64,000 nucleotides of DNA, taken from the NCBI GenBank assembly GCA_028713125.1, contig JAQTOU010000003.1, positions 467,286-531,285 on the forward strand, read 5' to 3'. Position 1 is the stretch's first letter; each line of letters starts with the position of its first letter. Shown here in pieces: positions 1-64,000 of this stretch. The notes beneath the pieces are model-generated. The model made no database searches and was not told the DNA's origin. It worked only from the letters and a program-made list of their open reading frames with translations. The stretch comes from Elusimicrobiales bacterium (GTDB lineage Bacteria > Elusimicrobiota > Elusimicrobia > Elusimicrobiales > UBA9959). Position numbers and translations under genes: made by a program.

Positions 1-914
1 GCGCGCGCGAGGCGCTCGGCGTAATCTTTTTCCAGCGCGGCCTGCCTGGCGGCGAAAGAGGCCTGTCTTTCGGTCTCGCGGGCGGCGGCCGCGGCGCGGG
101 CTTCCTCTATCCTGGCTTCCGTATCTGCGTAAAGTTTCTTTTCCTGGGCGCGGAAGGACTCTTCAAGGGCCTGGCGGCGGCCTGAAATTTCTTTCTCGGC
201 TTCGGCTTTCAGGGCTTCGAGCTTTTCAAAGCGCTCGTCCTGCAGTTCCGATTTGAATTTTTCGAGCTGGGCTTCCCTCTGCTCGTGCAGCTTGGCAAGC
301 TCCCGGGCCCGCTCCTCGTAGCGCACGCGCAGCGACAGCTCTTCCTGCTCGGCGCGCAGGCGCTGGGCCGCGATCAGCTCGTTCTCCAGGCTCTCGTATT
401 TCTCGCGCAGGGCGGTTTCCCTCGCGGCCAGATTGTCCTGGTGCTTCGTCAGCAGGGTGCTGAGCTCCGCCTCTTTCATCTCGGAATTCTTGCGCTGGTC
501 GTCGATCATGGCCAGCTTGATCCGGCCTATCTCGGCTTCCCGGGAGGCCAGTTCGTTCTTGAGCGCCTGGATCTCTTTCTCCAGCTGGATGCGGGAGGAG
601 CGCCAGTTGACGGCTTCCTCGTTGAGGATCTGTTCGCGGAGCTTCGACTTGAGGTCCGCCTCCATGGCGGTCTGGGTCTTCCAGTTCTCTTCCCAGGTCT
701 TGATGGTGCCCTGCCACTTCTTGAGGATCTCGGTCTTCTGCTCCACCTGCTCGGTGAGGGAGCGGTTGATGCCGGTCTTGTTGCGGTTGTCGTCGCGCAG
801 GCGGCCAAGCTCCTCCTGCTGGCCGTGGATCTTTTCCACGGCCCAGCGGAGCGCGAGCTTCGCGGTTTCCACGTCCGTGATAGCGGACGGGTCGAGTTTT
901 GGTTCCTGCTCCAT
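1..914 (-). CDS. coiled-coil protein, 3' part cut off by the window edge
   Basis: Absent from the ORF track because it has no in-window stop. ATG at 914-912 is preceded by GGAGG (rc of cctcc 921-925). The frame stays open to position 1; I checked parts of it for in-frame stops. Translation MEQEPKLDPSAITDVETAKLALRWAVEKIHGQQEELGRLRDDNRNK...ALEKDYAERLARA is E/K/R/L/Q-rich and heptad-like. Confidence 0.6.
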   Translation of the reverse strand, partial: MEQEPKLDPSAITDVETAKLALRWAVEKIHGQQEELGRLRDDNRNKTGINRSLTEQVEQKTEILKKWQGTIKTWEENWKTQTAMEADLKSKLREQILNEEAVNWRSSRIQLEKEIQALKNELASREAEIGRIKLAMIDDQRKNSEMKEAELSTLLTKHQDNLAARETALREKYESLENELIAAQRLRAEQEELSLRVRYEERARELAKLHEQREAQLEKFKSELQDERFEKLEALKAEAEKEISGRRQALEESFRAQEKKLYADTEARIEEARAAAAARETERQASFAARQAALEKDYAERLAR

Positions 915-1061
915 TTAATTCCTCCGGCAAAGCCGCCTGAAACGGAAAACAATTAAGGAATTTAAAATTCCTTTTAAATATACAAGGAAATTATACAAAA
1001 GGCTTGTTTATAAAATATTAAATTCTTGTTGCGGGCGGCAGCGCGCTGCCGCAATAAATAT

Positions 1062-1083
1062 GGCCGCCCCTCCGGGGGCGGCC
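1062..1083 (-). terminator. GC-rich hairpin downstream of rpmB
   Basis: ggccgcccc / ggggcggcc 9-bp stem about 33 nt past the rpmB stop. On the minus strand it is followed by A/T-rich atatttatt, not a clean U-run. Confidence 0.4.
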
Positions 1084-1115
1084 TTGTCGAAACAAAGAAT
1101 ACTGCTTTTAAAGGG

Positions 1116-1313
1116 CTAAACTACAGCCGGGCGTATTGCTTTGCCGCTCTTTATGCAGACGGTGCAGACGTAGACCGACTGGGTCTTGCCGTCCAGCGCC
1201 ACTTTCTGTTTCTGAAGGTTGGGCTTGAAAAGCCGTTTGGTAGCCCTATGAGAGTGACTATAGGAATTCCCGGAAACGGGCTTTTTGCCGCAAAGTTCGC
1301 ATTTGTAAGCCAT
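1116..1313 (-). CDS. rpmB: 50S ribosomal protein L28
   Basis: 65 aa. MAYKCELCGKKPVSGNSYSHSHRATKRLFKPNLQK matches the L28 N-terminal pattern (C-x2-GK-x-P-x-GN-x2-SH-x4-TKR-x-F-x-PNL). Confidence 0.9.
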   Translation of the reverse strand: MAYKCELCGKKPVSGNSYSHSHRATKRLFKPNLQKQKVALDGKTQSVYVCTVCIKSGKAIRPAVV

Positions 1314-1417
1314 GTGTTTATTATAGCAAATTGAAATGACCTATTGCCAAATTTGGCCGCCTGATGAGCATAGCTCCTGATGCGGCACCTACGCAGGTAT
1401 TGTAGAATATTCCTATC

Positions 1418-1834
1418 ATGAAAGCACATACCGCCTATCTGACCTTCAACACTTCCGAGCGCTGCGCCATAGTCAATATCAACCAGAAAGTAGAAGCCGA
1501 GCTGGCGAAAAGCGGGATCAAAGAGGGGCTTTGCCTGGTGAACGCGATGCATATCACTTCCAGCGTTTTCATAAACGACAATGAAAGCGGCCTGCACCAG
1601 GACTTCCTTGAATGGGTGGAAAAACTCGCGCCTTACAGCCGGGACGGCTATAAGCATAACCGGACAGGCGAGGATAACGGCGACGCCCACCTGAAGCGCA
1701 CCATGATGGGCCGCGAGGTGGTGGTGGCCGTCACGGCCGGGAAACTTGATTTCGGCCCCTGGGAGCGCATTTTTTACGGCGAATTCGACGGCAAGCGGAA
1801 TAAACGCGTGCTTGTGAAAATAATAGGGGAATAG
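1418..1834 (+). CDS. yjbQ: YjbQ/UPF0047 family protein (secondary thiamine-phosphate synthase-like)
   Basis: 138 aa. [19 protein letters not shown] ... [18 protein letters not shown] ... [16 protein letters not shown] are typical UPF0047 blocks. Confidence 0.8.
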
Positions 1835-1838
1835 CGCT

Positions 1839-2237
1839 ATGAAAAAAAAGATCTACTACCACGACACGGACCACAGCGGCGCTGTTTACCACGCCAACTA
1901 CCTGAAATACCTTGAGGAAGCCCGCTCCGAATACCTGGAGGAGCGCGGCTTCGGCGTAAAAGGGCTGCTGGACAGGGGCGTCGGCTTCGCCGTGCGCCGG
2001 CAGGAAATGGAATACAAGGCCCCGACTTATTATAACGATACGCTTGAGATAAAGATCTGGGTAAAAGAATTCACCCCTTACCGCATAGTTTTCGCCTATT
2101 TGCTTCACAACCAGGAAGGCAAGCTGATAGGAAAAGCGGAAACCGATTTGGTCTGCGTAGGCCGCGACCTGAAACTCGCCGAACTTCCGGCCGAACTGAA
2201 AGCCTCCCTGGCTAAAGAGACTGCGAGCAAAGCCTGA
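1839..2237 (+). CDS. 4HBT/YbgC-type acyl-CoA thioesterase
   Basis: 132 aa. The N-terminal YYHDTDHSGAVYHANYLKYLEEAR is the hot-dog thioesterase catalytic-Asp block. It starts 4 nt after the yjbQ stop. Confidence 0.8.
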   Translation: MKKKIYYHDTDHSGAVYHANYLKYLEEARSEYLEERGFGVKGLLDRGVGFAVRRQEMEYKAPTYYNDTLEIKIWVKEFTPYRIVFAYLLHNQEGKLIGKAETDLVCVGRDLKLAELPAELKASLAKETASKA

Positions 2238-2243
2238 GGCTGA

Positions 2244-2358
2244 CTGGGGGACCGGGTTAGCAAAACCCTCGGAGAGCCCGCCGGTTGCATAGCCCGGCGG
2301 GCGAACACGGAGTGAGGCCACGGTGTGGCCGAACGCGTTTTGCGTTCCGGTCCCCCAG
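2244..2358. ncRNA. unassigned multi-stem structured element (12-bp closing helix enclosing three hairpins)
   Basis: ctgggggaccgg (2244-2255) is the perfect reverse complement of ccggtcccccag (2347-2358). Three hairpins lie inside: gcccgccgg/ccggcgggc (2276-2302), ggccac/gtggcc (2316-2330) and gaacgc/gcgttc (2331-2347). It is intergenic, between the thioesterase and the B12-radical SAM gene. Strand and family are unknown. Confidence 0.35.
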
Positions 2359-2433
2359 GCAGCCTCCAGCGCCGAGGTCAAACCCGGAAGCGGTAAGTTT
2401 GCTATTATATTTTAAATTTTAGACGCGAATAGA

Positions 2434-3816
2434 ATGAAAATACTGCTCGTAAAACCAGGCATAGCCCTCGGCGACCATATACAGCCGCCGCTCGGCATCG
2501 CCTATGTGGCCAGCCGCCTCCGTGAAAAGCACGAGGTGGCCGTGCTCGATTTCGGCATGATGAACCGCCGGGACGACAGCTTTACTCTGGAGCTCGGCAG
2601 ATTCCAGCCCGACGTGGTCGGCTTCCAGTGCTATTCCCCCGAGATCGGCGAAGTGAAAAGACTTTCGGTAATGGCGCGCTCCGTCCTGCCCAAAGCCGTT
2701 ATCGTCGCCGGCGGCCCGCACCCGACGCTCTGCCCCGAGGAGACGATGGCCAAGCTCTCTCCGCAGACCGATTACCTTCTGCGCGGCGAGACCGAGGAGA
2801 GCTTCCCGCTTTTTATGGACAAGCTCGAAGGCCGCGGGACTTACGAGAGCATCCCCGGCCTGGTCTGGCGCGAGAACGGCGCAATTAAAATAAACGAGAT
2901 CTCCCCGATCGCGGACATAAACGCCCTGCCGCTCCCGGCCTGGGACCTGATCAACCCCCAGAATTACCCGCCCGCCCAGCACGGCGCTTTCTTTAACAAG
3001 TTCCCGATAGCCCCTATCGTGACCACGCGCGGCTGCCCTTTCGCCTGCGGCTTCTGCACCGCGCCCATCCTGAGCGGAAGGACCATGCGCAAGCGCGGCG
3101 CCGACTCCGTCATCGCCGAGATAGAGCTGCTCTACCACAAGTTCGGCATCAGGGAAATCCATATCGTAGACGACAATTTCACCCTGGACAAAGCGCACGC
3201 GGTCTCCATCCTGAAAAGGATCATCGCGAGCAAGCTGCCTATTTCCCTGGCTTTTCCCAACGGCGTGCGCATCGGGACACTGGATTCCGAACTTCTGGAC
3301 CTGATGAAACAGGCCGGGACCTATCTTATTTCAGTCGGCATCGAGTCCGGCTCCGACAAAACCCTTAAGCGCATGGACAAGCAGCTCAATGTAGCCATGA
3401 TCCGCGAGAAAGTGGCGCTGATAGAGAGCAAGGGGATAGACCTCGCTGCTTTCTTCATTTTGGGCTTCCCTGACGAGACAGTAGAGGACATGCGCGAAAG
3501 CATAAATTTCTCGCTCGAGCTTCCGCTCCTGCGCGCAAATTTCTTCACTTTCCTGCCCCTGCCGATGACGCCCGTGACGCTTAAGCTTATAAAGAGCGGC
3601 GAGATAGGCGAGATGGACGTGGACGGGCTTATTTTCCAGAAGGTCCCCTACGCTCCCAAAGGCGTGACGCGCGAGCAGCTGCGCAGCCTCCAGCGCGAAG
3701 CCTTCCTGCGCTTCTACCTCCGGCCGGGGACTATGTTCAGGAACATCACCAAGGTGCGCTCCCTGAAGCATTTCGGCTACCTCGCCAAACGCTTCTACCA
3801 CTGGATAGTGATGTAG
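2434..3816 (+). CDS. B12-binding domain radical SAM protein
   Basis: 460 aa. N-terminal MKILLVKP...PPLGIAYVASRL is a cobalamin-binding-like fold. The radical SAM CxxxCxxC motif is in TTRGCPFACGFCTAP. Confidence 0.85.
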   Translation: MKILLVKPGIALGDHIQPPLGIAYVASRLREKHEVAVLDFGMMNRRDDSFTLELGRFQPDVVGFQCYSPEIGEVKRLSVMARSVLPKAVIVAGGPHPTLCPEETMAKLSPQTDYLLRGETEESFPLFMDKLEGRGTYESIPGLVWRENGAIKINEISPIADINALPLPAWDLINPQNYPPAQHGAFFNKFPIAPIVTTRGCPFACGFCTAPILSGRTMRKRGADSVIAEIELLYHKFGIREIHIVDDNFTLDKAHAVSILKRIIASKLPISLAFPNGVRIGTLDSELLDLMKQAGTYLISVGIESGSDKTLKRMDKQLNVAMIREKVALIESKGIDLAAFFILGFPDETVEDMRESINFSLELPLLRANFFTFLPLPMTPVTLKLIKSGEIGEMDVDGLIFQKVPYAPKGVTREQLRSLQREAFLRFYLRPGTMFRNITKVRSLKHFGYLAKRFYHWIVM

Positions 3817-3820
3817 AAAA

Positions 3821-3886
3821 AGGGGACAGGCTACTTTATTGACGTCGGGGAATTTCCCCGGGATAAAGTAGCCTGTCCCCTTTTTC
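3821..3886 (+). terminator. intrinsic terminator after the B12-radical SAM gene
   Basis: Perfect 19-bp stem aggggacaggctactttat (3821-3839) / ataaagtagcctgtcccct (3863-3881), followed by ttttt. Confidence 0.8.
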
Positions 3887-3892
3887 CCAAAA

Positions 3893-3925
3893 GAAAAGGC
3901 CCCGCTAACGGGGCCTTTCTTTTTT
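3893..3925. terminator. bidirectional intrinsic terminator between convergent genes
   Basis: ggccccg-ctaa-cggggcc stem (3898-3915), flanked by an A-run on the left and tttcttttttt on the right. It serves the minus-strand M16 operon and the plus-strand gene. Confidence 0.75.
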
Positions 3926-3940
3926 ACAGCTTAAGTCCGC

Positions 3941-5347
3941 TCAGTCTTCCTTCAGCTCCGTCACCGTCCCGAACTCGCTCAGCGGCTTGTCGAACTTCTT
4001 CGAATTGCCGATCACGAACAGCATCGCCTCTTCGGGTTTGAAGAGCTTCTTGGCTGTTTCAAGCACGGCTTTCGAATCCGTCCTCGCGATGTTCTCGACA
4101 TAATTGTCCAGGTAGTCCGGTTTATAGCCGTAGTATTCGTAGGAGGCCCTTTCCGTTATCAGGTCGAACGGGGTCGGGAACCTGAAGACGAAAGAGTTCA
4201 CTATCGAGTCCCGGGCCCTGGTCACTTCGTCGGCGGGCGCGGGCACTTCGGTTATAAGCTTGAACTGTTTAAGCAGTTCCGAGAGCGCCTGTGAATAGGT
4301 CTCGGGCTTGGTTCCAAGGTAGGCCAGCGTGTAGCCGTAATCCGGCTTCTTGGCCGAGTAGCTGTAAACGGTATAGGCCAGACCCCTGCGGGAGCGTATT
4401 TCGGCGGCCAGGCGGGAGGAAAGTCCGGAGCCTCCTCCAAGTATCTCATTGGTAACGGTCAGAGGGTATTCCAGCGGGTCGAAGCGTTTTATGCCCTTCT
4501 GGAGCATCACTATGAAGGCCTGGGAGATATCCTTTTCTATATGGAAAACCTGCCGCTCGCCCTTTATCTGAACCGGGGGGATGACGGGGAATTTAACCTC
4601 GCCGCGCGGCCAGGCGCCGAAGCGGGCTTCCAGCTTTTTCATCATCTCGCCGTTGGAGGCGAAGTCTCCAGCCGCGACGAGGATAATGTTGTTGGGTTTA
4701 TAATAATTGGCGTGATAGGCCTTCATGTCCTCGATCGTGACGGCGTTGACGGTGGCCTCCTCGCTGCGCCAGCCGTAGGGGTGGGCGGGCCCGTAGAAAG
4801 AGCGGAGAGCCTCGCGCACTACCGCGCGGCCGGGGTCGTCGTTGCGGCGGCGTATCATCTCCAGGGTCTCGTCCCGCCTGAGCTTTACTTTATCCTCGGC
4901 GAAGGCCGGGTGCATCAGGACGTCGGCGTAGATGTCGAGTACCGCGTCCAGGTCTTTAGACAGGGTAGTGAGGTCCGCGCGGCCTTCTTCTATCCCCATG
5001 GAGCTTTCCACGGAAGCGGCCAGGAACTCGAGGGTTTTGTCTATCTCTTCCGGTTTATATTTAAGCGTGCCGCCGTCCTTAAGAAGGCCAGCGGTCATTT
5101 CGCCCAGGCCTATCTTCTCTATAGGGTCGTTCAGCTTGCCGGTGCGGATATAGGCGGTCATATGCACCACGGGAAGGGTATTGTCCTTCATCAGGTAGAC
5201 CACCATCCCGTTGTCCATCACAAGGCGGTCGCCCTTCGGCGGTTTGAAATCGATGCCGCCTATCTTGGGGAGGGCGGGGGGCAGCGCGAACGCGGCGGCG
5301 CTAAAAAGTGTCATCAGTAGGGCTCCTGTGATCGTTGATTTTTTCAT
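3941..5347 (-). CDS. M16 family peptidase, non-catalytic-type subunit (no HxxEH), secreted
   Basis: 468 aa with a signal peptide (MKKSTITGALLMTLFSAAAFA). It has the insulinase-like layout but GLGEMTAGLL replaces the zinc motif. It lies 11 nt downstream of the active M16 partner. Confidence 0.75.
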   Translation of the reverse strand: MKKSTITGALLMTLFSAAAFALPPALPKIGGIDFKPPKGDRLVMDNGMVVYLMKDNTLPVVHMTAYIRTGKLNDPIEKIGLGEMTAGLLKDGGTLKYKPEEIDKTLEFLAASVESSMGIEEGRADLTTLSKDLDAVLDIYADVLMHPAFAEDKVKLRRDETLEMIRRRNDDPGRAVVREALRSFYGPAHPYGWRSEEATVNAVTIEDMKAYHANYYKPNNIILVAAGDFASNGEMMKKLEARFGAWPRGEVKFPVIPPVQIKGERQVFHIEKDISQAFIVMLQKGIKRFDPLEYPLTVTNEILGGGSGLSSRLAAEIRSRRGLAYTVYSYSAKKPDYGYTLAYLGTKPETYSQALSELLKQFKLITEVPAPADEVTRARDSIVNSFVFRFPTPFDLITERASYEYYGYKPDYLDNYVENIARTDSKAVLETAKKLFKPEEAMLFVIGNSKKFDKPLSEFGTVTELKED

Positions 5348-5358
5348 GGCAGTTCTCC

Positions 5359-6897
5359 TTAGTCCTTTTTAAGCGGCTCCCGGAGGAAAACTACGGTGCG
5401 GTTGTCCCGGGTAAGATATTTTTCGGCCACGCGGATGATGTCTTCCGGCTTTACCTTGCGCAGTTCGTCGCCGGTCTTCCAGTCGTACTTCCAATCACCG
5501 AGTATTTCCTCGTTCTGCGCCAGGTTCATGCCCAGGCCGGAGTTGGACTCCAGCTGTTTTATCATCTCGGCCTGGTAATTGTTGATTATCTTGTCCAGTT
5601 CCCACTGGGTCGGAGGAACTTTCTTCAGGCCGGCTATCTCTTCCATTATGGCCGAGTCGAGTTCGTCCACCGTGTGCGGGGCCTTTGGCGCCGACATAAT
5701 TACGAATAGCGACGGATAGCGGTTGCCGGGGAAGGAGTTCCCTGAAGCGGCGTAAAGGGCCAGCTCTTTGCCCTCGACCAGGTTCTTGTAGAAGCGCCCG
5801 GTCTTGCCGTTGGTGAGAACTTCAGAGGCCATTATAAGCGGATATGTGTCAGGGTTGGTTACCTCCGGCACATGAAAGCCTATGCGTACCGCCGGTTTGG
5901 CTTTGAAAAAAACGTTCACTATCTTTTCGGACTTCTGGGGCGGTTCCTTCGTATAGGTCCGGTCGGGCAGGGGCTTGCTCTCCCAGCCGCCGAAATATTT
6001 TTCCGCCAGCCTTATGACTTCCGCCGGGTTCACGTCGCCGACTACCGACAGGGTTGCATTGTTCGGCACATAGAACGTTTTAAAGAACTGCTCCGCGTCC
6101 GTCCGGGTCAGCCGGGTAAGGTCGTCCATCCAGCCGATGGTGGGGTTGTGGTAAGGATGGGCGGTGAAGCCGTTGGAGGTCAGCGTCTCCCACATCAACC
6201 GGTTAGGGTCGGCTTCGCCCATGCGGCGCTCTTCCATGACCACGCTGCGCTCGCGGTAGAACTCGCGCAGCACGGCGTTCTTGAAGCGGTCGGACTCTAT
6301 CGTCATCCAGGCTTCGAGCCTGCTGGAAGGGAGCGAGACCACATAGCCGGTATAGTCCGTGGAGGTCATGGCGTTCATGGCATGCTCTCCCAGGCTTTTA
6401 TAGAGGTTGAGATATTCGTCCTTAACGATAAAATTATCGGCTTCCTTTTCCGCTTCGGCCTGCGCTTTGCGCAGCGCCTCCAGCTTTTTCGCGTCCGGGG
6501 AGGACGAGGATTCTTCGGCTATAAGCGCCTTGGCGGCTTTCTCCACTTTGTCCAAAGCTGTTTTTTCTTTGTCGTAGCCGGCTGAATTTATGGTTTTGGT
6601 CCCTTTGAAGGCCATGTGCTCCATAAGGTGCGCCAGGCCGGTCTTGCCCTGGGTCCCGTCCACGTTCCCCACCTTGAACACCATGGTGAACGAGACGGTC
6701 GGGACGAAATGCTTCTCAAGTATAAGCAGTTTCAGCCCGTTCTTGAGCGTATAGGAGACGAGAGCAGGGTATCTGGGGTCTTTTTCAATTGCGGCGCCGG
6801 GCGGAAGCGCGTCCTTCGAGCCTTCTACGGCGTAAAGAGAAGCGCAGCAGAGCATCAGCATGGGTAAAAGTGCGAGGGATTTCATTATGTCCTCCAT
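5359..6897 (-). CDS. M16 family zinc peptidase (pitrilysin/insulinase-like), secreted
   Basis: 512 aa with a signal peptide. The inverted zinc motif HxxEH is in GLAHLMEHMAFKGT. Confidence 0.85.
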   Translation of the reverse strand: MEDIMKSLALLPMLMLCCASLYAVEGSKDALPPGAAIEKDPRYPALVSYTLKNGLKLLILEKHFVPTVSFTMVFKVGNVDGTQGKTGLAHLMEHMAFKGTKTINSAGYDKEKTALDKVEKAAKALIAEESSSSPDAKKLEALRKAQAEAEKEADNFIVKDEYLNLYKSLGEHAMNAMTSTDYTGYVVSLPSSRLEAWMTIESDRFKNAVLREFYRERSVVMEERRMGEADPNRLMWETLTSNGFTAHPYHNPTIGWMDDLTRLTRTDAEQFFKTFYVPNNATLSVVGDVNPAEVIRLAEKYFGGWESKPLPDRTYTKEPPQKSEKIVNVFFKAKPAVRIGFHVPEVTNPDTYPLIMASEVLTNGKTGRFYKNLVEGKELALYAASGNSFPGNRYPSLFVIMSAPKAPHTVDELDSAIMEEIAGLKKVPPTQWELDKIINNYQAEMIKQLESNSGLGMNLAQNEEILGDWKYDWKTGDELRKVKPEDIIRVAEKYLTRDNRTVVFLREPLKKD

Positions 6898-6974
6898 AAG
6901 CGTTGGGGGGAACAGCTACGGTTATTATTATACTAAATGGCATCTCTTAACTCCTTAAAGAGCGGGCGCGCGCA

Positions 6975-7012
6975 ATTCCGTATGAAAATAATTATTTTCA
7001 AATGAAAATATT
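6975..7012. promoter_or_regulatory. two-dyad upstream element, site A (putative enhancer-binding-protein UAS)
   Basis: Strong dyad TTTTCAAATGAAAA at 6995-7008. A weaker dyad (attccgTAtgaaaa) is centred 20 bp upstream. The strong dyad centre is 84.5 bp upstream of the GG of the 7085 promoter. Confidence 0.55.
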
Positions 7013-7084
7013 CTCCGCGTGCCTCCAGGGATAAAACAGAGATTTCTATATGAGAATTGCCTATTCCCTCCCTATTGCTGTCGT

Positions 7085-7100
7085 TGGCATAGAAAATGTT
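7085..7100 (+). promoter_or_regulatory. sigma-54-type -24/-12 promoter (degenerate -12: TGT)
   Basis: TGGCATAGAAAATGTT followed by ctgtag. GG-N10 spacing is exact but the -12 element is GT rather than GC. It lies about 50 nt upstream of the 7151 start. Confidence 0.55.
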
Positions 7101-7150
7101 CTGTAGAGAGTATCAGCGGGTAATATCTAAAATGGAAGGGTAAAGAACAT

Positions 7151-7855
7151 ATGAAAAAGAGCAAAATACTGATAGCGCTGTTCGCGGTAATAATAGCGGC
7201 AGCCTCAACTGTTAAAGCCGAAGGGATAAAACTGAAATTTGACGGCGAAGGCAACGACAAGAACGGGGCCTCATTGCGGGATGTAATTGAAGATGTTTCG
7301 GTAAATTCCGGGATTCAGATTCCTGAAATTCCAGCACGAAGGTTTGACGGCGACATGAGTAAGCCGGCTAAAGATTCAAACACCGAACTTTTGGGAATTA
7401 CCAGCCAGGGGAAAGGCGACAAAATATACTTGGAAGCCATCCAGGCGGTTTTAAAGCGAAGACTTCTTGATGCCTATAAAACTAACGCAGGTGTTTTGAG
7501 TGCGGTTAACGCGAACGGCACAAAGATCCTGTTCGACACGGAAGAGATCTGTATTACCTCCGCTGACTATAACGTTTATGTTGAGCTTAAAGATCCTGTT
7601 TTGCTGAAAGAATTCGCACTGCTGATACCTGCGAAAAACAAAGGAGTATGCACGACAATAATAACTGTCGGTAAAAAATGTAACACTTGGGCGCAACTTA
7701 TCTGCACGGCTTGGGAACTTTACAATATATACACCGAAATCTGCCCGCCGTCCGCCCCCTCGACCCCCCCTGCCGGTGGCGGCGGTGGTAACGGTGGGGC
7801 CGTCCTTCCTCCCCTTCCGCTCAACCCTCCGGTCAGGTCTGCCGGGGGATATTGA
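7151..7855 (+). CDS. secreted hypothetical protein with a Cys-containing segment and a Pro/Gly-rich tail
   Basis: 234 aa. Signal peptide MKKSKILIALFAVIIAAASTVKA. The C-terminus reads CTTIITVGKKCNTWAQLICTAWELYNIYTEICPPSAPSTPPAGGGGGNGG. I recognise no family. The region is low GC. Confidence 0.6.
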   Translation: MKKSKILIALFAVIIAAASTVKAEGIKLKFDGEGNDKNGASLRDVIEDVSVNSGIQIPEIPARRFDGDMSKPAKDSNTELLGITSQGKGDKIYLEAIQAVLKRRLLDAYKTNAGVLSAVNANGTKILFDTEEICITSADYNVYVELKDPVLLKEFALLIPAKNKGVCTTIITVGKKCNTWAQLICTAWELYNIYTEICPPSAPSTPPAGGGGGNGGAVLPPLPLNPPVRSAGGY

Positions 7856-7921
7856 AGTTTGCTAGTATTCCGTGAGCCGGTATCCAATGCAACGGCTCAC
7901 GAAAATAATTTATAAAGTTTT

Positions 7922-8662
7922 ATGAATAGTGACTTTACCGATCTAAAATCTGTTTCGATCATGAACTGGGTGAAACTGTTTTTACTCTCAGTCGTGGCTG
8001 TTCTGGCATTGGGCTTCTTTTTGCGGTTATTTGGCCTAAGGTTGCTCTCAAAGGAGATGTTCGGGATATTAATCTCGGCATCATTTATCGCGGTCTCAAT
8101 AAAGGCCTTACACGATTTAGGCATAGATCCTAGACAAGCCTTCTTTTACCACAATAAGCATGTGCATGCGAGTTTTGCATCTGGACTCAGGTATTTCCTT
8201 GTTCTTCCCTGTTTTATTGTCGCGGTAGTGGCGCTGGTGGGTTCCGCCGACTTTTTATTGTCTTATTTTAACCTGATGCCCGTGGAGACGCTGACTAATT
8301 ATTTAATCCCGGGTTCTCTCGCTCAGACAAGTTATATAGGTGCAGTTCTGCTTGGCTCCACACAACGGATACTTGTGTTCATTATTGCCACATGCGTGCT
8401 TGCCCCGATAGCAGAAGAACTTTTTTTTAGGCGCTTATTATATGTCAGTTTGCGCAATAAATACAATTTCCATCTATCGCTGACGGTATCTTCTTTTATC
8501 TTCGGGGTTTTTCACGGGGGAGGCTGGTTCATAGCATTCGGGAACGGGCTGCTATTGGGCTATCTTTACGAAAAAAAGCACGATATTCTGGCGGCCATGT
8601 TCCTGCATTCATTTATAAATGTGCTTGCGATAATATTAGGTTTCGCCGCACTATGGGCATAA
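7922..8662 (+). CDS. CPBP family intramembrane glutamic endopeptidase (CAAX protease/Abi-like)
   Basis: 246 aa, multi-TM. Motifs are EELFFRRLLY (EExxxR), FIFGVFHG (FxxxH) and HSFINV. The start codon is uncertain (ATG 7922 or the Met at MNWVKLF). Confidence 0.8.
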   Translation: MNSDFTDLKSVSIMNWVKLFLLSVVAVLALGFFLRLFGLRLLSKEMFGILISASFIAVSIKALHDLGIDPRQAFFYHNKHVHASFASGLRYFLVLPCFIVAVVALVGSADFLLSYFNLMPVETLTNYLIPGSLAQTSYIGAVLLGSTQRILVFIIATCVLAPIAEELFFRRLLYVSLRNKYNFHLSLTVSSFIFGVFHGGGWFIAFGNGLLLGYLYEKKHDILAAMFLHSFINVLAIILGFAALWA

Positions 8663-8892
8663 GCCAAGGTTCAGAAAATTTAACTGCGGTAATGTGTAAA
8701 TACTGCCAACATGCTAAAGCCAGGATTGTTAGGACAAAATTCTTTGGAACTTCACCCGGTTATACAAACAAAAAAACCAGATGATCTATAAACTCAAAGA
8801 CTTAGAAAGATTGAGCACTAAATTGATGGTACAAGTGTTAAACAAATAAAACAATAATAGCCCTTGCGAAGATAGGGGATAATCAATAAACC

Positions 8893-10404
8893 ATGAAACT
8901 GCTTGTAAAAATAATCAGGACTGCGGGTCTCATTCTGTTCCTCATCCTCCTTCTGCTGGCCGGAGGAGGGTTTTACCTGCACCGGTCAGGGGTCATGAAC
9001 CTCAACGGGCTTAATTCGAAGCTGGCCGCGGAACTTTTTATGTCGGAGTATAATCCGTTCAGAGTAAAAAATCTTACTCTTAAGGAAGCCGCGCAGGACA
9101 CCGAAGAACTTTTCGCGAGTTTCGAACGGGTGCATCCGGATATTTCCGCGAATATAGGGAAGGCGGAATACGAGAGACTGAAGATCTGGACCGCGGAAGA
9201 GGTCGCAAAAAAAGCCGCTGGCGGAAAGATCAGCGTCAGGGATTTCGCCTATATCCTCTATCGCTCCGCCGCGGCCCTGGGCGACGGGCACACCCGGATC
9301 TACTGGCAATACCGCCCTGACGGGAAAAAGGGGGAAAGGCTTTTTCCTCCTTTCCTCGTGGATTGCCGGGGCGGGAAGTTTTTGATCGACTCAGTCAACC
9401 AGGGTCTCGCCGGATATGAGATCATCGCTGTTAACGGCAAGGATTTCCGGGCCTTTATAAAGCCGATACTGGATCGCATCCCCGCAGAGACAGCCGCCTA
9501 CAAAGGCCGCGGTTTCGCGCGGATGCAGGCTTTCTGGTGGGATTTTTCCCGCCTGCTGGACGGAGCGGGCGAACTCAAGCTGACGCTGCGCGGAAGCGAC
9601 GGGAAGAAAACCGAGAAGACCGTCGCCCCCATAACCCTGAATCAATTCACAAGCCTGGGGAGGACGTCCTCGTCCGGCGCTAACGGCCCGAACTCCGAGC
9701 TCCGGCTGTTCGAAAAAGAAAAGGTCGCCTGGCTGGAGTACCGGAACTTTATAGATTCAAAGGAGGAAGAGGCCGCCCTGGACAAGATCTTCAGGGAAAT
9801 AAAAGCCGGCGGGTTCAGGGACCTGGTGATAGACATCCGCCGCAACGGGGGCGGCAGCACTAATATCGGCAATTTTATCTTCAGCTACCTGACGGATAAA
9901 GAGTTCCAACAGGTCTCCAAACTGGTTCTTAAGGTCTCGCCGGAGGCGCTGGACATGAATTCCTACTATAAAAAATACAGCGATAAGATGGGGCAGAACG
10001 TGGACCTTCCCCGCCATCCCCAAAAGGCCGAGAAAAAGCCGGAGGTTTTCTTCGACGGCAAGGCGCGCCTGCTCATCGGCAACGACACTTTCTCCTCGGC
10101 CACGGCTTTTGCCGTCACCTTCAGAGATTATAAGCTGGGCGAGATCCTGGGGAATGAAACTGGCGGCGTGCCGGTCTGCTTCGGCGAAGCCCTGCCGATG
10201 AAGCTGCGGAACAGCGGCATCAAGTACAGCGTTTCCGATAAGCAATTCTTCAGCCCGAAACCGCGTCCCGGCGATGACAGGCACGGGGTGCTTCCGGATG
10301 TGGAGTTCACGGACGAACTGCTGCGCCCTTACCGCGGCGACACGCGAAGGTTCGTGATGGACCGGATAGAGCGCGACAGGAAGGCCAAGGCGGGGACGCT
10401 TTGA
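8893..10404 (+). CDS. S41 family peptidase (tail-specific protease-like), membrane-anchored
   Basis: 503 aa with an N-terminal TM segment. DLVIDIRRNGGGS and LLIGNDTFSSATAFAV blocks resemble the S41 catalytic-Ser region. Confidence 0.6.
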   Translation: MKLLVKIIRTAGLILFLILLLLAGGGFYLHRSGVMNLNGLNSKLAAELFMSEYNPFRVKNLTLKEAAQDTEELFASFERVHPDISANIGKAEYERLKIWTAEEVAKKAAGGKISVRDFAYILYRSAAALGDGHTRIYWQYRPDGKKGERLFPPFLVDCRGGKFLIDSVNQGLAGYEIIAVNGKDFRAFIKPILDRIPAETAAYKGRGFARMQAFWWDFSRLLDGAGELKLTLRGSDGKKTEKTVAPITLNQFTSLGRTSSSGANGPNSELRLFEKEKVAWLEYRNFIDSKEEEAALDKIFREIKAGGFRDLVIDIRRNGGGSTNIGNFIFSYLTDKEFQQVSKLVLKVSPEALDMNSYYKKYSDKMGQNVDLPRHPQKAEKKPEVFFDGKARLLIGNDTFSSATAFAVTFRDYKLGEILGNETGGVPVCFGEALPMKLRNSGIKYSVSDKQFFSPKPRPGDDRHGVLPDVEFTDELLRPYRGDTRRFVMDRIERDRKAKAGTL

Positions 10405-10527
10405 TGATAGACTACTTGTACTCGATCGGCTATTGTTTCATTATTTCTATTTTCCTGACCACTTATCTGGCCTCCGTTATTGTAGATGAGGGGAACTGAA
10501 GCCGGCTTGATGCTGACGTCGCTATTT

Positions 10528-12450
10528 ATGAATACTTTGATAAAACTTGCGGGAGTTACGAAGAAATACAGGACCAGGGACGGCGAAGTGGCCGCCCTGG
10601 ACGGGGTTTCGCTGGAGATAGCGCAGGGCGAATTCGTTGCCATTACCGGGCCGTCCGGCAGCGGGAAATCCACGCTTTTAAATATGCTCGGCCTGCTCGA
10701 TAAGCCGGATTCCGGGGAATATTTCTGCGCCGGCCACAAAACTTCGGACCTGGACGATGCCGGACTTTCCGCGCTTCGCGGCAGGCTTATAGGCTTCGTC
10801 TTCCAGAATTTCCACGCGCTGCAGGAACTGACAGCCGAGGAGAACGTGGCGCTGCCGCTGTCCTACTCGGGGGTTTCCGGCGGGTATCAGCCGCAGGAGT
10901 GCCTTGAACTGGTGGAATTGGCCGACCGCCGCCATCACCGACCAGGCGAGCTGTCCGGAGGCCAGCAGCAGAGGATGGCCATAGCCCGCGCGATGGTGAA
11001 TAAGCCGCGCGTCATACTCGCCGATGAGCCGACCGGCAATCTGGACGGCGTACTGCGCGACGAAATACTTTCGCTTTTCGAGAAAATGAATAAGAGGGGC
11101 ATAACCGTGATCCTGATCACGCATGACCCGGTCGTCGCCGCGCGCGCGGACCGCGTGATAAATATTAAGGACGGGCGGATAAGCGCGGATAGCAGCAAAA
11201 AAGCGGGAGCGCCTGCCGCCGCAGAGCCGCTGCGGCTGCCCCGGCCGGTGAGAACCTTTACTCTTAAAGCTTTAAAACAGGAGGCGGCAGCGGCCGTCGG
11301 CTGCATGAGGCGCAATAAGCTGCGCAGCCTGCTGATCTTCGCCTGTTTTTCTATAGGGATAGGAGCCATTACGGCGGTCCTTGGCCTGACCGGCAGCTTC
11401 CGTAAAAAAGTTTTCGGCCGCGTCGACGCTATCGACCCGCTGTTGATAGAAGTTTTACCGGACAGTAAGACCGCCAGGCTTTCTTTTGAGGATGCTGCCC
11501 GTATTTCCGGGCAGGTTCATAATGTAGCAGGTGTCAGCGTCTCGGCGGCTTCCTGGGGCGTCGTGGCCGCAGGGGATAAGAAAACGGAGGCGGCTGTTTA
11601 TGAACTGAACGCCTACCGCCTGAAAGTCTATTATAACGGCGAGATCACCGGGCGGCTTTTCACCGAAGACGCCCCGGACCGGAACGCGGCTTTGCTTATG
11701 CGGAAAACCGCCCTGGAGCTATTCAGCTCGGAGAAAGCCGCGCTGGGCAAGAGCCTTAATATCGGCGGCAAGCAGTTCCTGGTTATAGGGGTTCTCGATA
11801 GCCTGGACTTTGAAGAGCTCAAAGGCGCTAACCCTGAGCGCGGCGTCGTGCTGCAGCTTAAAGCCGGCGAGAACTGCGGCCTGGCGGACCGGACGCCTAA
11901 ATTGCTGGAGGTGAAGATAGACAAGGCGGAAAATGTGGCCGCCGCCGCAGGCGAGCTCTCCAGGCTCTTCAACGGGCCCCCCGTGCCCGGCCGCGCGGTG
12001 AAAAAAACGTTCAAGGTGCACTCCGCTAAAACCTTTTTAGACGCTATACGGCGCACGAACTACTTCTTTAAGATATTTTTTCTCGCTGTAACCGCCATTC
12101 CGATACTGCTGGGCGGGCTGGCGGTGGCCAATACTATGCTGCTCAGCGTGGGCGAGCGGCGCGCCGAGATAGGCCTGCGCAAAGCGCTGGGCGCCCGCCG
12201 TAAAGATATTATGCTGCAGTTCCTGATGGAATCCTTTATCCTCTACGCGGCCGGCGGTTTGATAGGCGCGGCGGCAGGAGTGGCCGCGGTATATAAACTG
12301 GCCTCGCTTATGAAGATAGAGCCGGCGTTCAACCCCGCCTCTGTCGTCTACAGCTTCGTCCTGATGGGCCTCAGCGGCCTTCTCTTCGGCCTCTGGCCCG
12401 CCCTGAAAGCCGCCGCCGTAAACCCGATCCAGTCCCTGAGGGGGAATTAA
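10528..12450 (+). CDS. MacB-type fused ABC transporter (ATPase plus FtsX-like permease)
   Basis: Walker A GPSGSGKST, signature LSGGQQQRMAIARA, Walker B ILADEPTGNLD. A large extracytoplasmic segment and C-terminal FtsX-type TM helices follow. I prefer ATG 10528 (MNTLIKLAGV) over the upstream in-frame track start at 10486. Confidence 0.85.
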   Translation: MNTLIKLAGVTKKYRTRDGEVAALDGVSLEIAQGEFVAITGPSGSGKSTLLNMLGLLDKPDSGEYFCAGHKTSDLDDAGLSALRGRLIGFVFQNFHALQELTAEENVALPLSYSGVSGGYQPQECLELVELADRRHHRPGELSGGQQQRMAIARAMVNKPRVILADEPTGNLDGVLRDEILSLFEKMNKRGITVILITHDPVVAARADRVINIKDGRISADSSKKAGAPAAAEPLRLPRPVRTFTLKALKQEAAAAVGCMRRNKLRSLLIFACFSIGIGAITAVLGLTGSFRKKVFGRVDAIDPLLIEVLPDSKTARLSFEDAARISGQVHNVAGVSVSAASWGVVAAGDKKTEAAVYELNAYRLKVYYNGEITGRLFTEDAPDRNAALLMRKTALELFSSEKAALGKSLNIGGKQFLVIGVLDSLDFEELKGANPERGVVLQLKAGENCGLADRTPKLLEVKIDKAENVAAAAGELSRLFNGPPVPGRAVKKTFKVHSAKTFLDAIRRTNYFFKIFFLAVTAIPILLGGLAVANTMLLSVGERRAEIGLRKALGARRKDIMLQFLMESFILYAAGGLIGAAAGVAAVYKLASLMKIEPAFNPASVVYSFVLMGLSGLLFGLWPALKAAAVNPIQSLRGN

Positions 12451-12561
12451 TATTTTTTATAGTGCCCGTATTCAATTAGCGAGAGGCCTAAGCCTTCGTG
12501 ATTTTAAGTAATATTCAGAGAAGACTCAAAAGCGCTACAATTTAGACTGATAGGTACAAAT

Positions 12562-13941
12562 ATGATCGAAAAAGATTTAAATAAGTACTCTAAATATTTT
12601 GACGGATATACGGAGTTGAGGCAGCAGATAAACATAAACACGAATATAGTCCTCTTAAACGGCAATTTAACAACAAATGACAAAGCGACTTTAGCCGGGG
12701 TTTCTGCGCGTGTTTATAGAAATGGGTACTGGGGCTTCGCCTCATTGCCGGGTATGAATGGCCCAAACGTAAAAGAAGCGCTTAAAAAGGCTACTAAGGG
12801 CGCAGTTTTTCTTTCCTCCCATGCGAAAAAAAGTTTTCCGCAGTTGCCCGTAGAGAAAACTTGCGGAAAGAATGACCTCTCTAGCGGGCGGCTGGGCGAG
12901 CCTGAAAAAAACATCGTGCAGTTTATGCGCGAGATTGACGCATATATAGCGTCAAAATATAAGAACGTGAAAAGCAGACGGTTCTGGTTCACAGAGCATG
13001 ATGTTGAGAAGCATCTTATCACCTCAGATGGCTCAGACTACTATTCACATATCCCGATCCACAGGATGATCCTTTTTCTGACTTACGAAAAGGAAGGGAA
13101 TTGCGCAGATATCTACAGGATGTCCGGCGGTTGCGGGCATTCAGGGGGTATCTACTCATCCATTTCTGAATATTGTGCGATGGTGGATGAAACGACGGAG
13201 CATTTAGCACGGAAAAGTGAAGGGGTTTTTGCTGACTCGGGGCTTAAAGATTGCGTGCTATCGAGCAGTCTGACCGGGATCCTCGCACATGAAGCCATCG
13301 GTCATACCACAGAGGCGGACCTGGTAATGGGCGGGTCCGTTGCCTCGGGACTGCTTAATTGCCAAGCAGGCAGCCGGTTGATAACTCTTGTGGATTTCGC
13401 CAACACCGCTTGCGGCGAGAGATGCCCTGTTCCCGTTTATGTGGATGATGAAGGGACCAAGGCAGAAGACGTTGTAATCATTGAAAATGGGACTTTGAAA
13501 GCTTATATGCATGATAAGCAGTCCTCTCTGCATTACGGGGCGAAGCCAACTGGAAACGCCCGGGCGGGTACTTTTGCCGATGAGCCTCTTGTAAGGATGC
13601 GCAATACCGCTATTCTTCCCGGTAAGGATAAGCTTGATGACATGATCGCTTCCATAAAAGACGGGTATTTTCTCATGGAAAACGGTAACGGGCAGGCTGA
13701 CCTTACCAGTGAATTCATGTTCGCGGTTCAAATGGGGTATGAAATAAAAAATGGAAAGCTTGGCCGCGCCATCAAAGATACTTCGGTTTCCGGTCTCGCG
13801 TATGATGTGCTTAAAAGTGCGGATATGGTGTCGGACTCGCTACGGTGGCGCCACGGCGGAATGTGCGGCAAAGTGCAACCAATATTCGCCGCGGTGGGCG
13901 GACCTGCGATAAAATGCAAAATTCATGTTGGGGGGAGATAA
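12562..13941 (+). CDS. tldD: TldD family metalloprotease
   Basis: 459 aa. HExxxH is in LAHEAIGHTTEADL. The C-terminal GMCGK and GGPAIK blocks are typical of the TldD/PmbA fold. The region is low GC. Confidence 0.8.
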   Translation: MIEKDLNKYSKYFDGYTELRQQININTNIVLLNGNLTTNDKATLAGVSARVYRNGYWGFASLPGMNGPNVKEALKKATKGAVFLSSHAKKSFPQLPVEKTCGKNDLSSGRLGEPEKNIVQFMREIDAYIASKYKNVKSRRFWFTEHDVEKHLITSDGSDYYSHIPIHRMILFLTYEKEGNCADIYRMSGGCGHSGGIYSSISEYCAMVDETTEHLARKSEGVFADSGLKDCVLSSSLTGILAHEAIGHTTEADLVMGGSVASGLLNCQAGSRLITLVDFANTACGERCPVPVYVDDEGTKAEDVVIIENGTLKAYMHDKQSSLHYGAKPTGNARAGTFADEPLVRMRNTAILPGKDKLDDMIASIKDGYFLMENGNGQADLTSEFMFAVQMGYEIKNGKLGRAIKDTSVSGLAYDVLKSADMVSDSLRWRHGGMCGKVQPIFAAVGGPAIKCKIHVGGR

Positions 13942-13942
13942 A

Positions 13943-15238
13943 ATGACCGGACATGATATTGTCGAAGGATGCCTAAATTGCCTTAAAAAAGAAGGCGCGC
14001 AAAAAGCGCAGGTCACATTAACGGAAACTGAGAAAACAGGATTGGCTATTGAGAACAGACGGATATTCCTGCTGCGTGATTCAGTGGACCTAAAATTGGA
14101 TTTAGCCGCGATATCGGCTGACAGATATGCCTCGCTTTCTCTCAATAACCTTGAGGCAGGGGGGGTGGAAGCCGCAGCGCGGCAAACTCTGGAAAATACG
14201 CTGAAATCGCCCCAGGACACCACATATGATATTGCCCCATTTCAGGCCCCGGAGAATTTTGATAACAATGTTCTATCTCCGGACATGGAATTGCTGTATA
14301 GGCGATTTGAAGAGTTTTTGCTGGATTGTGAAAAACACCCTTCTCTAACGCTTCGTCGGATGACAAGACTGGATTTCTTCTCGGAGAAAAAGATTCTCAC
14401 GAATTCTAACGGTACGAATTTTTCCAGTCGTGTAGGATTTTATGAATTCAACGCCATTTTTTCGTCGCGGGAAGGTGGAAAGAATTCATTGGGATATTTT
14501 ACGACACTGCGCGCCAAAAATCTTGACCGTCCGCTAGTCAAATGGGGAATGCTGGAAACTTTGCTTGAGCAGTCCGCCGAATCCATAAATACACGGTCGG
14601 TCAGCGGCAAATTTGTCGGTGATATTGTTGTCGCTCCCGAGTGTCTAAGCGATTTCTTGAGTTTTATGACCGAGAGCGCTCTGCGCGACAATATGCTGAT
14701 ATCCGGCACGAGCTTGTATAAAGACAGCGTGGGTAAGCTAATAGCCGGCGCCGGGTTTACGCTAAGCTCAGAGCCTCTTTCTCCAGAGATGGCGGCAGGA
14801 TATTTTATAACTCCTGACGGCCGTAAGGCCAGAGACCTTCCGATAATTGAAAATGGCGTGCTTAAAACGTTTATTCTTAGCCAATATGGTTCACGCAAAA
14901 CGGGTTTGCCACTGGTTTTAAATGCCGGCGGCTGTTATTCTGTAGCGCCCGGAAATACGGACTATAAGGCTCTCATTAAATCGATAGCAAGGGGATTGTT
15001 GGTCACCAGATTTTCAGGTGGGAAACCAAGTCAGAACGGGGATTTTTCTGGTGTCGTGAAAAACAGTTTTTATATTGAGAACGGTGAATTGAAATTCCCC
15101 GTAGCAGAAACCATGATAGCTGGCAACATCCCTCTGATGTTTATGAATATTAACGGGATCTCGAAAGAACGTGTTAATTTCGGGAATGCTATACATCCCT
15201 GGATTTCTTTTTCGGGTGTAACAATTTCCGGGAAATAG
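13943..15238 (+). CDS. pmbA: PmbA/TldE family protein (TldD partner)
   Basis: 431 aa from ATG 13943, with GGGGGAG 6 nt upstream and 1 nt after the tldD stop. The track start at 13925 is in the same frame. TldD/PmbA-family C-terminal blocks are present (SGGKPSQNGDFSGVVKNSFYIENGE). Confidence 0.7.
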   Translation: MTGHDIVEGCLNCLKKEGAQKAQVTLTETEKTGLAIENRRIFLLRDSVDLKLDLAAISADRYASLSLNNLEAGGVEAAARQTLENTLKSPQDTTYDIAPFQAPENFDNNVLSPDMELLYRRFEEFLLDCEKHPSLTLRRMTRLDFFSEKKILTNSNGTNFSSRVGFYEFNAIFSSREGGKNSLGYFTTLRAKNLDRPLVKWGMLETLLEQSAESINTRSVSGKFVGDIVVAPECLSDFLSFMTESALRDNMLISGTSLYKDSVGKLIAGAGFTLSSEPLSPEMAAGYFITPDGRKARDLPIIENGVLKTFILSQYGSRKTGLPLVLNAGGCYSVAPGNTDYKALIKSIARGLLVTRFSGGKPSQNGDFSGVVKNSFYIENGELKFPVAETMIAGNIPLMFMNINGISKERVNFGNAIHPWISFSGVTISGK

Positions 15239-15387
15239 CAGATATGAGGCCGGGCCTATGCCGGCATAGGTCCAAGGACCCTTCCACGCCCAAAACCTAT
15301 CAGCTAGACTATTGTTGTAGTGATTCCTTGTAATTTGGGGGATTGGCCCCAGAGTATCCACGATCCGACCTTAATCGGATGTATCCA

Positions 15388-15422
15388 GGGAAAGCAAAAA
15401 GACACTTTGCTTTCCCTTTTTT
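15388..15422 (+). terminator. strong intrinsic terminator about 150 nt downstream of pmbA
   Basis: gggaaagcaaa (15388-15398) / tttgctttccc (15406-15416), followed by tttttt. Confidence 0.7.
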
Positions 15423-15484
15423 ATTAAGCAGGTTGCATAAAAATCGTAAAAATGGCAAAATATAGGGGTTGAGGGGAGAATAAA

Positions 15485-15682
15485 ATGAAAAATAATGATA
15501 AGATTTTGATTGCTTTCCTGGTTTCAGTCGGTCTATTTTCTTTTTGCCAGGCAAAGCAGTATGTAAATAACCTTTCCGATACAGAGAAGAAGGCCTTAGT
15601 CCCTGCAACCAAAGTGTCTCTTGATAAGGCTTTGGTTTCCACTGACCCGTATGAGGTCCATGAAATAAAGTACGGGGCCTAA
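15485..15682 (+). CDS. small secreted peptide (65 aa)
   Basis: GAGGGGAG RBS 5 nt upstream. Sec-type signal MKNNDKILIAFLVSVGLFSFCQA, then a 42-aa Cys-free hydrophilic part KQYVNNLSDTEKKALVPATKVSLDKALVSTDPYEVHEIKYGA. Confidence 0.55.
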   Translation: MKNNDKILIAFLVSVGLFSFCQAKQYVNNLSDTEKKALVPATKVSLDKALVSTDPYEVHEIKYGA

Positions 15683-15704
15683 ATAGTTTTAGGTAGAACT
15701 TGTG

Positions 15705-15743
15705 ACCGGACAGTACAATACTTCTTGTACTGTCCGGTTTTTT
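15705..15743 (+). terminator. intrinsic terminator/attenuator between the small peptide gene and the radical SAM gene
   Basis: Perfect 14-bp stem accggacagtacaa (15705-15718) / ttgtactgtccggt (15725-15738), followed by ttttt. The radical SAM ATG is 11 nt later. Confidence 0.8.
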
Positions 15744-15753
15744 ACAGCACGCT

Positions 15754-16629
15754 ATGGCGAATAAAAAATTTAAATTGTGTATCCTTCCAGGATATCGATG
15801 CAATTTCGCTTGTGCCCATTGTTCTGCCACACTAAAAACACCTCAAAGATTGGCAGATTCCGAGATCCAATCCATCTTGGCTGCGATAAAGGCCTACAGT
15901 GTAACATCCCTGCACTTTGTTGGCGGCGAACCTACCTTGTATATAGCGGACATTAACCGGATTCTCTCCGGGCTTGCTAGCCTGAAGCACACTAAAGTTA
16001 GAATTACTACTAATGGGCACTTCGGAGCGACAAAAAAATCTGCAAAAGCTGTTTTGGCCTCACTATTAAAATTAGACTATCTGCAGCTGTCTTATGACAA
16101 ATTCCATCGGGAGTTCCTTCCATTCAAAAACATACGTACACTTTACAATGTATGTTTGGAGGCGGGGGTGGAATTCAGCGTTGCAATAAGCATTCAGTCC
16201 CCTCTGGATCTGGTTCTGGCTCCGCAGTTAAAGAAAATAGGTGATTTTCCTATCGGCGTTTTAAAGGTTATGCCAGCGGGATCAGCTAGGGAAAATAATC
16301 TGGCTTATCGTTATCCAAGCTTTGACAAGAGGGTGCTGTCTAAAAAATGTCCAAATCATAAAACAATTACATATATGTGTGGTGAGGGGTTCACAAGTTG
16401 TTGTTCGTTGCTAAGTTTCGGCGAGGGCTCCGCGCGTTTTGCCCATCCGACCATGAGAGCCCACCTGAATAGTGATTTCTATAAACTAATTTCAAGACAT
16501 TCTTTCGGGGAGATAATGCGAATGTCGGGGGTGGCATCAACCCCGTTAAGTCCCGATCATTCTTCTCCATGCACTTTATGCGCGCATCTGTTCAAACTCG
16601 GGCCTGTCCGGAATATCGCAGGTATATGA
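15754..16629 (+). CDS. radical SAM protein with an extra C-terminal Cys cluster
   Basis: 291 aa. CxxxCxxC is in GYRCNFACAHCSA. SLHFVGGEPTL is the SAM-binding GGE block. C-terminal cysteines are KKCPNHKTITYMCGEGFTSCC and PCTLCAHLF. Confidence 0.75.
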   Translation: MANKKFKLCILPGYRCNFACAHCSATLKTPQRLADSEIQSILAAIKAYSVTSLHFVGGEPTLYIADINRILSGLASLKHTKVRITTNGHFGATKKSAKAVLASLLKLDYLQLSYDKFHREFLPFKNIRTLYNVCLEAGVEFSVAISIQSPLDLVLAPQLKKIGDFPIGVLKVMPAGSARENNLAYRYPSFDKRVLSKKCPNHKTITYMCGEGFTSCCSLLSFGEGSARFAHPTMRAHLNSDFYKLISRHSFGEIMRMSGVASTPLSPDHSSPCTLCAHLFKLGPVRNIAGI

Positions 16630-18032
16630 TGGGTGGCCGATACTTAAAGGTCTTGCTGCTTTTCTTTGCATGCAACTCGTCTATTGGATGTAACACTCCA
16701 CGCAATACTGATACCTGGGAGGTGCTGCTTGGCGCTATCCCCAAAAGTATTTCCATAAAAGACGCCGAGCAAACTATCACTTACTATATTCTCAGGCAAA
16801 CCCATGAACCCCTGTTCAGGCAGGATGACGGGTCTAGTTATAAATCCAAATTGCTGACAAGCTGGTCAAGGAACATATCCTCTTCGGAGTATATGTTCTG
16901 TCCCGACACTTCGCGCATGTTTGATAAAGATGTAGGGTTTACTGCTGATTTCTTCTATGAGTACCTGCGAAATGTGGCCGGTAAATATGATCCCAACTAT
17001 AAGCTATTAAAACAAGGCGAGTGTGTAGCGGTAAAATTCACTAAACCGCAGTCGCATTTTCTGGCTTTTCTTTCCCGCTATGAAAACGCCCCGACTATTA
17101 TTAAATCCTCGGAGGTGGAGAGCGGTTTGGGGCCCTTTTATGTCCAGAGTCTTTCGCAAAGTGAGGCAGTTCTTGTGCGGAAAAAGCGGGTAGCCAATGG
17201 CTATAATAAAATAATCGTTCATGCCTATACCGGTCCCGGAGACCCTAATCTCGAAAACAGAAATATCGCGGACTTTAACAGGATATCTTCATACTCCCAG
17301 CCAGAATGGATTAAAAACGAATACTTGGGATTCAATAATCTGGAGTTGAAATCTGTGAACGTAATAATTAACCACCCGGACAGAGAAATACGGAGTATGC
17401 TCTATAATTGCATTGATGTCGGGGAATTCCGGGAAGCTTTCTCTCCGCAGCGCAAAGAATTTCATGATATTCAGACGCTTTTGCCTATTGGTTTTTTCGG
17501 CTCAAAGCCGGGGAAAGCTTTCCAGCAATGCCAGTTCCCAAAGGGACCATCCCGTAAAACTGCTCCTTCATTTGTGCTGCTAAACCAGCAGAAGGATAAT
17601 AGTCAGCAACTTCAGATCTTCATTAAAGGGTTTTATAAAAAAACAGGTATAAAAATATTGACTATACAGCCTCCGGGGCAGGAAGTAGTAGAAATGCTGC
17701 ATCGCCGTCCTCATGGATATAACCTTGCTGTCGTTGTAATGGGTACGCAGAACTGGGATTACGGGACGGTATTTAAATATTATGCAGGCAACTCAGCGTA
17801 TTATGATAAGGTCCCTAAAGAAGCGGAGAATATTTATAAAAAGTTGGTTGAGGCACCCGAGGACGAAAAGCCGGCGTTCGCAGTTCAATTAGCCGACGAA
17901 TTGGTTAAGCAATCAATAGTCCTGACGCTTTATCAAACATCTGTGAAGCTTTATTACCCCAAGTTCATAAAAAACTTTGTGATAGGCCGGGGTTTTCTTG
18001 AAACTCCTGAGGTCGGTGACTTCCGATGGTAA
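16626..18032 (+). CDS. family-5 (peptide/nickel-type) extracytoplasmic substrate-binding protein, lipoprotein-like
   Basis: I prefer the start at ATG 16626 (ATGA overlap with the radical SAM stop). MMGGRYLKVLLLFFACNSSIGC is a lipobox-like signal. THEPLFRQDDGSSYKSKLLTSWS...FTADFF resembles the SBP_bac_5 N-terminal block. Confidence 0.6.
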   Translation: MMGGRYLKVLLLFFACNSSIGCNTPRNTDTWEVLLGAIPKSISIKDAEQTITYYILRQTHEPLFRQDDGSSYKSKLLTSWSRNISSSEYMFCPDTSRMFDKDVGFTADFFYEYLRNVAGKYDPNYKLLKQGECVAVKFTKPQSHFLAFLSRYENAPTIIKSSEVESGLGPFYVQSLSQSEAVLVRKKRVANGYNKIIVHAYTGPGDPNLENRNIADFNRISSYSQPEWIKNEYLGFNNLELKSVNVIINHPDREIRSMLYNCIDVGEFREAFSPQRKEFHDIQTLLPIGFFGSKPGKAFQQCQFPKGPSRKTAPSFVLLNQQKDNSQQLQIFIKGFYKKTGIKILTIQPPGQEVVEMLHRRPHGYNLAVVVMGTQNWDYGTVFKYYAGNSAYYDKVPKEAENIYKKLVEAPEDEKPAFAVQLADELVKQSIVLTLYQTSVKLYYPKFIKNFVIGRGFLETPEVGDFRW

Positions 18033-19705
18033 AAATTTTAAGCAGAGCGCTTTCGTATAACTGGAAATATTATGCCGCGGCGGTAGCGGTGTTCGTGGCT
18101 TTCTGGCAGATGTTCTCAATCTTCTCTTCCACGCGGGTGGCTGATGATAAGTTGTTGACGGCCATGCGTCAGAATGCGGATTATTTTGAGAAGGCTTTTC
18201 TTGAGGGGGATGTTTTTGAAACGCAGCGCATAATGTGGCGCATCAAGAATGACAATATAAAGCGGATAACTTTTCATCCTGTTGCGTTCGAGGGGTCGAA
18301 GTGGATATTTAAAGAGGCTATAGTCGGGAATCTCTACGACCGGCCGCGGGCGCAGCTTAACCGCAATGTGCCTTTCATTTCAAACGGCGCGGAATTAGGC
18401 CGGCTGGAATACGTTATCGATCTTGTGGATGTGAACTCGGCTGTTTTTGGGGAGAACTATGTCTTGTTCATAACCGTGGTGTTCTTTTTCATGGGACTGC
18501 TTGTGCTTTCAAATGTCGGGGCGATAAAAACTATTTTCAGCATAGAGCGCTGCGTGGATGAGACCAATGCGCTGGCGACCGCGGGCGAACATTCTAAAAT
18601 ACAGGATTCCATACAGCGCAGCATCCAGTCCCTGCCGGAAAGCCTGCGCGCTACTCCTTTTGCCGTGCTTATAGGCCGCCTTGCCGATGTGCTTCATAAG
18701 GCTTCACGCCTGGAGAGCGAGCTGGCTGTTTCAAAGGCCACTTCCGACCTGGCCGCGCAGGTGGCGCATGATATCAGGTCGCCGCTGGCCGCTCTGGGCG
18801 CCGCCGCCAAAGGCCTGGAGATGCCTGAGGACCAGCGCAAGCTGGTGGAAGGCGCCGTGGGCCGTATGCAGGGAATTGCGGATGACCTGCTGCAGCGTTA
18901 CCGCGCGCCTTCAGCAACGCATGCCGAGCCCAAACCGGCGGTTTGTGCGCTTGGCGGGCTTATAGAGCAGGTGCTTTCTGAAAAACGACTTCAGCATAAA
19001 GATAAGACCGGGGTTAAGATAGAGTTCAATGGCGCCTCCGGAGAGATCAAAGCCCTGGTCGAACCGAAAGAACTTCAGCGGCTGCTGTCCAACCTTGTTA
19101 ATAATTCCGTAGAAGCTTTTGACAAGAACGGCACAGTTGCAGTTTCCCTGTCGGGAGTAGACGGCAAAGTTTTGATAGAAGTGAAGGACAACGGCAAAGG
19201 CATCCCGGCGGATATCCTTTCGAAGCTCGGCCAGAAGGGGGAGACGCACGGAAAAACCGGCGGTAACGGACTCGGCCTTTACCATGCGCGCACTACAGTA
19301 GAGGCCTGGGGCGGCTCCTTCAAAATTAAATCAGAGCCGGGCAAAGGCACAGCCGTGCTGATAGAGCTTCCGCGTCCCGCCGCTCCGGTCGGACGTATGG
19401 TAGTCCTCCTGGACGATGATATGCTTGTGCATATGAACTGGAAACTGGCCGCGAAAGCCGCCGGGGTGGAACTGAAGGCTTATAAGACCAAAGAAGATTT
19501 TGCGGCAGGTATTGAAAGCCTGTCTAAAGACGTCCCTATCTATATAGATTCCGATTTGGGTAATAACGTTAAAGGCGAGGACATAGCCAAAGAGCTGAAT
19601 AATAAAGGCTTTACCAATCTCACCATGGCCACCGGCCACGGCGCGGATAAATTCTCCCACCTCCCTTGGCTCAAAGTAACCGGGAAAGAACCGCCTTGGG
19701 GCTAG
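18026..19705 (+). CDS. hybrid sensor histidine kinase (2-TM periplasmic sensor, HisKA, HATPase_c, C-terminal receiver)
   Basis: 559 aa. Overlaps the SBP gene by 7 nt. H-box AQVAHDIRSPLAAL, N-box LLSNLVNNSVEAF, G-boxes VKDNGKGIP and GGNGLGLY. The receiver shows VVLLDDD...IYIDSDLG...MATGH...GKEPP. Confidence 0.85.
   Translation: MVKILSRALSYNWKYYAAAVAVFVAFWQMFSIFSSTRVADDKLLTAMRQNADYFEKAFLEGDVFETQRIMWRIKNDNIKRITFHPVAFEGSKWIFKEAIVGNLYDRPRAQLNRNVPFISNGAELGRLEYVIDLVDVNSAVFGENYVLFITVVFFFMGLLVLSNVGAIKTIFSIERCVDETNALATAGEHSKIQDSIQRSIQSLPESLRATPFAVLIGRLADVLHKASRLESELAVSKATSDLAAQVAHDIRSPLAALGAAAKGLEMPEDQRKLVEGAVGRMQGIADDLLQRYRAPSATHAEPKPAVCALGGLIEQVLSEKRLQHKDKTGVKIEFNGASGEIKALVEPKELQRLLSNLVNNSVEAFDKNGTVAVSLSGVDGKVLIEVKDNGKGIPADILSKLGQKGETHGKTGGNGLGLYHARTTVEAWGGSFKIKSEPGKGTAVLIELPRPAAPVGRMVVLLDDDMLVHMNWKLAAKAAGVELKAYKTKEDFAAGIESLSKDVPIYIDSDLGNNVKGEDIAKELNNKGFTNLTMATGHGADKFSHLPWLKVTGKEPPWG
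18755..19705 (+). repeat. transmitter-receiver module, copy 1 (paralogous to 23653-24600)
   Basis: Nucleotide alignment by eye with 23653-24600 shows long identical runs, e.g. gtggcgcatgatatcaggtcgccgct and ggagatgcctgaggaccagcgcaa. Most codons are conserved. The 5' sensor parts are unrelated. Confidence 0.8.
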
Positions 19706-19726
19706 CTTTGCGGCCTCCTTTATAGA

Positions 19727-19756
19727 ACGGGCCCAGATGGGCCCGTTTTCTTTTCA
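19727..19756 (+). terminator. intrinsic terminator of the kinase operon
   Basis: acgggccc-agat-gggcccgt followed by tttcttttc. The U-tract runs into the first half-site of UAS site B. Confidence 0.75.
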
Positions 19757-19784
19757 AATGAAAATAAATATTTTCATTTGAGCA
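19751..19784. promoter_or_regulatory. two-dyad upstream element, site B
   Basis: TTTTCAAATGAAAA (19751-19764) and TTTTCATTTGAGCA (19771-19784), centres 20 bp apart. The order of the AA-centred and TT-centred dyads is swapped relative to sites C and D. The nearest sigma-54 promoters are about 570-600 bp away at 20329-20375. Confidence 0.5.
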
Positions 19785-19885
19785 TCTTTTGGGGTAGCCG
19801 GAAATTTGGCCGGACCCGCGCGGCCAGGCGGAATGGGGGAGGGCGGCAGTCCAATTGACTGCCGCCCCAGGCCCGGCCGGATAGT

Positions 19886-20278
19886 TTAATTCTCCCCTGA
19901 GCCGCCGCAGGCGTTGCAGGGGAAGTAGGCGTCGATACTCCCGCTTCCGCCGCAAAAATTGCACTCGTTGCTGCCGGCGCCGCCGCAGGAGCCGCAGGTC
20001 TGGTTCCCGCTGCCGCCGCAGAGATTGCAGGTCTGGGCCTCGCCGTAAACGGTCACGCTGCCTCCGCCTCCGCATTGGCCGCAGGTGTACTCGCCGTTGC
20101 CGCGGCAGTTCGAGCAGCGCTGCTGGCCGCCGCTGCAGGCGCCGCATTCATGCGACAGGTGGGTTTGCCCTGTTCCCCGGCAGGTTCTACACTCGCCCCT
20201 GGAAAGCGCTTCACTCTGAGCCACCCCGCTGATATTTATTGCGAACACTATAGCGATAATCAATTTTATCTTTTTCAT
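19886..20278 (-). CDS. secreted protein made of eight DnaJ-type CxxCxGxG zinc-finger motifs
   Basis: 130 aa with an AAGGAG RBS. Signal MKKIKLIIAIVFAINISGVAQ. The eight motifs are CRTCRGTG, CGACSGGQ, CSNCRGNG, CGQCGGGG, CNLCGGSG, CGSCGGAG, CNFCGGSG and CNACGGSG. Confidence 0.75.
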   Translation of the reverse strand: MKKIKLIIAIVFAINISGVAQSEALSRGECRTCRGTGQTHLSHECGACSGGQQRCSNCRGNGEYTCGQCGGGGSVTVYGEAQTCNLCGGSGNQTCGSCGGAGSNECNFCGGSGSIDAYFPCNACGGSGEN

Positions 20279-20328
20279 AATTCTCCTTGAGTTCCCATCA
20301 TCTGCAGAATGTGTTGTGAGCTCTGCGG

Positions 20329-20344
20329 AGCAATTGTTATGCCA
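20329..20344 (-). promoter_or_regulatory. sigma-54-type -24/-12 promoter (minus strand)
   Basis: The reverse complement reads TGGCATAACAATTGCT followed by ccgcag. GG-N10-GC spacing is exact. It lies about 50 nt upstream of the 20278 start. Confidence 0.7.
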
Positions 20345-20359
20345 AGGTCGGTTAAGCTA

Positions 20360-20375
20360 TGGCATTAAAATTGCT
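20360..20375 (+). promoter_or_regulatory. sigma-54-type -24/-12 promoter
   Basis: TGGCATTAAAATTGCT followed by ctgtag. GG-N10-GC spacing is exact. It lies about 40 nt upstream of the 20416 start and only 15 bp from the divergent promoter. Confidence 0.75.
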
Positions 20376-20415
20376 CTGTAGTCGGTGACGGGCTTGCAAA
20401 CTTTAGGAGGATAAA

Positions 20416-21081
20416 ATGAAAAAGCTGATAATAGTAGTTACCTTACTGGGGATCGCGGCGGCGCAGGTTAAAGCGCAGGATGTCGCGGGACAGTCCGGGC
20501 AGGCGGGCGCGGCCGACGCCGTATACGCCAGGGTTGTGGATGCCGAAGCTATGTCCTGGGCCTGGCGCATCGAGAGAGCTAAAGACATGAGTTATCAGAA
20601 CCTGGTGAAAGTGTCAGCCAACTGGGGCCGCGGCGAGGCCGTGCGCGGCCAGCTGCTTGCGAAGGTAAAGGAAATTGTTAATAAAGGACAGCTGCGCCGC
20701 CTGACCACCAGGGAAGATTCCGAGCTCGACGCCGCCAAGGCCGAGGCTCGCTCTATCCTTTCAGGCAGCCGGGCCCGCTCTGAAAGATCCTCCGGCCGGC
20801 GCGCGCCGAGGCAGAGCGCCATCGACGGGACCGCGCGCGAGATCCTGGAGGTCGAGGCGAAGTATTGGGCCTGGCGCATAGCCGTGGTCCGCAATATCAC
20901 CTACAATGAGCTGAAGGGCCATTCCGAGGGGTGGATGCGCGGGGTTGAGGTCAGCGATGAACTGCTGGCGAAAATAAGAATAAAACTCCAGTCCGGCGAG
21001 AACCAGGGGCTGAGCGGGGACGAACAGGCAAAGTTCGACGCTGGAAATAAAAAGATCAAACAGCTCCTCTCCCGCGCGTAA
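20416..21081 (+). CDS. secreted hypothetical protein with a two-fold internal repeat
   Basis: 221 aa with an AGGAGG RBS. Signal MKKLIIVVTLLGIAAAQVKA. Repeat units are AEAMSWAWRIERAKDMSYQNLVKVSANWGRGEAVRGQLLAKVKE and VEAKYWAWRIAVVRNITYNELKGHSEGWMRGVEVSDELLAKIRI. Confidence 0.6.
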   Translation: MKKLIIVVTLLGIAAAQVKAQDVAGQSGQAGAADAVYARVVDAEAMSWAWRIERAKDMSYQNLVKVSANWGRGEAVRGQLLAKVKEIVNKGQLRRLTTREDSELDAAKAEARSILSGSRARSERSSGRRAPRQSAIDGTAREILEVEAKYWAWRIAVVRNITYNELKGHSEGWMRGVEVSDELLAKIRIKLQSGENQGLSGDEQAKFDAGNKKIKQLLSRA

Positions 21082-21152
21082 ACCCGGGCGCGCGGCAGCC
21101 GGGAGACGGCAGCCGCGCAGTTTTCACTAAATGGTATATTGTGAGGATTAAT

Positions 21153-21956
21153 ATGAAACTTCTCTGTCTTATGCTGCTGCTGGCTTCCCCTGCTCTGGCT
21201 GATGAGGAGGAGGAACACCCGTATTTCTCTCCGGAGGAGGTACAGACCCTGGAGCCGGAGCGCTGTAAGGGCATGGTGGAGATCCCGGCCGGTCCTTTTA
21301 CTTTCGGGGATTCTTATGCCGCAGCCGGCAGGCGCACGCCGCCGGCTTTCAAGCATTTGATAAAGCCTGTCACCACAAAAACCACCGGCGCCTTCCTGAT
21401 GGACAAATGCGAAGTGACTCAGTTGCAGCAAGAAGCAGTATGGCTGATGGGGCGCGGTAAAACCGGCGACAAGCTGGACCTGAAGCAACCGAATGGAGAT
21501 CACCCCATGTTCGGGGCTAGGAAAGAATTCGCGGAGCTGTTCTGCAAGTACCTGGGCAAGCGCCTGCCCACCGAAGAGGAATGGGAGAAGGCCGCCCGCG
21601 GCGGAACCTCCACGGTATATTACTGGGGCGACGACTATAGGGATTCCAATACGTACGAGCAAAGCCCCCGGAAATACAATATGTCGGTCCCTACCGGATC
21701 TGTCGCCGAGAAAGCCCCTAACCAGTATGGGCTTTACGACATGCTCGGTAACGTGCCGGAAATGACCTCCGGCGAGTGCTGGAAAGGCGGCTCGATGATG
21801 CTTTATAGTGAATATTATGCTTCTGTCGGGCGCTGCGCGAAGGCGCCGGAGAAGGGCTGGGCGCATAGCTATGGCTGGCGCTGCGTCCGGGATATAGTTA
21901 AGCCTGTGGAGGGCGACGGGAATCAGAGCCAGGCGCAGGGAGAGGAAGTCCGGTAG
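21153..21956 (+). CDS. formylglycine-generating enzyme (FGE-sulfatase/SUMF1) family protein, secreted
   Basis: I prefer the start at ATG 21153 (GAGGA RBS; signal MKLLCLMLLLASPALA). LPTEEEWEKAARGG, NQYGLYDMLGNVPEMT and GWRCVRD blocks are typical of the FGE fold. Confidence 0.75.
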   Translation: MKLLCLMLLLASPALADEEEEHPYFSPEEVQTLEPERCKGMVEIPAGPFTFGDSYAAAGRRTPPAFKHLIKPVTTKTTGAFLMDKCEVTQLQQEAVWLMGRGKTGDKLDLKQPNGDHPMFGARKEFAELFCKYLGKRLPTEEEWEKAARGGTSTVYYWGDDYRDSNTYEQSPRKYNMSVPTGSVAEKAPNQYGLYDMLGNVPEMTSGECWKGGSMMLYSEYYASVGRCAKAPEKGWAHSYGWRCVRDIVKPVEGDGNQSQAQGEEVR

Positions 21957-22003
21957 CCGAGGCAAAGAGGCGCCCTGGGCGCAGCGGGCTAACTCGAAAT
22001 AAC

Positions 22004-22035
22004 AAAAAGCGGGCAATAGGCCCGCTTTTTCTTTT
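22004..22035 (+). terminator. intrinsic terminator
   Basis: agcgggc-aatag-gcccgct followed by ttttctttt. The U-tract runs into UAS site C. Confidence 0.7.
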
Positions 22036-22065
22036 CATTTGATAAGAACTATTTTCAAACGAAAA
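22032..22065. promoter_or_regulatory. two-dyad upstream element, site C
   Basis: TTTTCATTTGATAA (22032-22045) and TTTTCAAACGAAAA (22052-22065), centres 20 bp apart. The proximal centre is 84.5 bp upstream of the GG at 22143. Confidence 0.55.
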
Positions 22066-22141
22066 CATTTATCCAAGTTTGACCTTCTCAGCTGGTACTC
22101 TTTTATCCTGCAAATCCGGGTACTTGTACCCTTCTGGCTAC

Positions 22142-22157
22142 CGGCATAAAAAATGCT
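22142..22157 (+). promoter_or_regulatory. sigma-54-type -24/-12 promoter
   Basis: CGGCATAAAAAATGCT followed by tcgtcc. GG-N10-GC spacing is exact. It lies about 50 nt upstream of 22207. Confidence 0.7.
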
Positions 22158-22206
22158 TCGTCCAGGGAAAGATGTGAGATAGCGGATTCTTAAGGAGAAA
22201 GAGCTT

Positions 22207-22806
22207 ATGAAAGGCAAGTCAATTAGCAAAGTGTTGGTTGCAGCCCTTATTTTAGCGGCGGCAGCATCCGTCAATGGCTTCGCAGCTGTTCCGGCCGGTA
22301 TGGCGGATATAGTTGTGGAAGCCGGCGATATGGTCTCCATTACCATAGAGACGGTTGAAGGCAACGATATATCCTATGACCTGGAGCGCGCCGCCGCCGG
22401 AGAGCGGCCGGTGGCGGTCGAGCGAAGGCCGGGCGGCTTCCTGGTCAGGATCGCCGGAGAAGAGGCGGCTGTCGCCCGACGCGGCAAAGGCACGATGGCG
22501 GCTATTGTCACGCTGCGTATCCCTAAAGGCCGGAATGTTTCCATCAAAGGCCTCAATATGGTGGTTTCCGGGAATATCTCGGCTAAAAGCCTGCGGGTGA
22601 AAGCTTTGAGCGTCTCTATGCACGCGCTCAAGGTTTCCGCCGAGAGGGTAGACGTGGATACTGATTATGGGCAGTTCAGATTCACCCTTTCAAAGACCAA
22701 GGAATTAGCTATCAGATCCCGCCTCATTACAGGACGGATATTTCTGCCCGGCTCCGTAAAGGTCACTTGTCCTTCTTCAAAAGAGTTCACGCTGGTCAGG
22801 ACCTGA
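22207..22806 (+). CDS. secreted hypothetical protein, possibly beta-helical/adhesin-like (DUF4097-like)
   Basis: 199 aa with an AAGGAG RBS. Signal MKGKSISKVLVAALILAAAASVNGFA. It has repetitive V-S-x-x-L-x-V segments (VSIKGLNMVVSGNISAKSLRVKALSVSMHALKVSAERVDVDT). The family call is weak. Confidence 0.5.
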   Translation: MKGKSISKVLVAALILAAAASVNGFAAVPAGMADIVVEAGDMVSITIETVEGNDISYDLERAAAGERPVAVERRPGGFLVRIAGEEAAVARRGKGTMAAIVTLRIPKGRNVSIKGLNMVVSGNISAKSLRVKALSVSMHALKVSAERVDVDTDYGQFRFTLSKTKELAIRSRLITGRIFLPGSVKVTCPSSKEFTLVRT

Positions 22807-22885
22807 AGCCGCCGCGCGGCGCCTCACGCTCCCGGACTCCGATTTTGTATTATAGGGGTCTGGGAGCGGTTGCATATATAGGACG

Positions 22886-24616
22886 ATGAAAACTGATTTT
22901 AAACTGTTTCTAACGGTATTGCTGATAAGCCTCGGCCTCATGGCAGGGGTGTTCGGGTATGAATATTATGATTTTATGTACGTTCAGAAAGGGCGCTTGA
23001 GTTATGAATCGGTCCATCTCGCTTACCAGGTAACGCCCCCGGCTATTAAGGAGTATCTTCGCGCAAGCGAGAAAGAAAAGGGCGATTTTTGTAAATGGGT
23101 CTTTACTCCGGGGAAAATGGTCTATGTTTCTGTCCTGGATCCCCAGGGGAAGATGGTGTACCTGTGTACCGATAAAAACAGGGAAGCTGTTACGGCGGAC
23201 ATAGAAAAGCAGCCCCGGCACGCTCTGATCGGCACGCAGAAGATAATCGGGATCCCGGTGCTGATCGCCCGCCATCACGTCCTTTCCAATAAGGGGAAGC
23301 TCGGTTCCCTGGAAATAGCCTTCTCCTGGCTGCCACTGCATAACGAGTTCAATAAGAAGATGAAGATCTTCTTCCTCTCCTTTGGTCTTTTTGCCGCGGT
23401 CCTCGGGGTTTTGCTGGTGTACAGGGTGAGGACAGTACTGGAGCCGCTCAGTAAATTTGCCGCCAGCCTCAAGGAGATAGAGGCGGAATGGCCGCTTTCC
23501 CAGGAGGAGTTCCAGCGGCGTCTGCAGCCAGAGAAAGCCGGCCCCGAAACAAAACCTGTTCTTGAAGCTTTGAGAACCTCTCTTGTGAAACTGCTCGAGC
23601 ACCAGGAAGCGCTGCGTAAGTCCGAAGAGCTGGCCTCATTGGGAAAACTATCCGCGCAAGTGGCGCATGATATCAGGTCGCCGCTCGCGGCTTTGGGCGC
23701 CGCGGCCAAAGGTCTGGAGATGCCTGAGGACCAGCGCAAACTGGTGGAGGGCGCTGTCAGCCGAATGCAGGGGATAGCGGACGATTTGCTGCAGCGTTAC
23801 CGCGCGCCTTCAGCAGCGCAGGCCGCGGCCAAACCGGCGGCTTGCGCGCTGGCTGGTCTTATCGAGCAAGTGCTCTCTGAAAAACGCCTTCAGCACAAAG
23901 ATAAAACCGGTATTAAAATAGAATTCAATAGCGCTCCCGGAGAGATCAAAGCCCTGGTTGAGCCGAAAGAACTTCAGCGGCTTTTGTCCAACCTGGTGAA
24001 TAATTCCTTGGAAGCTTTTGATAAAGACGGGACGGTTTCCGTTTCTCTTTCGGCAGTAGACGGCAAAGTTTTGATTGAAGTGAAGGACAATGGCAAAGGC
24101 ATACCGGCGGAGATCCTCGCGAAACTGGGCCAAAAAGGCGTGACGCACGGGAAAGCCGGCGGGACCGGTCTGGGGCTTTACCACGCGCGCACCTCGGTTG
24201 AAGGCTGGGGCGGGAGCTTTAAAATAAAATCCGTGCCCGGCAAGGGCGCCACGGTTCTTATAGAGCTGCCCTGCCAGCCGGCTCCGGCGGGCGGCCTGGC
24301 CGTGCTCCTGGACGACGATTCGCTTGTGCATATGAACTGGAAACTTGCGGCCAAGGCAGCCGGCGTGGAACTTAGAGCATACAAAACCCCGGAAGATTTT
24401 GCCGCCGCGACAGAGACTTTGTCCAAGGATGCGGCTATCTATATAGATTCCGATCTTGGCAAAGACATTAAAGGCGAAGACATCGCCAAAGACCTGCGCG
24501 AAAAAGGCTTTACCGATATAACCATGGCCACCGGCCACGGTTCCGAAAAGTTCTCCCGCCTCCCCTGGCTCAAAGTAACCGGCAAAGAGCCGCCCTGGGC
24601 AAGTGGACAGTCCTAA
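22886..24616 (+). CDS. hybrid sensor histidine kinase (2-TM sensor, HisKA, HATPase_c, C-terminal receiver)
   Basis: 576 aa. H-box AQVAHDIRSPLAAL, then the same transmitter/receiver as the 18026 kinase. The N-terminal 250 aa are unrelated to it. Confidence 0.85.
   Translation: MKTDFKLFLTVLLISLGLMAGVFGYEYYDFMYVQKGRLSYESVHLAYQVTPPAIKEYLRASEKEKGDFCKWVFTPGKMVYVSVLDPQGKMVYLCTDKNREAVTADIEKQPRHALIGTQKIIGIPVLIARHHVLSNKGKLGSLEIAFSWLPLHNEFNKKMKIFFLSFGLFAAVLGVLLVYRVRTVLEPLSKFAASLKEIEAEWPLSQEEFQRRLQPEKAGPETKPVLEALRTSLVKLLEHQEALRKSEELASLGKLSAQVAHDIRSPLAALGAAAKGLEMPEDQRKLVEGAVSRMQGIADDLLQRYRAPSAAQAAAKPAACALAGLIEQVLSEKRLQHKDKTGIKIEFNSAPGEIKALVEPKELQRLLSNLVNNSLEAFDKDGTVSVSLSAVDGKVLIEVKDNGKGIPAEILAKLGQKGVTHGKAGGTGLGLYHARTSVEGWGGSFKIKSVPGKGATVLIELPCQPAPAGGLAVLLDDDSLVHMNWKLAAKAAGVELRAYKTPEDFAAATETLSKDAAIYIDSDLGKDIKGEDIAKDLREKGFTDITMATGHGSEKFSRLPWLKVTGKEPPWASGQS
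23653..24600 (+). repeat. transmitter-receiver module, copy 2 (paralogous to 18755-19705)
   Basis: See copy 1. The proteins share ...LPWLKVTGKEPPW at the end. Confidence 0.8.
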
Positions 24617-24669
24617 ATCATGATAAACGCCAAACATGGATGAAAAAGAGGGCTTTAGCTCTCCTTTTT

Positions 24670-24702
24670 GTTTCATTTGAGAATATTATTTTCAAATGAA
24701 AA
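24670..24702. promoter_or_regulatory. two-dyad upstream element, site D
   Basis: GTTTCATTTGAGAA (24670-24683) and TTTTCAAATGAAAA (24689-24702), centres 19 bp apart. The proximal centre is 95.5 bp upstream of the GG at 24791. Confidence 0.55.
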
Positions 24703-24789
24703 TATATTAAGCTGTTTAAATACTTCCAAAATGCAAACGAAACATGGTCTTTACTGCTAAATGCAGTGAAAATGGCCGTTTATTTGCAT

Positions 24790-24805
24790 TGGCATAAATA
24801 TTGCT
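24790..24805 (+). promoter_or_regulatory. sigma-54-type -24/-12 promoter of precursor A
   Basis: TGGCATAAATATTGCT followed by ttgtag. GG-N10-GC spacing is exact. Confidence 0.8.
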
Positions 24806-24852
24806 TTGTAGTGGGTGCAGGCGGACAAAACAGATATAAGGGGATAAATACA

Positions 24853-24984
24853 ATGGAAAATCTTAGGAATGTGATCGCGAAAGCCGGCATCGTACTGCCC
24901 GAAGTGACCCTAGCGCAGGAAGCCGATAAGAACTTATGCGGTCAGACCTGCATCGGCTGCACCACCGGTTTGCTCGGGGGCTGA
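24853..24984 (+). CDS. RiPP precursor peptide A (43 aa, Cys-rich core)
   Basis: MENLRNVIAKAGIVLPEVTLAQEADKNLCGQTCIGCTTGLLGG. AAGGGG RBS 9 nt upstream. The sigma-54 promoter lies inside the longer track ORF (24766), so the start must be the downstream ATG. Confidence 0.8.
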   Translation: MENLRNVIAKAGIVLPEVTLAQEADKNLCGQTCIGCTTGLLGG

Positions 24985-25008
24985 GAAAGATATGCGCAAG
25001 GTGGCGGG

Positions 25009-25032
25009 CACGTAGTGGCTAACCACTGCGTG
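25009..25032 (+). promoter_or_regulatory. conserved post-precursor hairpin A (attenuator or processing/stability element)
   Basis: cacgtagtgg (25009-25018) / ccactgcgtg (25023-25032): 10 bp with one G-U. A T6 run follows at 25042-25047. Confidence 0.5.
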
Positions 25033-25104
25033 TCCGGTTCATTTTTTGACGGTGCACAGACGTTCGCCGGGAGCGGGCTCAGCAGTTTATCGCCTTCAGA
25101 GTAT

Positions 25105-25120
25105 TGGCATAAAAAATGCT
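25105..25120 (+). promoter_or_regulatory. sigma-54-type -24/-12 promoter of precursor B
   Basis: TGGCATAAAAAATGCT followed by tcgtag. GG-N10-GC spacing is exact. Confidence 0.8.
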
Positions 25121-25167
25121 TCGTAGTGGGCGTAGGCAAACAAAACAGATATAAGGGGATAAATACA

Positions 25168-25296
25168 ATGGAAAATCTTAAGAATGTGATCGCGAAAGCC
25201 GGCATCGTACTACCCGAAGTGAACCTCGCTCAGGATGACAAATCGGTATGCGATGTGACCTGCGTCGGCTGCACCACTGGGCTGCTCGGGGCCTAA
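25168..25296 (+). CDS. RiPP precursor peptide B (42 aa, Cys-rich core)
   Basis: MENLKNVIAKAGIVLPEVNLAQDDKSVCDVTCVGCTTGLLGA. It has the same RBS and leader as precursor A. The core keeps C-x3-C-x2-C-TTGLLG. Confidence 0.8.
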   Translation: MENLKNVIAKAGIVLPEVNLAQDDKSVCDVTCVGCTTGLLGA

Positions 25297-25320
25297 GACA
25301 GATCAGCACTATATGGCGGG

Positions 25321-25344
25321 CACGCAGTGGCTTACCGCTGCGTG
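25321..25344 (+). promoter_or_regulatory. conserved post-precursor hairpin B
   Basis: cacgcagtgg / ccgctgcgtg at the same relative position as hairpin A, with base changes that keep the pairing. A second hairpin follows (cctgtgc...gcacagg, about 25345-25385). Confidence 0.5.
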
Positions 25345-25445
25345 CCTGTGCGGCAGTCGAATGGGCTTCGGCTGGCAGGCACAGGTGAAATCACGGTGGT
25401 TTTTGGAATTTTGCCGGGAATAGGTATTTTGATAAACTGTCTGAT

Positions 25446-26861
25446 ATGAATTATAGCGAAAATATCGGCGAGGCCTATTCTCTTCCTGACAATACATATT
25501 TGAGAAAAGAGAAACACAACGTTTGCCTTTATCTGGTCAGCCCTGAAACCAATATGATGGGCAACTACAATATCCTTTCACCATATCAGGCCATCCTGCT
25601 GGCCATGTTCGACGGGGAACAGACTTTAAGCGCCGTTTGCGCTTTGGCGGCGGAGGCCTTCGGCTCGAAAATGACGCCTGAGCAGATCTTTGAAACGCAT
25701 GTCAAGTTCTTGTTCGAGAAAGAATTTCTTGTGAAAGCGGCTGGCTGCAAAAAGAAGAACAGGTATTCTCCCGTCGATTTCATAATCCCGGCAGAACTGA
25801 CGGACCTGCGCAAAAACCGGCCGGAGCGCCCGCTGGTGGTGGTCTGGCATCTGACCGAGAAATGCTTCTGCTACTGCGATTATTGTTATGCCGAGCGTCC
25901 TTCTTTCCGGGCTGAGGAACTATTAACGGACCAGCGGATGCTGCAGTTGGCCGACGAGATAGTGGCGGCGGACGTGCGCGTAGTCACCCTGGCGGGAGGC
26001 GATCCGCTCCAGAACCCGCTGGTTTTCGACATCGTCGCCAAGCTGAAGTCGAATAATATCGCCGTCTACCTTTCCACAAAAACGCTGTTAGACGCCGCTG
26101 CGGCGGATAAACTTCGCGATGCGGGCATCGGCCTTATGCAGGTCTCGTTAGACTCGCTTAACCCGGAGACCTGCCTGAAACTGCACAAGCATCACGGGCA
26201 CGGGCTCAAAATGCTCGACTCGATCAAGCTGCTCAAGGAGCGCGGGCTCAGGGTCAACACCAATACCGTGGTTACCGGCGTTAACGTCCACGAGGTCCGC
26301 GCCCTGGTGGACAAACTGCTGGAACTGAAGGTGGACCGGATAGGCCTGGCCCAGTATTCAAAAAGCCTTTACCAGCATAAAGACTATTTGTTCCTCAGCC
26401 CGGAACAGAAAGAGTCCCTGCTCGCCCTGGTAAAGGAATATAAAGGCAAAGGCCATCCTGTCCATTGCTCCGAAGCGGGAGACTTCTCTTCTCTCTCTCT
26501 CGAAGCGAAAAAGAAAAAGTTCGCTAAAAGGACATTATGCAGCGGGCTATTCAACGGCGGGGTTATCTTCCCCAACGGGAAAATGACCATATGCGAGCAG
26601 CTGCCGGTCTCCAGCCCGTTTTTCTGGGGTGACCTCAGGAAACAGAGCCTGCTGGAGGCGTGGAGCAGCCCGGACTTCGCCCGGATAAAGCTTCCTCCCA
26701 AGGAAAATTTTAAAGGACGCCCCTGCTTTGACTGCAAGGATTTTGAAGACTGCCATACGAAATACGGGAGATGCGTGCGCAACGCCGTTCAGGCCTACGG
26801 GGATATGTGGGCCCCTGACCCGTCCTGCCCGGAATCCAAAGCGGGAAGCAGGGTGGCGTAA
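25446..26861 (+). CDS. radical SAM/SPASM peptide maturase with an N-terminal PqqD-like RRE
   Basis: 471 aa. The N-terminal SPYQAILLAMFDGEQTLSAVCALAAEAFG...FLFEKEFLV is PqqD/RRE-like. CxxxCxxC is in LTEKCFCYCDYCYAE. C-terminal SPASM-type cysteines are TLCSGLFNGGVIFPNGKMTICEQL and GRPCFDCKDFEDCHTKYGRC. Confidence 0.85.
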   Translation: MNYSENIGEAYSLPDNTYLRKEKHNVCLYLVSPETNMMGNYNILSPYQAILLAMFDGEQTLSAVCALAAEAFGSKMTPEQIFETHVKFLFEKEFLVKAAGCKKKNRYSPVDFIIPAELTDLRKNRPERPLVVVWHLTEKCFCYCDYCYAERPSFRAEELLTDQRMLQLADEIVAADVRVVTLAGGDPLQNPLVFDIVAKLKSNNIAVYLSTKTLLDAAAADKLRDAGIGLMQVSLDSLNPETCLKLHKHHGHGLKMLDSIKLLKERGLRVNTNTVVTGVNVHEVRALVDKLLELKVDRIGLAQYSKSLYQHKDYLFLSPEQKESLLALVKEYKGKGHPVHCSEAGDFSSLSLEAKKKKFAKRTLCSGLFNGGVIFPNGKMTICEQLPVSSPFFWGDLRKQSLLEAWSSPDFARIKLPPKENFKGRPCFDCKDFEDCHTKYGRCVRNAVQAYGDMWAPDPSCPESKAGSRVA

Positions 26862-27805
26862 TGATCAAAGTCGAGGGCTTGAAAAAAGCGTACGGCCAGG
26901 TAGCCGCCGTGGACGGGCTGAACTTCGGGGTAAAGAAGGGCGAATGCTATTGCCTCCTGGGCCCGAACGGGGCCGGCAAAACCACGACCCTGAAAATGCT
27001 CACCGGGCAGCTGGCGCCCGACGGCGGGCTGGTAACTATCTCCGGGCTTGACCCGCTGGCGGACGAGAAAAAGGTGCTCGAGCTGATAAACATCATCCCG
27101 CAGCACCATGCCATGGACCCGTTCCTTACGGTGGAAGAGAACCTGGTCTTCTACGGGCTGCTCCAGAAAATAAAATTAAAGAGCATTAAAGCCCGTCTCA
27201 ATCACTGCCTGGACGCTTTCGAACTGCGAAAAATTAAAGATAAAAAGGTGACCGAGCTTTCAGGCGGAGAATATCGCCGGGCGCAGATCTCCCGCGCGTT
27301 CATCAAGGAAGCGCCCCTTCTTTTCATGGACGAGCCCACGGCGAACCTGGATATTATTTTCAAGAACAAGTTCTGGGACCTGATCAAAGAGGAAAAGAAA
27401 AAAGGCGTCACGGTCCTGCTTAACACCCACGATTTCAACGAGGCGGAAGTCCTGAGCGACAGGGTCGGGTTCGTCTTCAAGGGCAAGATCGTCTGCGACG
27501 ACACGGTCGGGCGGCTGAAAGGCCTGACCGCCAAGAGCATTATCGCGATAAAGTTCGTCTCTCCGGAAGCGGCCAGCGAGTCGGCCGGGGAACTTCGCGG
27601 CATTTTCGGCGAGGAGAACGTCTCGGAGGCCTCTGCCGGCACGATGGAATTAAAGGTGCGGGAATTCGACGGGAAGTTCTTTTCCCTCCTTCAGCGGATC
27701 CCGGCCCGCGACATCGTTTCGTTCGAGGTCAAACATCCGACGCTTAACGACGTCTTCCGGGTCTTAGGAAAAATCCATGCTGGCAATACTGTGGCGAGAT
27801 CTTAA
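26861..27805 (+). CDS. ABC transporter ATP-binding protein
   Basis: 314 aa. TAATG overlap with the maturase stop. Walker A GPNGAGKTT, signature LSGGEYRRAQISRA, Walker B LLFMDEPTANLD. Confidence 0.9.
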   Translation: MIKVEGLKKAYGQVAAVDGLNFGVKKGECYCLLGPNGAGKTTTLKMLTGQLAPDGGLVTISGLDPLADEKKVLELINIIPQHHAMDPFLTVEENLVFYGLLQKIKLKSIKARLNHCLDAFELRKIKDKKVTELSGGEYRRAQISRAFIKEAPLLFMDEPTANLDIIFKNKFWDLIKEEKKKGVTVLLNTHDFNEAEVLSDRVGFVFKGKIVCDDTVGRLKGLTAKSIIAIKFVSPEAASESAGELRGIFGEENVSEASAGTMELKVREFDGKFFSLLQRIPARDIVSFEVKHPTLNDVFRVLGKIHAGNTVARS

Positions 27806-28535
27806 AACACAATACACGAAAGTGTTCTGGCTGATAGCGAACTTCTGCCCGCCGCTGTTCTATCTGTTCTTTTTCGCCCTGATCTTTTCCAGTTCGATGA
27901 AACCTATGATGCCGGGCGGACCCCAGACCAGCTACCTGACGTTCTTCCTGCCCGGGCTCATCATCATGCAGTCTTTCAGCGTCTTCCAGACGACTTTCTC
28001 GCTGGTACACCTCGACAAAAGACTGAAGATCCTGGAAACCATACGGACCACCAGGACTACCGTGGTCGAGTATTTCTTCGCCAAATCCATAGGCGCGCAG
28101 GTGCTGGCTTTCGCCAGGGCCCTGCTGGTGTATTTGATCGGCGTAGTGTTCTTTCATATAACTTTGAGCGCCTCGAGCTTTCTTGCCCTTTCGCTGACGC
28201 TGCTGCTGTCCAATGCGATCTGGTTCAATCTCGGTTTCGTGCTTGGGTTCATGATAGAAACTGAGGAAAAAAGGGATATCTTCCAGCAGCTGTTCACCCT
28301 GCCCGTGACTTTTCTTTCCACTATTTATTATTCCGCCAGTAATGTGCCCGGCGGGCTCGCCGCCTTCGTAAGGCTCAATCCCCTGACCGCGGCCAGCAAT
28401 CTTTCGAGAGGCGCGCTGCTGGACCCCGGGTTCTCAGGCCGCGCGGACGCCTATTTCCTGTCCGTTTACCTGGCGCTCAGCCTCTGCGGCGCCTGGGCTT
28501 TTTTCCGCTTCACGCGCAAAGAGTCTTTTTCATAA
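27777..28535 (+). CDS. ABC-2 type transporter permease
   Basis: 252 aa with about 6 TM helices. It overlaps the ATPase gene by 29 nt. The exact start is uncertain. Confidence 0.75.
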   Translation: MLAILWRDLKTQYTKVFWLIANFCPPLFYLFFFALIFSSSMKPMMPGGPQTSYLTFFLPGLIIMQSFSVFQTTFSLVHLDKRLKILETIRTTRTTVVEYFFAKSIGAQVLAFARALLVYLIGVVFFHITLSASSFLALSLTLLLSNAIWFNLGFVLGFMIETEEKRDIFQQLFTLPVTFLSTIYYSASNVPGGLAAFVRLNPLTAASNLSRGALLDPGFSGRADAYFLSVYLALSLCGAWAFFRFTRKESFS

Positions 28536-28616
28536 AAACCGCCGCCGGGCGAACATGCCGATGGCCTTTGCTGCCGGCCTGTTCCGGCTTCCGATGCTCT
28601 CTGGTTCTCCACGGGT

Positions 28617-28650
28617 AAAGCCGGCTTTAAAGGCCGGCTTTTTCTTTTCC
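28617..28650 (+). terminator. intrinsic terminator of the RiPP operon
   Basis: aaagccggc-tttaaag-gccggcttt followed by ttcttttc. The U-tract runs into UAS site E. Confidence 0.75.
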
Positions 28651-28678
28651 TAATGAAATAAATATTTTCATATGAAAA
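28645..28678. promoter_or_regulatory. two-dyad upstream element, site E
   Basis: TTTTCCTAATGAAAT (28645-28659) and TTTTCATATGAAAA (28665-28678). The proximal centre is 71.5 bp upstream of the GG at 28743. Confidence 0.5.
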
Positions 28679-28741
28679 TATTCCGAGCTGTTTATGTGCC
28701 GTCCCCGCTGGGAAAGGGCAAAAAACAGCCATGCCTACTAA

Positions 28742-28757
28742 TGGCATATAAATTGCT
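28742..28757 (+). promoter_or_regulatory. sigma-54-type -24/-12 promoter
   Basis: TGGCATATAAATTGCT followed by ctgtac. GG-N10-GC spacing is exact. It lies about 80 nt upstream of 28838. Confidence 0.75.
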
Positions 28758-28837
28758 CTGTACAGGGTAAGCGGGCCGTTCGGACAAAGTAGGGGTAGGG
28801 CGGCCCGCCCTAAATCTGAAGGAAGGAAGAACAAAAA

Positions 28838-29437
28838 ATGAAGAAAGAACTTAAAGCGGTGTGCGGGATGGTCCTGGCGGCAGCGGCGGTACTCTGCGCG
28901 GGCAGGGCCGGCGCGCAGACCAGCATAAACATGGAGCCGGCAGGGTATATCATGAAGCCGGCGGCCTGGGGCCAGGTTTCCCGGCCTTCCTCTTCCGACA
29001 GGCTTTCAGAGGCCGCGGAAAGCCTTGCCGAGGCGGCTAAATCAGGGGACAATGCAAAAACTGAAGCTTTGCTTGCGAATCTTTACTCAGGAGCTGCCGG
29101 GAAAGAAGCCGCTGCCCCTGTATATGCCGGGAACAGGCAAACTGCATCCGCGCCTGTAGCCGCCGCGCCGGCTCCCGCCGCTCCCGCACAGATGAAGCTG
29201 GCGCCCGACCGCGCTTCGGCAGTGGAGGAACTGGAAGAGTCGGCCGATGAGTCCGTCTCGGAGGATGAGGACGCTGATGTAAAAGCCGACGATGCTGAAG
29301 ATGAAGCTCCCGCGGAGGTTGCTGCTGATGACGTGGGGGATGCGGCTGCTGAGGAGAAGCCTAAGCAGAGCTTCTGGGACACCCTGCTCGGCGGCGGCCT
29401 TGGTATGCTTCTGGTGATCCTGCTTCTCTTGCTGTGA
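28838..29437 (+). CDS. secreted acidic Ala-rich protein with a C-terminal hydrophobic anchor
   Basis: 199 aa. Signal MKKELKAVCGMVLAAAAVLCAGRAGAQ. It has a low-complexity A/E/D-rich middle and ends ...FWDTLLGGGLGMLLVILLLLL. Confidence 0.6.
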   Translation: MKKELKAVCGMVLAAAAVLCAGRAGAQTSINMEPAGYIMKPAAWGQVSRPSSSDRLSEAAESLAEAAKSGDNAKTEALLANLYSGAAGKEAAAPVYAGNRQTASAPVAAAPAPAAPAQMKLAPDRASAVEELEESADESVSEDEDADVKADDAEDEAPAEVAADDVGDAAAEEKPKQSFWDTLLGGGLGMLLVILLLLL

Positions 29438-29443
29438 AAGAGG

Positions 29444-29626
29444 TCAGGCTTTATCTATCTGGGCGAGTATCTTGATTATTTCCGCGGCGGCGGCGTTCAT
29501 CAGGGCCAGCATCTCTTTCTTCTCGACCGCCGAGCAATCCTTGTAAAGTTCCGCGGCGCTTTTGAGGCTGGAGCACTTGGACCGCAAGTCGTGCAGAAGC
29601 TTGCTGCTGTCTGGCGTAGTGGTCAT
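29444..29626 (-). CDS. 60-aa helical protein with an Hpt-like His motif (candidate phosphotransfer protein)
   Basis: ATGA start/stop overlap with the upstream enhancer-binding protein gene (29626-29623). MTTTPDSSKLLHDLRSKCSSLKSAAELYKD... resembles the Hpt motif H-x-L-K/R-G/S-S-x-x-x-L/G. Confidence 0.45.
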   Translation of the reverse strand: MTTTPDSSKLLHDLRSKCSSLKSAAELYKDCSAVEKKEMLALMNAAAAEIIKILAQIDKA

Positions 29627-30972
29627 TTCTTTTCTCCCTCCGGTTCTATCCCCAGCTTCTTCAGGGTCGAATATAAAAGCCTTGTCGAAATTTTAAGGTC
29701 GGCCATTGTTTTGGTCTTCTTGCCCTCGTTCTCACGCAGGTTCCTCGTGATTATTTCGCCGGAAACTTTATCCAGCGCGGCCTCGAGGCCGTTCGCCATA
29801 GCGTAGGCGTAAAGCCCGCCGTCACCGGCGGAGGCGGGCTGCGCCGCTTCCCGCCCTTTAAGATGCTTCGCGACGGTGTTTATATCCACCCGGCCTTCCG
29901 AGCCGCTCGAGACCAGGTCCACGAACTTCTTGAGCTCGCGCACATTTCCGGTCCAGGAGTAAGTCTCCATATAAGCCCTCGCTTCCGGGGTGAAAGACAG
30001 TCTCCGGCGGCCGCTGGTGAAGTGCTGCACCAGGGGGGCTATGTCGCAGGCCCGGCGCGAGAGCGGCTTGAGGTTTATAGTGTAGCCGTGCACGCGCTGG
30101 AAAAGGTCGAAGCGCATTTTGCCCTGGGCGATCAGCGTCTGCGGGTCTTCAAGCGTCGCGCTTATGATGCGGAACTCGGAATGCTCCGGCTTTTCAGAGC
30201 CGAGCGGGTAGAAAGAGCGCTCCTCTATGGCCTTCAGCAGCTTCATCTGCATTCCAAGGCTCATCGTGCCTATCTCGTCGAGGAAAAGAGTTCCCTTATG
30301 CGCTTCCAGGAGACGGCCTTTGCGGGTTTCGTGGGCCCCGGTGAAAGCGCCTTTTTTATGGCCGAACATTTCGGCCTCGAGCAGGTCCTCGGTATAAGCC
30401 GAGCAGTTTATCGAGACGAAAGCGCCTTCGCGGCCTGAATGTTCGTGGAGTATCTTGGCCAGCGAGGTTTTCCCGGTGCCCGACGGCCCGAGTATAAGGA
30501 TCGGCAGCTCGGTTGGCGCGTATTTCAGGGCTTCGGAAGCGGCGGCTTTGGTTTCCGGGTCGCAGGTGATGAAGGCCGAGGAAAAAATATCTTTTGCGCC
30601 GGCGGCTTTCCTGTTCTGTATGAACTTGCGCAGGATGTCGGCCACATTCGATTCTTCGTTTCCTTTCGCGTAAAAATCATTTGCGCCAAGCGCGTAGGCC
30701 CGGTCGATAGTCTCGTCCGAGTCGGAGCTGGATACCACGACGCAAAAAACGCCTCTCGCCGCCGCGGCGGCTATCGCTTTAAGGCCGGAGTAATCGTCGT
30801 CCGGGCCGAGCATCAGGTCGAAGAAGCCGATATCGTATTTCACGCTTTCGATCTTCTTGAGCGCCGTTTTCAGGTCCCCGGCCAGGTCGATATTATGTCC
30901 CGCCAGATGCGCGGACATGACCTTCTGCGCCAGTTTATCGTCTTCCAGAACCAGTATATTGAGTTTTTCCAT
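29623..30972 (-). CDS. sigma-54-dependent response regulator (NtrC-family bacterial enhancer-binding protein)
   Basis: 449 aa. Receiver domain (ILVLEDD...FFDLML...). AAA+ domain with Walker A GPSGTGKTS, the GAFTGA loop (HKKGAFTGAHE) and LFLDEIG. C-terminal Fis-type HTH (KTKTMADLKISTRLLYSTLKKLGI). Confidence 0.9.
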   Translation of the reverse strand: MEKLNILVLEDDKLAQKVMSAHLAGHNIDLAGDLKTALKKIESVKYDIGFFDLMLGPDDDYSGLKAIAAAAARGVFCVVVSSSDSDETIDRAYALGANDFYAKGNEESNVADILRKFIQNRKAAGAKDIFSSAFITCDPETKAAASEALKYAPTELPILILGPSGTGKTSLAKILHEHSGREGAFVSINCSAYTEDLLEAEMFGHKKGAFTGAHETRKGRLLEAHKGTLFLDEIGTMSLGMQMKLLKAIEERSFYPLGSEKPEHSEFRIISATLEDPQTLIAQGKMRFDLFQRVHGYTINLKPLSRRACDIAPLVQHFTSGRRRLSFTPEARAYMETYSWTGNVRELKKFVDLVSSGSEGRVDINTVAKHLKGREAAQPASAGDGGLYAYAMANGLEAALDKVSGEIITRNLRENEGKKTKTMADLKISTRLLYSTLKKLGIEPEGEKK

Positions 30973-30976
30973 AATG

Positions 30977-31010
30977 TTCTCGCCTGAGAAGAAATGTTTT
31001 CAAATGAAAA
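30977..31010. promoter_or_regulatory. two-dyad upstream element, site F (in the divergent region between the regulator and the sigma paralog)
   Basis: TTCTCgccTGAGAA (30977-30990) and TTTTCAAATGAAAA (30997-31010), centres 20 bp apart. The element starts 5 bp upstream of the regulator start codon (30972). The proximal centre is 91.5 bp upstream of the GG at 31095. Confidence 0.55.
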
Positions 31011-31093
31011 TATATGCCCCGAACTTATTATACAGAAATTGGGCGTGAGCCGCATCTCGAATGGGAACTCCGGTGAGCGGCGCTTGCGTCCAA

Positions 31094-31109
31094 TGGCATA
31101 AAAAATGTT
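31094..31109 (+). promoter_or_regulatory. sigma-54-type -24/-12 promoter (degenerate -12: TGT)
   Basis: TGGCATAAAAAATGTT followed by ctatta. GG-N10 spacing is exact but -12 is GT, not GC. It lies about 45 nt upstream of 31154. Confidence 0.5.
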
Positions 31110-31153
31110 CTATTATAGAATAACAGGTTCTAAAGTGCGGACAGGAGATCGTT

Positions 31154-32209
31154 ATGAAACCTCACGGCTTTAAATTCACCGCTTCAACAGGAGCGAGAAC
31201 TTCGACCGCCCTCATGGGCGCGCTTAAGATGGCGCATATGGCCGGGATGAGCGAGGAAGAGTTCGAGAAATACCTCAAAGAAATGGAGGGCGGCCGGGTT
31301 TTCCAGTTGCTTAAAACCTCCGGGGTGATAAATCTGAGCGAATTCCCCGCGGCGCGCTACGCGGCGCGCCAGTACGCGGGTTACGGCCTTAAACTTTCCG
31401 GCGGCGACCTGCCCGAGCTGGCCGACGGCAATGGCGACCTGGTAGAGCTTATACAGGGCGTAGGGCAGGAGAAGTTCGAGGCCTGCTTCCTCAAAGACGC
31501 CGTGATGAGCGATATAGAGCGCGCCGAAGAATGCGATATTACCGTGAAAGACGCGGAGCGCCTGCGCGATTTCGTGAACAAGGCTTTCATCCAGGCGGAG
31601 TTCGAGGGGGCCGTGGAAGCACCGGCGGCGAAAGTCTTCAGCGCCGTGGCCGGGATAGAAGTCAAGGACGGCGAGCCGCTGCTCGCTTTCTTCCACCGCG
31701 AGATCTGGAAGGGCCGCTATAAAGTGGACTCCGACAAGCTCGCGCAGCTTCTGCCCGGACTCGAGCCGGCCGAGCGCAGCCGCGTGGAAAAAATGCTGAA
31801 AAAAATTGAATTCGCGGATAAGCGCAAGACCACGCTCTACCGCACGCTCGAGATCCTGATCAGCGTGCAGGCGGATTACCTTGCCAGCGGAGAGCCGGGC
31901 CGGCGCCGCCCGCTTTCGCAGAAAACCCTGGCCAAGAATCTCGAGGTGGACGCGAGCGTTATAAACCGGCTCGTTTCCAATAAGTCCATACAAATGCCAT
32001 GGGGCATGGAAGCGCCGATAAGCGTGCTGCTGCCGACTTCAAAAGCGGTTAACCTGGAGCGCCTTTACGCCATAGCGGGCGAGAAGCCGGAACTGAGCGA
32101 TGAAAAGCTCCGCGTCGAGCTGAAAACCCGCCACGGCGTGGACCTCTCCCGCCGCTCGGTGGCCCAATACCGCAAAGACCTGAGCCTTGCGGCCTCCGGG
32201 GACAGATAG
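31154..32209 (+). CDS. short, divergent sigma-54 (RpoN) family protein
   Basis: 351 aa with an AGGAGA RBS. The C-terminus aligns by eye to RpoN: RKTTLYRTLEILISVQADYL (cf RNDTLLRVSRCIVEQQ), the HTH LSQKTLAKNLEVDASVINRLVSNKSIQMPWG (cf ...HESTISRVTTQKYLHSPRG) and an RpoN-box-like SRRSVAQYRKDLSL (cf ARRTVAKYRESLSI). The N-terminal region I is poorly conserved. Confidence 0.7.
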   Translation: MKPHGFKFTASTGARTSTALMGALKMAHMAGMSEEEFEKYLKEMEGGRVFQLLKTSGVINLSEFPAARYAARQYAGYGLKLSGGDLPELADGNGDLVELIQGVGQEKFEACFLKDAVMSDIERAEECDITVKDAERLRDFVNKAFIQAEFEGAVEAPAAKVFSAVAGIEVKDGEPLLAFFHREIWKGRYKVDSDKLAQLLPGLEPAERSRVEKMLKKIEFADKRKTTLYRTLEILISVQADYLASGEPGRRRPLSQKTLAKNLEVDASVINRLVSNKSIQMPWGMEAPISVLLPTSKAVNLERLYAIAGEKPELSDEKLRVELKTRHGVDLSRRSVAQYRKDLSLAASGDR

Positions 32210-32241
32210 GGTTGCGATTTTAATTAAACTAAGGAGAATCT

Positions 32242-32646
32242 ATGAACAAACACGGAAATATTGCTTACGCTGCGGCGCTGGCAGCAGTCATGTCTTTAGC
32301 CGGGTGCACGGCTAAGTCCGGAGGAACGGTTCACATCGCTTCCCTCTCGCCTGAGGCTTATGCGACGGTGCGGGTAGGGGATAAAGTGGATCTTAAGGTG
32401 GAAGTTGATTATACGCTGGAGAAAAAGACAGGGACGATCTCCCTGGTGGTTCAGAAAGACGACAATTCTTCGCTGGGTTCCGTCACTGAGAAAGTGAAAG
32501 AGGGAAGCGGGCGCGTAACTTTAAAACATACCTTTACCGTGCCTGAAACCCGCACAGTAACCGTCTTCGTGCCGATGGACCTGGAGGGGTATAATAAAAC
32601 CATGATAGTGGACAGCAGGACTTACAATATAGCCCCCAGGAAATAA
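32242..32646 (+). CDS. lipoprotein, unknown function
   Basis: 134 aa with an AAGGAG RBS. Lipobox MSLAGC. Confidence 0.6.
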   Translation: MNKHGNIAYAAALAAVMSLAGCTAKSGGTVHIASLSPEAYATVRVGDKVDLKVEVDYTLEKKTGTISLVVQKDDNSSLGSVTEKVKEGSGRVTLKHTFTVPETRTVTVFVPMDLEGYNKTMIVDSRTYNIAPRK

Positions 32647-32662
32647 TCGCGGCAATAGCGGT

Positions 32663-32695
32663 AAAAAAAGCCGGCCTATAGAGGCCGGCTTTTTA
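32663..32695. terminator. bidirectional intrinsic terminator
   Basis: aaaaaaagccggcct-ataga-ggccggcttttt lies between convergent genes. Confidence 0.75.
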
Positions 32696-32718
32696 AATTC
32701 TATTTTATCGCGGATGTT

Positions 32719-34038
32719 TTACAGCCTGCCGGATTTAATGTGGCTAAGGGGGCGGCCGTCGTAATCTTTCTCTATGGCGTCCATGACTTTTTCAAGCACG
32801 GCCTGGTCCCGGCCGTAAATTTTCAAAAGCCGGCTTATGAGCCCGCGCGAATAGTCGTTGCGGGGCAGCCAGACGCGTTTAAGGATCTCGTTAGCGTTCG
32901 CCTGGGCGTGCTGGGAGGAGAGAAGCTCCACTTCGATGCTCTGGTTCGCCTGGTCCCGCAGGCTTTCAAGCTGGTGATAGTAAGCGCGCAGCACCGGGTT
33001 CGGGCTTTTGGCCATCGCGCTCCAGTCGTCCACCAAATTCTCGAGCAGGCGCTCGGTGAAATAACCCATTTCTTTGGCTAAAGCCCAGTTAGGAGCGGTC
33101 TTTTCCGCGTAACCGGTGATGAAGATCGCCGCGTCCGCTTTAGCGCTCTCGTCCGCGCTGGCCTGGCCGAAATCGTAATGCGCGCCGGAGGGCCTCCACG
33201 CTTTCCTGCCGTGTATGGTTTCCGGGCTGCTGAAAGAACTTCCCCCGTCGAAGATCCCCGGCTTCCATTCATTAGGTTCCGGCTCGTAGGCTTTTTCAAG
33301 AAGGGCGATGCGGTAGAGATGCTGCTTTAGATAGCTCTTTTTGTGGAAGATAAGGCCGCCGCCCAGGTAGTAGACGCCGTGGTCCCCGTCGTTCAGTACA
33401 AGTATGTCCCCGGGCTGGAGGTTCGAGGCGGGCACGCTTTTATAGTACATCGAGAGAAGCTGGTCGGCTTCGGGGTTCCCGACGTGGCGGAGTTTGCCGG
33501 GTTCCATCATACCCGCGGCGGTGAAAGCCGCGTTAAAACAGTTTGGGCCCGCGAAATTAGGTTCGCGGTTGAAGAGCGCCGCGGCGCCGGCCGGGAGGAA
33601 AGAGTTCAGTGAAACGATAGCGGCGCCGGGATTCCGGGCCGCAAGTTCAAGCTCGGCCTTGGATTGCGGCTGTATGACCGCGGCTTTTGCGGCGGAGGAA
33701 GCTGCGAAAGCGGGGCGCAGTTTGGCCGAGAGAGTTCCCAAATTGGTCCCGGGACTGAGGACGGCGAGCAGATTGTTCCCGCCACCTATGTTCGGGACCA
33801 CTACGTCCACGCCGTTCACTTTATAAGCGGCGAAGGATACGGCGGACTGTTCCGGAGCGGCTTTTAAATTTTCAGGGAGAGGCGCCGCGGGGAGCGGGAT
33901 CTTTGAGACGGCGGCTCCGGCTATCTGGGCGGCGCCGATCCCCTGCAATTCAAAAGCCGCGAGGTTTGCGGATAGCGCGAAAGGCAGAAAAATAAAAAGG
34001 GCTTTCCTCACGGGCAATCCTCCGGGATATCGGCTCAT
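32719..34038 (-). CDS. secreted hypothetical protein, possible papain-like (Cys...His) hydrolase core
   Basis: 439 aa with a signal peptide. GPNCFNAAF ... GDILVLNDGDHGVYYLGGG resembles the NlpC/P60-type Cys and His blocks. The call is weak. Confidence 0.45.
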   Translation of the reverse strand: MSRYPGGLPVRKALFIFLPFALSANLAAFELQGIGAAQIAGAAVSKIPLPAAPLPENLKAAPEQSAVSFAAYKVNGVDVVVPNIGGGNNLLAVLSPGTNLGTLSAKLRPAFAASSAAKAAVIQPQSKAELELAARNPGAAIVSLNSFLPAGAAALFNREPNFAGPNCFNAAFTAAGMMEPGKLRHVGNPEADQLLSMYYKSVPASNLQPGDILVLNDGDHGVYYLGGGLIFHKKSYLKQHLYRIALLEKAYEPEPNEWKPGIFDGGSSFSSPETIHGRKAWRPSGAHYDFGQASADESAKADAAIFITGYAEKTAPNWALAKEMGYFTERLLENLVDDWSAMAKSPNPVLRAYYHQLESLRDQANQSIEVELLSSQHAQANANEILKRVWLPRNDYSRGLISRLLKIYGRDQAVLEKVMDAIEKDYDGRPLSHIKSGRL

Positions 34039-34132
34039 TAAGTATATTTTAGCCGGTATCCTTCAAATGCGTAAGAGTCTTTAGGCCGCCGCGAGGCCGG
34101 GTCTAATGGCCCAGATGAAAAAACACGGCAAT

Positions 34133-34162
34133 AAAAAAGGCGCCCTGCCGGCGCCTTCTTTA
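34133..34162 (-). terminator. intrinsic terminator of the M20 peptidase gene
   Basis: ggcgcc-ctgcc-ggcgcc stem. On the minus strand it is followed by ttttttatt. Confidence 0.6.
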
Positions 34163-34176
34163 TTCCGGCGATGCCG

Positions 34177-35412
34177 CTATTTCTTGCAGAGCAGCAGCGT
34201 GGTGACGGCGAAGACTTTCGCGTCGCCCATCATGTGGTCTATAACGCAGTACTCATTGGGCATGTGGGCCGTTTCATTGAGCCTGGCGTAAACAACTACC
34301 GGAAGGTTCAGGCGCCTGAAGAAAGCCGCCACGGTTCCGCCGCCGATGCCGTAAGCTTTCGCTTTTACGCCCAGGACTTCCTTGATCGCTTTTTTGAGGG
34401 CGGTCACGATCTCGGCCTTCGGGTCGGTGGGGGGCGCGGCCTGCGCTTCCTGCTGGGGCTCGAAAGAGATCTTCACCCCGAACTTCGCTTCCACTTCGTC
34501 GGCCATTTTGCGCATCTCGGCCTTCACGTCGGCAAGCTGGTAGCAGGGCATCACGCGGCAGTCCATGTAGAACACGTCTTCGCCTGGCAGAGTGTTCACG
34601 TTCGGGACATTGTTCTCTTTTTTCGTGGGCTCGAAAGTGCTGATGGGCGGCTCGTACAGTTTGTCCTTCTTCGGGAACTTCTTGTAGAGCTTCTGGTACT
34701 TGGTGATAAGCTCGCTGGCGGCTTTGAAAGCGTTGATACCGAGCTTCGGGCGGCTGGCGTGGCACTGCTTTCCGTGCGTTATCACTTTCATCCACATTAT
34801 CGATTTCTCGGCTACTTCTATCAGCGAGCCGTCCTCGGTGCCGGAGTCGGGCACGAAGAACATATCGTCTTTTCCGAAGATCTCGGGCTTATTGTCGGAG
34901 ATATAATCAGCGCCGAAGCCGGAGCCGGTTTCTTCGTCGGCGCAGAAAAGAAGGGCGATATCGTATTCCGGTCTGTAATCAAGCTCCATCATCGCTTTCA
35001 CGACCATGATGCTGGAGGCTATGGCCTGCTGGTTGTCCTCGACGCCGCGGCCGACTAGTTTGCGGCCCTGGACTTCCATCTTGTAGGGGTCGGATTTCCA
35101 AAGCTTAGCTTCGCCGGGGGGAACCACGTCCAGGTGGGCCATGAACCAGATGGTCTTCGCCGAGCTTTTGCCCTTGTAGCGGGCTATTACATTAGGGCGT
35201 ATACCGTTCTTGGCCTCGGGCTGCGGGGCGTTTATCCATTCGATAGAGTCAAATTTAAGTTTCTTCAGCTCGCCTTCGAGCCATTTGGCCTTGTCGTATT
35301 CGCCGGTTCCGCCGCTCGAAGGGGCGAGCGCCGGGATCGCGGTGAGCCCGCGCTGAAGCTCTATGGCGTAGCTCTCGTAGGATTCTATTTTTTTGAGTAT
35401 CTGGTCTTTCAT
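34177..35412 (-). CDS. M20 family metallopeptidase (ArgE/DapE/ACY1-like)
   Basis: 411 aa. MAHLDVVPPG, GRGVEDNQQ and CADEETGSGFGADY are metal-ligand blocks of M20. Confidence 0.8.
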   Translation of the reverse strand: MKDQILKKIESYESYAIELQRGLTAIPALAPSSGGTGEYDKAKWLEGELKKLKFDSIEWINAPQPEAKNGIRPNVIARYKGKSSAKTIWFMAHLDVVPPGEAKLWKSDPYKMEVQGRKLVGRGVEDNQQAIASSIMVVKAMMELDYRPEYDIALLFCADEETGSGFGADYISDNKPEIFGKDDMFFVPDSGTEDGSLIEVAEKSIMWMKVITHGKQCHASRPKLGINAFKAASELITKYQKLYKKFPKKDKLYEPPISTFEPTKKENNVPNVNTLPGEDVFYMDCRVMPCYQLADVKAEMRKMADEVEAKFGVKISFEPQQEAQAAPPTDPKAEIVTALKKAIKEVLGVKAKAYGIGGGTVAAFFRRLNLPVVVYARLNETAHMPNEYCVIDHMMGDAKVFAVTTLLLCKK

Positions 35413-35502
35413 GGCGGCTCCTTAAAGAAAGTGGAATACAAAAAGTATACCTAAATTCGGGCCTTCCGGTAACCGAAAGCCAAACAAGGTATAATTTCCC
35501 AT

Positions 35503-36399
35503 ATGGAAAAGCCCTCCGGCCGCCCTAAACTCTGGACCGATCTCGGCCTGTTTTACTGCGCCGCTATCTGGGGCTCCACTTTCATCGTAGTTAAAGACGC
35601 CCTGGCCGGGGTGCACCCTGTGGCAATGGTGGCTATCCGCTTCGGCATCGCGGCCCTTATCCTCCTGCCCTGGGCGCTCCGCCGCCCAAAATTCACAGAC
35701 CAGCTTAAAGAAGGAGCAATACTTTCCGTTTTCCTGACGGCACTTTACGTCACCCAGACTTACGGCCTTCTTTTTACCACGGCCGCAAATTCCGGTTTTA
35801 TCACCGGGCTCTTCATCATCTTTATCCCGGTTTTCATGTTCCTGCTTCGCCGCCAGCGCCCGAAATGGCTGGAGGGGATCTCGGCCTGCCTCGCCGTCTA
35901 CGGGCTCTGGCTTCTTACCGGCGGGGCCGGCGGGTTCAATAAAGGGGACGCCCTGACTTTGGTGGCCGCCGTCACCTATGCCGCGCATGTGGCTTTCACG
36001 GATAAGTATATGAAGGCGAACGCCGATATGCTTTTGCTCGCTTTCCACCAGTTCTGGTGCGTCTCCCTTACTTCTTTCCTGCTCGCAACGGTAATGGGCT
36101 ACCCGCTGGCCGTGGCCGGTCCTAAATTATGGGGGATAATTACTTTCCTGGCGGTATTCCCTACGCTTACGGCCTATTTCATCCAGATGGTGGCGCAGAA
36201 AGAAAGCGAGCCTTTCAAAGTGGGCCTTATCTTCACTCTCGAGCCGGTCTTCGCCGCGCTTTTCGCCTGGACCCTCGGCGGCGAGGAATTCATCCTTATA
36301 AAGGCCGCCGGCGGCTTCCTTATAGTTTCCGGGATGATGCTCGGCGAGCTGGCCGTTTTTAAATCAAAGGACGCCCCAAAAGCGATCTTCGAAGGTTAG
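35503..36399 (+). CDS. EamA/DMT superfamily transporter
   Basis: 298 aa, 10 TM, two EamA-like halves (AAIWGSTFIVVKDAL...). Confidence 0.8.
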   Translation: MEKPSGRPKLWTDLGLFYCAAIWGSTFIVVKDALAGVHPVAMVAIRFGIAALILLPWALRRPKFTDQLKEGAILSVFLTALYVTQTYGLLFTTAANSGFITGLFIIFIPVFMFLLRRQRPKWLEGISACLAVYGLWLLTGGAGGFNKGDALTLVAAVTYAAHVAFTDKYMKANADMLLLAFHQFWCVSLTSFLLATVMGYPLAVAGPKLWGIITFLAVFPTLTAYFIQMVAQKESEPFKVGLIFTLEPVFAALFAWTLGGEEFILIKAAGGFLIVSGMMLGELAVFKSKDAPKAIFEG

Positions 36400-36479
36400 T
36401 TGCCCGGCTTAAGGTTTTTCAAGTAGAATAAAGTTGCTGGCTTTATATTTATAAATTTATATTTTAGACTGGAGGCATC

Positions 36480-37616
36480 ATGAAAATAGGCGTATTCGGT
36501 TCCGGACTCGTGGGCTCGGCGATGGCGAAGGACCTGGCGGACGAAAAGGGCTGGAAAGTGACCGTCCTCGACGCCTCCGAAAAATCTTTGGACAAACTGC
36601 GCTCCGACAAGCGCCTTACCCTGCTCAAGGCCGACCTTTCTAAAAGCTCCGAAGTGAAAAAAGCGGCGGAGAAATTCGACCTCGTCATCGGTGCGCTGCC
36701 CGGCTTCATGGGCTTCGAGACCGTAAAGGCCGTTATCGAGGCGAAGCGCAATATCGTAGACATCTCTTTCTTCCCCGAGGACCCTTTCAAGCTTGACGCG
36801 CTGGCGAAGAAAAATAATGTGACCGCGATAGTGGACTGCGGCGTGGCCCCCGGCTGCAGCAATATGCTCAGCGCGCGCGGCGCGGCCCTGCTCGACAAGC
36901 CCGACACGGCCCTCTGCTACGTCGGCGGCCTCCCGAAGGTGCGCACCTGGCCCTACGAGTATAAAATAGTCTTCTCCGCCGTGGACGTGATAGAGGAGTA
37001 CACCCGCCCCGCCCGCTACATAGAGAACAATGTGGCCGTGGTCCGGCCCGCCCTGTCCGATCCCGAATTCCTCGATTTCGAGGGCGTGGGCACGCTTGAA
37101 GCTTTCAATACTGACGGCCTGCGCACCCTGGCCGACACGCTGAAGCTGCCCAATATGAAAGAAAAGACCATGCGCTATCCCGGGCATATCGAGAAGATGC
37201 GCGTGCTGCGGGAAACCGGCTATTTCTCCAAAGAGCCGGTGCAGGTAGGCGACGTCATGGTCAGGCCGCTAGATCTCACCGCCAAGCTGATGTTCCCGAT
37301 GTGGAAGCTCCAGCCCGGCGAGCACGACGTGACCATCATGCGCGTGATCGTGGAAGGCCTGAAGAAAGGCAAAAAGACCCGGATCACCTGGGACCTGAAC
37401 GACCAGTACGACGCGAAGACCGGCACTACCTCCATGGCGCGCACCACCGGCTACACCGCCACGGTAGCGGCCCGGATGTTCCTGTCGGGGACTTTTACCC
37501 GCAAGGGCATCTGCCCGCCCGAATTCTTCGGCATGGAAGACAAGGCCTTTAAGTTCATGATAGCCGGCATGAAAGCCCGGAACATCAACTACGTGGAGAA
37601 GATAGAGACAATATGA
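36480..37616 (+). CDS. saccharopine dehydrogenase family oxidoreductase
   Basis: 378 aa. N-terminal Rossmann motif MKIGVFGSGLVGSAMAKDLA. The central VDCGVAPGCSNM block is typical of the family. Confidence 0.7.
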   Translation: MKIGVFGSGLVGSAMAKDLADEKGWKVTVLDASEKSLDKLRSDKRLTLLKADLSKSSEVKKAAEKFDLVIGALPGFMGFETVKAVIEAKRNIVDISFFPEDPFKLDALAKKNNVTAIVDCGVAPGCSNMLSARGAALLDKPDTALCYVGGLPKVRTWPYEYKIVFSAVDVIEEYTRPARYIENNVAVVRPALSDPEFLDFEGVGTLEAFNTDGLRTLADTLKLPNMKEKTMRYPGHIEKMRVLRETGYFSKEPVQVGDVMVRPLDLTAKLMFPMWKLQPGEHDVTIMRVIVEGLKKGKKTRITWDLNDQYDAKTGTTSMARTTGYTATVAARMFLSGTFTRKGICPPEFFGMEDKAFKFMIAGMKARNINYVEKIETI

Positions 37617-38815
37617 AAAAATTACTCCTCGCCCTTGTCCTTGCCGCTATCGCCTTTCCCCTCGGCGCCGCGGAGCTGCAGTTCGTGGAGAGCGCTCCCG
37701 ACGAGACCGTTTACGGCTCCGCCCTTTCGGCGCGGCCGCAGGCCGTCTGGCTGGAGATGATAGGCGCGGCGGCCAAAACGCTGGACATCGAGGAGTTCTA
37801 CATAGCCGACCAGGCCGGCGAAGTTCTTGAGCCGGTGCTGGCGGCCGTGAAAGGCGCTGTTAAAAGAGGCGTCAAAGTGCGCGTCATTGTCGAGAAAGTG
37901 ATGGTGAAAGAGAGCGAAAAATCCCTGCCCGCCCTCAAAGAGGCCGGCGTGGAGACGCGGGTGATAGAATTCAAGAAGGCGGGCGGCGGCGTGCAGCACG
38001 CAAAGTTCTTCATCGTCGACGGCAAAGACGCCTACATCGGAAGCCAGAACCTGGACTGGCGCTCGCTGAAGCATATCCACGAGCTGGGCCTGCGGATAAA
38101 GAGCGCGAAGGCCGCTTCCGACCTCTCAAGGATCTTCGAGGCGGACTGGGCCCTGGCCGGCGGCGCCGAGGCGAAGAAGATGTTCGCCAAGAAAGGCAAA
38201 GCCGAGATCTCAGCCTCCAAGCCGGAAAAAGCGGCTGTCAACGGCGGGGAAGTTTCTTACAGCCTGGCTTACAGCCCGGTGAACTTCGTTCCCAAAGGTG
38301 CGGACACAGAAATAACTGAATTGCTTAAAGCCGTGGGCGCCGCGAAAAAGACCATACGCGGCCAGGTGATGACCTACTCGCTTATGGAGCACGGCTCGAA
38401 GCGCTGGGCCGACCTCGATACGGCTTTCCGCAAGGCCGCCGCGAAAGGCGTCAAAGTCGAGCTGGTCTTCGCCGACTGGGCGATGGGCGGCAAGGCCGAC
38501 CGGGATATAAAAGCGCTGGCGAAAACCGAGAATATCGAAGTTAAAATTTCCATCCTGCCGCAGCACAGCTCCGGGATGATACCGTTCTCGCGCGTTGAGC
38601 ATTTGAAATACCTGGTGATAGACGGCGAGACCGGCTATGTCACCACTTCCAACTGGGGCCCCGGCTATTTCCTGACCTCCCGCGGCGTAGCGGTTTTCAC
38701 CAAAGGCGCCGCGGCCGCCTCCGTTCTGGAAGACATCTTCGCCAAAACCTGGGCCGGCCCCTACGTGCAGCCCGTAGACCCGCTTAAAGAATACCAGCCT
38801 GTAAAGCGGAACTGA
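37613..38815 (+). CDS. secreted phospholipase D family protein (two HKD motifs)
   Basis: 400 aa. ATGA-type overlap with the preceding gene. Signal peptide present. The HKD motifs are HAKFFIVDGKDAYIGSQNLD and HLKYLVIDGETGYVTTSNW. Confidence 0.85.
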   Translation: MKKLLLALVLAAIAFPLGAAELQFVESAPDETVYGSALSARPQAVWLEMIGAAAKTLDIEEFYIADQAGEVLEPVLAAVKGAVKRGVKVRVIVEKVMVKESEKSLPALKEAGVETRVIEFKKAGGGVQHAKFFIVDGKDAYIGSQNLDWRSLKHIHELGLRIKSAKAASDLSRIFEADWALAGGAEAKKMFAKKGKAEISASKPEKAAVNGGEVSYSLAYSPVNFVPKGADTEITELLKAVGAAKKTIRGQVMTYSLMEHGSKRWADLDTAFRKAAAKGVKVELVFADWAMGGKADRDIKALAKTENIEVKISILPQHSSGMIPFSRVEHLKYLVIDGETGYVTTSNWGPGYFLTSRGVAVFTKGAAAASVLEDIFAKTWAGPYVQPVDPLKEYQPVKRN

Positions 38816-38819
38816 CCCC

Positions 38820-41411
38820 CTATCCCCAGGGGGGCTCTTTCCCGGTCACTTTCAGCCAGGGCAGGCTTTGGAAATGTTCCGGCGGGTGGCCGGTGCTAAG
38901 GGTCAGGTCGGTGAAGCCCTGGCCGCGCAGCTTCCCGGCGACCTCCTCGCCCTTAACTCCCCTGCCCAGCTCGGAATCTATATAAAGCGGCGTATCTTTA
39001 GGCAGGCCCTCCAGCCCGGTGGCCAACTCTTCAGGGGTTTCATAGGCGCTGAATTCTACTCCGGCCGACTTCGCGGCCAGCTTCCAGTTCATCTGCACCA
39101 GCATATCGTCGTCCAGCAGCACGGCGCGGGTCGGCCGTTTTACGGTCATGACCGAGATCGGGACCAGGCCGGCCAGCCCTTTCTGGACTATCCTTATCTT
39201 GAGCCGCCTCGCTTCTTCTATCACCGGTTTCTCCTCGTGGCGGCTGGTCACTAGTATCACCCGGGAGCCCAGGCCGAGCTCCCGCGCGAGGCTCAGCCCG
39301 GTTTCGGTATAACCGATCAGCTCGTAATCGAAAAGATAGAGAGCGCCCATGGCTTTCTCCCTGTCGCTCTGCACCCATTTCCGCAGCCGCACCGGCTCGA
39401 TGAAATGGATGATGTCTATATCGTGCTTCGCTACGCCAGCCTGCTTGAACCGGCCCTGCCACACGTGGTGGATGGTGGAATCGTCGTCGAGCACCACGAC
39501 CGGCCTGCCCGGGACCAGCTCCAGTCCCCGCACGAAATCCGCGGGCATTTCCGACCGCGGAAGCTTTACCGTGATGACGGTGCCTTTGCCCTGCTCCGAA
39601 GCTATGGCGAGGCTGCCGCCCCAGCTTTCAACCGCGCTCTTGGCGTGAGAAAGTCCCAGCCCGTAGCCGCCGGCCTTTCCGTAGGTCCCGCCGCGCTGCC
39701 CCAGCTTCTTCAGGATCTCCTTCGGTATGCCTTTGCCGGTGTCGGCGACCGTAAGCAGGACGGTTCCGTTCTCGTGCGTCAGGCCCAGCCTTACGGAGCC
39801 CCTCTCTCCCAGCACCTCTACCGCATTGTTGACCAGGTTTGAAATGACGCGCCCGAACTCCACCGGCTGGACCCTGGAGAAAAGTCCGTAGGATTCCTTC
39901 GTCAGCTCGAAATCTATGTGGATCCCCGGCCTGGAGCCGAACTGCATCCGCTTTTCCGTGATCACCGGGTCTATCACGCTTGAGAGCAGGCTCAGCTCCA
40001 GCGGCTCGCCGGCTCCGTCCTTGTCCGCGGCGGGCCGCAGGCGAGTTTTCTCCAGCAAATTATTGGCTATGTCGCGTATCCTGTTGACGGCGTGCCTCAC
40101 CATGACGCGCTGCTCCTCGGGCAGCTGGGACGCGTTCTTGAGCGAGGCGTCCAGCGCGGCCAGCGGCGAGCGGATATCGTGCGCGACCTGCGAAGCTATC
40201 TGCCCGACCGCGGCTATGCTGGTTACGCGGGTCAGGTCTTTCTGCATCTTGTTCCTCTCCCTGACGGCGAAATCCGTCTTGGAAGCGGCCAGGTAGATCT
40301 GCTCCATGTCAGTCAGGACTATGAAAACGAAGGAGAACAGCACGATGAAGATGCCGTAGGGTATCGTATTGGTACCGGAGATATAATTCGCGTAGACCAA
40401 AATATCATGGGTCAGGGCGGCCAGCAGGATGCCCGTCCCCGCCGCCCGGCTCGCATGATCCGGCAGTTCGCGGCGCTTGAAGAGGGTATGTCCGAGCACC
40501 AGGAGCAGGTTGAAATAGACGAAGTAAAGCCAGGCCGCGTAGAAGTCGGAAGTTCCTTTCAGGGTGGGGCTGAAGAGTATGCCGGCCAGGAACACGGCGC
40601 TGCCGGCCGCGTTGAAAGCCCTGAAATGCCGCGCCGACCGCAGATTGCCGTAAAAATAAGTAAGGAAGAAATAGAAGAACAGCGTCGCTACCGTGCAGTT
40701 GAACTTGTAGATCGCCGCGTAATCCATGATGAAGAAGTAGAGGACGCGGCTCAGTGAGAGCGAGAACAGCGCGCCGGCGACGCAGGCGGCCGAGAAAGTC
40801 CTGTAGCTGCTGAAGTTGGGATGGCGCCTGAACAGGCCGAAGATGAATACGCCGACGAAAGCGAACAGGATGGAAAGAAGCATCAGCAGGTCGGTCTGGA
40901 CATAGTTGCGCAGGCGGGTCTTCTGCCTTATATGGTCCCAGCTGCCAAGCTCCAGGTCGTCGAGCGGGCCGGAGCCGAGGCGGAAGAACTTGTCTATCTT
41001 CAGGACGGCCTCGTTCGTATCGCCGAGCAGCCAGCCGGGCAGGTAGTAAGAGCTGTGCACGGCCTGCAGGTGCCAGCCGGCGGCCGGGACCCGGCCGGTA
41101 AGGCCCAGCTTCTTCCCGTTGAGATAAAACTCGCTTACGTCCCCGGTCCTGCCGACGTAAATTGCGGGGTCCGTGAGGCCTTCGTAATCTTTTTTAAGGA
41201 TGGGCCAGCTTATGCAGTAGACCCCGGTCTTCCGCTCCAGGTATTTTTTAAGCTCGGGCAGCGTCCCCACTTTAACGCGGGCCGGGCCCGGCTTTTCGCA
41301 GGCGGGGCCTTCGGCGAAGGAGAAGATCTTCCCGCCCAGGTCCGCCGCCGCCGCCATATTGGACAGGGCCAGCGAGAGGAGAAGGGAAATAAAGGAGCTG
41401 CGTGTATTCAT
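38820..41411 (-). CDS. hybrid sensor histidine kinase, 7TMR-DISM type, with two receiver-like domains
   Basis: 863 aa. Signal peptide plus an extracellular domain, then seven TM helices. H-box SQVAHDIRSPLAAL, HATPase_c (VADTGKGIP, GGYGLGLS), then two receiver-like domains. The last 100 aa are paralogous to the other two kinases and end LPWLKVTGKEPPWG. Confidence 0.85.
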   Translation of the reverse strand: MNTRSSFISLLLSLALSNMAAAADLGGKIFSFAEGPACEKPGPARVKVGTLPELKKYLERKTGVYCISWPILKKDYEGLTDPAIYVGRTGDVSEFYLNGKKLGLTGRVPAAGWHLQAVHSSYYLPGWLLGDTNEAVLKIDKFFRLGSGPLDDLELGSWDHIRQKTRLRNYVQTDLLMLLSILFAFVGVFIFGLFRRHPNFSSYRTFSAACVAGALFSLSLSRVLYFFIMDYAAIYKFNCTVATLFFYFFLTYFYGNLRSARHFRAFNAAGSAVFLAGILFSPTLKGTSDFYAAWLYFVYFNLLLVLGHTLFKRRELPDHASRAAGTGILLAALTHDILVYANYISGTNTIPYGIFIVLFSFVFIVLTDMEQIYLAASKTDFAVRERNKMQKDLTRVTSIAAVGQIASQVAHDIRSPLAALDASLKNASQLPEEQRVMVRHAVNRIRDIANNLLEKTRLRPAADKDGAGEPLELSLLSSVIDPVITEKRMQFGSRPGIHIDFELTKESYGLFSRVQPVEFGRVISNLVNNAVEVLGERGSVRLGLTHENGTVLLTVADTGKGIPKEILKKLGQRGGTYGKAGGYGLGLSHAKSAVESWGGSLAIASEQGKGTVITVKLPRSEMPADFVRGLELVPGRPVVVLDDDSTIHHVWQGRFKQAGVAKHDIDIIHFIEPVRLRKWVQSDREKAMGALYLFDYELIGYTETGLSLARELGLGSRVILVTSRHEEKPVIEEARRLKIRIVQKGLAGLVPISVMTVKRPTRAVLLDDDMLVQMNWKLAAKSAGVEFSAYETPEELATGLEGLPKDTPLYIDSELGRGVKGEEVAGKLRGQGFTDLTLSTGHPPEHFQSLPWLKVTGKEPPWG

Positions 41412-41645
41412 TTTAGGCGCTTAACGGCTTTGTTTCAGCGCAGGCTTTATTATAGCGGTAAGCGGGAGCTTTTACAAATATGAGCGCAGGGCGGGCTCCG
41501 TCGGAGTCGGTAAAAAAACCCCGGTCTTTTTGTTATTATAGCGGGAGGCGGTTTTTATAGCTTGTCCGCGCGAAGGGGCCGCGGAAACCGCCGGGCAAAT
41601 GACGATAACAGCGATAATTCCGCATTCGATACCGAGGAGCTTTTA

Positions 41646-43508
41646 ATGCTTTCACTCGCCGGACTTATGACCGAAAAAGAGGGGTTCAGCGCGCTGGTGA
41701 TGGGGAACCACGCCCTCGCGCGCGCGATGGCCGAAGCCGGGACCGCCGTGGCGACCAGCTATCCCGGCTCGCCGACGCCTGAAATAGCCGATGCCCTGCT
41801 GGCCCCGGCCGAGAAAGACCGGCCCTGCCATTTTGAATTCGCCGTGAATGAAAAGGTGGCGCTCGAAATAGCCGCGGGCGCCTCGCTCAACGGGCATTCC
41901 TCCGCTGTCTTCTTCAAATCCGTAGGCCTCAATGTCGCGGCCGACTCTTTGGTGCAGCTCGCTCTGATGGAGCTCCCGGGCGGGATGGTGGTGATACTCG
42001 GCGACGATCCCGGCGCGAACTCCTCGCAGAACGAGCAGGACAACCGCTGGTTCGCCCGCATGGCTTATATGCCGGTGTTCGAACCCGCTTCGCCGGGCGA
42101 AGTTTACGTGATGTACAAAGAAGCGGCCGCCCTCGCCAGGGAGCGGCGCGCCCCCGTTTTCCTGCGGCTTACCACGCATGTCTGCCACGCCAGGCAAAAA
42201 GTCAGCTTCGGGACCCTGCCCGCCCGGACCGACTGGAAGCCGCGCTTCGACCCGGCTAACGGACCTTATGTTCCTATAACGACTACCGTTTTCCCTCTTA
42301 AAAAGAAGGCGCTTGAAAAACTGGACGCCTGGGCCGCCTATGGCGAAAAAAGCGTCCTTAACGCCGTCTATAAAACTCCCGTCTCAGGCGCTAAGCGCCT
42401 GGGAGTCATCTCTTCCGGCCTGCCCGCCCTTTGCCTGCTAGAGGCTGTGAACGCGGCCGGCGCCCCGGTGGACCTGCTGAAACTGGGCCTGACCTACCCG
42501 CTGCCGGAAAAGCTGACGGCCGAATTCCTGCACGCGCATGACGAAGTTTATATCCTCGAGGAACTTGACCGGGTGATGGAGACGGAGATAAAAGCGCTCG
42601 CCTATGACCGCGGCATAGATTGCGCGATACATTCGCGCAAAGGAAATGCCGCGCTGATGGGGGAGATGAGTACGGAGCGGGCCCGCGCCGCCGTTGCCGC
42701 CGCCTGGCCGGAGCTTTTCCCCGCTCCTGAAAAGCGCTCTTTCGCCCTGCCCGCCCCGCGGCTGCCGCAGATGTGCCCGGGCTGCGGCCACCGCTCCGCT
42801 TTCCACGCCGTAAAGAAAGCCCTGCCTCCGGGCGCCATAACCGTAGGCGATATAGGCTGCCATTCCATGGCTTTCCTGCCGCCTTACAAGATGGGCGAGG
42901 TCCTGTTCTCCATGGGGCACTCGGTCTCGACAGCTTCAGGCCTGGCCCTGAATAATTCAAGCCGAAAGGTCGTGGCTTTCGTCGGCGACTCGACTTTCTT
43001 CCACGCCGGGATGCCCGGGCTGGTGAACGCCGCCTGGCGCGATAGCGATATTACGCTGGTGCTTCTGGATAACGGGACCACGGCTATGACCGGCCACCAG
43101 CCCCGCCCAGGCAACGGCGAGCTGGGCGAGCGCCTCGCCCTGTTCGAGATCCTGGAGAAGCTGGGCGTTAAATTCCTGCGCGAATGCGACGCTTATGACC
43201 AGCCCAAGCTTATCGACCATATGAAAGCCGCGATGGAGCACAAGGGTTTCGCGGTAGTGATAGCCCGGCACCCGTGCATGCTCAAATTCATGAGGGAGAG
43301 GCGCCGTACCAGTCCCGGCATAAAGACCCAGCATGTGAGCGTGGCCCAGGGCAGCTGCGCGCGGCACTATGTCTGCGCCGCCGAGTTCGCGTGTCCTTCT
43401 TTTATCCGGCACGAGGACGGCTCGGTGACGGTCAATACGGAGCTCTGCATAGGCGACGGTTCCTGCATGCAGACCTGCCCGTCTCAGGCCATAGGGAGGA
43501 AAAAATAA
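41646..43508 (+). CDS. iorA: indolepyruvate:ferredoxin oxidoreductase subunit alpha
   Basis: I prefer ATG 41646 with a GAGGAG RBS over the track start TTG 41562. TPP-enzyme N-terminus (GNHALARAMAEAG, SYPGSPT). GDSTFFHAG is the TPP-binding block. The C-terminal 4Fe-4S motif is CIGDGSCMQTCP. Confidence 0.8.
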   Translation: MLSLAGLMTEKEGFSALVMGNHALARAMAEAGTAVATSYPGSPTPEIADALLAPAEKDRPCHFEFAVNEKVALEIAAGASLNGHSSAVFFKSVGLNVAADSLVQLALMELPGGMVVILGDDPGANSSQNEQDNRWFARMAYMPVFEPASPGEVYVMYKEAAALARERRAPVFLRLTTHVCHARQKVSFGTLPARTDWKPRFDPANGPYVPITTTVFPLKKKALEKLDAWAAYGEKSVLNAVYKTPVSGAKRLGVISSGLPALCLLEAVNAAGAPVDLLKLGLTYPLPEKLTAEFLHAHDEVYILEELDRVMETEIKALAYDRGIDCAIHSRKGNAALMGEMSTERARAAVAAAWPELFPAPEKRSFALPAPRLPQMCPGCGHRSAFHAVKKALPPGAITVGDIGCHSMAFLPPYKMGEVLFSMGHSVSTASGLALNNSSRKVVAFVGDSTFFHAGMPGLVNAAWRDSDITLVLLDNGTTAMTGHQPRPGNGELGERLALFEILEKLGVKFLRECDAYDQPKLIDHMKAAMEHKGFAVVIARHPCMLKFMRERRRTSPGIKTQHVSVAQGSCARHYVCAAEFACPSFIRHEDGSVTVNTELCIGDGSCMQTCPSQAIGRKK

Positions 43509-44083
43509 TGGCTTTTAATATTTATCTCTGCGGCGTAGGCGGGCAGGGGATAGGCCTGCTGGCCGCGGCGCTCGCGCAGGCGGCCGAAAGGTCCGGGCTT
43601 GAGGTCCATGCTTGCGATACCCATGGCCTGGCCCAGCGCGGCGGCGTAGTCTCCTCGCATATCCGCCTGGGCGCCGACGCCCTCACCCCGCTGGTCCCGG
43701 AAGGCGGCGCCGACCTGGTCCTGGCCCTCGAGCGCCTCGAGGCCCTGCGCGGCGCGGCCCAGTACCTGAAGAAAGGCGGAAAAGTTATTTATTACGATAC
43801 GGCCTACCAGCCGGTGAGCGTGAGGATGGGCCAGGCCCGGTATCCCTCGGCTGAAGAAGTAGCTAAAGAAGTTTCCGCCATGGAGGGAGAAGTTTCCGCC
43901 GTGTCCATCAAAGAGCTGCAGGACCCGCGGATGCAGAATTCCGCCCTGCTCGGCCGGCTGGCCGTCATGAATGCCGTCCCCGGCCTGGAAGCCGCGGCTA
44001 TCGAAGAAGTTTTGAAAGAGATAGTTCCGGCGGCGGCGGTGGAGGAGAACCTCGGCGTCTTCCGCGCCGCGGGCCGCGTTTAA
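43508..44083 (+). CDS. iorB: indolepyruvate:ferredoxin oxidoreductase subunit beta
   Basis: TAATG overlap with iorA. MAFNIYLCGVGGQGIGLLAAAL is the GGQG block of the POR-gamma/IorB fold. The track ORF 43274 extends upstream in the same frame. Confidence 0.8.
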   Translation: MAFNIYLCGVGGQGIGLLAAALAQAAERSGLEVHACDTHGLAQRGGVVSSHIRLGADALTPLVPEGGADLVLALERLEALRGAAQYLKKGGKVIYYDTAYQPVSVRMGQARYPSAEEVAKEVSAMEGEVSAVSIKELQDPRMQNSALLGRLAVMNAVPGLEAAAIEEVLKEIVPAAAVEENLGVFRAAGRV

Positions 44084-44086
44084 GAA

Positions 44087-44827
44087 TTATTTATGCGGGG
44101 CCGGAGTTTTGGCGTCGGGGGCGGGCCTGGATTTCTTCCTGACCTCCCAGTGCCTGGGGCGGCTGGAATCTAGGTGCACGAAGGCGGCGTCCGGGTAAAA
44201 ACCGACGCCGCCTTCGTGCATTTTAGCGGCGAAGTCGGCTACCTCGGCGGTGCTGTGGCCGGGGACCCTGATGTCGGCCGCCCAGCCCAGCATATGGGTG
44301 CTCCAGCGCGCGGCCCCCGGGAGCTTCTTGTTGAATTTTGGCGAGCGGTAGCCGCTTAAGATCGTAAGTCCGCCCTTCCCGAACCTGTCCTCGACAAGAT
44401 CGAGTATTTCCAGGAGCTTAATGGAGATAGCGGTTTCCCTGTCTGTCTGCCGGCAGCGCATGAGCCGCTGTATCTTATCCAGTTCGGCCTGGTTGTAAGT
44501 TTCGTCGCCGTTGCGGTAAGCCGAGACTATTCTTTCGCCGGTGTCGGGCCGGTTTAAAGCCAGGCGCCCGTCGCCGCCCAGGTTCACCGGCGGGGGCGGG
44601 TGCGCCGCCGCCCCGCGCACGAAGATATAGGTCTGAACGTCCCCTTCTTCCAGCTCTATCACTTCCGCCTCCGTAACCATCGGCGGCTCGGGGGCCAGGT
44701 CGAGCAGGGAAGAAAAATTCTCTATGAATTCCGAGGCGCTTATTTCTTTGTCCGCGGCGGAGCACCGGCCCGGCCCGGAAAAGAACAGGGGGAGGATAGC
44801 GGCTGCGAAAGCGGCGGAGCGGCTCAT
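44087..44827 (-). CDS. DUF882/peptidase M15A family protein (YcbK/MepK-like murein endopeptidase)
   Basis: 246 aa with a signal peptide. Blocks: LTILSGYRSPKFN, STHMLGWAADIRV, FVHLDS. Confidence 0.75.
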   Translation of the reverse strand: MSRSAAFAAAILPLFFSGPGRCSAADKEISASEFIENFSSLLDLAPEPPMVTEAEVIELEEGDVQTYIFVRGAAAHPPPPVNLGGDGRLALNRPDTGERIVSAYRNGDETYNQAELDKIQRLMRCRQTDRETAISIKLLEILDLVEDRFGKGGLTILSGYRSPKFNKKLPGAARWSTHMLGWAADIRVPGHSTAEVADFAAKMHEGGVGFYPDAAFVHLDSSRPRHWEVRKKSRPAPDAKTPAPHK

Positions 44828-44883
44828 ATTTAGATTATTCTAGCAAAGCGGAAAATAGCGCGGGAGTGATTTAAGACGGGGCG

Positions 44884-45942
44884 TCAGCGTGGCAGTTCTG
44901 CCGAGATAGCCGGCTCGAAGATAAGTTTTTCGTAATCCTTCTTCAGGGACCTGAAGAAAAGATGGAAATCGTAGATATAGGCGAAGTGCCAGGTCTTCAG
45001 ATTATAGAGGAAGAAAAGGTCGCGCTTCGCGTCGTCCCACAGCGAGGGGTCCGTCTCGGCGGCATACCTGATATGCTCCTCCATCCTCGCGGTCCAGCCG
45101 TCCGTCTGTACGTTCTTGTCGGCGGCGTCTATTTCGTTCGAGAAAATATCTTTCCTGGCCCAGAGGTTCACCCAGTAGCCGGTATTGGCCGGCTTGGAGA
45201 CATAGCTCTGCAGCTGCCCGGAGTTTATCTGGGCCTTCATGAAGATATCCAGCCACCAGTAGCCCGGCACGAGGGGCGAGCCCATCGTTATAAACTTGTC
45301 TATATGGATCTCGGGGTCGGAGACCGCCAGTTTTTTGAGGACCGTGTGCGCCAGGATCGTCCCCCAGCTGTGCGCCACCAGATATACGGGCCGATCCTCC
45401 GCCCTGGCCGCCTTGAAAACTTTTTTTATCGCGTCTTCCAGTATCGGCACCGCGGCCTCGCTCTCGTCGGGGTCGCGGGACCAGCGCACCGGAACTACCT
45501 CATAGCTTTCCCCCGGCAGGACCTGGGCCAGCCGGCCGTCCAGGTAATCGTCGGGGAACCGTCTGTACTGGGCGCTCATCGCTTCTTCTTCGCCTATCCT
45601 GGAAATACCGGCGGAGAAAAGGTCCCCGTCCGGTTCTTTTCCCGGCATGAAATGCTCTATTATCTTCTTGAAATAATCCAGGTCCAGCTTGCCGATGCCT
45701 ATCTGCGTGAATTCAACGCCGACTATAGAAATGACGACCGCTTTTTTAGCCGAGGCGGGCGCGGCGGGGACGGGCGCCGGGGCGGCTTCAGGCAGGCGGG
45801 AGGAGAGGCGGGAAAAAGGAGCGCTGATAGAAAGGGAGTCGAAAGCGGCCGCGGCGAAAAGAGAGGAGGGGAGAATTGCCGGAACGGCGAGCAAGATCAA
45901 GAAAGAAAGAGTTAAAGTTCCGCGCGCGGCTTTACTGGCCAT
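44884..45942 (-). CDS. secreted alpha/beta hydrolase (lipase/esterase-like)
   Basis: 352 aa with a signal peptide. The nucleophile elbow is VAHSWGT (GxSxG variant). Confidence 0.55.
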   Translation of the reverse strand: MASKAARGTLTLSFLILLAVPAILPSSLFAAAAFDSLSISAPFSRLSSRLPEAAPAPVPAAPASAKKAVVISIVGVEFTQIGIGKLDLDYFKKIIEHFMPGKEPDGDLFSAGISRIGEEEAMSAQYRRFPDDYLDGRLAQVLPGESYEVVPVRWSRDPDESEAAVPILEDAIKKVFKAARAEDRPVYLVAHSWGTILAHTVLKKLAVSDPEIHIDKFITMGSPLVPGYWWLDIFMKAQINSGQLQSYVSKPANTGYWVNLWARKDIFSNEIDAADKNVQTDGWTARMEEHIRYAAETDPSLWDDAKRDLFFLYNLKTWHFAYIYDFHLFFRSLKKDYEKLIFEPAISAELPR

Positions 45943-46088
45943 GGGGCTCTCCGTTATGCAGGGTGCTAAAGCGTGGTTCGCTTAAAACACTATACAAAAC
46001 GGGAGTTGGGTTGACAAGCGTCAATAGCGCCAGCGGAGTAACCGTAGGTTTCGCCGCGTATCGGCGCCGCTGAAAACTATCGGCGCGT

Positions 46089-48719
46089 TTATGCGGCGCC
46101 GAGTTCCACGGTTACTACAGGGTCTTTGTCGTCGGAACCGGTCTCTATTACGGAGACGCCGGCCTTGTCCACGCAGCCGGCCAGAAGAAGGTCTTCCAGG
46201 GCCAGTTTGAGCGCGGCGGCCTGTTTGGGCCCGCATTCCACGCCCAGCTTCGCTACGGGCCATTTAACGCTGCGCTTCTCGGCGGCCTTCCTTGTGCGGA
46301 CGGCCTCCAGAACTTTGCGCGTGACCTCCAGCACCAGCTTGTCGCCGGGGGCGGAGGCCATTTCGGCGGCCGCGGGCCACTGGGCTTTATGCACGGAGGG
46401 CTGCTTGAGGCTTCCGGCGAAAGACCAACCCCAGACTTCCTCGGTGATGAAAGGCAGGAAAGGCGCGAAGAGCCGGAGGAAAACGCCGAGCGTCCACTCC
46501 AGGGCGGCGCAGGCCGAGCGCGCCGCCGCGGGGCTGCCGTTATAGGCGCGGTTCTTCACGAGCTCGAGGTAATTGTCGCAGAAATCCCAGAAAGCGGATT
46601 CCGTGTAAAGAAGCATGGCCGCGGACTCGTAATTCGCGAAGTCCTCGCGGGAGGCTTCTACCAGCGCTTTCAAATGCTCCACCCAGGCTTTGTCCAGCGG
46701 TTCGGTGATATCTGCCGCGCCCAGCTTCGCGCCGGCGGCGGCCGGGCTCTGGAGCTGCATCATCGCGAACTTCGAAGCGTTGAAGAGCTTCGTGGCCAGG
46801 CGCATCCCGACCTTGAACACGCTCTCGTCGTAGACCGTGTCCTGGCCGAGCTTGGCCTTGCCGGCCCAGTAGCGCAGCGAATCGGCGGAATAGGTGACAA
46901 GGAGGTCGTCGGGCGTGATGGTCTTGCCCTTCGACTTGCTCATCTTGCCCTTATCCGGGCTCACCACCCAGCCGCTGATCGCGGCATTGTGCCAGGGCAC
47001 GGAATTCTCGTGCATCCAGGCCTTTGTGATCGTATAGAAAGCCCAGGTGCGGATGATCTCGTGCGCCTGCGGGCGCATATCGGCGGGGAAGAGGTTCGCG
47101 TGGCGCGCTTTGTCTTCAGCCCAGCGGCTGGAGATCATTGGCGTAAGCGAAGAGGTGGCCCAGGTGTCCATCACGTCGTGGTCGCCCATGAAGCCGCCGG
47201 GCTTGCCGCGCCGGTCCTCGGCGTAGCCGGGGGGAACTTCGGTCTGCGGGTCCACCGGCAGGCGCTCGGCGCCGGCCACGATGGGATTGTCGTATTCGAT
47301 ATTCCCGTCGGCATCTATAGGGTACCAGACCGGGAACGGGACGCCGAAATAGCGCTGGCGGCTGATGCACCAGTCCTGGTTCAGGCCTTCCACCCACTGC
47401 TCGTAGCGCTTGAACATGTAATCGGGGTGCCAGGCCACTTTCTTGCCCTGCTCCAGCAGCGCGGCCTTGTTTTCGAGGATCTTGATGTACCACTGCCGCG
47501 TCGGCACGAACTCGAGGGGCTGGTCGCCTTTCTCGTAGTATTTGACGGCCTGTTTGGTGGGCCTGGGCTCGCCGACCAGCGAACCTTCGGCGCGGAGCAG
47601 CTCCACGGTCTTGGTACGCGCCTGCTTTGCGTAGAGCCCGGCGAGCTGCGCGTAGGCGTTCTTGGCGGCCTCCAGGTCGGCGCTGTCCAGGAATTTCTCG
47701 ACGTAGGCGAGCGGGTGCAGCTGGCCGGTGCGGCTGATCACCTGGCGCAGGGGCAGCTTGTGGTCGCGCCAGAACTGCACGTCGGCTATGTCTCCGAAGG
47801 TGCAGACCATCATGATGCCTGTGCCCTTCTCGGGATCGGCGTGGTGCGAAGGCATTATCGGCACGCGCACTTTGAAGAGCGGGGACAGCGCGGTCTTGCC
47901 GAACAGCGGCTTGTAGCGCTCGTCGTCCGGGTGGGCCACCACGGCGATGCAGGCCGAAAGCAGCTCCGGGCGGGTGGTGGCGATGGTGAACTCGCCGCCG
48001 CCCTCCACCTGGAACTTTATGTCGTGGAAGAAGCCGTTGGCCTCGCGGTCCTCGCATTCGGCCTGGGCGACGGCGGTGCGGAAGGTGGTGTCCCAAAGCG
48101 TGGGGGTCTCGGCGCTGTAGACGTGGCCTTTCTTGAAAAGGTCCAGGAAGGAGAACTGCGAGGTCTTGCGGCAATGTTCGCCCACGGTGGAATAGGTCTG
48201 CCTCCAGTCTATGGACAGGCCCAGGCGGCGCCAAAGCGCCTCGTAGCGCTTCTCGTCCTCGGCGGTCTGCAGCTCGCAGAGTTCCAGGAAGTTACGGCGG
48301 GAGATGTGTTCGTAATCCTTCAGGTCCTTTTTCGGGCCGGAGGACTTGAAGCCTTCTTTGTACGGCACGGAAGGCTCGCACCTGACGCCGAAGAGGTTCT
48401 GAACGCGGCGCTCCGTCGGGAGGCCGTTGTCGTCCCAGCCCATCGGGTAAAATATGTTCTTATTCTGCATGCGCTGGAAGCGCACCATGATGTCGGTCTG
48501 CACGTAGCTGAAAACGTGGCCGACGTGAAGCTCGCCCGAAACGGTGGGGGGCGGCGTATCCACCACGAAGGTTTCCTTCCGGGGCCGGGCCGGGTCGTAG
48601 TAATAAAGCTTTTCCTGTTCCCATTTTTCGCACCAGGCCGGTTCTACGGCGGCGGGCAGGTAATTGGCCGGGAAGGCGGATCTTTCGGCGGGTTTTTCAA
48701 GGGAGGCGTCTTTTTCCAT
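46089..48719 (-). CDS. valS: valine--tRNA ligase
   Basis: 876 aa. PPPTVSGELHVGHVFSY (HIGH), MGWDDNGLPTERRVQN and KMSKSKG (KMSKS). It matches the shorter ValRS type without a long C-terminal coiled coil. Confidence 0.85.
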   Translation of the reverse strand: MEKDASLEKPAERSAFPANYLPAAVEPAWCEKWEQEKLYYYDPARPRKETFVVDTPPPTVSGELHVGHVFSYVQTDIMVRFQRMQNKNIFYPMGWDDNGLPTERRVQNLFGVRCEPSVPYKEGFKSSGPKKDLKDYEHISRRNFLELCELQTAEDEKRYEALWRRLGLSIDWRQTYSTVGEHCRKTSQFSFLDLFKKGHVYSAETPTLWDTTFRTAVAQAECEDREANGFFHDIKFQVEGGGEFTIATTRPELLSACIAVVAHPDDERYKPLFGKTALSPLFKVRVPIMPSHHADPEKGTGIMMVCTFGDIADVQFWRDHKLPLRQVISRTGQLHPLAYVEKFLDSADLEAAKNAYAQLAGLYAKQARTKTVELLRAEGSLVGEPRPTKQAVKYYEKGDQPLEFVPTRQWYIKILENKAALLEQGKKVAWHPDYMFKRYEQWVEGLNQDWCISRQRYFGVPFPVWYPIDADGNIEYDNPIVAGAERLPVDPQTEVPPGYAEDRRGKPGGFMGDHDVMDTWATSSLTPMISSRWAEDKARHANLFPADMRPQAHEIIRTWAFYTITKAWMHENSVPWHNAAISGWVVSPDKGKMSKSKGKTITPDDLLVTYSADSLRYWAGKAKLGQDTVYDESVFKVGMRLATKLFNASKFAMMQLQSPAAAGAKLGAADITEPLDKAWVEHLKALVEASREDFANYESAAMLLYTESAFWDFCDNYLELVKNRAYNGSPAAARSACAALEWTLGVFLRLFAPFLPFITEEVWGWSFAGSLKQPSVHKAQWPAAAEMASAPGDKLVLEVTRKVLEAVRTRKAAEKRSVKWPVAKLGVECGPKQAAALKLALEDLLLAGCVDKAGVSVIETGSDDKDPVVTVELGAA

Positions 48720-48798
48720 AGGGTGATTTTACCTTATTAGAGTCGGGGCTTGGAACGGTAGGCCGGCGCCGGTTTGAGCTGAAAATTGCGGGCGGGCT

Positions 48799-50400
48799 TC
48801 AGGGGCGCTGGGGAAGTTCGTAGAGAGTTATCTTTTTGTTGGTGTCGCTGAAATATTTAAGCGCCCACGGGGTGGGGAAAAAAATGACGGAATTGCCGGC
48901 GGGGTCGGAGCCCAGCCGCACATTGTCGGCCAGGTGCACGGAGCCGCCGGCCAGTATTGCGGACCCTTCTTTATCAAGCCAGCGCACGAACTGCCACGGC
49001 GCGGGCTCGAGCCTGGACTGCACGCCGTATTCGGCCTCGAGCCGGTACTGCGTCACTTCGAACTGGAGCGGCCCGACCGCGGCCAGGAGCGGGCTTGAGC
49101 TGGGCGCGTCTTTCACGCTGAACTGCTGCACGACGCCCTCTAAAATAAGCTGCTCGAGGCCCAGCTTGAAAGGCTTGGATTTGGACGGCACGGGGTTGTA
49201 AAGGAAAGTGAAGCATTCCGGCGGGAAGCGCGGTATCTCGTCGAAAATTATGGCCGGGTTCTCGGTCAGCGTGTCGCCTATCGCGAATTCCTGGTTCCCC
49301 ACCAGCCCCACTATGTCGCCGGGGTAAGCCTCGTCCACCGTCTCGCGCTCCTGGCCGAAAAGCTTGTTCGAATTCGAAAGCCGGATCTTTTTATTAGTCC
49401 CGGAATGGTGCACGGTCATGTCGCGGGTGAACTTGCCGGAGCAGACCCGCACGAAAGCCACTTTGTCGCGGTGGCGCGGGTTCATATTGCCCTGGATCTT
49501 GAAGATGAAGCCTGCGAAAGCCGGGAAATCCGGGGCGATGGAACCCATAGTGGCGTCGCGCGGCCCGGGCGGGGCCGAATGTTCCACGAAACCGTCCAGC
49601 ATAAGCTGGATGCCGAAATTATTGACCGCGCTGCCGAAGAAGACCGGCGTGGTCTCCCCGGCCAGGACCTCTTCGCTGGAATATTCCGTGCCGGCCAGGT
49701 CGAGCATCCCCACTTCTTCGATGAAATTACGGTAGCTGACCGCCTCCATCGTATCCTTGATGTGCCGGTCATTGATGTCGGCCACTTCCACCGGGGCCAT
49801 GAAAGCGCCGCCGGGCGTGCGCTCGAACATATGGGCCTGTTTTGTCAGCCGGTCGTAGACGCCCTTGAAATCTTTGCCGCTGCCCATCGGCCAGTTAACC
49901 GGGAAAGGTTTAAGGCCCAGCGTTTTTTCAAGCTCGTCTATCAGCTCGAGCGGCTCGCGCGAAGGGCGGTCCATCTTGTTCATGAAAGTGAAAATAGGTA
50001 TGTGGCGGCGCCGGCAGACCTCGAATAATTTCAGGGTCTGGGCCTCTATGCCTTTGCCGGCGTCTATTACCATGATAGCCGCGTCCACGGCGGTCAGAAC
50101 GCGGTAGGTGTCCTCGGAAAAGTCGCGGTGGCCGGGGGTGTCGAGCAGGTTTATGCGGAAGCCGTTATAGTCGAACTGCAGCACGGTGGAACTGATCGAG
50201 ATGCCGCGTTTCTTTTCCAGCTCCATCCAGTCGGAGGCGGTGGCGCGCTGGTTCTTGCGCGCGGTCACGGTGCCGGCCAGGTGCAGGGCCCCGCCGTAAA
50301 GAAGCAACTTCTCGGTCAGCGTGGTCTTGCCGGCGTCGGGATGGGAAATTATGGCGAAGGTGCGCCGGCGGTTTATTTCGTTAAGCATTGTAGTAGCCAA
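48799..50400 (-). CDS. prfC: peptide chain release factor 3
   Basis: 533 aa. AIISHPDAGKTTLTEKLLLYGG, DTPGHRDF, NKMDR. Length and layout fit RF3. Confidence 0.9.
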   Translation of the reverse strand: MATTMLNEINRRRTFAIISHPDAGKTTLTEKLLLYGGALHLAGTVTARKNQRATASDWMELEKKRGISISSTVLQFDYNGFRINLLDTPGHRDFSEDTYRVLTAVDAAIMVIDAGKGIEAQTLKLFEVCRRRHIPIFTFMNKMDRPSREPLELIDELEKTLGLKPFPVNWPMGSGKDFKGVYDRLTKQAHMFERTPGGAFMAPVEVADINDRHIKDTMEAVSYRNFIEEVGMLDLAGTEYSSEEVLAGETTPVFFGSAVNNFGIQLMLDGFVEHSAPPGPRDATMGSIAPDFPAFAGFIFKIQGNMNPRHRDKVAFVRVCSGKFTRDMTVHHSGTNKKIRLSNSNKLFGQERETVDEAYPGDIVGLVGNQEFAIGDTLTENPAIIFDEIPRFPPECFTFLYNPVPSKSKPFKLGLEQLILEGVVQQFSVKDAPSSSPLLAAVGPLQFEVTQYRLEAEYGVQSRLEPAPWQFVRWLDKEGSAILAGGSVHLADNVRLGSDPAGNSVIFFPTPWALKYFSDTNKKITLYELPQRP

Positions 50401-50490
50401 GGTATATTATATGAATTTGCCGCGCCGGGCCGCTCGGGGGAAATGGAAAAAGCCGCGCCAGGCACGGCTTTTTTCGCGGGCCGGCGGTCT

Positions 50491-51009
50491 TTACGGCCGG
50501 GAGAGATGAACTTTAAGAGCTTCGGTGGCCTCGTCCAGGAGCCCGGTTTTTTCGCTGCTAGCGGCGGCCTCGGCCGTTTTGAGGGCGGCGCCGGTTTCCC
50601 GCACGATAAAGTCCGCGTCTTCCTGGCCTATACCGTCGACCACCATGCTCTTTATACGTCTTTCTATCTTCGCGCGGTCGGCCGGATATTTGTCCGAGGA
50701 AACTTTAACGAAGACGGTCCGCGTGCCGCCGCGTTCCACTTTTATGGCCCAGACGGGGTCGTTCTCGGGGGTGCAGGCCCGCTCCAGCGAAACTCTTTCG
50801 CTTACGCCGCCGACAGAGATGGAGAGAAGGAAAGGCTTGCAGATTTTCGGAGCGGCCGCGGCCGGGGCCGGGGTTTGCGGCACGGCGCTGACTTCGGAAA
50901 GTTTCAGCGGCTCCGAAGACTTATTAAAATCAAAAGCCGCCGCGCCGCGCGGGGCTGAAAAAAGAGCGACCGCCAATATCAGAACGGGGAATAAAGCCGG
51001 TTTTCTCAT
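50491..51009 (-). CDS. secreted hypothetical protein
   Basis: 172 aa. Signal MRKPALFPVLILAVALFSAPRGAAA. I recognise no family. Confidence 0.5.
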   Translation of the reverse strand: MRKPALFPVLILAVALFSAPRGAAAFDFNKSSEPLKLSEVSAVPQTPAPAAAAPKICKPFLLSISVGGVSERVSLERACTPENDPVWAIKVERGGTRTVFVKVSSDKYPADRAKIERRIKSMVVDGIGQEDADFIVRETGAALKTAEAAASSEKTGLLDEATEALKVHLSRP

Positions 51010-51129
51010 TAACCCTCCTGTGAACTTATTATATTGTAGCCGGGGAGGAACATTCTTGCCACGGCCAGAAGACCCAGGAGTGGCAGGTTTTTAGGTCCCG
51101 CGGAGGTAGGACCGCGGCCTCGCGCGTGG

Positions 51130-51738
51130 TTATTTGGCCGTAGGCGGGGCGGCTTTAAAGACAGGGCCGGGGAGCCAGAAAAGCTTCCCGGCTACCGGGT
51201 TGAGCAGAAGCGCGAAAGCTATCCACAGCGCCACAAGGCCGAGCAAAATGGTCAGCGCGGCTATAGGCATGACCAGCGCGGTCGTGCCCGTGATGCCGGC
51301 TATTATCTTGAAAACGTACATCAGGTCTATCACCAGCAGGAAGAAGAAAAGCAGGCCGCTGAAGAAGCCGAAGCCGTAGGTCATGGCCGCGAAGATGAGC
51401 AGAAAGCAGATGTCGGCCGAGAGCATGACCGCGTGGTCCGGCATCACGCCGCCGGCTATGGAGGTAAGGACCCACCAGTTCATCACCCAGTTGAAGGCGA
51501 AGGCCGTGAACAGCGTGCCGCCGTAAAGATTTTTATTCGCGAGGCTCATCACCCCGGCCAGGAACTGGCAGCCGCCGCCGAACAGGAGGCAGAGCATGGC
51601 CGCGGTCCTGAAGGCCGCTGGCGTAAGGGTAAGCCCCAGCGCTATGGGCGCCAGGGCGGCGCAGCCGATAGCCAGGCCGATCAGGCCCATAGGCGTCGGT
51701 TCCGCGAAAATCATCGGTGCGTTCTGCGCTTCGCTCAT
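51130..51738 (-). CDS. satP: GPR1/FUN34/YaaH family acetate/succinate channel
   Basis: 202 aa, 6 TM. The N-terminal FAEPTPMGLIGLA matches the NPAPLGL-type family signature. Confidence 0.75.
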   Translation of the reverse strand: MSEAQNAPMIFAEPTPMGLIGLAIGCAALAPIALGLTLTPAAFRTAAMLCLLFGGGCQFLAGVMSLANKNLYGGTLFTAFAFNWVMNWWVLTSIAGGVMPDHAVMLSADICFLLIFAAMTYGFGFFSGLLFFFLLVIDLMYVFKIIAGITGTTALVMPIAALTILLGLVALWIAFALLLNPVAGKLFWLPGPVFKAAPPTAK

Positions 51739-51831
51739 TGTGTCCTCCGGGAAACCCCTGATAATGTAAAATTATATCACGGTACGCGCCCGGAATGTTT
51801 AACGCGGATTCACTTTTATGGAGAAAACTAA

Positions 51832-52764
51832 ATGAAGGACGAAATAGTGAGCACCGCCGCCCTGCGGCGGGAATACGGCGACGTGGTGGCCGTCAAGGAT
51901 ATCGATCTTTCCGTGCCGCGGGGCGCCGTGATGGCGCTGGTGGGTCCCAACGGCGCGGGCAAGAGCACGCTGCTCAAGATGCTCTCCGCCGTGCTCGAGC
52001 CTACGCGAGGAACCGCCGTGGTGAACGGGGTGGATATAAACGAGAACCCGCGCGGCGTGCACGCCTCGGTGGGCTTCCTTCCCGATTTTTTCGGTCTTTA
52101 CGAGGAGATAACCGTGGGCGAGTACCTGGAGTACTTCGCCAGGGCTTACGCCGTTCCGCCCGGCCGCCGGGAAAGCGTCATCGCCCGGACGCTCGCCGAC
52201 GTGGACCTGGCCGGCAAGGCCGGCGCGCGGGTGCAGGCGCTCTCGCGCGGGATGCGCCAGCGCCTGGCCATAGGCCGCACGCTGCTGCACGAGCCGCCGC
52301 TGCTGCTGCTCGACGAGCCGGCTTCGGGCCTCGACCCCGAGTCTAGGCACGACCTCCAGAAACTGTTTACGCGGATGGCGCAGGGCGGCAAAACACTTAT
52401 CGTTTCTTCGCATATCCTTACCGAGCTTGAGGACTACTGTACCCACGTCGCCATACTGCGCGAGGGGAACCTCGTGGCCTGCGGCAGCCTGGCCGAGGTG
52501 CGGGCTTCGGTAGGCAGGAAGCGCCGGGTGCGCGTCAGGGCCGCCGGCGGCACGGAAGGAGCGCTGGCGCTGCTGCGCGCCGCCGGGATGGAAAGCCCGG
52601 CCGCGGAGGGCGGAAGCGTATTCTTTAATTTTTCAGGGACCGAAGAGGAACTTTCCGGAACCCTTAAGCGCCTTCTCGACGGCGGGGTGAAGGTGCTTCA
52701 TTTCGGCGAGGAAGGTGGCGGCATCCAGGAAACGTACCTCGCCTCTTTGGAGAAGAAAATATGA
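51832..52764 (+). CDS. ABC transporter ATP-binding protein
   Basis: 310 aa. GPNGAGKST, LSRGMRQRLAIGRT, LLLDEPASGLD. Confidence 0.9.
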   Translation: MKDEIVSTAALRREYGDVVAVKDIDLSVPRGAVMALVGPNGAGKSTLLKMLSAVLEPTRGTAVVNGVDINENPRGVHASVGFLPDFFGLYEEITVGEYLEYFARAYAVPPGRRESVIARTLADVDLAGKAGARVQALSRGMRQRLAIGRTLLHEPPLLLLDEPASGLDPESRHDLQKLFTRMAQGGKTLIVSSHILTELEDYCTHVAILREGNLVACGSLAEVRASVGRKRRVRVRAAGGTEGALALLRAAGMESPAAEGGSVFFNFSGTEEELSGTLKRLLDGGVKVLHFGEEGGGIQETYLASLEKKI

Positions 52765-54101
52765 TTCAGCTTACCGGTCTTTTTCCCGAGATCTTCCGCT
52801 ACCGCGCGCAGGAAACGGGCAGGTTCAAGCTCCTGTCCAGCCTGGCCGCGGCCCTGGTCCTTTGCGCCGCCACCGGCTATTCGGTCGCCAAGACCACCGC
52901 TTCCTGGGGGAGCTACCTCTCCGCCATAACCTTCATCCAGTTCAATATGCTGGTCTTTTACGGCGTGGTCTGTACGGCCAGGTGCGTCACGCAGGAAAGG
53001 GCCGAGCGGACCTGGGACTTCCAGCGCCTGACCCCGCTTTCTTCGTTCAAGATAGCGGCCGGTAAATTCCTGGGGGCCCCGGTCTTCCCCTGGTTCCTTT
53101 TCGCCTGCCTGCTGCCCGCCGCGCTGCTCCCGCTTGTTTTTTCGCCGGGCGTTTACGGCGACTTCCTGAGCCGGTACGCGCTGGGCCTCTCGGTCGCGCT
53201 GCTGTCGATGGCCGTCGGGCTGCTGGCCTCCGCCTACGACGAGACCGGCGGCAGCGGCATGGGGCATCTTTCCGGGCCGCTGATCGGCCTGGCCGGGATC
53301 AGCACGCTGAACTCTTCTTTCAGGTACGCGGATTCGCTGGGCCGGCCTTTCCCTATGCTGATCACTTTTTACGGCTTCCAGCTGGGGCCTGTCTCCGGCG
53401 TGCTTTTCCTCACGGCGACTTTCCTTGGTTTCGGGGCCTGGGCCTTTCTCGGCGCCAGGTACCGCATAGGCCGCGACCTCCTCGAGCGCCGCCGCGCCTG
53501 GCGCCTGCCGGCTTTCCTGCTTTTCCTGGCCTGGTATATAACGGGCTTCGAGTATACGGCCCCGCGGACCGGCGCGCTGCCGCTCACGGCGCTGGTCCTG
53601 CCGGGCCTGGCCGTCTACATCGCCTCCTTCCTCTCCAGCGAGCGGAGCGAATACTGGCGGCGCTGGCTGGCAGGGGACAGCCCGGCGCGCCGCCTGGACG
53701 ACAGCCCGGCCTGGCTCAAGGGTTCCGTGCCCCTGCTGTGCATAGCCGCCGTCCTATACTTCATTTACGGCGTAGGCGCGCCGGAAGCAGTAGCGGCGCA
53801 GGGCCGTCTCTACCTGATCCTGCCGCTTTTCCTGCTGAGGGACCTGATGTTCCTGCAGTGGTGCCGGTTCTCGGCGAGCCGCAGGCCGGAAATGATGGCG
53901 CTGGCTTACCTTGCGCTGGTCTACGCCCTGCCGGCGATAATACTCTGGCCGACGAGAATGACGGATTTCCTCCCGCTCTTCGTCCCTTACGCGAGCGAAA
54001 GCCTGGGTTTCGCGGCGAACCTGGCCGGGCCCATCGCCCAGGTATTGATAATGGTTTATTTCCTGCGCGTGAAAATAAAGGCGGCGCTGACCGAAAAGTA
54101 A
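52761..54101 (+). CDS. polytopic membrane protein coupled to the ABC ATPase (putative permease)
   Basis: 446 aa. ATGA overlap with the ATPase gene. About 10 or more hydrophobic helices. No motif recognised. Confidence 0.55.
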   Translation: MIQLTGLFPEIFRYRAQETGRFKLLSSLAAALVLCAATGYSVAKTTASWGSYLSAITFIQFNMLVFYGVVCTARCVTQERAERTWDFQRLTPLSSFKIAAGKFLGAPVFPWFLFACLLPAALLPLVFSPGVYGDFLSRYALGLSVALLSMAVGLLASAYDETGGSGMGHLSGPLIGLAGISTLNSSFRYADSLGRPFPMLITFYGFQLGPVSGVLFLTATFLGFGAWAFLGARYRIGRDLLERRRAWRLPAFLLFLAWYITGFEYTAPRTGALPLTALVLPGLAVYIASFLSSERSEYWRRWLAGDSPARRLDDSPAWLKGSVPLLCIAAVLYFIYGVGAPEAVAAQGRLYLILPLFLLRDLMFLQWCRFSASRRPEMMALAYLALVYALPAIILWPTRMTDFLPLFVPYASESLGFAANLAGPIAQVLIMVYFLRVKIKAALTEK

Positions 54102-54159
54102 ACTCCGGGCGCGCGAAGGCGACAGGAGAAGGTTCGCGGAATTTATGATCCGGGCGGGG

Positions 54160-56073
54160 TTAAGGGACAGCTTCGAAAGGCGGAACAGAAAGAGCGGCCT
54201 GGGCTGCTGCCAGTACCTGCGACGCTTCGCGCCGGCGCCCCTGGCGCTCAAGAACTTCTACCAGCATTTTCGTGCACCGCGCGTAATTGGGCTCCAGGGC
54301 TAGCGCGCGGCGGAGCAGCCGCTCTCCCTCCGCGGCGTCGTTCCCGTGCAGGAGCCTGACGGAAGCGAGCGCGGCAAGGGCCGAGGTGAAATCGGGAACT
54401 TCGGCGAGCGAGAGGCGCAGCTTCGCCGTCGCGGCGGGCCAGTCGGCATTCCGGAGGTCTTTCAGCGCCTCCGCATAAAAACCTGCAGCTTTGTTCCAGC
54501 CGGCGGGAAATTCCACGCCGTAGATCTCCGTTCTTTCGAGCGGATCCTCATAAAGCTTCCTGAAGCGGAGCGGGTGATGCCTGATCCAGCCCCTTTCCAT
54601 GGCCTGCTGCCAGGCCTGGTTCGTGCGGTAGGGGCCTTGCGTGGAAAGGACCGTTCCGGCGGTCACAAGGGCATGCGTGATCTGAAAGCGCGAGAGCTCC
54701 AAAAGAAAAGCGTCCGCATCAGGCGCGCCGAACATGCCGTGGCCTGACCGGCCGGTGTAGAGCTCGATGACCGGGCCCCTGCCCAGGAAACGGCTCTCAG
54801 GCGGCGTTTCGCGGCGGATCCACTCCAGCGTCCGGGTGTAAAGCCTGGTTTCGGGGGGCCGCTGCGGTGAATAGGTTTCCCGCACCAGCAGCCCGGCGCG
54901 TACAAGAAATCCGAGGGCCACGCAAAGCAGGAGCGCCCGCGCGGCCGGGGGCCGGGACCTTCCCGCGGCATAGACCCCGCTTACCAGGAACAAAAAAAAG
55001 AACGGCAGTATCGGCAGCGCGTAGCGCTCGGAATAAACGGTCCAAAGCGACATCACCAGTCCCTGCCCCGTAATAAGCAGCCCTGCCGACAGGGCGATGG
55101 ACCGCCCGGCCGGCGGTTTATCCAAAAGAGCGGAAAGCCCTTTCGCGCAAAAATAAATTACTCCGGCGATCAGCGCGGCCCCGAAGAGGTCCGGCAAGGG
55201 ACCTCGCGGCCAGGGGCAGGCGAGTCCGTAGACGAGGATAAAAGAATGAAGCAGGCCGTAGCCGCGCTCCCAAAGGGACTGCCGCGCCAGGGACGCCAGG
55301 CCCTGCAGCAGGTAGTGGAGATAATCGGAAGGGACGTCGTTTTTCAGCAGGGCCGAGAAGCCGACCGCCAGGCAGGGCAGCCAGACAAGAAGGGTTATCA
55401 AGCGCAGCGCTTTCCAGGCCCTGGCTGAAAATATAGCGGCCGTGAGCACGGCGGCCAGGAGGATCCCGATGGGCTTCGTGCAAACGGCCCAGGCTGTCGC
55501 GGCGCAAAGCAGCGCGTAAGCCCATCCGCCTTTTTCTCCTTGCAGGACCATGCGGAGCCCCAGCAGGGCGAATACAAAAAGAAAAGCGAGGAAGGGGTCG
55601 GCCATCACGATGCCGGAGCTTAAAAGGAAAAGCGGCTGAAGCGCGTAAAGGAGCGCGGCCCAGCGCCGCTCTTCGGCCGGCAGCCAATCCGCTAAAAGCT
55701 TCCAGAAGCCGTACACGGTAAGGACCGAGACGGCCGCCATCGCCCAGGGCAGCAGGGACCAGTGCGGCCTGAAGACGGCGACGAAAGGCGCCAGGAAAAG
55801 CGGGTAGCCGGGCATGAAATGGGAGAAGAGCGCGCCCAGGCCGGAACCGGAAAGGTTGCGCAGGGCGTCCCACAGCCGCTGGGCGAGAAGCACGAAGGAG
55901 GCGTCGTCGTTGAAAAACCCTACTTCATAGCGCGGGTGGAAGAGGACCGCGCCGGCCGCGGCGACGAGCAGGAGGAGGCGGAGGAAAGCGCGGTCGGAAA
56001 GCGGCGAAGCCGCGGCCCCGGGAGAGGCCCCAAGCCGGGCGATTTTTTTCAGGAGAGTTCCGGGATCTGTCAT
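54160..56073 (-). CDS. polytopic glycosyltransferase-like membrane protein (GT39/ArnT-like) with a C-terminal TPR region
   Basis: 637 aa. About 12 N-terminal TM helices with an early DDAS motif (FFNDDASFVLLAQRL). The C-terminus is TPR-like (LRRALALEPNYARCTKMLVEVLERQG). Confidence 0.55.
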   Translation of the reverse strand: MTDPGTLLKKIARLGASPGAAASPLSDRAFLRLLLLVAAAGAVLFHPRYEVGFFNDDASFVLLAQRLWDALRNLSGSGLGALFSHFMPGYPLFLAPFVAVFRPHWSLLPWAMAAVSVLTVYGFWKLLADWLPAEERRWAALLYALQPLFLLSSGIVMADPFLAFLFVFALLGLRMVLQGEKGGWAYALLCAATAWAVCTKPIGILLAAVLTAAIFSARAWKALRLITLLVWLPCLAVGFSALLKNDVPSDYLHYLLQGLASLARQSLWERGYGLLHSFILVYGLACPWPRGPLPDLFGAALIAGVIYFCAKGLSALLDKPPAGRSIALSAGLLITGQGLVMSLWTVYSERYALPILPFFFLFLVSGVYAAGRSRPPAARALLLCVALGFLVRAGLLVRETYSPQRPPETRLYTRTLEWIRRETPPESRFLGRGPVIELYTGRSGHGMFGAPDADAFLLELSRFQITHALVTAGTVLSTQGPYRTNQAWQQAMERGWIRHHPLRFRKLYEDPLERTEIYGVEFPAGWNKAAGFYAEALKDLRNADWPAATAKLRLSLAEVPDFTSALAALASVRLLHGNDAAEGERLLRRALALEPNYARCTKMLVEVLERQGRRREASQVLAAAQAALSVPPFEAVP

Positions 56074-56119
56074 GATTTATTTGCCGCTTCCGGTACGGCC
56101 GAGGTGGTCCGGCGCCGCC

Positions 56120-56581
56120 CTAAAAGCCGGCGTATTTACGCAGGCTTACGAGCCGGGAATAATAGTAAGGGTTAGTGACCGAGTCGATGTGCACCCCGTT
56201 GGTGAAAGAGGCGTGCACGAAAAAGCCTTTCCCCACGTAGATCCCGACATGGTCCACTTTGGCCGTGCCCGGGTTTTTCATGGCGAAGAAGATCATGTCG
56301 CCCGGCAGCACGCCGGAGGGGGACAGGCGCAGGGTCTGCGCGAACTGGTCCCTGGCCACGCGCGGCAGGCCGAGGCCGGCCTTGCCGTAGACCAGCTTCA
56401 CGAAGGCGGAGCAGTCCATGCCGGTCTGCGGGTGCATGCCGCCCCAGAGGTAGGGCGTGTTAAGGAAGGTCATGGTCTCTTTCACCACCTCGCCCCGGGC
56501 GTCGGCGATGGATTTGGCCCCGGCCGCGGAAAACGGAAGGACGGCCAAAAGGCTGAAAAAGAGGATTTTTTTCAGGCGCAT
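56120..56581 (-). CDS. NlpC/P60 (C40) family peptidoglycan hydrolase
   Basis: 153 aa with a signal peptide. Catalytic blocks are GMDCSAFVKLVY and DHVGIYVGKGFFVHAS. Confidence 0.85.
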   Translation of the reverse strand: MRLKKILFFSLLAVLPFSAAGAKSIADARGEVVKETMTFLNTPYLWGGMHPQTGMDCSAFVKLVYGKAGLGLPRVARDQFAQTLRLSPSGVLPGDMIFFAMKNPGTAKVDHVGIYVGKGFFVHASFTNGVHIDSVTNPYYYSRLVSLRKYAGF

Positions 56582-56621
56582 GATTTATGTATTATATAAC
56601 ATAGTTTCCAAAAATCCGAAG

Positions 56622-57338
56622 ATGAAAACCGCTATATTCGCTATAAGTCTTATTCTGCTCGGCACGACCCTGCCGCGCGCGGAATCCCTGCCCAACCTGC
56701 ACAACCAGGCCGCGTGGAGCGAAAAAGACAAGAAAGATTTTTTAGGCTTCCTGAAGTCCAACCAGGCCGTTCCCGCCGGGCAGGTTAAGCAGATCGCGGC
56801 CGGGGACGACGCGCGCCGGGCTCCCTCGAAAGCGCGCTACGCCTCGCTCGCCCTCGTTTCGGACACGATGATCCTGGACCTCGGCGGCGGCAGGACCAAA
56901 ACTGAAACCACGACTTTCGGCCCCAAGCTGCTCGCCGGCGGGCATATCTTCTCCTGGGTGCGCTATTACGCCGGGCTGAAATATAACCGGGTGGGCCAGG
57001 AGAAGCTCGACGGCACGAGGGCGCACCTTTCGCATATAGAGGTCCCGCTGGGCCTGGAGCTCGCGCTCATCCCCCTGGGCACGCCCCATACCAGGTATTT
57101 CCTGCTGCGCGGCGGCGTCTCGGAACATTATTTTTACGGCTCCGCTAAAAAGTCTGATTTCAAGAACCCCCTGCTCGGCTGGCGCCCCGCCTGGAATCTG
57201 GGCCTGGGCTACGAATGGCAGTTCGATAATTCAAACTGGCGCTTCCACTCCCTGGCCGAAGGCTACAGGACCTTCTCCGCGAGCAGCACCCGCTTCTACG
57301 GCCTGGGCCTTACCGCCGGCTTCGTCTACACTTTTTAA
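56622..57338 (+). CDS. outer-membrane beta-barrel protein (putative)
   Basis: I prefer ATG 56622 (signal MKTAIFAISLILLGTTLPRAES). Alternating hydrophobic strands. The C-terminal ...GLTAGFVYTF ends in Phe, as in OMPs. Confidence 0.6.
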   Translation: MKTAIFAISLILLGTTLPRAESLPNLHNQAAWSEKDKKDFLGFLKSNQAVPAGQVKQIAAGDDARRAPSKARYASLALVSDTMILDLGGGRTKTETTTFGPKLLAGGHIFSWVRYYAGLKYNRVGQEKLDGTRAHLSHIEVPLGLELALIPLGTPHTRYFLLRGGVSEHYFYGSAKKSDFKNPLLGWRPAWNLGLGYEWQFDNSNWRFHSLAEGYRTFSASSTRFYGLGLTAGFVYTF

Positions 57339-57355
57339 TTCTTTCCCCCAAAAAT

Positions 57356-57391
57356 AAGAACACCCGGATCTTCTCCGGGTGTTCTTTTTTT
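57356..57391. terminator. bidirectional intrinsic terminator
   Basis: aagaacacccgga-tcttc-tccgggtgttctt flanked by A-run and T-run, between convergent genes. Confidence 0.75.
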
Positions 57392-57419
57392 CGCTCCCTG
57401 ATCCTCGATCTTCTATTTC

Positions 57420-58871
57420 CTAATGTATCCCGTGCATCCATTTGCGCAGCTTGGGGGTCAGAAGCAGCAGCAGTATCGCCGCGCCTATGCCGGTGGCCGT
57501 GGGGATCATGTAGAAGTTCACGTGGTTGATAGTGTCGTAGTTCCCGGCGAGCCGCCCGCCGATGAGCCCGGCCGCCACGCTGGACAGGAAGTAAACGCCC
57601 ATCATCAGCGAGCCGAACTGCAGCGGGGCCAGCTTGGTCACCAGCGACAGGCCCACCGGGGAGAGGCACAGCTCGCCGAGGGTATGGAAGAAGTAAGCGC
57701 CGACCAGCCACAGAACGCTGACGGGGCCGCTCTGCTGGTACGCCGCGGCGGCCGCTATCATCACCACGAAGCCGATAGCAAGCAGGCCCAGCGCGATAGC
57801 GAACTTGACCGGGCTGGACGGCTCTCTCTTGGTCTCGGCCAGGTTTACCCACATGCCGGAGAAGAAAGGCGCGAGCACCACGATGAAGAACGGGTTCAGC
57901 GACTGGAACCAGCCGGAGGGGACCAGGAAGCTCCAGCCGAACAGGGACAGGTTCCTGTTCGTCTCCCTTTCGGCGAACAGCGTCAGCGAGCTGCCGGCCT
58001 GCTCGAAGGCCGTCCAGAAGAAGATAGCGAAGAACACCATGATGAAGATCACGGCTATGCGCTGTTTCTCTATATGGGTCAGTTCGGACTTCACGGGCTT
58101 GGAGGCGTAGGAGTAGGCCATGCCTATCAGTACGAATAAAGCGGCCGACCAGTAGAGCCAGCGCGGAACCCTGCTGAAGATCTCGAAACCGTTGAATTCC
58201 ATCGCGGTAAGTATCAGGAAGGAGACCATCATCGTGACCAGCGTCACGGGGACCCAGTAATTGGTCTGCGGGTCCGCCGGTTTCATCATCTTGTCGCCAA
58301 GCAGCGCCTTCTGGCCCCAAAGGTACATCACCAGGCCCAGGACCATGCCGACGCCGGCCGCGCCGAAGCCCCAGTGCCAGCCTACCATTTCGCCGAGCGT
58401 GCTGCAGACCAGCGGAGAGAACATCGCGCCCAGGTTGATGCCCATGTAGAAAATAGTGAAGCCGCCGTCGCGGCGCGGGTCGTTCTCTTCGTAGAGCGAG
58501 CCTACCACGGTGGAGATGTTCGGCTTGAAGAAACCGTTGCCCATGATCAGCAGGATCATCGCGCCGAAGAAGAAAGGCATGGACGGCAGGGCCATTGCGA
58601 AATGGCCGAGCGCCATCAGGATGCCGCCCACCAAAATGGCTTTGCGCTGGCCCAGATAGCGGTCGGCAATGTAGCCGCCCAGAAGCGGGGTCAGGTAGAC
58701 CAGGCCGGTATACCAGCCGTAGACATGGCTGGCCTTCTCGGTGCTGAACTGCAGCGACTTTACCATGTAAAGCACGAGGAGCGCCCTCATGCCGTAGTAG
58801 GAGAAGCGCTCCCACATTTCAACGAAGAAGAGGAGGAAGAGGCCTTTAGGCTGGTTATGGTGAATGCTCAT
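57420..58871 (-). CDS. POT/PTR2 family proton-dependent oligopeptide transporter
   Basis: 483 aa. The FFVEMWERFSYYGMRALLVLYM signature (ExxERFxYY). About 14 TM. Confidence 0.9.
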   Translation of the reverse strand: MSIHHNQPKGLFLLFFVEMWERFSYYGMRALLVLYMVKSLQFSTEKASHVYGWYTGLVYLTPLLGGYIADRYLGQRKAILVGGILMALGHFAMALPSMPFFFGAMILLIMGNGFFKPNISTVVGSLYEENDPRRDGGFTIFYMGINLGAMFSPLVCSTLGEMVGWHWGFGAAGVGMVLGLVMYLWGQKALLGDKMMKPADPQTNYWVPVTLVTMMVSFLILTAMEFNGFEIFSRVPRWLYWSAALFVLIGMAYSYASKPVKSELTHIEKQRIAVIFIMVFFAIFFWTAFEQAGSSLTLFAERETNRNLSLFGWSFLVPSGWFQSLNPFFIVVLAPFFSGMWVNLAETKREPSSPVKFAIALGLLAIGFVVMIAAAAAYQQSGPVSVLWLVGAYFFHTLGELCLSPVGLSLVTKLAPLQFGSLMMGVYFLSSVAAGLIGGRLAGNYDTINHVNFYMIPTATGIGAAILLLLLTPKLRKWMHGIH

Positions 58872-58987
58872 GTTGGCTCCTTGCTTGTGCCGGAAGTTAT
58901 AATGAATTATATATAAAAAGGTGGAGCTGATTTCTTGGTATAATTTAACAGAAATTAAACGACGGGTCTTCCCAAAGGACTACCAGC

Positions 58988-59728
58988 ATGGACTATAACA
59001 CAATTTTCGGGATAGTGGGCTTCATCGCGCTTATACTTATCGGCGTGTTCACCGGGCAATTAGACGGTTCCCTCCTTAACCTCCACGGCGTCTTCGTCGT
59101 TCTGGGCGGCAGCTTCGTGGCGATACTGATCAATACGCCTTTCGTCCACACTTACAAGGCCGTGACCGAGCTGCGTTTCCTGATGTTCAACGACGAGATG
59201 AACGAAATAAGGCGCACGGTACCGGTGATGGTGGACCTGGCCGGGCAGTGCCGCTCGAAGGGCCTGTCGGCCCTGAAGGACGCTGACCCTAAGCATGCCA
59301 ACGGTTTCCTGACGCGCGTATCGGCTGCGGCGCTGGAATACAATGATTCCGCTTTTGTGAAGCGCGTTATTACCCAGGAGATAAACCAGGTGGCGGACGA
59401 GATGAACGAAGTGGCCAACGTGTACAGGACCTTCGGCCTCCTCTCCCCCATGTTCGGCCTGTTGGGGACGCTTATAGGTATCATCGGCGTGCTCAAGCAG
59501 CTGTCCGACCCGGAGACCGTCGGCCCCGCCATGGGCGTCGCCATCACTTCCGCTTTCTACGGCATAATCATCGCCAACATGATCTGCGTGCCGATAGCCG
59601 GCAAGATCCGCTCCAGGATCTGGATGCAGACCAAGCTTAAATCCATGATACTCGAGGGGATACTCGAGATCATGCAGGGCAGCGTCCCGATAGTGGTGGA
59701 GCGGCGGATGCAGTCTTACTTCGGGTAG
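58988..59728 (+). CDS. motA: MotA/PomA family stator proton-channel protein
   Basis: 246 aa. 2 TM, a cytoplasmic loop, then 2 TM. GPAMGVAITSAFYGIIIANMICVPIAGKI closely resembles the PomA/MotA TM3-TM4 block (GPAMAVALLTTLYG...). Confidence 0.8.
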   Translation: MDYNTIFGIVGFIALILIGVFTGQLDGSLLNLHGVFVVLGGSFVAILINTPFVHTYKAVTELRFLMFNDEMNEIRRTVPVMVDLAGQCRSKGLSALKDADPKHANGFLTRVSAAALEYNDSAFVKRVITQEINQVADEMNEVANVYRTFGLLSPMFGLLGTLIGIIGVLKQLSDPETVGPAMGVAITSAFYGIIIANMICVPIAGKIRSRIWMQTKLKSMILEGILEIMQGSVPIVVERRMQSYFG

Positions 59729-59745
59729 TCACGGGGCGGTACGCT

Positions 59746-60444
59746 ATGCCTGAAGATATTTACAAAAACAGACGCGAAGAGCTGGAAAACCAGCTGAACA
59801 AGGGCGCTCTCTGGGCCGTGACTTACGGCGACCTGATGAGCTACCTGATGATCTTTTTCCTGATGATGTTCTCTTTCTCCATAGCCAAGACCGACAAATC
59901 TAAGAGCCGCAAATACGAGGAATCCCTCGCGAACATCCAGAAATCCTTCGGCGGCAAGGTGGACAAGAAGCGCATGGAAAGGGCCCAGGCGCAGGAAACC
60001 GAGTCCAAGATGGAGAACAACCTTAAGGAGTCGATGGCGGCGGGCGGGATCTCTAACCTGGTGCAGATACAGTCAAACGCCCGCATGGTGAAACTGGTGC
60101 TTACCGAAGGCGTACTTTTTTCTTCCGGGGCTTCCGACCTGAAGGAGCCCGCGAAAAAAGTGCTGGCCCCTATCGCCGCCGAGCTTAAAAAACTTCCCAA
60201 CGACGTGATAATCGAAGGGCATACCGACAATGTGCCGATAAAGCACGGAAGATATTCTTCCAACTGGGAGCTTTCCATGGCCAGGGCTTACTCCGTGCTG
60301 CAGTATATGGCCACGCAGGGTATTCAGTCCAACCACCTGGCCGGCATAGGCTACGGGGACACCAGGCCCGTCGGAGATAATGCCAGGCCCGAGGGCCGGG
60401 CCAAAAACAGGCGCATAGAGATCTCCCTGATGAAAACCGACTAG
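59746..60444 (+). CDS. motB: MotB family stator protein (OmpA-like C-terminus)
   Basis: 232 aa. WAVTYGDLMSYLMIFFLMMF carries the conserved channel Asp. The OmpA-like blocks are GHTDNVP, NWELSMARA and NRRIEISL. Confidence 0.85.
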   Translation: MPEDIYKNRREELENQLNKGALWAVTYGDLMSYLMIFFLMMFSFSIAKTDKSKSRKYEESLANIQKSFGGKVDKKRMERAQAQETESKMENNLKESMAAGGISNLVQIQSNARMVKLVLTEGVLFSSGASDLKEPAKKVLAPIAAELKKLPNDVIIEGHTDNVPIKHGRYSSNWELSMARAYSVLQYMATQGIQSNHLAGIGYGDTRPVGDNARPEGRAKNRRIEISLMKTD

Positions 60445-60578
60445 GTTTCCGGGTATTTTTGTTTTCCGGCTCACCCCTCCACTTTAAAGCGCTCCCCGGG
60501 CAATATTCCTGTAATTTTTGCGCAACACCTTTTATACACGCCTATAATATAATATGGCTGTAGGAAGGACGCCGCTTT

Positions 60579-61505
60579 ATGGATTATTTGAAATATGTGA
60601 TGATAGTCGGGCTGGCCTCTCTTACGGTCGCGGCCATCTGCTGCACCGCCCTGTGGGTGATGGCGCCCCTTATTCTTTCACGCGCCCGGCCGGAGGAAGG
60701 GGAGCACGGAGAAACCGCGGCGGAACCGCGCCCTCCTGCCGAACCGGAGCTGCCCGGAGTTCGCTTTAATTTCACGGCCCAACAGGCGCCCGCGCTGGCG
60801 GGTATCCTTAAAAAGGAAAGCCCTGAAGACACCGCCGTAGTCGTTTCGCGCCTGCCGGCCGAAGCGGGCCGCGCCCTGCTGGACGCCCTTACCACCGAAA
60901 GGCGGGCGAAGGTCCTGCAGTGCCTGGCTTCACCCCGGACGGTGGACCTGGAGCTGATGCGCGGCATGAAGGTGGAGCTGGAGAACAGGCTGTACGGAGT
61001 GGTGGGCGGCGCAGCGCAGGCCGCGCCCTTTATAAAGCTCCTGGCTTATGAAGAGAGGAAAGAACTGCTGGAAACTATCTATTCTGAGAGCCCGGCCCGC
61101 GGCGCCGAGCTGCGGGCCCTCTTCATCTTCGACGAGGATCTGCCGGGGATCCCGGATAGGGACCTGGGCGCTTTAGCGGCCGCTGTGCCGGCTGAAACTA
61201 TGGGGACTTACCTGCCCGCGCTGCCGGAAGCCCTGAAGGCCAGGCTGAAGGAACAATATTCCGGGAAGGAAGGGCTGGCGCTGCAAAAGGTCGCTCTTGC
61301 CGCTCCCCAGGGTCCCGTTGAAAAAAGAGCCGCTCTGGACAGTTTTATCGCGCTGGTGGAAGATATGGCGGAGAAGGGCCTTATAGTGAGGCCGAAACCG
61401 CAGGCTAAGCAAAAGCCCGCGGCTGTACCGGCCCCGGATAAAGCTTCAGCGCCGGCGGTCAAAGCCCCCGCACCCGCGGCCAAGCCGAAGAGGGAGTGGG
61501 GCTGA
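60579..61505 (+). CDS. membrane-anchored FliG-like protein (middle and C-terminal FliG-type domains only)
   Basis: 308 aa. N-terminal TM helix VMIVGLASLTVAAICCTALWVMAPLIL. LKKESPEDTAVVVSRLPAEAGRALLDALTTERRAKVLQCLA resembles the FliG middle domain (EHPQTIA..L..L....AA.VL..LP...R.EV..RIA). FIFDEDLPGIPDRDLGALAAAV...GPVEKRAALDSFIALVEDMAEKGLI resembles the FliG C-terminal domain (F.FEDL..LDD..IQ.LL...GPVR..DVE.AQ..IV...R.L...GEI). Recognition is by eye. Confidence 0.55.
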   Translation: MDYLKYVMIVGLASLTVAAICCTALWVMAPLILSRARPEEGEHGETAAEPRPPAEPELPGVRFNFTAQQAPALAGILKKESPEDTAVVVSRLPAEAGRALLDALTTERRAKVLQCLASPRTVDLELMRGMKVELENRLYGVVGGAAQAAPFIKLLAYEERKELLETIYSESPARGAELRALFIFDEDLPGIPDRDLGALAAAVPAETMGTYLPALPEALKARLKEQYSGKEGLALQKVALAAPQGPVEKRAALDSFIALVEDMAEKGLIVRPKPQAKQKPAAVPAPDKASAPAVKAPAPAAKPKREWG

Positions 61506-61506
61506 T

Positions 61507-62643
61507 ATGGCCGAACCGGAAAGCAGCGAATCTATATTCGCCAAATATAAAAAAGGCGCTCCCTCCGCGGCCGCGCCGTTCCGCGCGCAGCCGGCCGTCC
61601 AGCTGCCGCCTCCTCCGCTGCCTCCGCGCCCGCCCCTGCCTCCGCCGCCTCCTCCTCGGCCTGCGGAGCCCCCTCAGCCGCAACCCGACCCGGGAGTCAC
61701 CGATTACCTTAAGAAAAAGGTAGAGGAGCTCGAAAAAAAACTTTTCGAGACGCAGGAGAAAGCTTTGTCTTTTTCAATGGAGCAGAGGAACAAGGAAGAA
61801 CTGCAGAGGCGGAGCCTGGGGCAGGTGGAAGAAATGTTCAATACCCTGCGCGCCAGCCAGCGGGCCGAGGAGGCGGATAAAAGATACACCGAGCGGCTGG
61901 AGAAGCTGGAGCAGCAGGCGGCTGAACTTAAGGCCGGGCTGGACGGCTACGGCGCCGAGGGCTCGGCGGAGCGCGTCGCCAAACTCGAGGCCGCCTTCGA
62001 CGGGCTGCGCGAGGCCGACCAGCGCGCCGGGGAGGAACTCAGGTCTTCAGAGGTCTCCGCGGCAAAGCTTACCACCAGGCTCGAGCTGGCCGAAGCCCGT
62101 ATCGGTGAACTGCGGGACAGGATAGCGGCCGGCGCCGAGGCGCGGCTGCCGGAGATCTACTCCAAAATGGGGGCCGCCGAGGCCTGGAACGCTTCGCAAG
62201 CCGCCGAGATGCGCGAACTGCGAGAAAAAGTGGCCAGCCTTGACTCCGATCAGGCCGGTGTCAGCCTTAAACTGGTCGAGCCCTTCCGTAAGATTTATGA
62301 GACCGACGGCCGCGTTTCAGCTCTGGAAGCTAAAGTTCCGGAACTTTGGCGGCTCCGGGAAGATCTTTCAACGCTCAAAGACGCCGTCCTGGGCCGTGAT
62401 ATAGTTTCCGCGGAGGACCTGCGCGGAGCCATGCGCAAAATGGCGGAGATAGAATCCTCTTTCTCGGACTTTTCCGCCAAGCTTGCCGCCCAGGAAAAAC
62501 GGAGCCTGGAGGGCGTTTCCGCCCTCGGAACCCTCGAGGGCAGGTTCGACTATTTCAAGACTCTTTTCGACAACCTCAGGAGCGTAGTAGATAGGCTGAT
62601 GATAAAAAATAGCGGAAAATCAGGTCCTCCTTGCCAGTCATAA
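61507..62643 (+). CDS. proline-rich, coiled-coil protein
   Basis: 378 aa, starting 1 nt after the previous stop. It has the polyproline stretch QLPPPPLPPRPPLPPPPPPRPAEPPQPQP, then about 300 aa of E/K/L/A-rich heptad-like sequence. Confidence 0.65.
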   Translation: MAEPESSESIFAKYKKGAPSAAAPFRAQPAVQLPPPPLPPRPPLPPPPPPRPAEPPQPQPDPGVTDYLKKKVEELEKKLFETQEKALSFSMEQRNKEELQRRSLGQVEEMFNTLRASQRAEEADKRYTERLEKLEQQAAELKAGLDGYGAEGSAERVAKLEAAFDGLREADQRAGEELRSSEVSAAKLTTRLELAEARIGELRDRIAAGAEARLPEIYSKMGAAEAWNASQAAEMRELREKVASLDSDQAGVSLKLVEPFRKIYETDGRVSALEAKVPELWRLREDLSTLKDAVLGRDIVSAEDLRGAMRKMAEIESSFSDFSAKLAAQEKRSLEGVSALGTLEGRFDYFKTLFDNLRSVVDRLMIKNSGKSGPPCQS

Positions 62644-62808
62644 ATCTTTTCTTTTTCGCATCTAGTATAGGAAGGCGAAGGCGGGATGTCTGCGCCACCG
62701 TTGGGGTTGTGTATTTTGCAGGCGCACCGAAACCAGCCTTCGCGCGGGTCTTTATCAATTGTTCTGAAAGACCTACGCCTGCCATACGGGTCTCATTCAC
62801 CCTTCCGA

Positions 62809-63762
62809 TCAAGGTTCCAGTTCCGCAAGTATATCCTTTTGCGAAGCGGCGCAGCGGAAGCCTATGTCGTCGTTGGCCTTGCCGTAGCTGGCGCGATTAG
62901 TGCTAGCCATTTCGTCGGCATCCGAAGCCCATGAGCCGCCTCGTATCACATGCTCCTTACCGGTTTCAGGCCCCTTAGGATTCCTTCTCGGGCTGGCCTG
63001 ATAATAATTTCTGCCGTAGAAGTCGGACACCCATTCCCAGACATTCCCATTCATATCATACATGCCAAAAGCGTTGGGGCTCTTGCAAGCGGTCTTATGC
63101 GGCAGCTCCCCGGAATTGGCCGCAAACCAGGCGAAATTCCCGGCGTCAGCGGTTGAATCCCTAAAATTATATTTAACCGAAGTCCCGCCGGTCGCCGCCG
63201 CTTCCCACTCGGCTTCGGTAGGCAGGCGGCGTTTTTTGTAGGCGCAATAGGCCGCCGCGTCGGACCAGAATATCCCGAAGACCGGGCAGGAGGGGCAGTC
63301 CTTTATCAGGCCTTCCAGCCGCCGGTAATATTTTTCTTTGCCGGTCTCCAGATTGAACTTTCCGCTCGGCTTGGCCCACTCCGGATAGTTGCCGCCGGTG
63401 GTTTTTGCGAAGGTCAGGTAATCCGCAAGGGTTACCTCGGTCTTGTCCATGTAGAAAGCGTCCAGGGACACAGCGTGCATGGGGAGCTCGTCCGGTTCTC
63501 CCTTCCCTTTTTCCGCGCCTATCCTGTATTCACCTGCTGGCACAAGCGCCATGCCAGCGGTTTTTTTAGCCAATTCCCCGGCGTGCCTTTCCTTGAAGTA
63601 CTTCGTAGCGCTTCCCAGACAGACGCCGCAGGCGGGGTCGGCGGTCCCGCTGCGAATGTAGCTGATCAGCTCCGAGTCTCCGCGTGAAGCGCGCTGGGCG
63701 AAGCAGTCAGCTGCGCCGGTCAGCAAGAGCCAGAGAGAGAGCAATGTAAAAGTGGTTTTCAT
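62809..63762 (-). CDS. formylglycine-generating enzyme (FGE-sulfatase/SUMF1) family protein, secreted
   Basis: 317 aa with a signal peptide. LPTEAEWEAAATGG, NAFGMYDMNGNVWEWVSD, RGGSWAS, GFRCA. Confidence 0.8.
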   Translation of the reverse strand: MKTTFTLLSLWLLLTGAADCFAQRASRGDSELISYIRSGTADPACGVCLGSATKYFKERHAGELAKKTAGMALVPAGEYRIGAEKGKGEPDELPMHAVSLDAFYMDKTEVTLADYLTFAKTTGGNYPEWAKPSGKFNLETGKEKYYRRLEGLIKDCPSCPVFGIFWSDAAAYCAYKKRRLPTEAEWEAAATGGTSVKYNFRDSTADAGNFAWFAANSGELPHKTACKSPNAFGMYDMNGNVWEWVSDFYGRNYYQASPRRNPKGPETGKEHVIRGGSWASDADEMASTNRASYGKANDDIGFRCAASQKDILAELEP

Positions 63763-64000
63763 CAGAGTTTAAATTTGTCGGAGTAAATAATTCCAATAAA
63801 TTCCCCGCGCCTAGGTTATGGTCCAGAATTTTACCGTAAGACTACGTAGAAGTAGTCGCCGCCACCGCTGTCTTATCCATTCAAAGCGGGGAAGACCGAA
63901 AATATTTTTTCATGTTTCATTCGGCCGGTTTCTGTCGACCACCGGCGCACAACGGGGTAAATTACCTAATTCAGCACTTTATATGGATTATCAGTTACGC

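What the first reader, a model, noticed from the sequence alone, without database searches (positions are those of the whole stretch)
58988..62643. Orphan MotA-MotB stator operon followed by a membrane-anchored FliG-like protein and a proline-rich coiled-coil protein
motA and motB look canonical: a PomA-like TM3/TM4 block, the channel Asp in YGDLMS, and an OmpA-like peptidoglycan-binding end. No other flagellar gene is nearby. The flanks are a POT transporter and an FGE-fold gene on the other strand. The next gene encodes a protein whose soluble part resembles the middle and C-terminal (stator-interacting) domains of the rotor protein FliG. A single TM helix replaces the FliF-binding N-domain. 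A 378-aa protein with a polyproline stretch and a long coiled coil starts 1 nt later. Inference: this could be a stator unit coupled to a membrane-tethered FliG-like partner, that is, a proton-motive-force-driven device that is not a flagellar rotor. I do not recognise it as a described system.
Basis: partly seen in the sequence, partly recalled or inferred. Interest (0 to 1): 0.75.

Follow-up and report, generated by a model that had tools for sequence, protein, structure and literature searches.

The report
Non-flagellar stator with membrane-tethered FliG partner
An Elusimicrobia genome places a flagellar-type ion motor (MotA/MotB) next to a membrane-anchored, cut-down copy of the rotor protein FliG and a coiled-coil partner; this is a rearranged version of an undescribed motor-like gene set found throughout this phylum, most of whose members are reported to lack flagellar structural genes.

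Summary
motA and motB encode a full-length PomA/MotA-type stator. Gene 3 (G') is an N-terminal TM helix plus FliG middle and C-terminal domains. Gene 4 (X') is a Pro-rich coiled-coil protein that starts 1 nt later. The 64 kb holds no flagellar gene.

Across 80 Elusimicrobiota species, close MotA/MotB orthologs always sit with a long FliG-like protein (G). G is a FliF RBM3 ring domain, a TM helix and FliG_MC in one chain. A coiled-coil protein (X) homologous to X' comes with it, usually with a histidine kinase and a PorV-like outer-membrane protein. In some lineages the kinase is fused to G.

G'-X' is a truncated paralog pair of G-X. In about 16 relatives it lies next to the POT gene without motAB. 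In the window's lineage a motAB cassette sits just upstream of G''s own conserved promoter-like element, at a recombination boundary. An independent assembly shows the same order, and a second lineage shows the POT|motA-motB part.

The window, however, holds a derived, ring-less variant. I found no description beyond one remark that the role of motAB and fliG in aflagellate Elusimicrobiota is unclear. Function remains inferred.

The parts
58872..58987 (.). Spacer between the POT gene and motA. Its POT-proximal half is homologous to the ancestral POT|G' spacer. Similarity to close relatives ends at about 58880. An extended -10-like TGGTATAAT lies at 58936-58944, 44 nt before the motA ATG.
   Evidence: Alignment A5; blastn identity profile; sequence.
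58988..59728 (+). motA: a 4-TM PomA/MotA-type stator A subunit, 246 aa. R89 corresponds to E. coli R90. K97 corresponds to E. coli E98, with the charge reversed across the whole family. P154 and P202 are the channel prolines.
   Evidence: It is 75% identical to the MotA of the Elusimicrobia A-G-X-B operons.
59746..60444 (+). motB: the stator B subunit, with the TM Asp D29 (codon 59830-59832), a plug region and an OmpA-like peptidoglycan-binding domain.
   Evidence: It is 81% identical to L018 MotB and 85% to L033 MotB.
60496..60578 (+). Conserved upstream, promoter-like element of G'. It is retained from the ancestral POT|G' spacer and includes a Shine-Dalgarno-like GGAGGA/GGAAGG.
   Evidence: Alignment A5 across 8 relatives. 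No terminator is predicted between motB and G'.
60579..61505 (+). G': a membrane-tethered FliG-like protein.
- TM helix, residues 7-30 (60597-60668).
- Disordered linker.
- FliG_M, residues 67-139 (60777-60995).
- FliG_C, residues 145-265 (61011-61373).
- Torque-helix equivalent, residues 230-241 (61266-61301).
- Pro/Ala-rich tail ending in the conserved KPKRxWG.
   Evidence: dN/dS is 0.12-0.19.
61507..62643 (+). X': a cytoplasmic partner protein. It has a conserved N-terminal (D/E)SIF motif (residues 8-11), a Pro-rich spacer (residues 34-62) and a long coiled coil. It is homologous to the X proteins of the full modules.

Best explanation
The locus is a lineage-specific, rearranged member of a stator-rotor-like gene module that is conserved across Elusimicrobiota and is not part of a flagellum.

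The full module encodes:
- MotA and MotB.
- G, a single chain made of a FliF-type RBM3 ring domain, a TM helix, and the FliG middle and C-terminal domains.
- X, a coiled-coil protein whose gene directly follows G (start within a few nt of the G stop, or overlapping it).
- Usually a sensor-less histidine kinase (fused to G in some lineages) and a PorV-like/TPR outer-membrane protein.

The window's G'-X' pair is an old, selectively maintained paralog of G-X. In it G has been cut back to its second TM helix plus FliG_MC, so it has no ring-building domain. In the window's lineage a motAB cassette, orthologous to that of the full modules, has been placed directly upstream of G'-X'.

Inferred mechanism: MotB anchors a MotA5B2 unit to peptidoglycan. 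Ion flow through D29 (probably H+) turns the MotA ring. The cytoplasmic loop of MotA engages the FliG_C-like helix of membrane-tethered G'. G' is bound to the X' coiled-coil scaffold. The motion or strain is used for signalling or an envelope-surface process, not for turning a filament.

Shown here: homology, folds, synteny, purifying selection and the insertion history. Inferred: assembly, the MotA-G' contact, G'-X' binding and the output.
For: Identity of the parts.

Phylum-wide linkage:
- Three MotA orthologs sit in motA-G-X-motB operons.
- A scan of species genomes gave 80 loci, all Elusimicrobiota, with the orders V-H-A-G-X-B, V-H-G-X-A-B, G-A-B and others.

G is a FliF RBM3 domain plus FliG:
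- Pfam YscJ_FliF_C, FliG_M and FliG_C all match.
- Foldseek matches FliG at E=4e-11 and FliF S-ring/RBM3 entries at about E=3e-6, probability 1.0.

Paralogy:
- G' aligns with G from TM2 onward at 28% identity, E=1e-19.
- X' shares with X the SIF motif, the Pro-rich spacer and the first coiled-coil block.

Orthology of the stator genes: MotA 75% and MotB 81-85% identical to those of the full modules.

Selection: dN/dS is 0.07 for MotA and 0.12-0.19 for G'.

The arrangement is real and partly shared:
- An independent assembly is 100% identical over 6 kb and shows the full order.
- A second lineage (MotA 86% identical) also has POT|motA-motB; its 1-kb contig ends inside motB, so what follows is unseen.

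Lineage-specific change: MotA of these two lineages shares E86G, E129T and K230Q at otherwise 90%-or-more conserved positions.

Kinase link: single-chain HisK-G fusions exist.

No flagellar genes in the window. The literature notes aflagellate Elusimicrobiota with motAB and fliG.
Against: - About 16 related G'-X' loci have no motAB beside them, so G'-X' does not need an adjacent stator.
- G' keeps its own conserved upstream element, and a 134-nt gap separates it from motB.
- The canonical electrostatic pairs are not conserved. MotA has K/R at the E98-equivalent position (120/120). G' has K/R at the D288-equivalent position and no acidic pair there.
- G' lacks any ring-building domain, so it cannot form a rotor ring the way FliF-FliG does.
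- The window's X' is only 30% identical to its relatives' X'.
- No V or module-type H gene lies in the window.
- The rest of the genome, including any long G or flagellar genes, was not visible.
- No experiment exists for any member.
Confidence: 0.62

Rival explanations
1. The adjacency has no specific coupling. The motAB cassette landed next to G'-X' through a rearrangement. MotAB works with a long G rotor encoded elsewhere in the genome. G'-X' does its own job, for example as an alternative subunit, regulator, brake or decoy of that machine, just as in relatives where it is unlinked.
For: - Relatives carry G'-X' without motAB, and at least two of them have a separate full module in the same assembly: MNUR01 (L033 plus L004) and CAZUQT01 (L051 plus L010).
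- G' retains its own upstream element.
- There is a recombination boundary at about 58880.
Against: - In this phylum motAB is linked to a G/X-type pair in every gene order seen, so landing beside the paralogous pair by chance is unlikely.
- The POT|motA-motB part of the arrangement is also seen in a second lineage.
- MotA shows lineage-specific changes of charged cytoplasmic residues.
- No terminator is predicted between motB and G'.
Confidence: 0.25
2. This is the ordinary flagellar stator locus of a flagellated bacterium, and G' and X' are flagellar accessory proteins.
For: - MotA and MotB are full-length flagellar-type stator proteins (PomA/MotC/MotD-like).
- A few Elusimicrobiota are reported to have complete flagellar gene sets.
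Against: - No flagellar gene in the 64 kb, nor within 10 kb either side of three full-module loci.
- All NCBIfam flagellar equivalog scores are far below their cut-offs.
- The E98-equivalent charge is reversed in the whole family.
- FliG_N and the FliM-binding EHPQR motif are absent.
- The family is typical of free-living Elusimicrobiota said to lack flagellar structural genes.
Confidence: 0.05
3. These are decaying relics of an ancestral flagellum with no current function.
For: G' is truncated. Its torque-helix charges and its EHPQR motif are degenerate.
Against: - Purifying selection is strong: dN/dS 0.07-0.19.
- Reading frames are intact in dozens of species.
- The long G forms 153 clusters at 50% identity with E of 1e-30 or better.
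- Conserved new fusions exist (HisK-G, G-TPR).
Confidence: 0.03
4. This is a Zorya-like anti-phage system built on a MotAB-type motor.
For: MotB hits the ZorB models (E=4e-25), as any MotB would.
Against: - MotA has no ZorA hit, and at 246 aa it lacks the long ZorA tail.
- There is no ZorC, ZorD or ZorE equivalent.
- G' and X' have no real PADLOC hit.
- The locus is chromosomal and syntenic across the phylum rather than in a defence island.
Confidence: 0.02

Closest known systems
Flagellar rotor-stator core (MotA5B2/PomA5B2 acting on FliG carried on the FliF MS-ring)
   Same: - Same protein families and folds: a 4-TM MotA with a large cytoplasmic loop, and MotB with the TM Asp, a plug and an OmpA-like domain.
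- FliG_M and FliG_C domains are present, and in the long form a FliF RBM3 domain.
- The R90-equivalent of MotA and the R281-equivalent of FliG keep their positive charge.
   Different: - No export apparatus, rod, hook, filament, FliM or FliN nearby.
- FliG_N is absent. FliG_MC is either fused covalently to a mini-FliF (G) or only tethered by one TM helix (G').
- The EHPQR motif is lost.
- The E98-equivalent of MotA is K/R, and the D288/D289 acidic pair of FliG is absent.
- A dedicated coiled-coil partner, a histidine kinase and a PorV-like outer-membrane protein accompany it.
Engineered FliF-FliG fusion proteins of Salmonella and Vibrio (e.g. PDB 8z4d)
   Same: The long form G is a natural single-chain FliF(RBM3)-TM-FliG. 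The G' family profile hits the Vibrio fusion chain.
   Different: The natural Elusimicrobiota fusion lacks RBM1, RBM2 and FliG_N. The window's G' lacks the whole periplasmic part.
Other 5:2 ion-driven motors put to non-flagellar use (GldLM/PorLM of the T9SS, AglRQS, ExbBD, TolQR, ZorAB)
   Same: The concept is the same: a MotAB-type ion motor powers something other than a flagellum. A PorV-like outer-membrane protein and giant surface proteins lie next to the full modules.
   Different: Those systems use ExbB/TolQ/GldL-type A subunits and no FliG. This one uses a true flagellar-type MotA together with FliG-like and FliF-like partners.
MgtE N-terminal domain (a FliG-related fold)
   Same: A weak MgtE_N Pfam hit (E=8e-4), and MgtE entries appear low in the Foldseek list.
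   Different: There are no CBS or MgtE channel domains. FliG matches are far stronger, at E=6e-19 against no reported match for MgtE by profile, and the top 13 structural hits are all FliG.

Membership tests
Flagellar stator A subunit (MotA/PomA) | Four TM helices with a large TM2-TM3 cytoplasmic domain, alignable end to end with solved MotA/PomA | tested here: met
   PomA 8brd E=4e-32 over residues 1-245; also 9luc, 6ysl, 6ysf and 8ucs.
Flagellar stator A subunit (MotA/PomA) | Conserved channel prolines (E. coli P173 and P222) | tested here: met
   P154 and P202, each 120/120 in the family.
Flagellar stator A subunit (MotA/PomA) | Rotor-facing charged pair R90/E98 (PomA R88/E96) | tested here: not met
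   R89 is kept (119/120). The E98-equivalent is K97, and the family has K in 113 and R in 7 of 120.
Flagellar stator A subunit (MotA/PomA) | Score above the NCBIfam equivalog cut-off | tested here: not met
   The best model, PRK09109, scores 146.6 bits against a cut-off of 237.
Flagellar stator A subunit (MotA/PomA) | Belongs to a genome with a flagellar regulon | not testable with these tools
   Only 64 kb of a 541-kb contig is visible. That part holds no flagellar gene.
MotB/PomB | Single TM helix with the essential Asp, a plug segment and a C-terminal OmpA-like peptidoglycan-binding domain | tested here: met
   D29 in YGDLMS; MotB_plug E=1e-12; OmpA E=2e-19; NWELSMARA motif. NCBIfam scores are below their cut-offs.
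FliG (flagellar rotor/switch protein) | FliG_M and FliG_C domains | tested here: met
   FliG_M scores 34 bits against a cut-off of 25. FliG_C scores 19.6 against 23.3 for the single sequence. The family profile hits 1lkv at E=6e-19 over both domains. Foldseek's top 13 hits are all FliG, and single domains superpose at TM 0.70-0.86.
FliG (flagellar rotor/switch protein) | N-terminal FliF-binding domain (FliG_N) | tested here: not met
   Absent. Residues 1-36 form a TM helix and residues 37-62 are disordered.
FliG (flagellar rotor/switch protein) | EHPQR motif of FliG_M (FliM binding) | tested here: not met
   The sequence is KESPED in G' and GEDPAN in G. Only the E and the P are kept.
FliG (flagellar rotor/switch protein) | Torque-helix charges (E. 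coli R281, D288, D289) | tested here: not met
   The R281-equivalent is K230, so the positive charge is conserved. The D288-equivalent is K/R237 and the D289-equivalent is V/A. In the long G these two positions are Q and T, preceded by a conserved E.
FliG (flagellar rotor/switch protein) | Score above the NCBIfam fliG equivalog cut-off | tested here: not met
   TIGR00207 scores 15 bits against a cut-off of 226.7.
Elusimicrobiota stator / FliF-FliG-fusion module (defined here; I found no published description) | MotA and MotB orthologous to those of the A-G-X-B operons | tested here: met
   75% and 81-85% identity.
Elusimicrobiota stator / FliF-FliG-fusion module (defined here; I found no published description) | FliG-like protein carrying the periplasmic FliF RBM3 domain | tested here: not met
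   The window's G' starts at the homolog of TM2 and has no periplasmic domain.
Elusimicrobiota stator / FliF-FliG-fusion module (defined here; I found no published description) | Coiled-coil partner gene directly after G, with the N-terminal SIF motif and a Pro-rich spacer | tested here: met
   X' has SESIF at residues 7-11, a Pro-rich stretch at 34-62 and the X-type block at 65-135. Its gene starts 1 nt after the G' stop.
Elusimicrobiota stator / FliF-FliG-fusion module (defined here; I found no published description) | Adjacent 312-aa histidine kinase and PorV-like/TPR protein | tested here: not met
   Neither is in the window by tblastn; only generic histidine-kinase hits appear.
Zorya anti-phage system | ZorA with a long cytoplasmic tail, plus ZorC/ZorD (or ZorE and others) | tested here: not met
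   No ZorA, ZorC or ZorD hit. Only generic ZorB-MotB similarity.

The most novel reading that the evidence does not exclude
Elusimicrobiota have a stand-alone, non-flagellar rotary or torque-generating machine. A minimal MS-ring-like rotor, made of FliF RBM3 fused to FliG, is driven by a true MotAB stator. It is wired to a histidine kinase, sometimes in the same polypeptide, and to a PorV-like outer-membrane protein. The machine would act either as a mechanochemical sensor or actuator, or as the engine of a new surface-motility or secretion apparatus. The window would show a further step, in which the stator is re-paired with a ring-less, merely tethered FliG (G') and its coiled-coil partner. 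If so, this would be a living example of 'half a motor' with its own function, which bears directly on how the flagellar rotor-stator pair originated or can be re-used.
Probability: 0.4. Interest if true: 0.9.

Novelty: new variant of a known kind. Interest (0 to 1): 0.78.

Why it matters
FliG and flagellar-type MotAB are textbook flagellum-specific partners. Here both are conserved and under purifying selection in a phylum where most free-living members are reported to lack flagellar structural genes. The architectures are new: a FliF RBM3-FliG single chain, a HisK-rotor fusion, and a TM-tethered FliG.

[quoted passage not shown]' (raised in PMC12199754) concretely testable. It offers a minimal rotor-stator pair for structural and biophysical work. 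It may also explain the 'enigmatic' motAB and fliG genes noted in magnetotactic and other aflagellate Elusimicrobiota. The window adds a natural experiment: the same stator placed next to a ring-less FliG paralog.

Tried and rejected
- Zorya or another defence system: PADLOC gave only generic ZorB-MotB similarity. Rejected.
- MgtE-type N domain instead of FliG: FliG matches are far stronger by profile and by structure. Rejected.
- Assembly artefact: an independent Logan assembly is 100% identical over 6 kb. Rejected.
- Horizontal transfer of motAB from outside the phylum, suggested by the lower GC of motAB (0.55-0.57 against 0.60-0.63): more than 300 close homologs were found, and every named one is Elusimicrobia. 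Rejected. What the data show instead is recombination within the phylum.
- Looking for the canonical V-H...ileS locus inside the window: not there.
- tblastn of the window's X' against relatives' loci found nothing at E<1e-5. A direct alignment showed only 30% identity. This led to the finding that X' resembles X.
- Single-linkage clustering of ORFs across the 80 loci to find more linked genes. Antisense ORFs in GC-rich DNA merged families, so it was abandoned in favour of the tblastn classification.
- One Pfam call failed on wrong coordinates and was repeated.
- Five literature searches and a 2026 gliding review gave no description of the module.
- Simple charge complementarity between MotA and G or G' gave no clean compensatory pattern.

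Full report
**1. The observation.**

- MotA (246 aa) matches Pfam MotA_ExbB (E=4e-21). It aligns from first to last residue with solved stator A subunits (PomA 8brd, E=4e-32; MotA 9luc, 6ysl, 6ysf, 8ucs). Both channel prolines are present (P154 and P202, each 120/120 in its family).
- MotB (232 aa) has MotB_plug and OmpA domains, the essential Asp (D29 in YGDLMS) and the peptidoglycan-binding motif NWELSMARA.
- Gene 3, here called G', has one hydrophobic helix (residues 7-30).
  - FliG_M scores above Pfam's cut-off. FliG_C scores just under it but covers the full profile.
  - A profile of its 13-member family hits T. maritima FliG_MC at E=6e-19 across both domains. It also hits the Aquifex, Helicobacter and Salmonella FliG chains and the Vibrio FliF-FliG fusion.
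  - An AlphaFold model (98-sequence alignment, pLDDT 88) retrieves FliG as its 13 best PDB matches (probability 1.0). Single domains superpose at TM 0.70-0.86, including the FliG_C chain solved bound to MotAB (8ucs_H).
- Gene 4, X', starts 1 nt after the G' stop. It has a Pro-rich segment (residues 34-62) and only coiled-coil-type similarities.
- The flanks are a POT transporter and an FGE-fold gene.
- Pfam annotation of about 45 further ORFs found no flagellar, T3SS, chemotaxis or pilus gene in the 64 kb.

**2. What the comparison with other genomes shows.**

G' has few relatives: 13 clusters at 47-76% identity, and the one named source is Elusimicrobia.

- In seven of these relatives, and in eight further metagenomic loci, G' and X' are adjacent. 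They lie next to, or within about 4 kb of, the divergent POT gene, and no motAB is present.
- MotA has more than 300 close homologs, nearly all 246 aa, and every named one is Elusimicrobia.
- The context of three of them was the key result. The operon reads motA, then a 513-544-aa protein with YscJ_FliF_C, FliG_M and FliG_C, then a 438-624-aa unannotated protein, then motB. Upstream lie a PorV-like/TPR protein (V) and a 312-aa HisKA/HATPase_c kinase (H).
- A scan of one genome per species with a MotA profile returned 80 loci, all from Elusimicrobiota MAGs. I classified them by tblastn:
  - about 40 are V-H-A-G-X-B;
  - about 11 are V-H-G-X-A-B;
  - others are (V-)G-A-B, or A-B followed by H, G, H and V on the opposite strand;
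  - a few short contigs show only A-B.

So a flagellar-type stator, a membrane-embedded FliG-like protein and a coiled-coil protein are linked throughout the phylum, in several permutations. That pattern marks a functional module rather than inherited gene order.

**3. The long form G.**

G has the following parts:

- an N-terminal hydrophobic segment;
- a periplasmic alpha/beta domain of about 165 aa with a low-confidence insert (residues 74-117);
- a TM helix;
- a Gly-rich linker;
- FliG_M and FliG_C.

Its model matches FliG (E=4e-11; FliG_C at rmsd 1.0 A). Independently, the periplasmic part matches some 17 FliF MS-ring/RBM3 entries at about E=3e-6 and probability 1.0, plus SpoIIIAG. G is therefore a natural mini-FliF(RBM3)-FliG_MC fusion.

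An exhaustive profile search found 153 clusters (at 50% identity) with E of 1e-30 or better.

- Some are 790-850 aa because the kinase H is fused to the N-terminus of G. L069 has a single 839-aa ORF of this kind, and so do P0258 and P0265. JGI labels P0265 'signal transduction histidine kinase/flagellar motor switch protein FliG'.
- Others carry C-terminal TPRs.
- Named members are Elusimicrobiota, apart from one Saganbacteria MAG.
- A CheY-like receiver gene (L033) or an OmpR-type regulator gene (L069) sits beside some modules.

**4. How the window's genes relate to the module.**

- The window's MotA and MotB are orthologs of the module's: 75% and 81% identical to L018, and MotB is 85% identical to L033.
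- G' aligns with G only from the second TM helix onward (28% identity, E=1e-19). Even the TM helix is homologous (FKYGIL... against LKYVMI...). G' is thus G without its periplasmic ring domain.
- X' shares three features with X: the N-terminal (D/E)SIF motif, the Pro-rich spacer and the first coiled-coil block.
- Genomes that carry G'-X' also carry full modules. MNUR01 has G-X-A-B (L033) plus POT|G'-X' (L004). CAZUQT01 has V-H-A-G-X-B (L051) plus G'-X' (L010).
- G' is under purifying selection (dN/dS 0.12-0.19), as is MotA (0.07).

**5. History of the window's arrangement.**

- Aligning the intergenic regions shows that the window's POT-motA spacer keeps the POT-proximal half of the ancestral POT|G' spacer. 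The motB-G' spacer keeps the strongly conserved G'-proximal 85-95 nt. motAB is therefore a clean insertion just upstream of G''s own promoter-like element.
- motA brings its own extended -10-like TGGTATAAT. No terminator is predicted between motB and G'.
- In an NJ tree the window's G' is nested inside the G' clade, in 100 of 100 bootstraps. The juxtaposition is therefore derived.
- The window is 92-93% identical in nucleotides to L007 from 50001 up to exactly 58880. After that point motAB is absent from L007, the G' region is only 72% identical, and nothing aligns beyond 61559. POT has dS 0.16 and G' has dS about 1.0. Position 58880 is thus a recombination boundary, and the A-B-G'-X' block came from a more distant Elusimicrobia lineage.
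- The arrangement is real. A Logan assembly is identical over 6 kb.
- It is not unique in its first part. The closest MotA (86% identity, from another sample) also has the POT start codon upstream and motB 7 nt downstream. That 1-kb contig ends inside motB, so whether G'-X' follow there is unknown.
- MotA of these two lineages shares seven changes at positions that are 90% or more conserved in the other 118 family members. They include E86G and E129T in the cytoplasmic domain and K230Q.
- The window's X' is only about 30% identical to its relatives' X'. Its best non-self matches are X proteins of full modules.

**6. Interface residues.**

- MotA keeps the R90-equivalent (R89, 119/120). At the E98-equivalent it has K or R in 120 of 120 sequences, followed by D/E/N.
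- In FliG_C the R281-equivalent stays positive (K) in both G and G'. The D288/D289 pair is Q-T in G (preceded by a conserved E) and K/R-V/A in G'.
- The K264-equivalent and the EHPQR motif are lost.
- The fold is FliG, but the canonical electrostatic code is not conserved. I could not derive a clean compensatory pattern.
- PomA's Na+-site residue T186 corresponds to an invariant Ala here. T186A abolishes Na+ binding in PomA (PMC6677748). H+ is therefore the more likely ion, but this is untested.

**7. Mechanism.**

Shown here: the identities, folds, linkage, selection and insertion history above.

Inferred from established knowledge of 5:2 stators:

- MotB anchors a MotA5B2 unit to peptidoglycan.
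- Ion flow through D29 turns the MotA ring.
- The cytoplasmic domain of MotA pushes on the FliG_C-like domain.

In the full module G could form an RBM3 ring and so act as a rotor with no axle. The fused or adjacent kinase and the PorV-like protein suggest that the output is signalling and/or an envelope-surface process.

In the window the partner next to the stator is G'. It cannot build such a ring. It is either an alternative subunit or regulator of a G ring encoded elsewhere, or a tethered lever that passes stator motion to the X' scaffold. I put 0.62 on specific MotAB-G'-X' coupling. I put 0.25 on adjacency with no specific coupling.

**8. Comparison with known systems, and novelty.**

The closest known system is the flagellar rotor-stator core. 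The parts belong to the MotA, MotB, FliG and FliF superfamilies. They fail several defining tests for the flagellar proteins themselves:

- the NCBIfam equivalog cut-offs;
- E98, and the D288/D289 pair;
- the EHPQR motif;
- FliG_N.

Zorya and MgtE were rejected. A flagellar relic is contradicted by purifying selection and by the new conserved fusions.

Five literature searches found one relevant remark. [quoted passage not shown] The 2025 MotAB evolution paper and a 2026 gliding review do not mention the module.

I rate this a new variant of a known kind. There is a substantial chance (about 0.4) that the module is a categorically new machine.

**9. Limits.**

- Only 64 kb of a 541-kb contig could be read. 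Whether this genome has a long G, the V and H genes or any flagellar genes is unknown.
- No multimer prediction and no expression data were available.
- All functional statements are inferences.

Noticed in passing
L069 6353-8872; P0258, P0265, P0267-P0271, P0278: Single-chain fusions of a histidine kinase (HisKA plus HATPase_c) to the FliF(RBM3)-FliG protein, 790-850 aa long. The topology is consistent: kinase in the cytoplasm, then TM1, RBM3 in the periplasm, TM2, and FliG_MC back in the cytoplasm. Why a kinase is attached to a putative rotor subunit is unexplained.
   Followed up: partly
window 58880 (boundary); window 50001-58880 against 60496-61559: The left flank is 92-93% identical in nucleotides to relative L007. 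The G' region is 72% identical, and the rest of the right side does not align. POT has dS 0.16 and G' has dS about 1.0. This is a sharp recombination or rearrangement breakpoint at the POT start.
   Followed up: yes
window 58988-59728 (MotA residues 54, 55, 86, 129, 215, 230, 233): The window and its closest relative L110 share seven substitutions at positions that are 90% or more conserved in the other 118 family members. Three of them remove charges in cytoplasmic regions (E86G, E129T, K230Q). This may be adaptation to a different partner.
   Followed up: partly
window 61507-62643: The window's X' is only about 30% identical to the X' of relatives whose G' is 61-76% identical. Its residues 55-150 resemble the X proteins of full modules more closely (L046 36%, E=2e-15; L033 35%). 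It may be a chimera or the product of gene conversion.
   Followed up: partly
L032 7070-9932; L036 10001-12857: Two species have motA-X-motB with no FliG-like gene detected between or beside them.
   Followed up: no
P0325, P0389 (640-672 aa): A variant of the FliF-FliG fusion carries C-terminal TPR repeats. One full-length family member (P0305) is attributed to a Candidatus Saganbacteria MAG, the only named source outside Elusimicrobiota.
   Followed up: no
L018 104-7096; L019 1-4662; L020 1-7029: Giant or multiple secreted-looking proteins (Gly_rich_2, fn3, CARDB, PTL_trimer) lie directly upstream of the PorV-like/TPR gene of the full modules. This hints at a link to the cell surface.
   Followed up: no
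window 15323-15393 (+): A 2'-dG-II purine riboswitch aptamer (Rfam RF03165, 85.6 bits against a gathering score of 60). It lies upstream of a radical-SAM ORF (15754-16629), an unannotated 487-aa ORF and a histidine kinase.
   Followed up: no
window 25446-28535: A radical SAM/SPASM enzyme followed by an ABC-2 transporter pair (ATPase plus permease). The layout resembles a peptide-maturation and export cassette.
   Followed up: no
window 29623-32209: A sigma-54 activator with a receiver domain (NtrC/FlbD-like, minus strand), divergent from a 351-aa ORF that matches only the sigma-54 DNA-binding domain. The latter is short for an RpoN.
   Followed up: no
window 21141-21956 and 62809-63762: There are two FGE-sulfatase-fold genes in the window. 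The second one flanks the locus studied here.
   Followed up: no
L033 659-1054 and 5644-6348; L069 11439-12134: Module-adjacent genes. L033 has a CheY-like single receiver domain between the kinase and G, and a 234-aa coiled-coil protein after motB. L069 has an OmpR-type regulator after motB.
   Followed up: partly
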